From an uncultured Alphaproteobacteria bacterium (lineage in GTDB: Bacteria; Pseudomonadota; Alphaproteobacteria; Rhizobiales; Methyloligellaceae), in contig CAWDMD010000007.1 in NCBI GenBank assembly GCA_963803385.1, forward strand, positions 346,770 through 370,769: DNA of 24,000 nucleotides, written 5' to 3'. The translations under genes were made by a program, and so were the position numbers. The notes under the pieces were generated by a model. That model did not search any database and was not told the DNA's origin. It saw only the letters and a program-made list of their open reading frames with translations. Positions 1 through 24,000 of the stretch are shown here, piece after piece (within the stretch, counting starts at the first letter, position 1; every line of letters starts with the position of its first letter).

Positions 1-763
1 CGAGAACATCATCCCCGTCACGCTCGAGCTCGGTGGCAAGTCGCCCAACATCTTCTTCGCCGACGTGTTCAACGAGGACGACGATTTCTTCGACAAGGCG
101 CTCGAGGGCTTCACCATGTTCGCCCTCAATCAGGGCGAGGTGTGCACCTGCCCGTCTCGCGCGCTGGTGCAGGAGTCGATCTACGACGCCTTCATCGAGC
201 GCGTGCTCGAGCGCGTGAAGAAGGTGGTGCAGGGCAATCCGCTCGATCCCACCACGATGATCGGGGCCCAGGCCTCCTCCGACCAGCTGGAGAAGATCCT
301 GTCCTATATCAACATCGGCCAGGGCGAGGGCGCCAAGGTCCTGACCGGCGGCAAGAAGGCCGACCTCGGCCGCGGCTTCGAGGGCGGCTACTACGTCGAG
401 CCGACCGTCTTCGAGGGCCACAACAAGATGCGGATCTTCCAGGAGGAGATCTTCGGGCCGGTGCTCGCGGTCACCAAGTTCAAGACCGAGGACGAGGCGC
501 TGTCGATCGCCAACGACACGCTCTACGGTCTCGGCGCCGGCGTGTGGTCGCGCGACGTCAACACCGCCTACCGCATGGGCCGCGGCATCAAGGCCGGGCG
601 CGTGTGGACCAACTGCTATCATCTCTATCCCGCTCACGCGGCCTTCGGCGGCTACAAGCAGTCGGGCGTCGGGCGCGAGACGCACAAGATGATGCTCGAT
701 CACTACCAGCAGACCAAGAACATGCTGGTGAGCTACAGCCCGAAGGCGCTCGGGTTCTTCTAA
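1..763 (+). CDS. NAD(P)+-dependent aldehyde dehydrogenase, C-terminal ~253 codons (5' end lies outside the window)
   Basis: Frame 2 is open from the window edge to TAA 761-763. The translation carries ALDH hallmarks: ELGGKSP, catalytic-Cys loop [34 protein letters not shown]779 gene follows, the usual partner of AcoD/ExaC-type acetaldehyde dehydrogenases. Confidence 0.9.
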
Positions 764-781
764 GCCTTAGCGTTCCGTGCC

Positions 782-824
782 GCGGGACGGAAGATCGGAC
801 CAGTCTCCCCGATCTCCGTCCCGC
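782..824 (+). other. GC-rich stem-loop between the aldehyde dehydrogenase and DUF779 genes (function unknown; not a canonical intrinsic terminator)
   Basis: GCGGGACGGA(A)GATCGG (782-798) pairs with CCGATCTCCGTCCCGC (809-824). This gives 16 bp with one bulged A and a ~10-nt loop, starting 19 nt after the ALDH stop. No T-tract follows. Confidence 0.6.
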
Positions 825-846
825 GTCTCCCGGGGCAGAGGCCCAC

Positions 847-1269
847 ATGGCCGTTTCGCAGAGTTCGCACATACGGCCGCCGCCGCGGCTGATCGGCAAG
901 CTGCGCGGCATGCCACGGCGACCTGATGTTTCACCAGTCAGGCGGTTGCTGCGACGGCAGCGCGCCGATGTGCTATCCGCTCGGCGAGTTTCGCATCGGC
1001 CAGTGGCGACGTCTATCTCGGCGCGATCGCCGGCTGCCCGTTTTACATGTCCGCGGCCGCAATTCGAATATTGGCGGCACACGCATCTGATCATCGATGC
1101 CGTCCCCGGCCGCGGCGCCGGATTCTCGCTGGAGGCGCCGGAGGGCATGCGTTTCCTGACGCGCTCGCGCCTGTTCACCGATGCCGAGCTCGACGAGCTC
1201 GATCGCCGCGGCCCTCCGCCGCGCGGACCCGAGGCCATGACAACGACAAAGGCGGGCGAAACCGTCTAA
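847..1269 (+). pseudogene. DUF779-family protein gene with about five frame disruptions between nt 871 and 1059
   Basis: The family-typical peptide is recovered only by hopping frames. The segments are MAVSQSSH (frame 1, ATG 847), TAAAAA (frame 3), LIGKLRGM (frame 1), GDLMFHQSGGCCDGSAPMCYPLGEFRIGQ (frame 2) and GDVYLGAIAGCPFYMSAA (frame 3). The last segment is QFEYWRHTHLIIDAVPGRGAGFSLEAPEGMRFLTRSRLFTDAELDEL (frame 1, to TAA 1267-1269). Apparent lesions are a 1-nt loss near 871-872 and extra bases near 888, 914, 1004 and 1059. The net change is +3, so both ends are in frame 1. Confidence 0.75.
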
Positions 1270-1368
1270 ACCGCAACGTCTTCCCTCACCATGATCGGTT
1301 TCTAGCAACTGATAGCGTCAGCCTGCGGGTTGACCGCTACGGTCGCGCCCACGCACACTGACAGCACC

Positions 1369-2961
1369 ATGACCGCCAAGCTCAACATTCTCATCGCAGA
1401 TCCGATCCACGACGACGGGGTGAAAGTCCTCGCCGCCCGGGGCGCGTTCCACTGCGACATCGTCAAGGACCTCACCGAGCCCGAGCTCATCGACCGCATC
1501 CCGGGATACCACGGGCTGATCGTGCGTTCGAAGACGAAGGTGACGCGGGCGGTAATCAATGCCGGAAGCGATCTCAAAGCCATCGGCCGCGCCGGCATCG
1601 GCGTCGACAATATCGACGTCGGCGCCGCCACAGAGCAAGGCATCGTCGTCTTCAACACGCCTGACGCCAACGCGACAACCACTGCCGAGCTGACCATCGC
1701 TCACCTCCTGTCGCTCAGCCGGCATTTGCCCCAAGCCGACCGCTCGACGCGCCAGGGCGAATGGCGGCCGACGCACTTCGTCGGCACCGAGATCGCCGGC
1801 AAGACCATTGGCATCGTCGGCTTCGGCACCATCGGACGGCTGGTGGCGGAGCGGGCCCGCGCGCTGAAGATGACGGTCCTCGCTTACGATCCCTTCGTCA
1901 CGGCGGAGAGCATGGCGGAGGCCGGTGCCGGGCCGGTCGATCTCGATGCGCTGCTCGCGCGCGCCGACTACGTGACGCTGCATTGCCCTCTATCGGAAAA
2001 GACGCGGCACCTCATCGACGACGCCCGGCTGCGGCAGATGAAACCCGGCGCGCGTCTCATCAATTGCGCCCGGGGCGGCCTCGTCGACGAACAGGCGCTT
2101 TATCGAGCACTCACGGACGGGCACCTCGCCGGAGCCGCGCTCGACGTCTACGCCGCCGAGCCGCCGGCGGCGTCGGCCCTGCTCGCGCTCGATACCGTGG
2201 TGCTGACCCCCCATCTCGGCGCCTCGACCCGAGAAGCGCAGCAGGCGGTCAGTCTCCGCATCGCCGAGGACCTCGCCAATTTCCTGGAGACCGGCGCGGC
2301 CCAGTCCGCCGTCAACCTGCCCTTCATCGCCAGCGAGCAGTTCGGTCGGTCGCGACCCTATCAGGCGCTCGCCTACTCTCTCGGCAGGTTGCTCGGCGCC
2401 ATCGCCGAAGGGCCCGTCGAAGAAGTCGTGGTGCGCCTGTTCGGCCGCGTGGCCGAGCTCGACCCGCGCCCCATCACCGCGGAAGCCCTGGTTGGGCTGT
2501 TGAGCAAGCGCCTCACCGGCCGCGTCAATCGCGTCAACGCCGCGCACCTTGCCCATCGCCAAGGCATTGCCATCAGGGAGTCGCGGTCGGAGGATGTGCA
2601 GGACTATCTCTCTCTGGTGGAAGTCAGCGCCACGGTGGGCAACAGCGCGGTCACCGTTGCTGGCACGCTGCTTGGCGGCTTTCATCCGCGTCTCGTTCGC
2701 ATCGACGGCCATGACGTCGAGGCCGTGCTCGAAGGGCGCCTCTTGTTCACCCGCCATGAAGACCGCCCAGGCGTGGTCGGGGCCCTCGGCGGCATCCTGG
2801 GACGGGAGAATATCAACATCACCCGCATGCAGGTCGGCATGGTCGAGGGGAGCACGCTCGCCATCGCCTTGGTCGGTATCTCCGCGCCCCTGCCCGCGGC
2901 GGCGCTCGCCGAGATCAGGGCGCTGCCCGCGATCAAGCAGGCGATCGAGATCGAGCCATGA
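1369..2961 (+). CDS. serA: D-3-phosphoglycerate dehydrogenase, long form with C-terminal regulatory (ACT-like) domain
   Basis: The ORF is open from TTG 1330. ATG 1369 gives the family-typical N-terminus [13 protein letters not shown]. It has the 2-hydroxyacid dehydrogenase NAD-binding motif [13 protein letters not shown] and a catalytic region around PHLGAST. Length (~530 aa) fits the long SerA type. The stop overlaps the serC start (ATGA 2958-2961). Confidence 0.9.
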
Positions 2962-4151
2962 CGCGTACCCTCTCCGCCGACGCGCGGGGCAAGCCTTCCG
3001 TGCGCCCCGCCAATCCGTTGTTCTCGTCAGGGCCATGCGCCAAGCGGCCGGGCTGGACCCCTTCTGTGCTTGGCGACGCTCTTCTCGGGCGCTCGCACCG
3101 TTCCCCGGAAGGTAAGGCACGGCTGAAGCTCGCCCTCAACAAGACGAGAGCGTTGCTTCGGCTTCCGGCCGAGTACCGGATCGGCATCGTGCCGGGCTCC
3201 GATACCGGCGCCTTCGAGATGGCGATGTGGTCGCTGCTCGGCAGCCGCGGCGTCGATGTGCTGGTGTGGGAAAGCTTCAGCGCCGGCTGGGCCACCGACA
3301 TCACCAAGCACCTCAAGCTGAAGGATGTCAGGGTGCTGGACGCGCCTTATGGCGCGCTGCCCGATCTCGCCAAGGTCGATTTCGGTTCCGACGCGGTGTT
3401 TGCCTGGAACGGCACGACCTCGGGCGTCCGCGTTCCGGATGCCGATTGGATCCCACGCGATCGCACCGGCCTCACGTTGGTCGATGCCACCTCAGCCGCG
3501 TTCGCCCAACCAATCGACTGGGCCAAGACCGACGTCGTCACCTTCTCCTGGCAGAAGGTGCTGGGGGGGGAAGCCGCTCACGGCATGCTGATCTTGAGCC
3601 CGCGCGCGGTGGAGCGGCTCGAGAGCTACGTGCCGCCATGGCCGCTGCCGAAGCTGTTTCGCCTGACCAAGGGCAGCAAGCTCGATGCCTCGATCTTCGA
3701 CGGGGGGACCATCAACACGCCATCGATGCTGTGCGTCGAGGACTATCTCGATACCCTCGCCTGGGCCGAGAGCATCGGCGGCATCGACGCCTTGTTCGCG
3801 CGGGCCGACGCCAATGCAGGCGTGATCTTCGACTGGATCGAACGCACCCCTTGGGTTGCCAATCTCGCCGCGGACCCGGCGACGCGCTCCAACACCTCGG
3901 TGTGCCTCAGCATCGTCGACCCCGCCGTCACCGCGCTTCCCGCCGAGCTGCAAGAGCGCATCGCCAAGACCATGGCGGCACTGCTCGACAAGGAAGGCGT
4001 CGCCAAGGACATCGGCTCCTATCGCGACGCGCCTCCCGGCTTGCGCATCTGGACCGGGGCAACGGTCGAGGCCGCGGATCTCGAAGCGCTGACGCCATGG
4101 CTCGACTGGGCTTTCTCGGAGGCGGTCGCCGTGGTTTGCCAAGCACGGTGA
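2958..4151 (+). CDS. serC: phosphoserine aminotransferase (~397 aa type)
   Basis: Translationally coupled to serA. It has a class-V aminotransferase layout with the PLP-lysine motif [10 protein letters not shown]. The stop is TGA 4149-4151. Confidence 0.9.
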
Positions 4152-4191
4152 CCTCCCTTTCTCCTGACCGTCTCCCAAGACTGCCCAACGC

Positions 4192-4221
4192 GAGAGCGGA
4201 TATACTCCGCTCTCTCTTTTT
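4192..4221 (+). terminator. Rho-independent terminator of the serA-serC unit
   Basis: A perfect 9-bp stem, GAGAGCGGA (4192-4200) / TCCGCTCTC (4206-4214), with a 5-nt loop TATAC. TCTTTTT (4215-4221) follows immediately. It lies 41 nt after the serC stop. Confidence 0.85.
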
Positions 4222-4246
4222 ATGAGCCGGCGGCAGGCCAGGACCC

Positions 4247-4900
4247 ATGGACCACGAGCGACCGAAATTCGATGCTGTCTGCTTCGATTGCGACAGCACT
4301 TTGAGCCGGCTCGAGGGCATCGACGAGCTCGCCGCGCGCTCTGGCCTCGGGCGCGAGATCGCCGTTCTGACCGAAGCCGCGATGAACGGCTCGCTCGCGA
4401 TCGAAGCCGTCTACGCCGAGCGGCTTGCTGCCGTCCGGCCCGATCAGGCGACGGTCGCCTGGCTTGGCCAGCGCTATGTCGAGGAGCTGGTCCCCGGCGC
4501 GAAAGCGACCGTGGACGCGCTGCACCGGCTCGGCAAGGCGGTCTATGTCGTGAGCGGAGGCCTGTTGCCGGCGATCCGGCATCTCGGCGCCTTCCTCGGC
4601 ATCCCCGCCGCGCGCGTGTTCGCGGTGCCGATCCAGTTCGATGCGAGCGGCGCCTATCGGAGCTTTGACGACATGTCGCCGCTGTCGCGCGCCGAAGGCA
4701 AGGCGATGATATGCCGCCGCCTCGCGGCGCAGCACGGCGCGATTGCCATGGTCGGCGACGGCATGACCGATGTCGCCGCTCGCGCCGCCGGCGCCTTTAT
4801 CGTCGGCTTCGGCGGCGTCGCTCATCGCAACGCCGTGGCGATGGCGGCCGATTGCTACATCACCGCGCCTTCGCTGAGGCGACGCTCGACGTGTTGTTGA
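4247..4900 (+). CDS. HAD-IB family hydrolase, phosphoserine phosphatase (SerB)-like; the 3' end may be frameshifted (alternative end 4935)
   Basis: HAD motif I is FDCDSTL (DxDST), followed by VVSGG and motif IV GDGMTD. It sits next to serA/serC. The last 9 codons (SLRRRSTCC*) look non-native; another frame gives FAEATLDVLLTAEERDALARR* ending at 4935. Confidence 0.7.
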   Translation: MDHERPKFDAVCFDCDSTLSRLEGIDELAARSGLGREIAVLTEAAMNGSLAIEAVYAERLAAVRPDQATVAWLGQRYVEELVPGAKATVDALHRLGKAVYVVSGGLLPAIRHLGAFLGIPAARVFAVPIQFDASGAYRSFDDMSPLSRAEGKAMICRRLAAQHGAIAMVGDGMTDVAARAAGAFIVGFGGVAHRNAVAMAADCYITAPSLRRRSTCC

Positions 4901-4952
4901 CCGCGGAGGAGCGCGACGCACTCGCCCGCCGCTGATGCGAAGGGTGGAAGCC

Positions 4953-5630
4953 CTAGCCGAGCTGCTCCAGCAGCAGGCGCGCGGCCTCCGCCGATGACGC
5001 CGGATTCTGACCGGTGATCAGGAGACCGTCGGCGACGACGTGCGGTTGCCAGTCCGCGCCCTTCGAATAGGTCCCGCCGCGATCTTGCAGCATGTCCTCG
5101 ACCAGGAAGGGCACGATCTCGGTCAGGCCCACGGCGGCCTCTTCGCTGTTGGCGAAGCCGGTGACCGTCTTGCCTTGCACGAGCGGCTTGCCGTCCGGTC
5201 CTTTGACGTGGCGCAGCACGGCCGGCGCGTGGCAGACCGCGGCGACCGGCTTGCCGGCGGCGATGGTACGTTCGATTAGCCCGATCGAGGACGGGTCTTC
5301 GGCGAGATCCCACAGCGGACCATGGCCGCCGGGATAGAACACGGCGTCGAAGTCGCCGGGCGAAACCTCGGACAGTTTGCGCGTTGTGGCGAGCGCGGCC
5401 TTGGCCTCGGGGTCGGCCTCGAAGCGGCGCGTGTCGTCGGTCTGGAACGCCGGGTCGTTGCTCTTCGGATCGAGCGGCGGCTGACCGCCCTTCGGCGACG
5501 CCAGGGTGACGTCGGCGCCGGCGTCCTTGAACACGTAATAGGGCGCCGCCAGCTCCTCGAGCCAGAAGCCGGTCGGCTCGCCGGTATCGCCGAGCGTTCC
5601 GTGCGAGGTGAGTACCATCAGGATTTTCAT
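4953..5630 (-). CDS. DJ-1/PfpI (class I glutamine amidotransferase-like) family protein
   Basis: 225 aa, starting MKILMVLTSH. It has the nucleophile elbow PVAAVCHAP and ends ITGQNPASS. An AAGGA Shine-Dalgarno sits 6 nt upstream of ATG 5630. Confidence 0.85.
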   Translation of the reverse strand: MKILMVLTSHGTLGDTGEPTGFWLEELAAPYYVFKDAGADVTLASPKGGQPPLDPKSNDPAFQTDDTRRFEADPEAKAALATTRKLSEVSPGDFDAVFYPGGHGPLWDLAEDPSSIGLIERTIAAGKPVAAVCHAPAVLRHVKGPDGKPLVQGKTVTGFANSEEAAVGLTEIVPFLVEDMLQDRGGTYSKGADWQPHVVADGLLITGQNPASSAEAARLLLEQLG

Positions 5631-5819
5631 GCGCGGTCCTTTTCAACGCGAAGGCGGCGCCCGACGAGGCGCGCTTGGCAACATGCTGCTGTTCGGTTTT
5701 GAGTTGGCGTCGTCTGGACCGGGGTCAGGTCCCAAGGAGGGCATCTTACCGTACCCGGCCGGTGAAAGGGGTGGTTTTACGTTCGCGACCAAGGTACTAG
5801 TTGACCTCGGTCAGGGGGC

Positions 5820-6221
5820 GTGGCTAGCCTGTTAATGATTAGTTTGGGGGCATTGCATCGGCGACGCCGAAGCGTCGCCAGGATTGCGCTTATCGGCATG
5901 GCTTTTTATGCCGTGCTCGTCCCCTGGCACACCGTCTCCCAAGCCATCACTCCGCTTCTTGCCGCCGCGGAGGCCGTCGCGCACCCTGTCACGACCACGG
6001 GGCAGCGACGGAAGGCCAGTCGGGGCCCGGCCAAGCCGCGAACTAATTGCCCGATCTGCAAGGGGTTGGGCACGCTCAATCTCGCCACCGCGGCCCAGGC
6101 TTTCCTGGTCATCGCCAATGTCGCCGAGAGCACGCCTCTGCCGCGGGCCCCGGACGAAGATCTCGTGCCCGGCGAAGACGTTATACCGCAAAGCCGCGGT
6201 CCCCCTCTCCTCTCCATCTAG
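5820..6221 (+). CDS. DUF2946-like small membrane/periplasmic protein (start GTG 5820 or ATG 5835)
   Basis: It has a basic N-terminus (HRRRRS), a hydrophobic helix IALIGMAFYAVLV, a central CPIC motif and then a second hydrophobic stretch. By recollection this matches the DUF2946 layout often found beside copper-uptake genes. It sits upstream of the OMP-copC-copD genes. Confidence 0.5.
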   Translation: MASLLMISLGALHRRRRSVARIALIGMAFYAVLVPWHTVSQAITPLLAAAEAVAHPVTTTGQRRKASRGPAKPRTNCPICKGLGTLNLATAAQAFLVIANVAESTPLPRAPDEDLVPGEDVIPQSRGPPLLSI

Positions 6222-6327
6222 TTCCGACCTCCCCTGCCTTGCCGACACGTCCTGCTCGTCGGCAGTCGTTTATCCCCGCGTCTGAACCCGCTTTGCGGTG
6301 CGCAGGCCGCGGGTCTTGGAGGGACAC

Positions 6328-7287
6328 ATGGAGAGATCACATCTTTACCGAATTGCCGCGCTGGCTTTGCTTGGCTGCGCGGCATCGGGTTCGGCGAGCG
6401 CCCATTGCATCATCGGCAACCGGTTCTTTCCCGCGACCTTGGCCATCGACGATCCTTGCGTTGCCGACGAACTGTCGCTGCCGACGATCGCCGGCTTCAA
6501 GAACGGCGACGATCCGTCGGCGCGGGAGCTGGATATTTCAGGCGAGTATTCGAAGACGATCACCGAGAATTTCGGCGTCTCCTTCGAGGAGGCCTGGATC
6601 CATCTCGACATCCCTGGCGAAGGCACCCGCTCCGGCTTCGACAATCTCGGCACGAGCTTCAAATATCAGTTCGTTCGGGATGCGGAGGGCGAACAGGCGA
6701 TGTCGATCGCCCTCGACGTCGATTGGGGCGGGACCGGCAGCAAATCGGTCGATGCCGAGCCCTTCACCACTCTGGTGCCGACGTTGTTCTACGGCAAAGG
6801 TTTCGGCTTCATGCCGGACTCGGTCGCGATCCTAAAGCCGTTCGCTGTCACGGCCCAGCTCGGCTATGCCATCCCGACCAAGTCGTCGGTCCGTGAGATC
6901 GATGAGGACACGGAGCTTCCGGGCCAGACGCCCAATCCGCGCGTCCTCGTCTGGGGCGGCACGCTGCAATACAGCATGCCTTACCTCAAATCGTCGGTCC
7001 GGGATCTCGGGCTGCCCGGCTTCATCAATCACCTCATTCCGCTCGTGGAACTCAACCTGGAGTCGGAAGTCGCGAATTTCAGCGGCGAGGAGCGCACCAC
7101 CGGCACCGTCAATCCCGGCCTGCTTTATGTCGGCAACAAGTACCAGCTCGGCGCCGAGGCCATCATTCCGATCAATCGCGCCAGCGGCGACGGCGTCGGC
7201 GTGGTCGGCCAGCTTCATCTCTATCTCGACGACATCTTTCCCAACTCGCTCGGCAAGCCGTTGTTTCAGCCGGCATTGCACCAATAG
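6328..7287 (+). CDS. putative outer-membrane beta-barrel protein (MetA-pathway/transporter-like)
   Basis: GGAGGG Shine-Dalgarno (6318-6323) lies 4 nt before ATG 6328. The Sec signal is MERSHLYRIAALALLGCAASGSASA|HC. The body has alternating amphipathic beta-strand-like segments rich in G/Y/F. The C-terminus does not end in an aromatic residue, so the OMP call is tentative. Confidence 0.5.
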   Translation: MERSHLYRIAALALLGCAASGSASAHCIIGNRFFPATLAIDDPCVADELSLPTIAGFKNGDDPSARELDISGEYSKTITENFGVSFEEAWIHLDIPGEGTRSGFDNLGTSFKYQFVRDAEGEQAMSIALDVDWGGTGSKSVDAEPFTTLVPTLFYGKGFGFMPDSVAILKPFAVTAQLGYAIPTKSSVREIDEDTELPGQTPNPRVLVWGGTLQYSMPYLKSSVRDLGLPGFINHLIPLVELNLESEVANFSGEERTTGTVNPGLLYVGNKYQLGAEAIIPINRASGDGVGVVGQLHLYLDDIFPNSLGKPLFQPALHQ

Positions 7288-7299
7288 GGGTCACCAGCC

Positions 7300-7648
7300 A
7301 TGCGCAAGTTCAATCTCATCGCCTTTTTGTTGCCTTTGGTCATCGCCTCCGCCGCCCACGCCCATGCCATGCTCGACCACGCGAGCCCCGCGGTCGGCAG
7401 CACGGTGGCGCGGTCGCCGGGTCAGGTCACGCTCACCTTCACCGAGAAGCTCGAGCCCAAATTCAGCGGCGCCGAAGTGCTCAAGTGCTTCTGGCGCGCG
7501 CGTCGATCAGGGCAAGAGCGTCAGCGGCAATGTCATGCGCATTCGCCTGAAGGGATTGGCGCCCGGCGCCTATCGGGTGAACTGGCACGCCCTTTCCGTC
7601 GACACGCACAAGACACAAGGGAGCTTCAACTTCAAAGTCGGGGGCTGA
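7300..7648 (+). pseudogene. copC: copper-binding periplasmic protein CopC, interrupted by a +1 frameshift near 7474-7495
   Basis: The N-terminal part is in frame 1: signal MRKFNLIAFLLPLVIASAAHA|HAMLDHASPAVGSTVARSPGQVTLTFTEKLEPKFSGAEVL. The C-terminal part is in frame 2: ASGARVDQGKSVSGNVMRIRLKGLAPGAYRVNWHALSVDTHKTQGSFNFKVGG*, ending at TGA 7646-7648. The total is 349 nt, which is 116 codons plus 1 nt. Confidence 0.8.
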
Positions 7649-7679
7649 CGCGAGCGCTAAAGCCCCACGGCTCGATCCC

Positions 7680-8713
7680 ATGGATGATTGGCTCGTTGCA
7701 GCGAGGACGGTCCAGTTTGGCGCCAGCATCGTCGCCGGAGGCGGGGCGATCTTCGTCGCCAGCGTGGCGGACGGCGGACGCGCTGCCAGGCGAAGGTCAG
7801 AGGTCCGTGGCAAGGGAGATCGATGGCACCGTGATTGCGGCGCTGCTCGCGGCGATCGCCTCGGGGGCGCTCTGGCTCAGCCTGTTCCGGTCCGAGCTCG
7901 AGCAGGCGTTCGCCGACGATGACACCCAGGTGACGATGTGGTCGGTCGTCACCGACACCCAGTTCGGCCGCGTCTCGGCGCTGCGTTTCCTCATCGCCTG
8001 CTGCTGATCGGGCTCTGCTCAGTCCGCTATGGCGCGGCCGCTGCCGCGATCCCGAAACTTAGATTGGCTGGGCGCGCTGCTCGGCCTCGCGCTCGTCGTC
8101 AGCCTCGCCTGGTGCGGCCATGCCGGCAGCGGCATGGGCATCGGCGGAGACGCCCATCTCGCGGCCGATGCGGTCCATCTCGCCGCGGCGGCCATCTGGG
8201 TCGGCGGTCTCATCCCGCTCCTCCTCCTCCTTCGGCCACGTCTCCCGCTCACGCCTCTCGACCGATACGGCATGGTCCGGCGCTTCTCGACGCTTGCCAT
8301 GTGGAGCGTCGCGCTGCTGGTCTTAAGCGGCGTCATCAACACCTGGTTCATGACCAATGGCTTCCGCGACCTGATCGGAACCGACTATGGCGACCTTGTC
8401 CTGATCAAGGTCGCGCTGCTCCTGATCATGCTGGGCTTCGCCGCCTTGAACCGGTTCCGATTGACCCCGCGATTACTTGGCGGCTGGCGCCGCCGCCTCT
8501 CAAGCGCTGTGGTGGTCGGTGGCGGCGGAACTCGCGCTCGGAGTCCTCGTCATTTGGGTGGTTGGCGTCCTCGGCCAGACCGAGCCGCCCGGCCACATGC
8601 ACGTGGGCGCTTCCGGGACGGGTCCCGTGCTCGCCGAAAACTCAAGCGGCCTGTCGCGGTTTGGCGCGCGTCGCGGCTCACGGGGATGTGTCATTGACAT
8701 GGCTACCAAGTAG
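7680..8713 (+). pseudogene. copD: copper resistance/uptake membrane protein CopD, disrupted by at least two frameshifts plus an in-frame TGA (or four frameshifts)
   Basis: CopD-like transmembrane segments are spread over several frames. Frame 3 from ATG 7680 gives MDDWLVAARTVQFGASIVAGGGAIFVASVA. Frame 1 gives IDGTVIAALLAAIASGALWLSLF...TDTQFGRVSALRFLIA, ending at TGA 8005-8007. Frame 1 then resumes with NLDWLGALLGLALVVSLAWCGHAGSG...ADAVHLAAAAIWVGGLIPLLLLL...LIKVALLLIMLGFAALNRFRLTP. Frame 2 from about 8477 gives ALWWSVAAELALGVLVIWVVGVLGQTEPP. Confidence 0.75.
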
Positions 8714-8728
8714 TAGGTAGATACGCCG
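8694..8728 (+). promoter_or_regulatory. predicted sigma70-type promoter overlapped by a 20-bp operator-like box (copy 1), upstream of the MBL hydrolase gene
   Basis: TTGACA sits at 8694-8699. The box GCTACCAAGTAGTAGGTAGA (8702-8721) contains the dyad CTACC-N8-GGTAG. A TAGATA -10 candidate sits at 8718-8723. Exactly 29 nt separate the -35 hexamer from ATG 8729 and there is no Shine-Dalgarno, a geometry that fits a leaderless transcript. Confidence 0.5.
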
Positions 8729-9727
8729 ATGATGCCGGGAAAGCTCGACATTTGCTCGCATTGCGGCGGACCGCCGCTGTCGCGCCGGGGCCTCCTCAAG
8801 ATCTCGGTCGCGCTCGCATCGGTGCCGTTTCTGAGGCCGATCCCGGGCTTCGCCGCGGCGCCCGCAGCCGACGCCCTCGAGGTCACCGAAATCGCCCCCG
8901 GCGTCTTCGTGCATCAGGGCCGCTACGAGATGCAATCGCCCGAGAACCGCGGTGACATGGCCAATGCCGGCTTCATTGTCGGCAACGACGCGGTCGCCGT
9001 GATCGACACGCTCGGTAGCGAAGAAGTCGGCGAGCAATTGCGGAACGCGGTGCGCGCGGTCACCGACAAACCGATCCGCTACGTCATCAACACCCACATG
9101 CATCCGGACCATGTGTTCGGCAATGCCGCGTTCAAAGAGGACAATCCCGAATTCGTCGCCAACCGCAAGCTCGAGCGCGGACTGCGCGCCCGCGCCGAGC
9201 GCTATCTGATGATCAACAAGAAGATGCTCGGGCCGGAGGCGTTCAAAGGCATCGAGATCGTGCTTCCCACCGTCGCCGTCGACGACAAGATGACGCTCGA
9301 TCTCGGCGGCCGTACCCTCCTGCTCGAGACGCAGCCGACGGCTCATACCGACAACGACCTCATCATCACCGACAGCGCCACCAACACGATGTTTCTCGGG
9401 GACCTGTTGTTCTCGGGCCATGTGCCGACGCTCGACGGGTCTATCGAGGGCTGGCTCGCGGTGATCGACAATCTGAAAGAACGGAAGGTCGCGCGCGTCG
9501 TGCCCGGGCACGGGCCTCACGCCATGGAGCTGCCGCAGGCCTTCGATCCGGAGGAGAACTATCTCGCCACGATCGCGACCGACGTCCGCAACATGATCAA
9601 GGACGGCAAGACCATCGAGGACGCGACCAAGACGGCGGGCTTCGAGGCGCGCGATTCCTGGAAGCTGTTCGATGAGTATCACGTGAGAAACGTCACCGCG
9701 GCCTTCGCCGAACTCGAATGGGAATAA
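8729..9727 (+). CDS. MBL-fold metallo-hydrolase, periplasmic; resembles the quinoprotein-relay-system zinc metallohydrolase family
   Basis: 332 aa with a twin-arginine-like signal (SRRGLLKISVALASVPFL...AAA). It has the HxHxDH motif NTHMHPDHVFGN and downstream His/Asp ligand candidates (AHTDND, PGHGP). A SoxYZ-like carrier gene follows, the usual partner in that family by recollection of TIGRFAM/PGAP naming. Confidence 0.8.
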   Translation: MMPGKLDICSHCGGPPLSRRGLLKISVALASVPFLRPIPGFAAAPAADALEVTEIAPGVFVHQGRYEMQSPENRGDMANAGFIVGNDAVAVIDTLGSEEVGEQLRNAVRAVTDKPIRYVINTHMHPDHVFGNAAFKEDNPEFVANRKLERGLRARAERYLMINKKMLGPEAFKGIEIVLPTVAVDDKMTLDLGGRTLLLETQPTAHTDNDLIITDSATNTMFLGDLLFSGHVPTLDGSIEGWLAVIDNLKERKVARVVPGHGPHAMELPQAFDPEENYLATIATDVRNMIKDGKTIEDATKTAGFEARDSWKLFDEYHVRNVTAAFAELEWE

Positions 9728-9745
9728 ATTTGGGAGGAAGACGCC

Positions 9746-10571
9746 ATGTCCGGCAGTGTTGATCGCCTTGTCTCTCTGTCCGCCGCGGCGGCGCTTGCCG
9801 CAACGCTTCTTGTCTGCGGCGCATCCTTGGCCAAGGCCGATGAGGATGTGTGGCCGACGCTGAAACAGGCGAATTTCGGCGACCGCGACATCAAGGCCGA
9901 GGACGGCTTCGTCACCCTCGATGCCCCGGTCACCGCCGAGGACGCCGCGGTGGTGCCGCTCACGGTGCGGGTGCCGCCGTCCGTCAAGGCCAAGCTCAAG
10001 TCGCTGACCCTGATCATCGACAAGAACCCGAACCCGGTGGTGGCCAAGGTGCATTTCGGCCCCGCCGCCGGCACGGGCGGCGAGCGCTCGTTCGCGACCC
10101 GGGTCCGCGTCGACAATTTCTCTCATGTCCGCGCCATCCTCGAGACCGAGGACGGCACCTTGCACATGGCGACCAAATTCGTGCAGGCCGCGGGCGGCTG
10201 TGCCGCGATGCAGGCCAAGGACCCGGACGCCGACACGGTCGGTCTCGGCAAGACCATCGTGAAGAGCGTTCCCGCCGGCGTTGTCGTCGACGCCGCTGTT
10301 CGAAGGGCTGGTGATGATCAAGCACCCGAACGCGAACGGCATGCAGCTCGACATCAATACCGGCGACTATATCCCGGCGCGGTTCGTCAAGGAGGTGGTG
10401 GTGAAGCGTGACGGCGAGCTCGTGTTCGACATGGACACCACGTTCTCGATCTCGACCAACCCGAATTTCCGCTTCAGCTTCGGCCGCGGCACCGACAACG
10501 AACTCGAGGTCGCCATCACCGATACCGACGGCACCTTGTTCACCGGCAAGTCCGACCCGAGCGGGTCGTAG
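9746..10571 (+). pseudogene. SoxY-SoxZ fusion-type carrier (quinoprotein dehydrogenase-associated SoxYZ-like), split by one frameshift at about 10263-10290
   Basis: The frame 2 part has a Sec signal (ASLAKA|DEDVW) and a SoxY-like domain ending in AAGGCAA (Cys codon 10199-10201). The frame 3 part is SoxZ-like: STPLFEGLVMIKHPNANGMQLDINTGDYIPARFVKEVVVKRDGELVF...SISTNPNFRF. Frame 3 opens only after TGA 10260-10262. The total is 826 nt, which is 275 codons plus 1 nt. Two separate genes (soxZ-like with a TTG start at 10281) cannot be excluded. Confidence 0.65.
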
Positions 10572-10764
10572 CGCGAGCTGCCACGGCTGCCCGACGTGAG
10601 AGCGACCCGCGCCCGGCCGAGAGGTTTGCGCAGATGGATAGCCAATATACCAAAGATGTTCTAGGCCAAAAGGCCAATACTGCAGCGGAGCGTACCTACA
10701 TTATAACTGAAGTCATGCTCGGAAACTCAATTAAGACGAACCGAACTCCCAGGAGGAATTACCC

Positions 10765-11292
10765 ATGCGATCCGCTCTTTATTTGCTGATATTTGCCCTT
10801 ATGCTCTTCGCTGTGCCTGAAGCGAGGGCGGATGATGCCGCCATGAGCAGCGAGGATCTTATGGCAAGCTTGAAGGGCGCTGCCCCGGATAGTCTCATCA
10901 AAGACGCCACGCTCATGAACATGGCCGACATGACGGTCCTCCGGAAGGGCACCAATGGCTGGACCTGCATGGTCCATGGCGGGGTGCCGATGTGCGTCGA
11001 CGATGTGGGGCTTGACTGGGTGCATGCCCTGATGAGCAAGTCGGCGCCGCCGGAGAAGATCGGCCTGATCTACATGCTCAAGGGAGACGCCGGCGTCAGC
11101 AATACCGATCCCTTCGCCAAGGCGGAGACCCCCGACAACAATTGGGTCAAGACCGGCCCGCACATCATGATCGTCGGCGGCGTCAAGGGTCTCGCCCAGG
11201 GCCTTCCCAACGGGGCGAAGCCGGACGAAACCGCGCCTTATGTGATGTGGCCGGGGACGCCCTACGAGCATTTGATGCTCCCGACCGATTAG
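10765..11292 (+). CDS. secreted hypothetical protein (175 aa), no family recognised
   Basis: AGGAGG Shine-Dalgarno (10751-10756) lies 8 nt before ATG 10765. The Sec signal is MRSALYLLIFALMLFAVPEARA|DD. The mature part has a Cys pair (GWTCMVHGGVPMCVDD) and several Met/His residues. A ~190-nt unusually AT-rich spacer precedes it. Confidence 0.7.
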   Translation: MRSALYLLIFALMLFAVPEARADDAAMSSEDLMASLKGAAPDSLIKDATLMNMADMTVLRKGTNGWTCMVHGGVPMCVDDVGLDWVHALMSKSAPPEKIGLIYMLKGDAGVSNTDPFAKAETPDNNWVKTGPHIMIVGGVKGLAQGLPNGAKPDETAPYVMWPGTPYEHLMLPTD

Positions 11293-11362
11293 GCTCGGGT
11301 TTCGCATCGCGCGGGCGCGGGGCCGCAGCCGGCGGCTCTGAGCCTGCCCGAAACCTTCGCCG

Positions 11363-11397
11363 TTGACACGCTACCAAGTAGTAGGTAGACGAGCGAA
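11363..11397 (+). promoter_or_regulatory. predicted sigma70-type promoter overlapped by the same 20-bp operator-like box (copy 2), upstream of the TetR gene
   Basis: TTGACA sits at 11363-11368. The box GCTACCAAGTAGTAGGTAGA (11370-11389) is identical to copy 1. A TAGACG -10 candidate sits at 11386-11391. Again exactly 29 nt separate the -35 hexamer from ATG 11398, with no clear Shine-Dalgarno. Confidence 0.5.
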
Positions 11398-11976
11398 ATG
11401 ACGCTGACCAAGGACTTGCTGCTGGCCGAGGCCGAGGCGCTGTTGCGCACACGCGGCTACGCCGCCTTCAGCTATGCCGACCTCTCAACGCGCGTCGGCA
11501 TTCGCAAGGCGAGCATCCACCATCACTTCGCCACCAAGGAGGAACTCGGCGGCGTCCTGATCGACAATTACCTCGTCAGGTTCGAAGACGCCCTGAAGGA
11601 GATCCTCGCGCAGGAGTCGAAAGCCAAAATCAGGCTGGAGCGCTACGCCCACTTCTTCGTTACCAGCATGATCGACGGCATGTTGCCCTTGTGCGGCGCT
11701 CTCTCGGCAGAGATGGCGGTATTGCCGCAATCGATCCAAGAGCGGGTCCACCGCTTCTTCAGGCTGCATCTGGACTGGGTGGAAGGGGTGATCCGTGCCG
11801 GCGTCACCGCCAAGGAGTTGCGCGCCGACGTCGACCCCGGCACCACCGCGATGCTCATTCTGAGTACGCTCGAAGGCGCGAGCTTCGTCGCCTGGGCCAT
11901 CGACGACGCGCGCCAGATCGCGCCGGCCGTCGGGCAATTGATTGCCTGCCTCGAGCGCCGGAAGGCCGGCTGCTAA
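11398..11976 (+). CDS. TetR/AcrR-family transcriptional regulator
   Basis: 192 aa. The N-terminal HTH is LLRTRGYAAFSYADLSTRVGIRKASIHHHFATKEEL, typical of the TetR_N domain. An all-helical C-terminal ligand domain follows. Confidence 0.9.
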   Translation: MTLTKDLLLAEAEALLRTRGYAAFSYADLSTRVGIRKASIHHHFATKEELGGVLIDNYLVRFEDALKEILAQESKAKIRLERYAHFFVTSMIDGMLPLCGALSAEMAVLPQSIQERVHRFFRLHLDWVEGVIRAGVTAKELRADVDPGTTAMLILSTLEGASFVAWAIDDARQIAPAVGQLIACLERRKAGC

Positions 11977-12006
11977 AGGCCCCGCGCCGCTCGCGCCCGC
12001 AACCGC

Positions 12007-12820
12007 CTAACGGTCGCTCGCGCTGTAATAGCCCTGATGCAGCCGCTTGCGGTACACCACCCCGGGATGGGAGGAGCACGCCTTCATCACATCGATGCCG
12101 CTGAACTTGGACAAATCGTACTGGCACACGATCGTCGTCTGCGGGTGCTCGATCAGGAGATCGTTCAGAGCCGCCTCATAGTCGTGCATGGTCTCGACGC
12201 CCGGCGTTTCGGTGAAGAACCAATCCATCTCACCGACAAGGAGATGCGATGGGTGATTGTCGGCGCGCTTGCGGATGATCTGCAGGCGCATGAAGGCGAC
12301 CATGAACTCGGGCGTGAACGTCGCGTTCTTCAAATAAGCGTCGCTCGCCGGAATCAAGGTCAGCAGTCCGCGATGCATGAGTTCGTGGGGGTCCAATCCC
12401 TCATCGCGGACGCGATCCATAAGCTCTTCGCGCGTGCTTGCCGAATGGATGTAGACGGTCGGCTTGCCGGCATAGAAGTGATTCAAAAAGAAGGGACGGA
12501 ACGCTTCCCAACGCTCGGCATGGCGCCCGACGAACAGGCAGATATGCCTTGAGGCGAGGTCGGAGTTCGGCTTCCTTGGCGCCGCTGCTCAAGCCGCTGA
12601 TGGTCGGTGCCCTGAGGTCCGACGTCTCGGACACGCCGCTCGCAACGAACATGTCAAGTACGTCGGCATCGAAGCGGCGCTCGTTGCGCGGCCCAACGCG
12701 ATGACATGCGAGCGTGCCCTCGTTGGTCCAACGACGGAGCGTGGTCTTGCTCACCGCGAGATAGGTCGATGCCTCGTCAAGGGTCAGAAGTGGTTTCAAT
12801 TTGCTCATAGGTATTGGCAC
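12007..12820 (-). pseudogene. DcmR-like regulator (N-terminal excisionase/MerR-type HTH plus C-terminal MEDS sensory domain), split by one frameshift at about 12550-12588
   Basis: One frame holds the HTH part: MSKLKPLLTLDEASTYLAVSKTTLRRWTNEGTLACHRVGPRNERRFD, starting at ATG 12808 or GTG 12820. A second frame holds the MEDS domain: RHICLFVGRHAERWEAFRPFFLNHFYAGKPTVYIHSASTREELMDRV...IVCQYDLSKF..., running to TAA 12007-12009. The MEDS frame has a TGA at 12589-12591 and no canonical start codon before RHICLF. The total length equals whole codons plus 1 nt. Confidence 0.7.
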
Positions 12821-13221
12821 TCTTCTCCATGTCGCCGACCGCCTGCGGCAGGTGTCACTCGTAATCGTTACTTAGCCAAAAATCGCTACCCCACATATAA
12901 GAAATGTGTCGCACCTATACAAACCTGTAGCCAAGGCCGCCCTACGCTCAAATCTTTCATAAGTCCTGGCATGATCGCATAAGTAAGTTCGCCAATATTT
13001 CGAAGCTTCACGCGGCCTTCTACCCATCCTCCGCCAAGAATACTTGGGATGCTGACATGCATCGGTTTCGCCCGCTCACTGTCCCCAATTTTCGGCTTCG
13101 CGGACCCCGGCAAAGGCCCCGCAGACGCGCCTCGCACGTCATGTGATTCGGCCAATCGGCGGCGATCAATCCGGAGGCCGTCAAGATTGCCGGGACGGCC
13201 GCTTGGGCGAGGGTGGCAGCC

Positions 13222-13830
13222 TCACACCCGCCTCCGTCGGGCGCGATCGGCGGACGCCGCCTGGCGCTTTACCAACAGCAGCGCCAGTCCACTACCGAGA
13301 ATCATCACCACAAGCACCTTCCAGCCAATTCGCAGCAGCGGCGGCCAAGCGGTGCCGACCGCAAACGGAAACCGTGCGACTTGATCGGCGCCCCCCTCCT
13401 TTGCCGTCACCAGCCCCACATATCGGCCGGCCTCCGCGAAGTCGTGCTCGAAGTGAATGGTGCCGGTCGAATAGGACGCCGGCGGCAGGCTGAATTCGAC
13501 GGGCTGCTCGTCATCGGCCTTCCACCCGTCGACGACGTGCAGAATTTTCACTTCGACCGGAAGGTTGCGCATGCCCGGGTCGACATAGTCCAAGGCGACC
13601 ACCGTCTTCCCGGTCTTCGGGATGTCCTCGCAAAACTCCTGCGTGTCGGTCTCTTGAGGCTGATATCCAGTGAAGTGGATGATGTGCGTCCCGACGCGCA
13701 AGACGCACTTGTCCTGCTCGATGCTCAGCCCGCCATGCGCCGATGCCTGCGGGGAAAACCACCCCGAGGCAATCAGCGCATAAGCGGCGAGGCCGATGAC
13801 GGCGACGAACCTAATGGCTTCCTCCCTCAC
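13222..13830 (-). CDS. pmoD: PmoD/AmoD-like periplasmic protein with C-terminal membrane anchor
   Basis: The GTG start overlaps the pmoB stop (GTGA, 13827-13830). The signal peptide is IRFVAVIGLAAYALIASGWFSPQASA|HGG. A ~150-aa beta-rich domain with two Cys follows, then a C-terminal TM helix (IGWKVLVVMILGSGLALLLV) and a basic tail. Topology and position directly after subunit B match PmoD, but no motif-level match could be verified. Confidence 0.55.
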   Translation of the reverse strand: MREEAIRFVAVIGLAAYALIASGWFSPQASAHGGLSIEQDKCVLRVGTHIIHFTGYQPQETDTQEFCEDIPKTGKTVVALDYVDPGMRNLPVEVKILHVVDGWKADDEQPVEFSLPPASYSTGTIHFEHDFAEAGRYVGLVTAKEGGADQVARFPFAVGTAWPPLLRIGWKVLVVMILGSGLALLLVKRQAASADRARRRRV

Positions 13831-15101
13831 GACGTCCCGAGAAAGTTCGGAATGATTGGGCCCGAAATCTCGGCAATGCGACGCACGCCTTCCGGCGTGT
13901 AGAAGAAGAGAAGAGCTCCGAACCGATTGTCCGGATCGTTGAGCAGGCTGGTGAGACGCTCGACCTCCCACGCAGCGTCGGTAGCCTCGATGTCGATCTC
14001 TCTGGTCTCACCTGGCTGTATCGGCCGGTCGTCCTTCACGATCAGTCCGTGGTTGACCAAATCCGCCGGGTAGCCCTCGTCGACGTTGCTCACCGCGGTT
14101 TCCGACTTCGCGTTGACGAAGCGAACGTTGGCGCTGGTGAACTCGCCGATCTCAAGCACGTCCGGGGTCTCGTTCTTGACTTGCAAGGTCATCTTCATCG
14201 AGCGGCCCGGCACGTCATAGGTCGCCCGCAACACCTTCACCGAGACCTGGCTATCCGGGAGCGGCAGCGGGGGGGTTTGCATCTTGCCCGCTTGAAGGGG
14301 AACGCTGCGTGGGTATTCGGTGTCGGCCCAACTCACCCCAGCGACGACGATGGTGACGGTGCCGACGAGAATGCCCGCCGCGACGACCATGTCCGCGCGC
14401 GTGATCAGGCGGCCGGCGTGGCCCGCCGCCACCTCGCGGAAGCGCGGGATAAGCATCGGACGGCGCATCCACCACAGCAGCCAGAACAGGCCGATAGCGG
14501 CCCAAAGTCCCTGCCAAATGACGACGGTGCGAACGCCCCAGGTGGACAGGTCAGGGATGGTGCGGCCATCGAGGGTCTTTACCGGATAAACGAAATCCGC
14601 GGCAGCGCCTGTGACATCGACCCATTTGCCCGGCCCGACGATCGGGCCGGCCTGATGAACCAGGACGGTCGGATGAATGTGCCACCGCCCGGGTAGGCGC
14701 GCCTGGAGCACGATCTTGAAACTATAGTCGCGGCCCTTCTGCAAACCTGTAGAATTTTGCGCCGCAACCTCGTTGATGTACGACTTCTTCTTCACCATCA
14801 CCGAGCCGGGACCGCCGGTCGACAGGAACGCAAGTGTCGGATCCGCAAGATTCTGCGGCCAGTCGCCGAATACCCTGAACTTTCCGGTGACGACGAGATC
14901 GTCGTTCACCTTCATCTCATCCGTCGACCATTTGACGTCGTACCATTCGAGGGTCCGCATCCGCAGGAACGGCTCCTGGTTGCGTTCGCCATGAGCGAAG
15001 GCGGAGACGGTGCCAACAACAGAGACTGCGCAGACGAGGATGAAGAGATTGGCCCAAAGCAGAAGACGCCGTGCCAGGGCCGACCGAATGACGAGGAGCA
15101 T
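13827..15101 (-). CDS. pmoB: copper membrane monooxygenase subunit B (PmoB/AmoB family)
   Basis: GGGAGGG Shine-Dalgarno lies 7 nt before ATG 15101; an upstream ATG at 15131 is also open. The signal is cleaved at AFA|HGERNQEPFLRMRT, giving an N-terminal His ligand. The HxH motif is GRWHIHP. Two central TM helices and a C-terminal cupredoxin-like domain follow. Confidence 0.92.
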   Translation of the reverse strand: MLLVIRSALARRLLLWANLFILVCAVSVVGTVSAFAHGERNQEPFLRMRTLEWYDVKWSTDEMKVNDDLVVTGKFRVFGDWPQNLADPTLAFLSTGGPGSVMVKKKSYINEVAAQNSTGLQKGRDYSFKIVLQARLPGRWHIHPTVLVHQAGPIVGPGKWVDVTGAAADFVYPVKTLDGRTIPDLSTWGVRTVVIWQGLWAAIGLFWLLWWMRRPMLIPRFREVAAGHAGRLITRADMVVAAGILVGTVTIVVAGVSWADTEYPRSVPLQAGKMQTPPLPLPDSQVSVKVLRATYDVPGRSMKMTLQVKNETPDVLEIGEFTSANVRFVNAKSETAVSNVDEGYPADLVNHGLIVKDDRPIQPGETREIDIEATDAAWEVERLTSLLNDPDNRFGALLFFYTPEGVRRIAEISGPIIPNFLGTS

Positions 15102-15167
15102 AACCGTTCCCTCCCGAGGATTGTGGTGCATGCGAGTTGCTTACGCCTTGTTCGCCTATGTGCCGGG

Positions 15168-16001
15168 TTAGTCGGTCTCGTTCGCCTTAGGCTTCACACC
15201 CAGATAGGTTGCGATCGGGCTTTCAACCCAGTTGGTCTTGGCGAAGAACAAGCCGATGTACCACCACACCAGATACATCATCATGCAGACGAAGGCTGAG
15301 AAGAAGGCGGAGATCCACGCGGAATGCCCGCCAAAGGTTCTCAGCGTTCCCCGCTCGATGAAGCGGAGGTATTCGGGGGTGGAGGAACGGGTGAAGACAT
15401 AGCCGACCATGTCCGCGGTCGACTGCACCTGGCCCATATGCTCGACGGGGATGTGATACGCCGCGATCATCGGGTAGTTGCCGGGATAGAACAGTAGCCC
15501 GAAGCCCCAAGCCCCAATGATGGCGGTCGCGAGAAAATTGCGGCTCAGCAACAGAACCGAGTCCATGAACAGCGCGCCGGGCAGAAGGAGCGTCGGGAAA
15601 ATCAGGCTGTAGGGCAGCCCCGCCCACATATGGAAGCCGAGGATGCGGTCAACCCACTGGCCGAACATGAGCGCCAGGATGCAAAGCGTGGCGCCGATCG
15701 GCAGGCGGAACTTTTCCCAAAGATAGGCTTGAGCCGCGGCCGGGAACATGATGGCCACGATGGGGGTCAGGGTGGCCCAGAACTGCCGGTCCTTCCAATC
15801 GACCCAGAAGTCCCAGTCACCGGCCAGCAGCATGAAGTGCAGGTGAAACGTGCCGGCGATCGTGAAGAACGCGATCACCGCGATCACCAAATCAAATGCC
15901 CTGGATGCCCGTGCTGCAGCAACTTTCGGAGGCACTTGCGTGTCTCTGGCTGCGGCGCCGCTTGTTCCACGGGTCTCCCGATATTCCATCGTGGTGGTCA
16001 T
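15168..16001 (-). CDS. pmoA: copper membrane monooxygenase subunit A (PmoA/AmoA family), 277 aa
   Basis: Diagnostic stretches include FHLHFMLLAGDWDFWVDWKDRQFW, GLLFYPGNYP, TPEYLRFIERGTLRTFGGHSAWISAFFSAFV and WWYIG. A GAGGGGAG Shine-Dalgarno-like run precedes ATG 16001. It is longer than the usual ~250 aa because of an N-terminal extension and a C-terminal polar tail. Confidence 0.92.
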   Translation of the reverse strand: MTTTMEYRETRGTSGAAARDTQVPPKVAAARASRAFDLVIAVIAFFTIAGTFHLHFMLLAGDWDFWVDWKDRQFWATLTPIVAIMFPAAAQAYLWEKFRLPIGATLCILALMFGQWVDRILGFHMWAGLPYSLIFPTLLLPGALFMDSVLLLSRNFLATAIIGAWGFGLLFYPGNYPMIAAYHIPVEHMGQVQSTADMVGYVFTRSSTPEYLRFIERGTLRTFGGHSAWISAFFSAFVCMMMYLVWWYIGLFFAKTNWVESPIATYLGVKPKANETD

Positions 16002-16140
16002 TTCGCTCCCCTCAATCTTGTCGTTATGCGGACCGGCTCATGGTTGAGCTCGTTCCATTTGGTGTTTGGGAAATGGGGCGCCGGCCTCGTCGATCCGGGA
16101 GGTCACAGCTCAGCCGACGCCCCTTCCTTTTGGTGGGCGC

Positions 16141-16926
16141 CTAATGCGCGACACCATCCAGAGCGTGCTCGCCCCAAATCTCGTTGATCAGCTCGTTGAG
16201 GCGAAGGCCGATCTGAAGGGCGAGGCCGAACAGCGCCAGCCCGGTCCAACCGAGCGCGACGAAGCCCCAGTGGAGAGGCGCGGTAAACCACTCCTCCATG
16301 AACCAGAAGGCATGGCCCCATTCATTCAGGCCAACGTTCGGAAGGATGAAGAACGGTCCGAACACTGCCAGCATGAAGGGAATGGAGACGCGCCTTGCGA
16401 ATTTCGGCAGACGCGTCGTGGCGTACATCAGGGCCGCCGATCCGCAAATGATGTAGATCGGGAAGCTGAGATAGAAGATGGCGATGTGGCTCGGCGTGAA
16501 GCTCGTATCGCGGAGCACGGTCTGATGCCACGAGCCGTCCTGCTCGGCGAAATAGCTCGCGCCCCAATAGACGGCGAACACATAGACGAGCAGCAATCCG
16601 AGAAGCTTGAAGTACCGGACGATCTCAACTTGAGGGGGCAGGTCTTCCAGGTCCCTGTCACGGGTGAACCACAGGTAGGAAAGCCAGCCGACGCCGATCA
16701 GCGGCAGCAGCACAAGCTGAGTCCAAAGCAATCTCATCCAGTAAATTTGAAATTCCGGCAGCGTGGAATTGAGGCCGTATTTCCATCCCGCGATGCCTTG
16801 ATAGACGCGAACTGCGGAGTACAGCACGAGCAGGAAGCCGCAGCCGATCGCGCCGATCTGTGCCCACGTTTTATTCATCGACGCCTGCGCGATACGCGCC
16901 GGGCGTTCATTCGCATAAGCAGTCAT
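16141..16926 (-). CDS. pmoC: copper membrane monooxygenase subunit C (PmoC/AmoC family), 261 aa
   Basis: AGGAGG Shine-Dalgarno lies 8 nt before ATG 16926; the ORF track's upstream extension to 17013 has no such signal. Metal-site motifs are EQDGSWHQ...FTPSH and NEWGHAFWFMEEWFTAPLHWG. Confidence 0.92.
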   Translation of the reverse strand: MTAYANERPARIAQASMNKTWAQIGAIGCGFLLVLYSAVRVYQGIAGWKYGLNSTLPEFQIYWMRLLWTQLVLLPLIGVGWLSYLWFTRDRDLEDLPPQVEIVRYFKLLGLLLVYVFAVYWGASYFAEQDGSWHQTVLRDTSFTPSHIAIFYLSFPIYIICGSAALMYATTRLPKFARRVSIPFMLAVFGPFFILPNVGLNEWGHAFWFMEEWFTAPLHWGFVALGWTGLALFGLALQIGLRLNELINEIWGEHALDGVAH

Positions 16927-17072
16927 ATGGTTTTCCTCCTTAGAATTGCCGACCGGAGACCCTGCCGGCCAACCGAACGTTCCCAAGGGGTGACCCCCTG
17001 GTCTCCTCCTCAAATCAATGGCCAGTCCGCCCTATTCGTCCCATTCTTCCCAGCGCGCACGAACCAAAGATA

Positions 17073-17101
17073 ATTGTACGAATTTACTCGTTATTGGTCA
17101 A
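17073..17101 (-). promoter_or_regulatory. predicted sigma70 promoter of the CuMMO operon
   Basis: On the minus strand: TTGACC (17101-17096), a 17-nt spacer, then TACAAT (17078-17073). It sits in a locally AT-rich stretch. The predicted 5' UTR to the pmoC ATG is about 140 nt. Confidence 0.55.
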
Positions 17102-17304
17102 TTCAACCCTTACCACTCATCAACATAGATGTAAATACATATCCATTCATGCGGCAGGTGACTTGAGCATGAGCCGCCTCACAGCCATGCCCCGAGTCAG
17201 CAACATCCTGGGATTCCAGCAGAAACGAACTTGGTCGAAGCGCGCCAGGCTCGGCACTACGCCTCGGCCTTCGGTCAGGCCGTCTCCGCGCCGTTATTTC
17301 GACA

Positions 17305-18663
17305 TCAGGCTGCGGCGCTCGCCTCATCGTCGCTCTCTTTCCGCGCCAGTTCGCCAATGACCTGCGCCGGGGCGAATACCGGCGAATAAGGGGGGGCATA
17401 GGCGAGATCGAGATCCGCGAGGTCTTCTGCGGCGAGCTTGCCCCAAATCGCGGTGGCGACCGTATCGATATATTTGTCGACCTGATCCGCGCCCACGGCC
17501 TCGGCGCCGAGCAGTCGTCCGCTCGGCCCGTCGACAACAAGCATGACCTCGATCGATCGCGATTGTGGCATGTACCGCGCCCGGCTCGGCACCTTGGCGT
17601 GAACCGCGATAGGGTCGAAGCCGCAGTCACGCGCCTGATCCCGCGTCAAGCCGGTGCGCGCCACGGCAAGATTGAAGACCTTGAAGATGGCGGTGCCGAG
17701 AATGCCTGGGAACGTCGCCCGGCCCCCGGCGAGGTTGATGCCGGCGACCCGCCCCTGACGGTTGGCAATGTCGCCAAGCGGGCACCAGATCATTTTCTGC
17801 GAGACGATGTGACGGGCCTCGGCACAATCGCCGGCGGCGTAGGCGCCCGGCACGCTGGTGCGCATCTCGGCGTTGACGGCAATGGCGCCAGTCACGCCGA
17901 CCTTGATGCCGGCGGCCGTGGCAAGCTCCACGCGCGGGCGCACGCCGACCGCCATCAACACCAAATCGGCATCGACCCGGCGGCCGTCGCCGAGCTCGAC
18001 GCCGCCCTTGACGATCTGCGCCGCCGAGACCCCGCAAACGATCTGGACGGCGTGCTTCGCCAGCTCATGCCGCGCCGCCTCGCCGATCCGCGGATCGAAA
18101 CCCGGCAGTAGCCGCGGCATCCCCTCGACCAGGGTGACGGCCATGCCCCTGAGCCAAGCGGCTTCAGCCATCTCGAGGCCGATATAGCCACCGCCGACGA
18201 TGACTACCCGGCCACTGTGGCGAAGCATGCCCGCGAGCCGATCGGCATCGCCGATCGACCGCAGCGGCACGACCGGCGGCGCGCCCCCCGCCACCGGAAT
18301 CTGAGGCAGAATCGCCTGCGCTCCGGTGGCAAACAGGATTTCGTCGAAGGACTCCTTGGTGGCCCTGCCCTTCTCGAGGGATTTCACCCGGACACGGCGC
18401 GCGCCGAGATCGACCTCCTCAACTCTTTGCCTGACGCGGAGATCGATGCCGTCGGCACGAAAGCGCTCGACGCTGCGGGCGATGAGGGCGCCGCGCGAGA
18501 GGCCTCCGGGATCGCCGAGCCAGTAGGGAAGACCGCAGGCCGAATAGGACACCTCGGGCTCGTCCTGGAGGACGACGATGTCGAGGTCCGGCCGCCGGCG
18601 CTTGGCGGTCGCGGCCGCCTTCATCCCCGCGGCGACACCTCCTACGATCAAGACCCGGCTCAT
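17305..18663 (-). CDS. FAD-dependent pyridine nucleotide-disulfide oxidoreductase, CoA-disulfide reductase / NADH oxidase family
   Basis: 452 aa. The FAD motif is VLIVGGVAAGMKAA. The single redox-Cys motif is SYSACGLPYW, as in CoADR/Nox. The NAD(P) motif is VVIVGGGYIGLEMAEA. Confidence 0.85.
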   Translation of the reverse strand: MSRVLIVGGVAAGMKAAATAKRRRPDLDIVVLQDEPEVSYSACGLPYWLGDPGGLSRGALIARSVERFRADGIDLRVRQRVEEVDLGARRVRVKSLEKGRATKESFDEILFATGAQAILPQIPVAGGAPPVVPLRSIGDADRLAGMLRHSGRVVIVGGGYIGLEMAEAAWLRGMAVTLVEGMPRLLPGFDPRIGEAARHELAKHAVQIVCGVSAAQIVKGGVELGDGRRVDADLVLMAVGVRPRVELATAAGIKVGVTGAIAVNAEMRTSVPGAYAAGDCAEARHIVSQKMIWCPLGDIANRQGRVAGINLAGGRATFPGILGTAIFKVFNLAVARTGLTRDQARDCGFDPIAVHAKVPSRARYMPQSRSIEVMLVVDGPSGRLLGAEAVGADQVDKYIDTVATAIWGKLAAEDLADLDLAYAPPYSPVFAPAQVIGELARKESDDEASAAA

Positions 18664-18672
18664 GTGGCTCGC

Positions 18673-20112
18673 TCAGGCGTTGCCGTATTTCACCCAATGC
18701 GCCGCGAAGATCGCCTCGGGCGTGATGGCCCTCGGCTGCAGCGGCCGCGACACCCAAGTCAGATTGACGAAATTGCGGGCGCTGACGTTCTCCGTGGTGA
18801 TGTTGCCGCCCCAACTGCCGCAAGCGAGCGACAGCGTGTAAGGCATGCCGTTGCGCGGACTCCCCGCCCCTTCGTTGAGGTTCTGGTTGACCATGACCCT
18901 CGCGGTCTTGGTGCCCATGGCCAGCGTCTCGACATTGGCGTCGCTCGTGGTGTGGATACCGCAGGTATGGCCGAGGCCCTGATAGCCGGTGATGCGGTTG
19001 ACCAGATCGACGGCGGCGTCGATGCCGCCGGAATAGCGATAGAGCGCCAGCACCACCGAGAGCTTCTCGCCGGAGAAGGGATGGTCATGGCCGACGCCGT
19101 CCTCTTCCACGATCAGGAAGGTGCGATCGTCGGGAAGGTCGAAGCCGGCCAGCTCGGCGATGCGGGCAGCGGGCTTGGCGACGACATCGATGGTCGGGAT
19201 ATGACCACCGTCGGGCCACATCGCCCGCGCGAGCTGCTGCTTCTGTTCCGGGGTGCATAGATAGCCGCCGGCGTCGATCAGCTTTCGTAAGAGCGCCGCG
19301 TAGATATCCGCCGCCGCGACCACGGAATTGTCGGCGAGGCAGCTCGTGGCGTAGTCGAAGGTCTTGGCCCTGGCGATCATCAGCGCGGCGTCGTCGAGGT
19401 CGGCGGTTTCGTCGACGACGTGGACGGAATTGCCGACGCCGACGCCATAGGCCGGCGTTCCCGAGCTGTACGCCGCCTTGACCATGCCTGCGCCCCCCGT
19501 CGCCACCACCAGGTCGGCGAGGCGCATCAAGGCCTCGGTCTTGGCGAGCGACGGCTGGGTGATGACCTGGATCAGGTCCTCCGGGGCGCCGACCTCACGG
19601 CAGCCTTCGCGCATGGCCTCGACCACGGCGATCGACGTCAGCTTGGTCCGGGGATGCGGAGAGACGATGATGGCGTTGCGGGCTTTGAGGGCGGCGAGGG
19701 CCTTCACCGGCGGTGTCGCATCGGGTCCGGTGGTCGGGATCAGCGCCGCGACCACGCCGACCGGCTTCGCGATCTTGACCAGCCCCTTCTCGGGAATTTC
19801 CTCCACGACCCCGCAGGTCTTGATGCCGGCCATATCGGCGAGCGTGCCCATGACGCGGTTTTCGAACTTCGCCACCTTGTCCTGATAGCGGCCGAAGCCG
19901 CCCTCATCGACGGCGAGGCGCGCCAAGGCCTCGCGGTTTTTGAACACATGCCAGCCGACGGCCGTCACCAAGGCATCAGCCTCCGCCTGGCTATAGCCTT
20001 CGATCGCCCGCTGCGCGGCGCGCGCCCGCGCGACCATGGCCCCGATCTCGGCCTCGGCTTGCTCCGGCGTTTGTTTCGGCTTCTTGGCGATGTCGGCAAC
20101 AATTGTCGTCAT
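18673..20112 (-). CDS. CoA-acylating aldehyde dehydrogenase (AdhE-N/EutE/SucD/SauS-like)
   Basis: Start ATG 20112 gives MTTIVADIAKKPK; the longer ORF to 20274 overlaps the upstream gene. Family-typical stretches include LAVDEGGFGRYQDKVAKFENR, ATGGAGMVKAAYSSGTPAYGVGVGN and a Cys loop FDYATSCLADNS. Length is 479 aa. Confidence 0.8.
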   Translation of the reverse strand: MTTIVADIAKKPKQTPEQAEAEIGAMVARARAAQRAIEGYSQAEADALVTAVGWHVFKNREALARLAVDEGGFGRYQDKVAKFENRVMGTLADMAGIKTCGVVEEIPEKGLVKIAKPVGVVAALIPTTGPDATPPVKALAALKARNAIIVSPHPRTKLTSIAVVEAMREGCREVGAPEDLIQVITQPSLAKTEALMRLADLVVATGGAGMVKAAYSSGTPAYGVGVGNSVHVVDETADLDDAALMIARAKTFDYATSCLADNSVVAAADIYAALLRKLIDAGGYLCTPEQKQQLARAMWPDGGHIPTIDVVAKPAARIAELAGFDLPDDRTFLIVEEDGVGHDHPFSGEKLSVVLALYRYSGGIDAAVDLVNRITGYQGLGHTCGIHTTSDANVETLAMGTKTARVMVNQNLNEGAGSPRNGMPYTLSLACGSWGGNITTENVSARNFVNLTWVSRPLQPRAITPEAIFAAHWVKYGNA

Positions 20113-20132
20113 GACGGATAATCCCTTCAGGT

Positions 20133-22232
20133 TCAGTGCTTGGCATTGGAGGGGGCTACGGCCGACGGCGCGCTCGAGGCCCGCATGCGGGCATCGACCA
20201 CGACGAAGCCGTCGGGAGTGGCGATGACTGGGTTGAGGTCGAGTTCTTCCAGCCAGGGAACACCGGCAACCCACTTCGAGAATGCGGCGATCAGGTTGGC
20301 GAAGGCCGAGAGGTCGATGCCGGCCTGGCCGCGGGCGCCGGTCAAGAGGGCACGGCCCTTCAATTCATCGAGCATGCGAAGCGCCTCGGTTTCATCCACG
20401 GGAGCGAGGCGCAAGGCGACGTCACCAAGGGCCTCGACCCAGATGCCGCCCAGACCGGCCATGACCACGGGTCCGAAATTGGCGTCATGGCGGGCTCCGA
20501 GCACGAGTTCGATCCCAGGCGCCACTTGCCGCTGCAACAGTGCCGTCGCCGAGCCGAGACGGGTAGAGACGTCGTCATAGGCCGCGGCGACGGCCGCATG
20601 GGTGGCGAGCCCGAGGCGCACACCACCACGCTCCGATTTGTGGGTAAGTCCCGGTTGCTCTGCCTTGAGCACCACAGGCATTCCGAGATCGTCGGCGGCG
20701 GCGACCGCCTCTCGGCGTGAATGAACCAGCCGCCACGATGTGACCGGCAGGCCGGCTTCGGCCAGAAGCTCGAATGCGAGCGTCGACGGCAGCCAGCCAT
20801 TGGCCATCGCGCGCGGCGCCGGGGCGACCGGAGGGCTGAGCGCAATGTCGCTTGCGGCGCGGTTGCTCGCTGTCAATGCCAACAGCTCCGCCGTGCGCGC
20901 GGGCCAGGGATGACAGGGGATGCCGGCGGCAAGCAACCGCTTCCGGTTCGCCGCCGCCTCCTCGGGCGCGACCCAACAGACATGGACCGGCTTGCTCGCG
21001 CCATCGGCCCTTGCCGCGCTCACTTCGGCGATGACCCGGTCGGTGACCTCGCTCATCAGGGCCGACCGCTGGAGCAGGACCAGGACGACAGCATCGATCT
21101 CGTCGCTGGCGAGGAGGCTTACGAGCGTCGCGCCATACATCTCGGCAAAGCGCGGCCAGTCGGTGGTGACGTCGATTGGGTTGGCGGCAGACCCATGGCG
21201 CGGAAGCGTTGCCGCGATGTCCGATTGCTGCGCCTCGGAAAGTCTTGGGACTTCGAGCCCGTGGGAGTCCAGCAGGTCGGCGAGCTCGACGCCGGTGCCT
21301 CCGGAATTGGTGACGATGGCAACGCGGCGGCCTCTTAGCGGCGGCTGGCGGTCGAGAGTGGCCGCAAGATCGAGCAACGTCAGCCCGTCATCGACGACAT
21401 GGACTCCGGCCTGGCGAAGCGCCGCCAGAGTGACGGCGGTGTCGGTGGCCAAGGCCGCGGTGTGACTTGCGGCGGCACGGCGCCCGGCGACACTGCGCCC
21501 CGTCTTCAGGACCACGATCGGCTTTTCGCCCGCGATCTCGCGCGCGGCGTCAAAGAAGCCGCGGCCGTCGCCGATCAATTCGAGCAGCATGGCGATCACC
21601 CTGGTCTCGGGGTCGCCGGCGAAGGCGCGCAAGAGATCGGTCTCGTCGAGATCGGCCTTGTTGCCGCAGGCGACGACCCTGGAGAAGCCAATCAGCTCCT
21701 CCTGCGAGCGCGAGAAGGCCGCCATGCCGTAGGCGCCGCTCTGGGTGAAGAGGGCGATGCCGCCACGGGCCGGGAGCCCCAAGCCGAGCGAGGCGTTGAG
21801 ACCGGCGCTGGTGCTGACCACACCGAAGCAATTCGGACCGATCAACCGGACGCCGCCGGCCCGCGCCGCAGCGAGCGCGCGCCGTTGTAACGCCAAACCG
21901 GCTTGGCTGGTCTCGGCGAAGCCGCCGCTGATGATCACCGCGACCGGCACGTGCGCAGTGGCACAATCCTCGATGATCCCCGGAACCTCGCCCGGGGGCG
22001 CCGCCACGATGGCGAGGTCGACACCCCCGGGCACGCCGGAGAGGCTCGCATAGGCAGGTCGGCCGAGCACCTCTCCTCGCTTCGGATGAACCGCAACCAC
22101 CTCGCCTTGAAACGCCGCATCGGTCGCGATCAGATTTTGCATGACGAGATGCCCAAGCTTGCCGGGCGTCGCCGACGCGCCAACGAGCGCCACACGTCGT
22201 GGCGCGAACAAGGCTTGCGGCCAGGCGGTCAT
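20133..22232 (-). CDS. ADP-forming (NDP-forming) acyl-CoA synthetase, fused alpha/beta domains
   Basis: 699 aa. The CoA-binding N-terminus is PRRVALVGASATPGKLGHLVMQNL. It also has GPNCFGV, FTQSGAYG and the phosphohistidine loop AASHTAALA. The C-terminal half is ATP-grasp-like. The start overlaps the upstream stop (ATGA 22229-22232). Confidence 0.85.
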   Translation of the reverse strand: MTAWPQALFAPRRVALVGASATPGKLGHLVMQNLIATDAAFQGEVVAVHPKRGEVLGRPAYASLSGVPGGVDLAIVAAPPGEVPGIIEDCATAHVPVAVIISGGFAETSQAGLALQRRALAAARAGGVRLIGPNCFGVVSTSAGLNASLGLGLPARGGIALFTQSGAYGMAAFSRSQEELIGFSRVVACGNKADLDETDLLRAFAGDPETRVIAMLLELIGDGRGFFDAAREIAGEKPIVVLKTGRSVAGRRAAASHTAALATDTAVTLAALRQAGVHVVDDGLTLLDLAATLDRQPPLRGRRVAIVTNSGGTGVELADLLDSHGLEVPRLSEAQQSDIAATLPRHGSAANPIDVTTDWPRFAEMYGATLVSLLASDEIDAVVLVLLQRSALMSEVTDRVIAEVSAARADGASKPVHVCWVAPEEAAANRKRLLAAGIPCHPWPARTAELLALTASNRAASDIALSPPVAPAPRAMANGWLPSTLAFELLAEAGLPVTSWRLVHSRREAVAAADDLGMPVVLKAEQPGLTHKSERGGVRLGLATHAAVAAAYDDVSTRLGSATALLQRQVAPGIELVLGARHDANFGPVVMAGLGGIWVEALGDVALRLAPVDETEALRMLDELKGRALLTGARGQAGIDLSAFANLIAAFSKWVAGVPWLEELDLNPVIATPDGFVVVDARMRASSAPSAVAPSNAKH

Positions 22233-23239
22233 GTGTCGCCCCCGCGTTGCACGAAGACGCTCGGCAAGCCGCCGCTATGGATGAAGACCACGGTATCGCA
22301 GTCCGTGAAGCGGCCGGCGGCGAGGAGCGCGTGGTAGCCGGCGAGCGCCTTCGCGGTATAGGTCGGATCGAGCACGAGCCCTTCGCAGCGCGCGGCGAGC
22401 GCGAGCGCCGCGTCGCCTGCCGGCGACGGAATGCCGTAGCCGGCGCCGATGAAGCCGTCATGGACGATCAGTTCGTCGTCATCGATTTGAAACTGGGAGC
22501 CCAAGCGTTCGGCGGCCGCGGCGGCGAGGAGATGGATCCGCGCGCGCACCTCGACGGCCGGACGGCTGACGGCGATCCCCTCCACACGCCAGGAAGCGCC
22601 ATAGAGCCGGGAGCCCAACAGCCAGCCGGCCAAGGTTGTGCCCGATCCTGCCGCCATCACCACGCAATCCGGCGCGACGCCGTTCTGCCGGCATTGCGCC
22701 ACCGTCTCTGCGACGGCGCGAACGTGCCCAATCACGCCCAGGGGGCAGGCGCCACCCCGCGGGATCAGATAAGGATGGCCGCCGGCGGCGCGGATGCGCG
22801 CGCCCTCCTGCTCTAGTGCGAGGTCGACCGAGCTGCGCTCGGCATCGTTGGTGAAGCGGATCTCGGCGCCAAGCAGCGCGGTGAGATAATGATTGCCCTC
22901 GAGCCGGCGCGGCGGGCTGCCCCAATAGACCGCGACCATGCCGAGCCCGGTATGGGCCGCCGCGGCCGCCGTCGCCCGAACGTGGTTGGAGAGCGGCCCC
23001 GCGCCGGTGACCAGCGTGTCGGCGCCCTCCTCGATGGCGTCGGCGAGGATCAATTCGAGACCCCGCACCTTGTTGCCGCCGAGGCCGAAGGGGATCAGGT
23101 CGTCGCGCTTGATCCACAGCTCAGGGCCGCCAAGCGCTTCCCTCAGAGCGGGCGCCGGCAACAGCGGCGTCGGCGCCGGATTAAGCGGAAACCGCGCCGG
23201 CTCCTCGGTTCGCGGCTGCCAATCGAGCTGTCCGCGCAT
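22229..23239 (-). CDS. PLP-dependent enzyme of the ACC deaminase / D-cysteine desulfhydrase family
   Basis: GAGGAG Shine-Dalgarno precedes ATG 23239, which lies 2 nt after the upstream stop. The PLP-lysine motif is GLGGNKVRGLELIL. It also has GAGPLSNHV and AAGSGTT loops. Length is 336 aa. Confidence 0.85.
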   Translation of the reverse strand: MRGQLDWQPRTEEPARFPLNPAPTPLLPAPALREALGGPELWIKRDDLIPFGLGGNKVRGLELILADAIEEGADTLVTGAGPLSNHVRATAAAAAHTGLGMVAVYWGSPPRRLEGNHYLTALLGAEIRFTNDAERSSVDLALEQEGARIRAAGGHPYLIPRGGACPLGVIGHVRAVAETVAQCRQNGVAPDCVVMAAGSGTTLAGWLLGSRLYGASWRVEGIAVSRPAVEVRARIHLLAAAAAERLGSQFQIDDDELIVHDGFIGAGYGIPSPAGDAALALAARCEGLVLDPTYTAKALAGYHALLAAGRFTDCDTVVFIHSGGLPSVFVQRGGDT

Positions 23240-23241
23240 GG

Positions 23242-24000
23242 TCACTCCTCGCTTGCCAACACACGGTCGACAAGCAATTGGCACTGGCCGGTTTGCCGCG
23301 ACGGATCGAGCAGATCGCCGATCTCCTGCGGCGACAGGCGCGCGGCGATATCGGCATTCACCCTGATCGCCTGGCCGAACGGCTCCCCGCGCGCGGCCGC
23401 TTCTTGAGCGGCGCGATGCACGATCTGATGCGCGGACTGCTTACCGAGCTTCCGTGCGAGCGCGAGCATGACCGCCTCCGAACAGACGCGGCCTTCGCTC
23501 GCTTCGACATTGCGGCGCATCCGCTCCACGTCGACGTCGAGATTCTCCAGCAAGGTGGCGAGCAGATTGAGCGCCTTGCCCGCGGCCATGGTGAGCTCCG
23601 GCACGGCGTGCCACTCGACCTTCCAGGAGCGGCCGTCGCGCTCGTGATCGTGAGGCAGGCTCTCGGCGAGTGCCGCGGCATTGGCACGGACCACGCGAGA
23701 GAGCGTGCCGAGATGCTCGGAGATCTCCGGGTTGCGCTTGTGCGGCATGGTGATGCTGCCGACCTGCGCGTTGCTCGAAGCCTTCGCCAAGCTCGCCGAT
23801 CTCGTCGCGCTGGAGCGAGTAGACCTCGTGACCAATGCGGTCGGCGGTGCCCGTGGCCAGCACCAGGAGCTGCGCCCATTCGACGATCACGTCGCGGCTC
23901 GCGGTCCAGGACATGGCGGGTGGCGCGCAGCCCGATCCTGGCGCAGAACGCCTCTTGCAGCTCAAGACCGCGGGACCCGAGCGAAGACAGGCTGCCCACC
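23242..24000 (-). pseudogene. fumarate-lyase superfamily enzyme (adenylosuccinate lyase / 3-carboxymuconate cycloisomerase-like), 5' end outside the window, two frameshifts inside the window
   Basis: The C-terminal frame carries the signature VGSITMPHKRNPE and runs to TGA 23242-23244. Upstream the family-like peptide continues in a second frame as PPAMSWTASRDVIVEWAQLLVLATGTADRIGHEVYSLQRDEIGELGEGFEQ. Further upstream it continues in a third frame as GSLSSLGSRGLELQEAFCARIGLRA. The junctions lie near 23769-23773 and 23920-23927. Confidence 0.7.

Follow-up and report, generated by a model that had tools for sequence, protein, structure and literature searches.

Introduction

The Tn1721 tetR and lambda cI transcripts are the classical leaderless regulator mRNAs. 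For NemR, the operator reads TAGACC-N4-GGTCTA, and for RutR, TTGACCA-N2-TGGTCAA. The closest precedent for the locus analyzed here is the acuR-acuI-dddL operon of Rhodobacter sphaeroides, which is leaderless, with 5' RACE placing the transcript start at the AUG (Sullivan et al. 2011, PMC3017554). AcuR, a TetR regulator encoded by the first gene of the operon, acts through an inverted-repeat operator that overlaps the promoter, and the authors describe the leaderless layout as common to acuR-like genes of other taxa (PMC3017554). Two further gene families are relevant: the quinoprotein relay genes TIGR04557 and TIGR04559 correspond to PP_2677 and PP_2678 of the Pseudomonas putida ped cluster, and the pairing of a fused SoxYZ-like carrier with a SoxH-like metallohydrolase is widespread in methylotrophs and pseudomonads, with function unknown (PMC12997753). 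Our literature searches returned no report of a TetR regulator for quinoprotein relay genes, and a search for the operator strings returned nothing relevant.

Here, we analyzed a stretch of 24,000 nucleotides (the window) in which two identical boxes very probably, judging from sequence and gene context, form the binding site of a neighboring TetR repressor. This is an ordinary, conventional kind of bacterial switch, and a well-supported one. The features of the locus are as follows.

8694–8699, + strand: -35 hexamer TTGACA of promoter P1 (MBL/soxYZ-like genes); TTGACN is kept in 37 related promoters
8702–8721, + strand: putative operator box 1, core 8703–8720, CTACC-AAGTAGTA-GGTAG
8718–8723, + strand: putative -10 of P1, TAGATA, with an 18-nt spacer and 5 nt to the ATG
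8729–9727, + strand: quinoprotein relay system zinc metallohydrolase 2 (MBL fold), Lactamase_B; passes TIGR04559 with 404.5 bits (cut-off 280)
9746–10571, + strand: fused SoxYZ-like carrier gene, with SoxY and SoxZ domains; TIGR04557 matches both pieces
10765–11292, + strand: p175, a 175-aa secreted protein between the soxYZ-like gene and tetR
11363–11368, + strand: -35 hexamer TTGACA of promoter P2 (tetR), unchanged in close relatives with differing flanks
11370–11389, + strand: putative operator box 2, identical to box 1, core 11371–11388
11386–11391, + strand: putative -10 of P2, TAGACG; the spacer is 17 nt, and the ATG follows after 6 nt
11398–11976, + strand: TetR-family regulator of 192 aa, presumed repressor, TetR_N and TetR_C_13

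The locus resembles the acuR operon in several respects: both regulators are TetR-family and alphaproteobacterial, an inverted-repeat operator (putative here) overlaps a sigma-70-type promoter in each, and the ATG follows some 30–36 bp after the -35 begins, with no evident ribosome-binding site ahead of it. They differ in the operator, which is TAATAGAC-N6-GTCTATTA for AcuR and CTACC-N8-GGTAG in the window, and in the targets, which are acuI and dddL for AcuR and a periplasmic MBL hydrolase and SoxYZ-like carrier here. Unlike in acuR, the module occurs twice in the window and also heads a non-regulatory gene, that of the MBL protein. The likeness to Tn1721 tetR and lambda cI is a repressor mRNA that, here as a prediction, starts at its AUG, which would give low-level translation of an autoregulated repressor; Tn1721 TetR, however, is only distant TetR-family kin, with tetO and divergent tetA/tetR genes in place of the co-directional genes found here.

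Two identical boxes in matching promoters

The initial annotation had described a 20-bp box present exactly twice, each copy just downstream of a TTGACA hexamer. Our scans recovered these two copies of GCTACCAAGTAGTAGGTAGA on the + strand and no third copy in the window at up to three mismatches, and 100 dinucleotide shuffles yielded 0 matches; the 20-mer also emerged as repeat family D5. In relaxed motif scans of the 24-kb window, matches with at least two mismatches were no commoner than in shuffles, indicating that there is no third site in this 24 kb. The proposed dyad, CTACC-N8-GGTAG, was confirmed, as was the 12/16 self-complementarity of the wider 16-mer, and the 18-mer core is 14/18 self-complementary.

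The two TTGACA hexamers are the only ones on the + strand of the window, and the gap between hexamer and box is TG (2 nt) at site 1 but a single C at site 2. At both sites, 29 nt lie between hexamer and ATG (8700–8728 and 11369–11397), as had been reported, although this exact figure should not be over-read, since single-base indels set the window apart from close relatives and L001, the nearest of them, has 30 nt at site 1. For P2, the putative -10 has a 17-nt spacer and 6 nt to the ATG; for P1, the corresponding figures are 18 and 5 nt, the alternative being the hexamer GTAGAT (8717–8722) with a 17-nt spacer. Box 1 covers the spacer of P1 and runs to the middle of its putative -10.

Promoter geometry and predicted leaderless transcripts

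To the left of P1, an upstream ORF carrying a CopD domain ends at 8697, so that its TGA stop (8695–8697) overlaps the TTGACA of P1. An in-frame TAG within each box (8714–8716 and 11386–11388) closes both ORFs upstream, which makes the ATGs at 8729 and 11398 the most upstream possible starts. In the MBL gene, a second ATG follows at 8732, and relatives use either one.

We compared 37 distinct promoters of this type. The TTGACN hexamer is kept throughout, the spacer is 17 or 18 nt in 35 of the 37, and the family -10, TAG-N-N-T, has A2 in every promoter and T6 in 22. From -35 to ATG there are 28–34 nt, and from -10 to ATG 5–9 nt in 34/37 promoters (5 and 6 nt in the window), leaving essentially no room for a leader. 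By inspection, no GGAG, GAGG, or AGGA lies between box and ATG at either site; the sole complementarity to the 16S rRNA 3' end is an AGGT within the box, 10–11 nt before the ATG. Because only 5–6 nt separate -10 and ATG and no ribosome-binding site is evident, both mRNAs are predicted to be leaderless, starting at the AUG or within about 3 nt of it. The MBL start codon shifts by one codon among near relatives (ATGATG, ATCATG, ATGGTA), and a strict rule that transcription starts at the A of the ATG would fail in some of them unless the transcription start moves too.

Alternatively, the boxes could be TetR operators on mRNAs that nonetheless have leaders, with AGGT as a weak ribosome-binding site. 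Transcripts would then begin further upstream, as they would if the copCD-like genes were read through into the MBL gene, and TetR would be a roadblock or would mask the AGGT site. The position of the CopD-like stop inside the P1 -35 would suit such read-through, and the AGGT is present before both ATGs. The -10 candidates in the window, TAGATA and TAGACG, are weak, both lacking T6; a generic sigma-70 scan reported zero promoters at either site, as the family -10 fails the rules of the scan. In addition, a crude estimate of 16S rRNA 3'-end pairing energy over the 20 nt upstream was no weaker at the box-proximal starts than at other starts (p = 0.56). This measure is confounded by the AGGTAG of the box itself and by noisy start choice in internal genes; it does not discriminate, and it is therefore inspection and the conserved spacing that speak against a ribosome-binding site.

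Several observations make us consider leaders unlikely. A distance of 10–11 nt exceeds the usual spacing for a 4-nt site, and TTGACN lies at a fixed 17 or 18 nt from TAG-N-N-T in promoters from many genera, in any upstream context. The stretch leading to the ATG keeps its length but not its sequence: the 9 nt from box 2 to the ATG vary among close relatives (cgagcgaa, cgataaaa, cgactaaa, tgaagtca) and are never SD-like. Where the distance to the ATG is long (L071, L078, L097, and L125), a real GGAG-type site appears. The same genes, when internal to the cluster, bear AAGGA-type sites, with GGAAGGA or AGAAGGA 5–8 nt before the ATG of the internal MBL gene in Hyphomicrobium and GAGAGG or GGGGAAG at internal tetR genes. 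Finally, the related acuR operon is proven leaderless (PMC3017554). Alongside the predicted leaderless mRNA, long-leader read-through transcripts may also exist, given the CopD-like ORF that ends inside the P1 -35. A terminator scan found none on the + strand between the genes.

Box and gene linkage across relatives

Using the TetR protein, we found 80 genome loci and compared them by tblastn. Of the 48 closest loci, about 28, representing as many species-level genomes, show linkage of tetR with the MBL and soxYZ-like genes, which occur in two gene orders, tetR-MBL-soxYZ in Hyphomicrobium and in L002/L003 and MBL-soxYZ-tetR in Methyloceanibacter-like loci. In both orders, TTGAC and the CTACC-N8-GGTAG box precede the first gene of the cluster. 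The position and sequence class of box 1 recur before the MBL gene in L018, L019, L028, L031-33, L037, and L041, all of them MBL-soxYZ-tetR loci, and a box before tetR is the rule in Hyphomicrobium and other genera. A megablast of positions 8000–12600 against a plasmid collection gave zero matches.

It could be argued that the two boxes are identical only because a promoter fragment was recently duplicated in place, the second copy having no regulatory role. A single box, at the cluster head, is found in relatives of the MBL-soxYZ-tetR order, and two perfect copies occur only in the window lineage, the one with the extra p175 gene. In a sister lineage (L100/L109/L123), loss of soxYZ and p175 has brought tetR directly behind the MBL gene; there, box 1 is intact, whereas box 2 and the -35 before it have decayed. 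We regard this reading as very improbable. P1 and P2 share no similarity beyond the -35 and the box; compared with recent copying, an old or independent origin with selection on functional bases is the better fit. Relatives down to 77–87% TetR identity retain box 2 and its TTGACA despite changed flanks, and decay is seen only where tetR came to adjoin the MBL gene; a decayed box 2 beside an intact box 1 is, in that lineage, what functional regulatory sites would lead one to expect. The generality of the box-tetR arrangement in Hyphomicrobium and other genera likewise argues for a regulatory role of box 2.

Equally improbable, in our assessment, is that the box is a dispersed repeat, an RNA hairpin, or the site of another protein, such as the product of the MEDS-domain gene that also neighbors tetR, with its adjacency to tetR coincidental. 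The 20-mer alone does fold as a 5-bp hairpin (-6.2 kcal/mol, z = -2.9), but within its two contexts the fold does not surpass that of shuffled sequence (z = -0.7 and -1.3), and we rejected an RNA element; moreover, the box is inverted relative to the -35 in L098, L110, and L113, as expected of a quasi-palindromic DNA site. In an unrelated group of low-GC metagenome contigs, the same 18-mer is present and a TetR gene is not. Against this, the window holds two copies only, and in samples where the window organism was assembled, the exact 18-mer is restricted to the two promoter contexts. Outside the low-GC group, 29 of 45 metagenome stretches with the exact 18-mer carry a TetR homologue (31–94% identity) and 4 further ones are window-type site-1 fragments; as all were chosen by the exact 18-mer, the invariance of the box among them is partly by construction. 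Variants of the box, with an N4 center or as a 12-bp palindrome, lie beside TetR paralogues in Lysobacter, Pseudomonas, Aeromonas, Serratia, and Acinetobacter. The box co-occurs with TetR homologues across alpha- and gammaproteobacteria, whereas the MEDS-domain gene is found only in the closest relatives, and we discarded its product as the box binder.

The TetR regulator

The TetR protein has a PF00440 HTH domain at residues 8–50 (40.3 bits; gathering cut-off 24) and, as its all-helical C-terminal domain for ligand binding and dimerization, PF16925 (TetR_C_13; 36.3 bits; cut-off 27), and it matches the crystal structures 2g7s and 3on4 over its full length (E about 1e-21). The HTH region is nearly invariant in 32 MBL-linked TetR orthologues, matched by the almost invariant CTACC/GGTAG arms across the subfamily. 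Cys99 is kept in 109 of 110 homologues.

AcuR is among the best NCBIfam matches of the protein, but with 52.6 bits, where the equivalog cut-off is 247 (NF051457), the window TetR does not qualify as an orthologue of AcuR, and the context also differs, with MBL, SoxYZ-like, p175, and MEDS neighbors and an operator that is not TAGAC-N6-GTCTA. A ScbR-type autoregulator-binding TetR (NF041196) was rejected at 56.5 bits against a cut-off of 150, and the NemR and RutR models gave no match at E ≤ 0.001. The NemR and RutR operators are, like the box, palindromes around an ACC...GGT core, the CTACC-N4-GGTAG variant has the same spacing as the NemR box, and these regulators, too, have a ligand-domain cysteine close to the conserved LSAE segment; they differ from the window in the outer arm bases and in its 8-bp operator center, which contains a conserved GTAG.

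Proposed switch

We consider it likely that the boxes are operators for TetR in leaderless-type promoters, through which it would repress both its own gene and the MBL/soxYZ-like genes. Autoregulation of tetR, co-repression of the MBL/soxYZ-like pair, and leaderless geometry had all been put forward in the initial annotation, and gene linkage, box position, conserved geometry, and the acuR precedent lend them support. We infer that TetR is the protein that binds the box, that it represses, where transcription starts, and that an inducer acts. The box, an imperfect 18-bp palindrome, would fill the spacer of a sigma-70-type promoter and reach into its -10 (TTGACA, 17/18 nt, TAGNNN), so that a bound TetR dimer, or dimer pair, would exclude RNA polymerase. 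P1 would drive the metallohydrolase and SoxYZ-like carrier genes, both encoding periplasmic proteins, and possibly also the p175 gene; P2 would drive tetR, giving negative autoregulation. A ligand or a modification, for which the C-terminal domain would be the sensor, would free both promoters together; for AcuR, the inducer is acrylate.

A dedicated repressor with a clear operator would offer a practical handle on the inducer, and hence the role, of the MBL/SoxYZ-like pair. The set of about 37 promoters from many genera provides comparative backing for often-leaderless TetR-type modules in Proteobacteria, an idea that had been proposed from the single proven case of acuR.

More speculatively, these elements could be joined into one picture, a portable leaderless cassette with a TetR Cys99 sensor and a relay serving pmoCAB or PQQ dehydrogenases, which as a whole we hold to be rather doubtful. 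The -35/operator/-10/ATG unit may have stayed at the head of the tetR/MBL/soxYZ-like cluster despite changes of gene order in alpha- and gammaproteobacteria, and it may render any first gene leaderless, including that of a Tat-exported enzyme. Cys99 may sense reactive sulfur, an electrophile, or a copper-linked signal, and TetR may control a periplasmic SoxYZ-like/metallohydrolase relay for a neighboring pmoCAB monooxygenase or PQQ dehydrogenases. If true, this would open, for the first time, a way into the function of "quinoprotein relay" genes through their regulation.

Putative target genes and their neighborhood

The putative P1 targets belong to the quinoprotein relay families; they differ from the described relay genes in having no adjacent PQQ dehydrogenase in the window and, putatively, a dedicated TetR. 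They lie between copCD-like genes and a pmoCAB-type (copper monooxygenase) operon, and the MBL protein has a twin-arginine signal, SRRGLLK. A 1-nt insertion near 10268–10270, revealed by alignment with L001, L118, and L136, splits the soxYZ-like gene into ORFs 9746–10411 and 10281–10571, whose TIGR04557 scores are 140.5 bits for the N-terminal piece (cut-off 140) and 79.3 bits for the C-terminal piece. Pfam and profile searches assigned p175 to no family and it has no relative among solved structures; its gene has its own ribosome-binding site (caggagga) and a lower-GC region upstream. This gene is present in L001, and in L020, at 51% identity, it lies directly upstream of box and tetR.

Identical boxes in the tetR and quinoprotein relay promoters

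The boxes and promoters analyzed here lie among the following genes:

7300-8007 and 8029-8697, + strand: CopC-like and CopD-like ORFs; the final stop codon lies within the site-1 -35
8729-9727, + strand: quinoprotein relay system zinc metallohydrolase 2 (the MBL gene; TIGR04559, 404 bits, cut-off 280), with a twin-arginine signal
9746-10571, + strand: fused SoxYZ-like carrier (TIGR04557), interrupted near 10268-10270 by one inserted nucleotide
10765-11292, + strand: p175, a secreted protein of 175 aa
11398-11976, + strand: TetR-family regulator (TetR_N plus TetR_C_13)
12007-12486, - strand: MEDS-domain protein (DcmR-like sensory), 159 aa, convergent to tetR
13827-17013, - strand: pmoCAB-type copper monooxygenase operon (pmoC 16141-17013, pmoA 15168-16001, pmoB 13827-15131)

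The 20-bp sequence GCTACCAAGTAGTAGGTAGA lies on the + strand at 8702-8721, in the promoter of the MBL and soxYZ-like genes (P1, box 1), and at 11370-11389, in that of tetR (P2, box 2). No further copies were found in the window on either strand with up to three mismatches, and none in 100 dinucleotide shuffles. The only two TTGACA hexamers on the + strand of the 24-kb window precede these boxes (8694-8699 and 11363-11368), with a gap of 2 nt at site 1 and 1 nt at site 2, and both stand 29 nt from an ATG (8729 and 11398). The 18-bp core, CTACC-AAGTAGTA-GGTAG, is self-complementary at 14 of 18 positions. Direct reading and the mismatch search thus bore out every detail that the initial annotation had given of the two copies, the TTGACA, the 29-nt spacing and the dyad. 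An in-frame TAG inside the box closes both reading frames, so the ATGs at 8729 and 11398 are the most upstream starts possible. The -10 candidates in the window are weak (TAGATA and TAGACG), and a generic sigma-70 scan reported no promoter at either site. Because single-base indels separate the window from close relatives, these exact distances need some tolerance.

The box heads the same genes in different orders

With the TetR protein as query, a collection of single genomes for each species gave 80 loci, the nearest from an uncultured alphaproteobacterium (CAVTBH01, MAG MFD02416.bin.1.3; 94% identity), followed by Methyloceanibacter, Methyloligella and Hyphomicrobium (53-66%) and then by Lysobacter, Pseudomonas and others (45-57%). 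Using tblastn with the window proteins, we found that tetR, MBL and soxYZ-like genes adjoin in about 28 of the 48 closest loci, in the order tetR-MBL-soxYZ in Hyphomicrobium and two further loci (L002 and L003) and MBL-soxYZ-tetR in Methyloceanibacter-like loci and the window lineage. A box of the class CTACC-WWGTRRTW-GGTAG, with TTGAC before it, heads the first gene in both orders. Carriers that can be cultivated include Hyphomicrobium zavarzinii ATCC 27496 (L022), Hyphomicrobium sp. GJ21 (L023) and Methyloceanibacter methanicus R-67174 (L028). When tetR comes last it has no box of its own, except in the window and its close relatives, where p175 precedes it. Shorter boxes (CTACC-N4-GGTAG and CCTAC-TA-GTAGG) lie near TetR paralogues with other neighbours in Pseudomonas, Aeromonas, Serratia and Acinetobacter.

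The soxYZ-like gene and p175 have been lost in three metagenome contigs of separate samples (L100, L109 and L123), which leaves tetR directly after MBL, and remnants of the tetR promoter indicate that this layout derives from a window-type arrangement. Box 1 is intact in all three, and box 2 now reads GCCACCAAGT-GTAGGGAGA, a decayed form (L100 2180-2265 and the equivalent positions); the -35 of the tetR promoter in L109 is mutated to TCGACA. These sequences would fit selection on box 2 that lasts just as long as tetR depends on a regulated promoter of its own.

The tetR-first loci have a second box or half-box (CTACCWACTRGAAGG) just past the tetR stop codon (L034 6575, L035 6575, L039 6573, L043 6574, L022 6573, L009 6575, L027 6573 and L015 6549), which is a full CTACC-N8-GGTAG in L009 and L027. 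It is preceded by a T-run and TTG(A/C/T)C, in L015 by a clear terminator hairpin, and in Hyphomicrobium its right arm doubles as the MBL ribosome-binding site; it may act as an additional operator or as a promoter within the cluster. Separately, in two GC-rich metagenome contigs (L097 11-1148 and L125 8-1318), a distant MBL-fold gene (40%) is divergent from a TetR gene (42-43%), with the exact 18-mer between them and normal ribosome-binding sites at both, so that the TetR/MBL pairing recurs outside the leaderless layout.

TetR is the probable box-binding protein

The exact 18-mer was found in 56 stretches of a metagenome collection, 11 of them a low-GC group (about 0.34) with no TetR gene. Among the remaining 45, a TetR homologue (31-94% identity) is present on the same stretch in 29, and another 4 are pieces of the copD-box-MBL junction in its window-type form. 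The initial annotation had allowed that the box might be a dispersed repeat unrelated to promoters; in samples with the assembled window organism, all copies of the 18-mer lie in one or other of the two promoter contexts. The low-GC contigs (L081, L085, L086, L088, L093, L094, L104, L108, L114, L120 and L124) have the 18-mer within an identical longer sequence (aatggccccattatCTACC...GGTAGttttcccccatgatcc) and appear unrelated to the bacterial operator.

We also considered an RNA element and rejected it, as folds of both contexts are no better than shuffles and some distant loci (L098, L110 and L113) have the box in the opposite orientation to the -35, which suits a quasi-palindromic DNA site. 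Throughout the subfamily the TetR helix-turn-helix region hardly varies, and neither do the CTACC/GGTAG arms. Given the metagenome co-occurrence, the promoter-only copies, the inverted boxes, the folding result and this shared invariance, the TetR protein encoded at 11398-11976 is by far the most likely candidate to bind the box.

Promoter geometry suggests leaderless transcripts

To the window promoters we added those of the loci found with the TetR protein, giving 37 distinct instances.

Promoter elements in 37 instances
-35: TTGACN
Spacer: 17 or 18 nt in 35/37; window 18 (site 1) and 17 (site 2)
-10: TAG-N-N-T; A2 in 37/37, T6 in 22/37; TA supplied by the operator right arm
-10 to ATG: 5-9 nt in 34/37, mode 7; window 5 and 6
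-35 to ATG: 28-34 nt, mode 30; window 29 and 29

Among close relatives, the stretch from box 2 to the ATG is a constant 9 nt of variable sequence that is never Shine-Dalgarno-like. Away from the promoter, the same genes have clear ribosome-binding sites: GGAAGGA or AGAAGGA, 5-8 nt upstream of the ATG, for the internal MBL genes of Hyphomicrobium, and GAGAGG or GGGGAAG for internal tetR genes. Loci with a long box-to-ATG distance (L071, L078, L097 and L125) have GGAG-type sites. Against the leaderless reading, a crude duplex-energy test with the 16S rRNA 3' end did not separate box-proximal from other starts, and AGGTAG of the box, 10-11 nt from the ATG, pairs weakly with that end. Near relatives also differ by one codon in their MBL start (ATGATG, ATCATG and ATGGTA); unless transcription starts move along with it, some of these mRNAs would have 3 nt of leader. 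Read-through transcription from copD into the P1 genes may occur too. On balance, we infer that the P1 and P2 transcripts are quite probably leaderless or nearly so.

A predicted repressor of a known kind

The 18-bp quasi-palindrome takes up the spacer of P1 and of P2, together with the first half of each -10. In the mechanism we propose, TetR bound there would block RNA polymerase at both promoters, so that one signal would derepress the hydrolase and carrier genes together with tetR. Autoregulation would hold the repressor level low, and leaderless translation of tetR would lower it further, as measured for acuR. The GTAG kept in the box centre gives CTAC...GTAG...GTAG, making two overlapping TetR dimers possible. 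Of 110 homologues, ranging from Hyphomicrobium to Pseudomonas, 109 keep the single conserved cysteine of TetR, Cys99 (LPLCGAL; window about 11692-11694), which could be a thiol sensing residue or purely structural.

Among described systems, the nearest to this one is AcuR of Rhodobacter sphaeroides, a TetR-family repressor encoded by the first gene of acuR-acuI-dddL, whose inverted-repeat operator (TAATAGAC-N6-GTCTATTA) overlaps its promoter and whose transcript starts exactly at the AUG by 5' RACE (PMC3017554). The authors state that acuR-like genes of other taxa also lack leaders, and cite Tn1721 tetR and lambda cI as classical leaderless repressor genes (PMC3017554). The window TetR likewise combines a predicted operator with an overlapping leaderless-type promoter, although it scores 52.6 bits against the AcuR model (cut-off 247) and differs in neighbours and operator; by analogy, it is a regulator that would act like AcuR but is not AcuR. 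Sequence comparison supports the reading first proposed, of TetR autoregulation, co-repression of the MBL/SoxYZ-like pair and leaderless transcripts, and the finding is real: a TetR repressor with a predicted operator overlapping a leaderless-type promoter, which is a known kind. What is added is broad comparative support and a module duplicated in the window lineage. The quinoprotein relay families of the regulated genes are of unknown function (PMC12997753), and a literature search of incomplete coverage turned up neither this operator nor a TetR regulator of such genes; the box offers a regulatory handle on them beside a copper monooxygenase operon.

Neighbouring genes and assembly

The CopC/CopD-like region (7300-8720) is broken, with both ORFs in the same frame and a stop between them at 8005-8007. 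Matches to the relative locus L001 switch frame several times, which indicates that further indels separate the two and suggests an error-prone (long-read) assembly of the window, L001 or both. In the soxYZ-like gene, the window has GAAGAGCGTT where three relatives (L001, L118 and L136) have GAAGA-CCTT, resulting in two overlapping ORFs; either the extra base is a sequencing indel or the gene is a true pseudogene.

Searches of Pfam, NCBIfam and solved structures gave no relative of p175, which has two Cys in WTCMVHGGVPMC and is preceded by DNA of lower GC content (about 0.55). A 51% identical homologue lies immediately before box-tetR in a distant MAG (L020 5283-5837), so p175 and the box-tetR unit may form one functional module. 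A 15-nt imperfect inverted repeat flanking p175 (10606-10620 and 11307-11321) may be due to chance. The MEDS-domain protein, without an obvious DNA-binding domain, is encoded next to tetR in three relatives as well (L001, L107 and L121). The pmoCAB-type operon lies about 2 kb from tetR, and the CopC/CopD-like genes lie across the MBL/soxYZ-like pair.

Follow-up and report, generated by a model that had tools for sequence, protein, structure and literature searches.

The five genes at the end of the window (the whole 24,000-nt stretch of DNA that we analysed) very probably form the distal third of a long array for CoM-dependent short-chain epoxide metabolism, in which the epoxide would come from the copper monooxygenase (CuMMO) encoded downstream and the last three genes would encode accessory enzymes, whose roles we infer. 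The type of cluster is a known one, which makes CoM and uses it to dispose of the epoxides of ethylene and propylene. The unusual feature is where the cluster lies: directly 5′ of a copper monooxygenase, in an uncultured soil bacterium related to Methyloceanibacter. The features considered are listed below, with the profiles or motifs that define them in brackets.

23242..24000, minus strand: xcbD, 3-sulfopropionylcysteine synthase of the aspartase/fumarase superfamily, 3′ part (NCBIfam NF052536)
22229..23239, minus strand: xcbE, PLP-dependent CoM biosynthesis enzyme (NF052537 XcbE, Pfam PALP)
20133..22232, minus strand: fused alpha/beta NDP(ADP)-forming acyl-CoA synthetase (ACS), 699 aa (Pfam domains)
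18673..20112, minus strand: CoA-acylating aldehyde dehydrogenase (ALDH) of the SauS-like clade of CoM clusters, 479 aa (NF047625)
17305..18663, minus strand: CoADR/Nox-family single-cysteine FAD flavoprotein, 452 aa (Pyr_redox_2, Pyr_redox, Pyr_redox_dim)
17060..17155, minus strand: promoter/operator-like block 5′ of pmoC (-35 TTGACC at 17101-17096, -10 TACAAT at 17078-17073)
13827..16926, minus strand: CuMMO operon (Pfam AmoC, AMO, Monooxygenase_B)
16141-16926, minus strand: pmoC-like gene (Pfam AmoC)
15168-16001, minus strand: pmoA-like gene (Pfam AMO)
13827-15131, minus strand: pmoB-like gene (Pfam Monooxygenase_B)
12007..12820, minus strand: HTH_17 plus MEDS-domain regulator in two frames (Pfam MEDS 109.7 bits, HTH_17 39.2 bits, two overlapping ORFs)

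The coordinates of the five minus-strand reading frames (17305-18663, 18673-20112, 20133-22232, 22229-23239 and 23242 onward) bear out the description, in an earlier sequence-only reading of this DNA, of five co-directional and tightly packed genes, and all four of its junctions were found again when checked on the sequence. Precisely, the TGA of xcbD (23244-23242) is followed by "cc" and by the ATG of xcbE at 23239, with GAGGAG 5′ of that ATG; xcbE and the ACS gene share an ATGA overlap at 22229-22232; gaps of 20 nt (20113-20132) and 9 nt (18664-18672) separate the ACS gene from the ALDH gene and the latter from the flavoprotein gene. The Pfam and NCBIfam matches also agree with the five folds or families then assigned, the "lyase" being XcbD and the PLP deaminase-fold enzyme being XcbE, above its NCBIfam cut-off. 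The five genes are not, as had been thought, a stand-alone operon: the window edge cuts a 16-gene same-strand array, of which they are the 3′ end and which continues for about 11 kb further upstream.

Among the members of this array are genes for EaCoMT, 2-KPCC, two SDRs, CoA-transferase A and B, xcbA, comA, xcbC, xcbD, xcbE, ACS, ALDH and the CoADR-like flavoprotein. The xcbABCDE set is contiguous on one strand (XcbA/DUF7714, 484.5 bits; ComA, 313.8 bits; XcbC, 734.3 bits against a cut-off of 575; XcbE, 500.3 bits against a cut-off of 450, over positions 3-322 of the 322 of NF052537; XcbD in pieces). The EaCoMT, two SDRs and 2-KPCC of the CoM-dependent epoxyalkane pathway are encoded together, EaCoMT being 76% identical to XecA of Py2 (2-hydroxypropyl-CoM lyase) and 2-KPCC matching PDB 1MO9 with 819 bits. 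Judged by these matches, the array is a predicted bacterial cluster for CoM biosynthesis and the CoM-dependent epoxyalkane pathway, of a kind already known in other bacteria (PMC9457059, PMC11507031, PMC8727900). The sequence-only reading had found no named pathway for the block, which can be named from the XcbE and XcbD scores together with the upstream XcbC, ComA, XcbA, 2-KPCC and EaCoMT; its suggestion of a sulfonated C2 compound tied to the monooxygenase product came close to this CoM epoxide pathway, and its other suggestion, acetaldehyde converted to acetyl-CoA, found no specific support.

By orthology with the Xanthobacter enzymes, whose reactions have been demonstrated (PMC9457059), XcbD would join cysteine and sulfoacrylate into 3-sulfopropionylcysteine, XcbE would convert this to sulfoethanethioaldehyde, and reduction by XcbA would then give CoM. 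The gene for the first of these enzymes extends past the window edge to about C7:371366 and, in this assembly, is not the single open frame previously described: aligned with L014 and L015, whose orthologues are intact, it shows three +1 insertions, which leave it in four frame pieces. Two of the insertions are in the window (23779 and 23924) and one just outside (24036). All four pieces match the XcbD model NF052536 (259, 33, 71 and 251 bits), but the assembled gene falls short of the cut-off of 600 bits for a single intact protein, whereas the orthologues in L014 and L015 (94% DNA identity) are intact and score 665 bits.

A frameshift in xcbD, if real, would block CoM synthesis from the organism's own cluster. 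The gene would then be a true pseudogene, the block would no longer support CoM synthesis and the adjacency to the CuMMO would be a relic, a reading consistent with the three frameshifts, with the in-frame stop after the first of them and with further unpaired single-base indels relative to L015 elsewhere in the window. However, all three extra bases are missing from both related MAGs and from every Logan short-read contig covering them (three of four soil runs, from a single study), and because of this agreement between related MAGs and independent short-read contigs the frame breaks are probably assembly errors. Moreover, the insertions sum to exactly +3 and the out-of-frame pieces still match the XcbD profile well, the pattern that base-calling or consensus errors would leave, and the other 15 genes of the array show no breaks. 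We consider such decay unlikely.

As regards the last three genes, the ACS carries the Pfam domains CoA_binding_2, Succ_CoA_lig, Ligase_CoA_2 and ATP-grasp_5 in one chain and belongs to the NDP(ADP)-forming family. Its top solved relatives are ADP-forming 3-hydroxypropionate and 4-hydroxybutyrate CoA ligases and the NDP-forming ACS 4xyl, and it shares 73.5% identity with Xaut_5066 from the Py2 CoM cluster. The ALDH resembles solved acylating ALDHs over its full length; its best family match is SauS (NF047625; 497.2 bits over positions 2-463 of 464, the cut-off of 600 not being reached) and its top solved relatives are the acylating SSADH 8cei (308 bits) and acetylating ALDHs. Within the aligned core, a conserved cysteine ("dyatsC" opposite "dngiiC") is on our reading the putative catalytic residue. 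It is 75% identical to the ALDH of M. crimeensis and 68-71% identical to those of the JS614 and NBB4 etn/CoM clusters. The flavoprotein scores below both CoADR equivalogs (TIGR03385, 355.7 bits against a cut-off of 578.8; NF007123, 333 against 458) and falls in the CoADR/Nox/Npx group of single-cysteine flavoprotein disulfide reductases by its FAD and NAD(P) Rossmann domains, its dimerisation domain and its N-terminal cysteine motif, with the NADH oxidase 6ruz as top solved relative, followed by CoADRs; it is 53.5% identical to Xaut_5065. Its motif SYSACGLPY aligns with VSYGACGLPY of 6ruz and contains the cysteine that we take to be the redox-active residue of the family. Because neither the ALDH (SauS) nor the flavoprotein (CoADR) reaches its family cut-off, the substrates given here for both are putative.

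In the mechanism that we propose, the CuMMO encoded immediately downstream would supply the epoxide, and the SauS-like ALDH would act in the two-carbon (ethylene) branch, oxidising the sulfonated aldehyde 2-oxoethyl-CoM, or its product malonate semialdehyde, to a CoA thioester. The 2-KPCC-type reductase would resolve the thioester made by the ALDH into acetyl-CoA and free CoM, and the ACS would convert an acid of the pathway to its CoA thioester or back. Keeping CoM reduced in air would fall to the CoADR-like flavoprotein, as an NAD(P)H-dependent reductase of CoM disulfide or mixed disulfides. Assimilation of acetyl-CoA is possible, because the genome encodes a crotonyl-CoA carboxylase/reductase. 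In favour of the two-carbon role, the Py2 cluster has no ALDH at the corresponding place, whereas the etn clusters of JS614 and NBB4 and the ethylene-responsive cluster of M. crimeensis do have it, and the nearest curated family of the ALDH (SauS) acts on a sulfonated C2 aldehyde. In M. crimeensis exposed to ethylene the ACS and ALDH proteins go up and the CoADR-like protein does not rise (PMC11507031); according to the same work, only a few steps of CoM/epoxyalkane pathways have been confirmed. It is a tentative proposal, possible rather than probable, that the three genes provide a two-carbon CoM branch (2-oxoethyl-CoM to acetyl-CoA and CoM) and an NAD(P)H:CoM-disulfide reductase. Joined in transcription to a non-methane CuMMO, they would then give this Methyloceanibacter-like soil lineage, on a methylotroph background, a self-contained and copper-enzyme-based island for assimilating ethylene or propylene.

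The same three genes could instead serve CoM biosynthesis or salvage, with the ALDH and the ACS as a SauS/SauT-like pair working on sulfoacetate, sulfoacetyl-CoA and sulfoacetaldehyde (the last from hydrolysis of the unstable XcbE thioaldehyde) and the flavoprotein as electron donor for the last step, in which CoM is formed by reduction. SauS, an acylating sulfoacetaldehyde dehydrogenase, is indeed the best curated family of the ALDH, many orthologues of which are labelled sulfoacetaldehyde dehydrogenase by JGI, and the three genes lie directly 3′ of xcbE with coupled junctions. The ALDH was also placed in CoM biosynthesis rather than in catabolism, as a functional analogue of XcbA, in M. crimeensis (PMC11507031), and the flavoprotein would be a candidate physiological reductant of XcbA. 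Yet XcbA to XcbE sufficed for CoM formation in vitro (PMC9457059), and a substitute for XcbA is not needed, because XcbA/DUF7714 is carried by our genome, by Py2 and by L095, L096 and L097. Besides the ALDH score below the SauS cut-off, Py2 makes CoM with no ALDH at the equivalent place of its CoM cluster. We regard this assignment as improbable.

A third possibility, close to the sequence-only reading, is that ethane is oxidised to ethanol and acetaldehyde, which the ALDH and the ACS convert through acetyl-CoA to acetate and ATP, the flavoprotein being a general CoA-disulfide reductase. The relatives of the ALDH do include acetaldehyde dehydrogenases of the acetylating kind (EutE-type, 335 bits; N-terminal part of AdhE, 385 bits), those of the ACS include ADP-forming acetyl-CoA synthetases, and those of the adjoining CuMMO an A2-type CuMMO subunit of Methylococcaceae bacterium ET-HIRO. 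Nevertheless, the orthologous group of the ALDH sits inside CoM clusters in all the contexts examined, its identity in the plasmid collection being 68-71% inside CoM clusters against about 45% outside; most of these clusters have no adjoining CuMMO, and the flavoprotein is under the CoADR equivalog cut-off. This makes acetaldehyde metabolism a very improbable function of the block.

The synteny comparison that had been suggested was run, and the orthologous block proved to be common without an adjoining CuMMO and to have a pathway already assigned, which is in part hypothetical. The order SDR, CoAT-A, CoAT-B, XcbA, ComA, XcbC, XcbD, XcbE, ACS, ALDH, PNDOR is exactly repeated in three unrelated metagenomic contigs, none of which has a CuMMO adjoining the array. 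ACS, ALDH and flavoprotein are conserved members of the CoM/epoxyalkane clusters of Xanthobacter Py2, Nocardioides JS614 and Mycolicibacterium NBB4, and occur in the CoM cluster of Methylohalobius crimeensis too (PMC11507031). Among the contexts examined, adjacency to a CuMMO is confined to our lineage (the window and three other loci). Hence the link with the CuMMO is not obligate, as the block is common without one and its pathway is assigned, but it is still functionally sensible, with the monooxygenase as the putative source of the epoxide.

The start of pmoC is most likely the ATG at 16926, behind AGGAGG, which gives 261 aa as in its relatives; the spacer between the flavoprotein gene and pmoC is therefore about 378 nt. 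Our promoter scan recovered the sigma-70-like site reported before (TTGACC-17-TACAAT at 17101-17073), and a scan of 16800-17500 returned no terminator-like site, as the sequence-only reading had it. The promoter/operator-like block, with the palindrome ATGTATTTACAT at 17129-17140, is near-invariant across our locus, L014 and L015, and the flanking spacer is variable, with a 10-nt indel. A conserved promoter-like region of its own precedes the CuMMO operon, and read-through from the upstream array may contribute to its transcription. A regulator of the type found 3′ of the operon (12007..12820) also ends the clusters in L096, L099, L100 and M. crimeensis.

A five-gene set previously without a match is in this way given a named pathway, and a soil relative of Methyloceanibacter is found to carry a complete CoM-based epoxide pathway whose genes directly adjoin those of a divergent copper monooxygenase. 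This speaks for the idea that alkene oxygenases exist among the CuMMOs found beyond methanotrophs and nitrifiers, and bears on ethylene turnover in soil. ACS, ALDH and flavoprotein, widely conserved in the ethylene/vinyl chloride pathway, are good targets for biochemistry; the ALDH stands out, being conserved across phyla far better than its neighbours.

With regard to known systems, Methylohalobius crimeensis 10Ki has a 13-gene etnE/CoM cluster, similar ones being found in about 10% of methanotroph genomes (Toppings et al. 2024, PMC11507031). It shares with our array the order XcbD, XcbE, NDP-forming acyl-CoA synthetase, "sulfoacetaldehyde dehydrogenase", CoADR-like reductase, as well as EtnE, SDR, CoA-transferase A/B, ComA, XcbC and the MEDS regulator. 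It reportedly lacks XcbA and has an E3-like reductase on the opposite strand, whereas our cluster has XcbA, a bona fide 2-KPCC and two SDRs in line; the pMMO operons are outside the described cluster, while here the divergent CuMMO operon is directly next to it.

The xcbABCDE genes for CoM biosynthesis were described in Xanthobacter autotrophicus Py2 (Wu et al. 2022, PMC9457059), which is in the same class as our organism (Alphaproteobacteria, Hyphomicrobiales). Xaut_5075-5065 of its plasmid pXAUT01 match our array in nearly the same order and at 53-82% identity (2-KPCC, SDR, SDR, CoAT-A, CoAT-B, XcbA, ComA, XcbC, XcbD, ACS, CoADR-like), but have neither XcbE nor ALDH in line and a truncated 2-KPCC, and Py2 oxidises alkenes with a soluble di-iron monooxygenase rather than a CuMMO. 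All five families, with EtnE, CoA-transferases, SDRs and MEDS regulators, are found in the etn/vinyl chloride clusters of Nocardioides sp. JS614 (pNOCA01) and Mycolicibacterium chubuense NBB4 (PMC8727900). There the genes form divergent units in a different order and the monooxygenase is the SDIMO EtnABCD; the ALDH (68-71%) is by far the best conserved protein, the others being at 34-56%. A CoA-acylating ALDH for a sulfonated C2 aldehyde beside an acid-CoA ligase also recalls SauS/SauT of Cupriavidus necator H16, but our ALDH (497 bits) is below the SauS cut-off of 600, our ligase is ADP-forming, whereas SauT is AMP-forming, and no Xsc stood out among the family matches obtained for the cluster.

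The precedent that we found for a CuMMO genetically linked to the CoM epoxide pathway is the gammaproteobacterium Haliea sp. ETY-M, with pmo-like "emo" genes and EaCoMT (PMC4036023, PMC6440738), the latter reportedly sharing a transcript with the CuMMO genes. Among named cultured relatives of our PmoA, the PmoA-like protein of Haliea scores highest (56% identity over 90% of the query, against 45-52% for methanotroph genome loci). In our locus it is the CoADR-like gene that abuts the CuMMO operon, EaCoMT being about 17 kb upstream. Contig L100, like Haliea, links EaCoMT to the CuMMO, with an EaCoMT fragment immediately 5′ of pmoC.

Reading of the open frames in the window gave five successive reading frames on the minus strand at 17305-24000. 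In transcription order, they were:

23242 onward, minus strand: lyase of the aspartase/fumarase superfamily, matching XcbD
22229-23239, minus strand: PLP enzyme with the ACC-deaminase/D-cysteine desulfhydrase fold, matching XcbE (500 bits, cut-off 450)
20133-22232, minus strand: fused ADP-forming acyl-CoA synthetase (ACS)
18673-20112, minus strand: CoA-acylating aldehyde dehydrogenase (ALDH)
17305-18663, minus strand: CoADR/Nox-type flavoprotein

The Pfam and NCBIfam matches bear out the five families named in the sequence-only reading, and the four junctions are those it described (TGA-cc-ATG with GAGGAG ahead, an ATGA overlap, a 20-nt gap and a 9-nt gap). The genes and junctions of the proposed five-gene unit are real; as a unit, it continues past the edge of the window, and its first gene carries breaks in this assembly. 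Beyond the edge, in the locus continuing upstream (L009) in the source genome (3.44 Mb, 20 contigs), the array goes on with pathway genes:

L009, same strand as the five genes: 2-ketopropyl-CoM reductase/carboxylase (2-KPCC), 819 bits to PDB 1MO9
L009, same strand, after 2-KPCC: two SDR dehydrogenases
L009, same strand, after the SDRs: CoA-transferase subunits A and B (CoAT-A, CoAT-B)
L009, same strand, after CoAT-B: XcbA/DUF7714, 484 bits
L009, same strand, after XcbA: ComA
L009, same strand, after ComA and before XcbD: XcbC, 734 bits (cut-off 575)

Given these additional co-directional genes and the XcbE match, what had been taken for a five-gene operon is the final third of a 16-gene array of mostly overlapping or tightly spaced genes. 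The earlier interpretation was right in part. The array encodes bacterial coenzyme M (CoM) biosynthesis and a CoM-dependent epoxide pathway. We consider this assignment secure, with high probability, at the level of the cluster; the individual reactions of ACS, ALDH and the flavoprotein are each tentative. In Xanthobacter, XcbD joins cysteine and sulfoacrylate, XcbE converts the product to sulfoethanethioaldehyde and XcbA then reduces the latter to CoM (Wu et al., PMC9457059). An acetoacetate decarboxylase gene (L009 17861-18529, plus strand) lies ~7 kb past EaCoMT, the first gene of the array, and a MerR-family regulator gene (L009 11560-12033, minus strand) is directly upstream of EaCoMT; both are compatible with a propylene/acetoacetate/acetone context.

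The XcbD profile matches the gene in four pieces and three frames. Alignment to orthologues that are unbroken in two related MAGs, an uncultured Methyloceanibacter (L014) and an uncultured alphaproteobacterium (L015), each 94% identical to the window over xcbD and each scoring 665 bits for XcbD, located three single-base insertions (23779, 23924 and 24036 in window numbering), with a stop met in frame after the first. The extra base was absent in every Logan contig covering any of the three sites (four soil-metagenome runs of one study), and one 1018-nt contig lacked all three insertions. These contigs, of low depth (2-6x) and several of them 1-7% divergent, represent close relatives rather than the exact source strain; they show that close relatives do not carry the insertions. 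Unpaired single-base indels relative to L015 are also found elsewhere in the window. We consider the breaks in xcbD as probable assembly errors; a pseudogene specific to the source strain, to which contigs from relatives do not speak directly, is the clearly less probable reading. Separately, region 5600-13200 holds many such indels (e.g. 7481, 7659, 7781, 8475, 8653, 10266), falling in copC/copD and SoxY-like genes in the same pattern as in xcbD, which fits consensus errors either in this assembly or in L015. A second XcbD-like match in the genome (C3:122069-123340), which reached only 262 bits, was not taken for a spare XcbD.

Synteny in four phylogenetically distant settings indicates that ACS, ALDH and the CoADR-like gene belong to the CoM/epoxide system. 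Plasmid pXAUT01 of Py2 has the order of the array (2-KPCC, SDR, SDR, CoAT-A, CoAT-B, XcbA, ComA, XcbC, XcbD, ACS, CoADR-like), with ACS 73.5% and the CoADR-like protein 53.5% identical to those of the window but, unlike the window, without XcbE and ALDH in line. On the plasmids of Nocardioides JS614 (pNOCA01) and Mycolicibacterium NBB4 all the families are present in the etn/CoM regions, and their ALDH is 68-71% identical to ours; the next best ALDH in the plasmid collection reaches only 45%. Three metagenomic contigs, picked by ALDH similarity (87, 75 and 73%), have the exact order SDR, CoAT-A, CoAT-B, DUF7714, ComA, XcbC, XcbD, XcbE, ACS, ALDH, CoADR-like flavoprotein. The same order was reported in Methylohalobius crimeensis and ~10% of methanotroph genomes (Toppings et al. 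2024, PMC11507031), the M. crimeensis cluster proteins rising with ethylene except for the CoADR-like protein and the MEDS regulator, and CoADR, acyl-CoA synthetase and aldehyde dehydrogenase are standard members of vinyl chloride clusters (PMC8727900). ALDH orthologues are numerous (>120 clusters at >=69% identity), and no other protein of the cluster is as well conserved across phyla: between the window and four other loci (L010, L011, L096, L097) ALDH is 68-75% identical, against 34-74%, mostly near 50%, for neighbouring cluster proteins. This points to unusually tight constraint on ALDH or to a horizontal transfer of its own.

Downstream of the five genes, pmoC of the CuMMO operon most likely starts at the ATG at 16926, after AGGAGG, as in close relatives, and is preceded by a sigma-70-like site (TTGACC-17 nt-TACAAT, 17101-17073). 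The absence of a terminator-like site between the five genes and this promoter, claimed from inspection, was borne out by a consensus scan of 16800-17500 and by RNA folding of 17060-17320 (z = -1.7, no obvious hairpin with a T-tract); a Rho-dependent or atypical terminator may still be present. An AT-rich block of ~96 nt (17060-17155), containing the palindrome ATGTA-TT-TACAT (ATGTATTTACAT) and promoter-like hexamers, hardly changes among three close genomes that differ by 6-10% elsewhere, while the adjacent spacer varies and carries a 10-nt indel; for this reason, a regulated promoter belonging to the CuMMO operon itself is very likely. Transcription of the CoM array may in addition read through into the operon. 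An operator shared by the CuMMO and EaCoMT ends through ATGTATTTACAT was rejected, as no second copy, even at 2 mismatches, occurs in 19 kb including the EaCoMT promoter. The octamer GGATATGT is found as a single copy in the window (17137-17144, minus strand), 43 nt ahead of the -35 box of pmoC, and as a single copy in the 19-kb upstream locus (L009 11258-11265, minus strand), 33 nt before a TTGACA ahead of EaCoMT; chosen after both sequences were in view, and so with weak statistics, it may be a site at which one regulator acts on both ends of the island.

The supposed link to CuMMO was checked by the synteny of the CoM block with and without these genes, and adjacency proved not general. It is specific to this lineage, because CuMMO was absent beside the CoM block in all three metagenomic contexts, the Py2, JS614 and NBB4 clusters sit with soluble di-iron monooxygenases (PMC11507031, PMC8727900), and only 2 of the 80 CuMMO loci recovered with the window PmoA, both from close relatives (PmoA 95-98%), have the CoM block upstream. 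The other 78 had no CoM cluster genes within 10 kb per side, contig permitting. A fourth locus with the CoM-tail/CuMMO junction was found in ENA ERZ25039602 contig_13616 (DNA 79-82% identical to the window); nearly all its genes are fragmented, and it looks like an error-rich long-read assembly. The adjacency makes functional sense, since the window PmoA is only 45-52% identical to PmoA-like matches of named methanotroph genomes, EaCoMT of Haliea is reported as co-transcribed with CuMMO genes (PMC6440738), and a contig with a more distant PmoA (L100, 67%) carries the end of an EaCoMT-like gene (last ~46 residues, L100 2-139) directly before pmoC. The latter contig, with CuMMO at 250-3360 and a MEDS regulator downstream, represents another arrangement, distinct from that of the window, in which this CuMMO clade is joined to the CoM pathway. 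On the contig of the window, ~24 kb from its pmoA-like gene, lies a second pmoA-like gene of the CuMMO type (C7:337429-338112, 58% identical to the window's), and a related MAG also has such a pair (L015 and L026).

By orthology with systems in which these steps have been shown, XcbD and XcbE would supply CoM synthesis, and EaCoMT, the SDRs and 2-KPCC would convert epoxypropane to acetoacetate. For the last three genes, a literature search on characterised 2-oxoethyl-CoM, carboxymethyl-CoM and bacterial CoM-disulfide reductase enzymes returned no paper giving them a proven reaction. The ALDH may serve an ethylene branch, in which the SDR product would be an aldehyde (2-oxoethyl-CoM) and not a ketone, because it is missing at the equivalent Py2 position, occurs both in the etn clusters of JS614 and NBB4 and in the M. 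crimeensis cluster that responds to ethylene, and has as nearest curated family SauS (497 bits, under the cut-off of 600), which uses a sulfonated C2 aldehyde. The CoA thioester of carboxymethyl-CoM could then give acetyl-CoA and CoM by reductive cleavage by a 2-KPCC-type enzyme; an alternative ethylene route, from Mattes et al., passes through malonate semialdehyde (summarised in PMC8727900). The genome encodes both crotonyl-CoA carboxylase/reductase and PQQ alcohol dehydrogenases, so that ethylene-derived acetyl-CoA could be assimilated. Candidate substrates of the ADP-forming synthetase are acetoacetate, malonate, carboxymethyl-CoM and sulfoacetate. The flavoprotein falls below the CoADR equivalog cut-offs and keeps the single-cysteine motif; its simplest role would be that of an NAD(P)H-dependent reductase keeping CoM or CoM mixed disulfides reduced in an aerobe, since it accompanies CoM genes in the Py2 cluster and in etn-type clusters alike. 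A CoM disulfide reductase that depends on nicotinamide cofactors has been described from a methanogen (PMC7278568). As a whole, the system adds a new host to a cluster type already published, and its placement adjoining CuMMO is rare.
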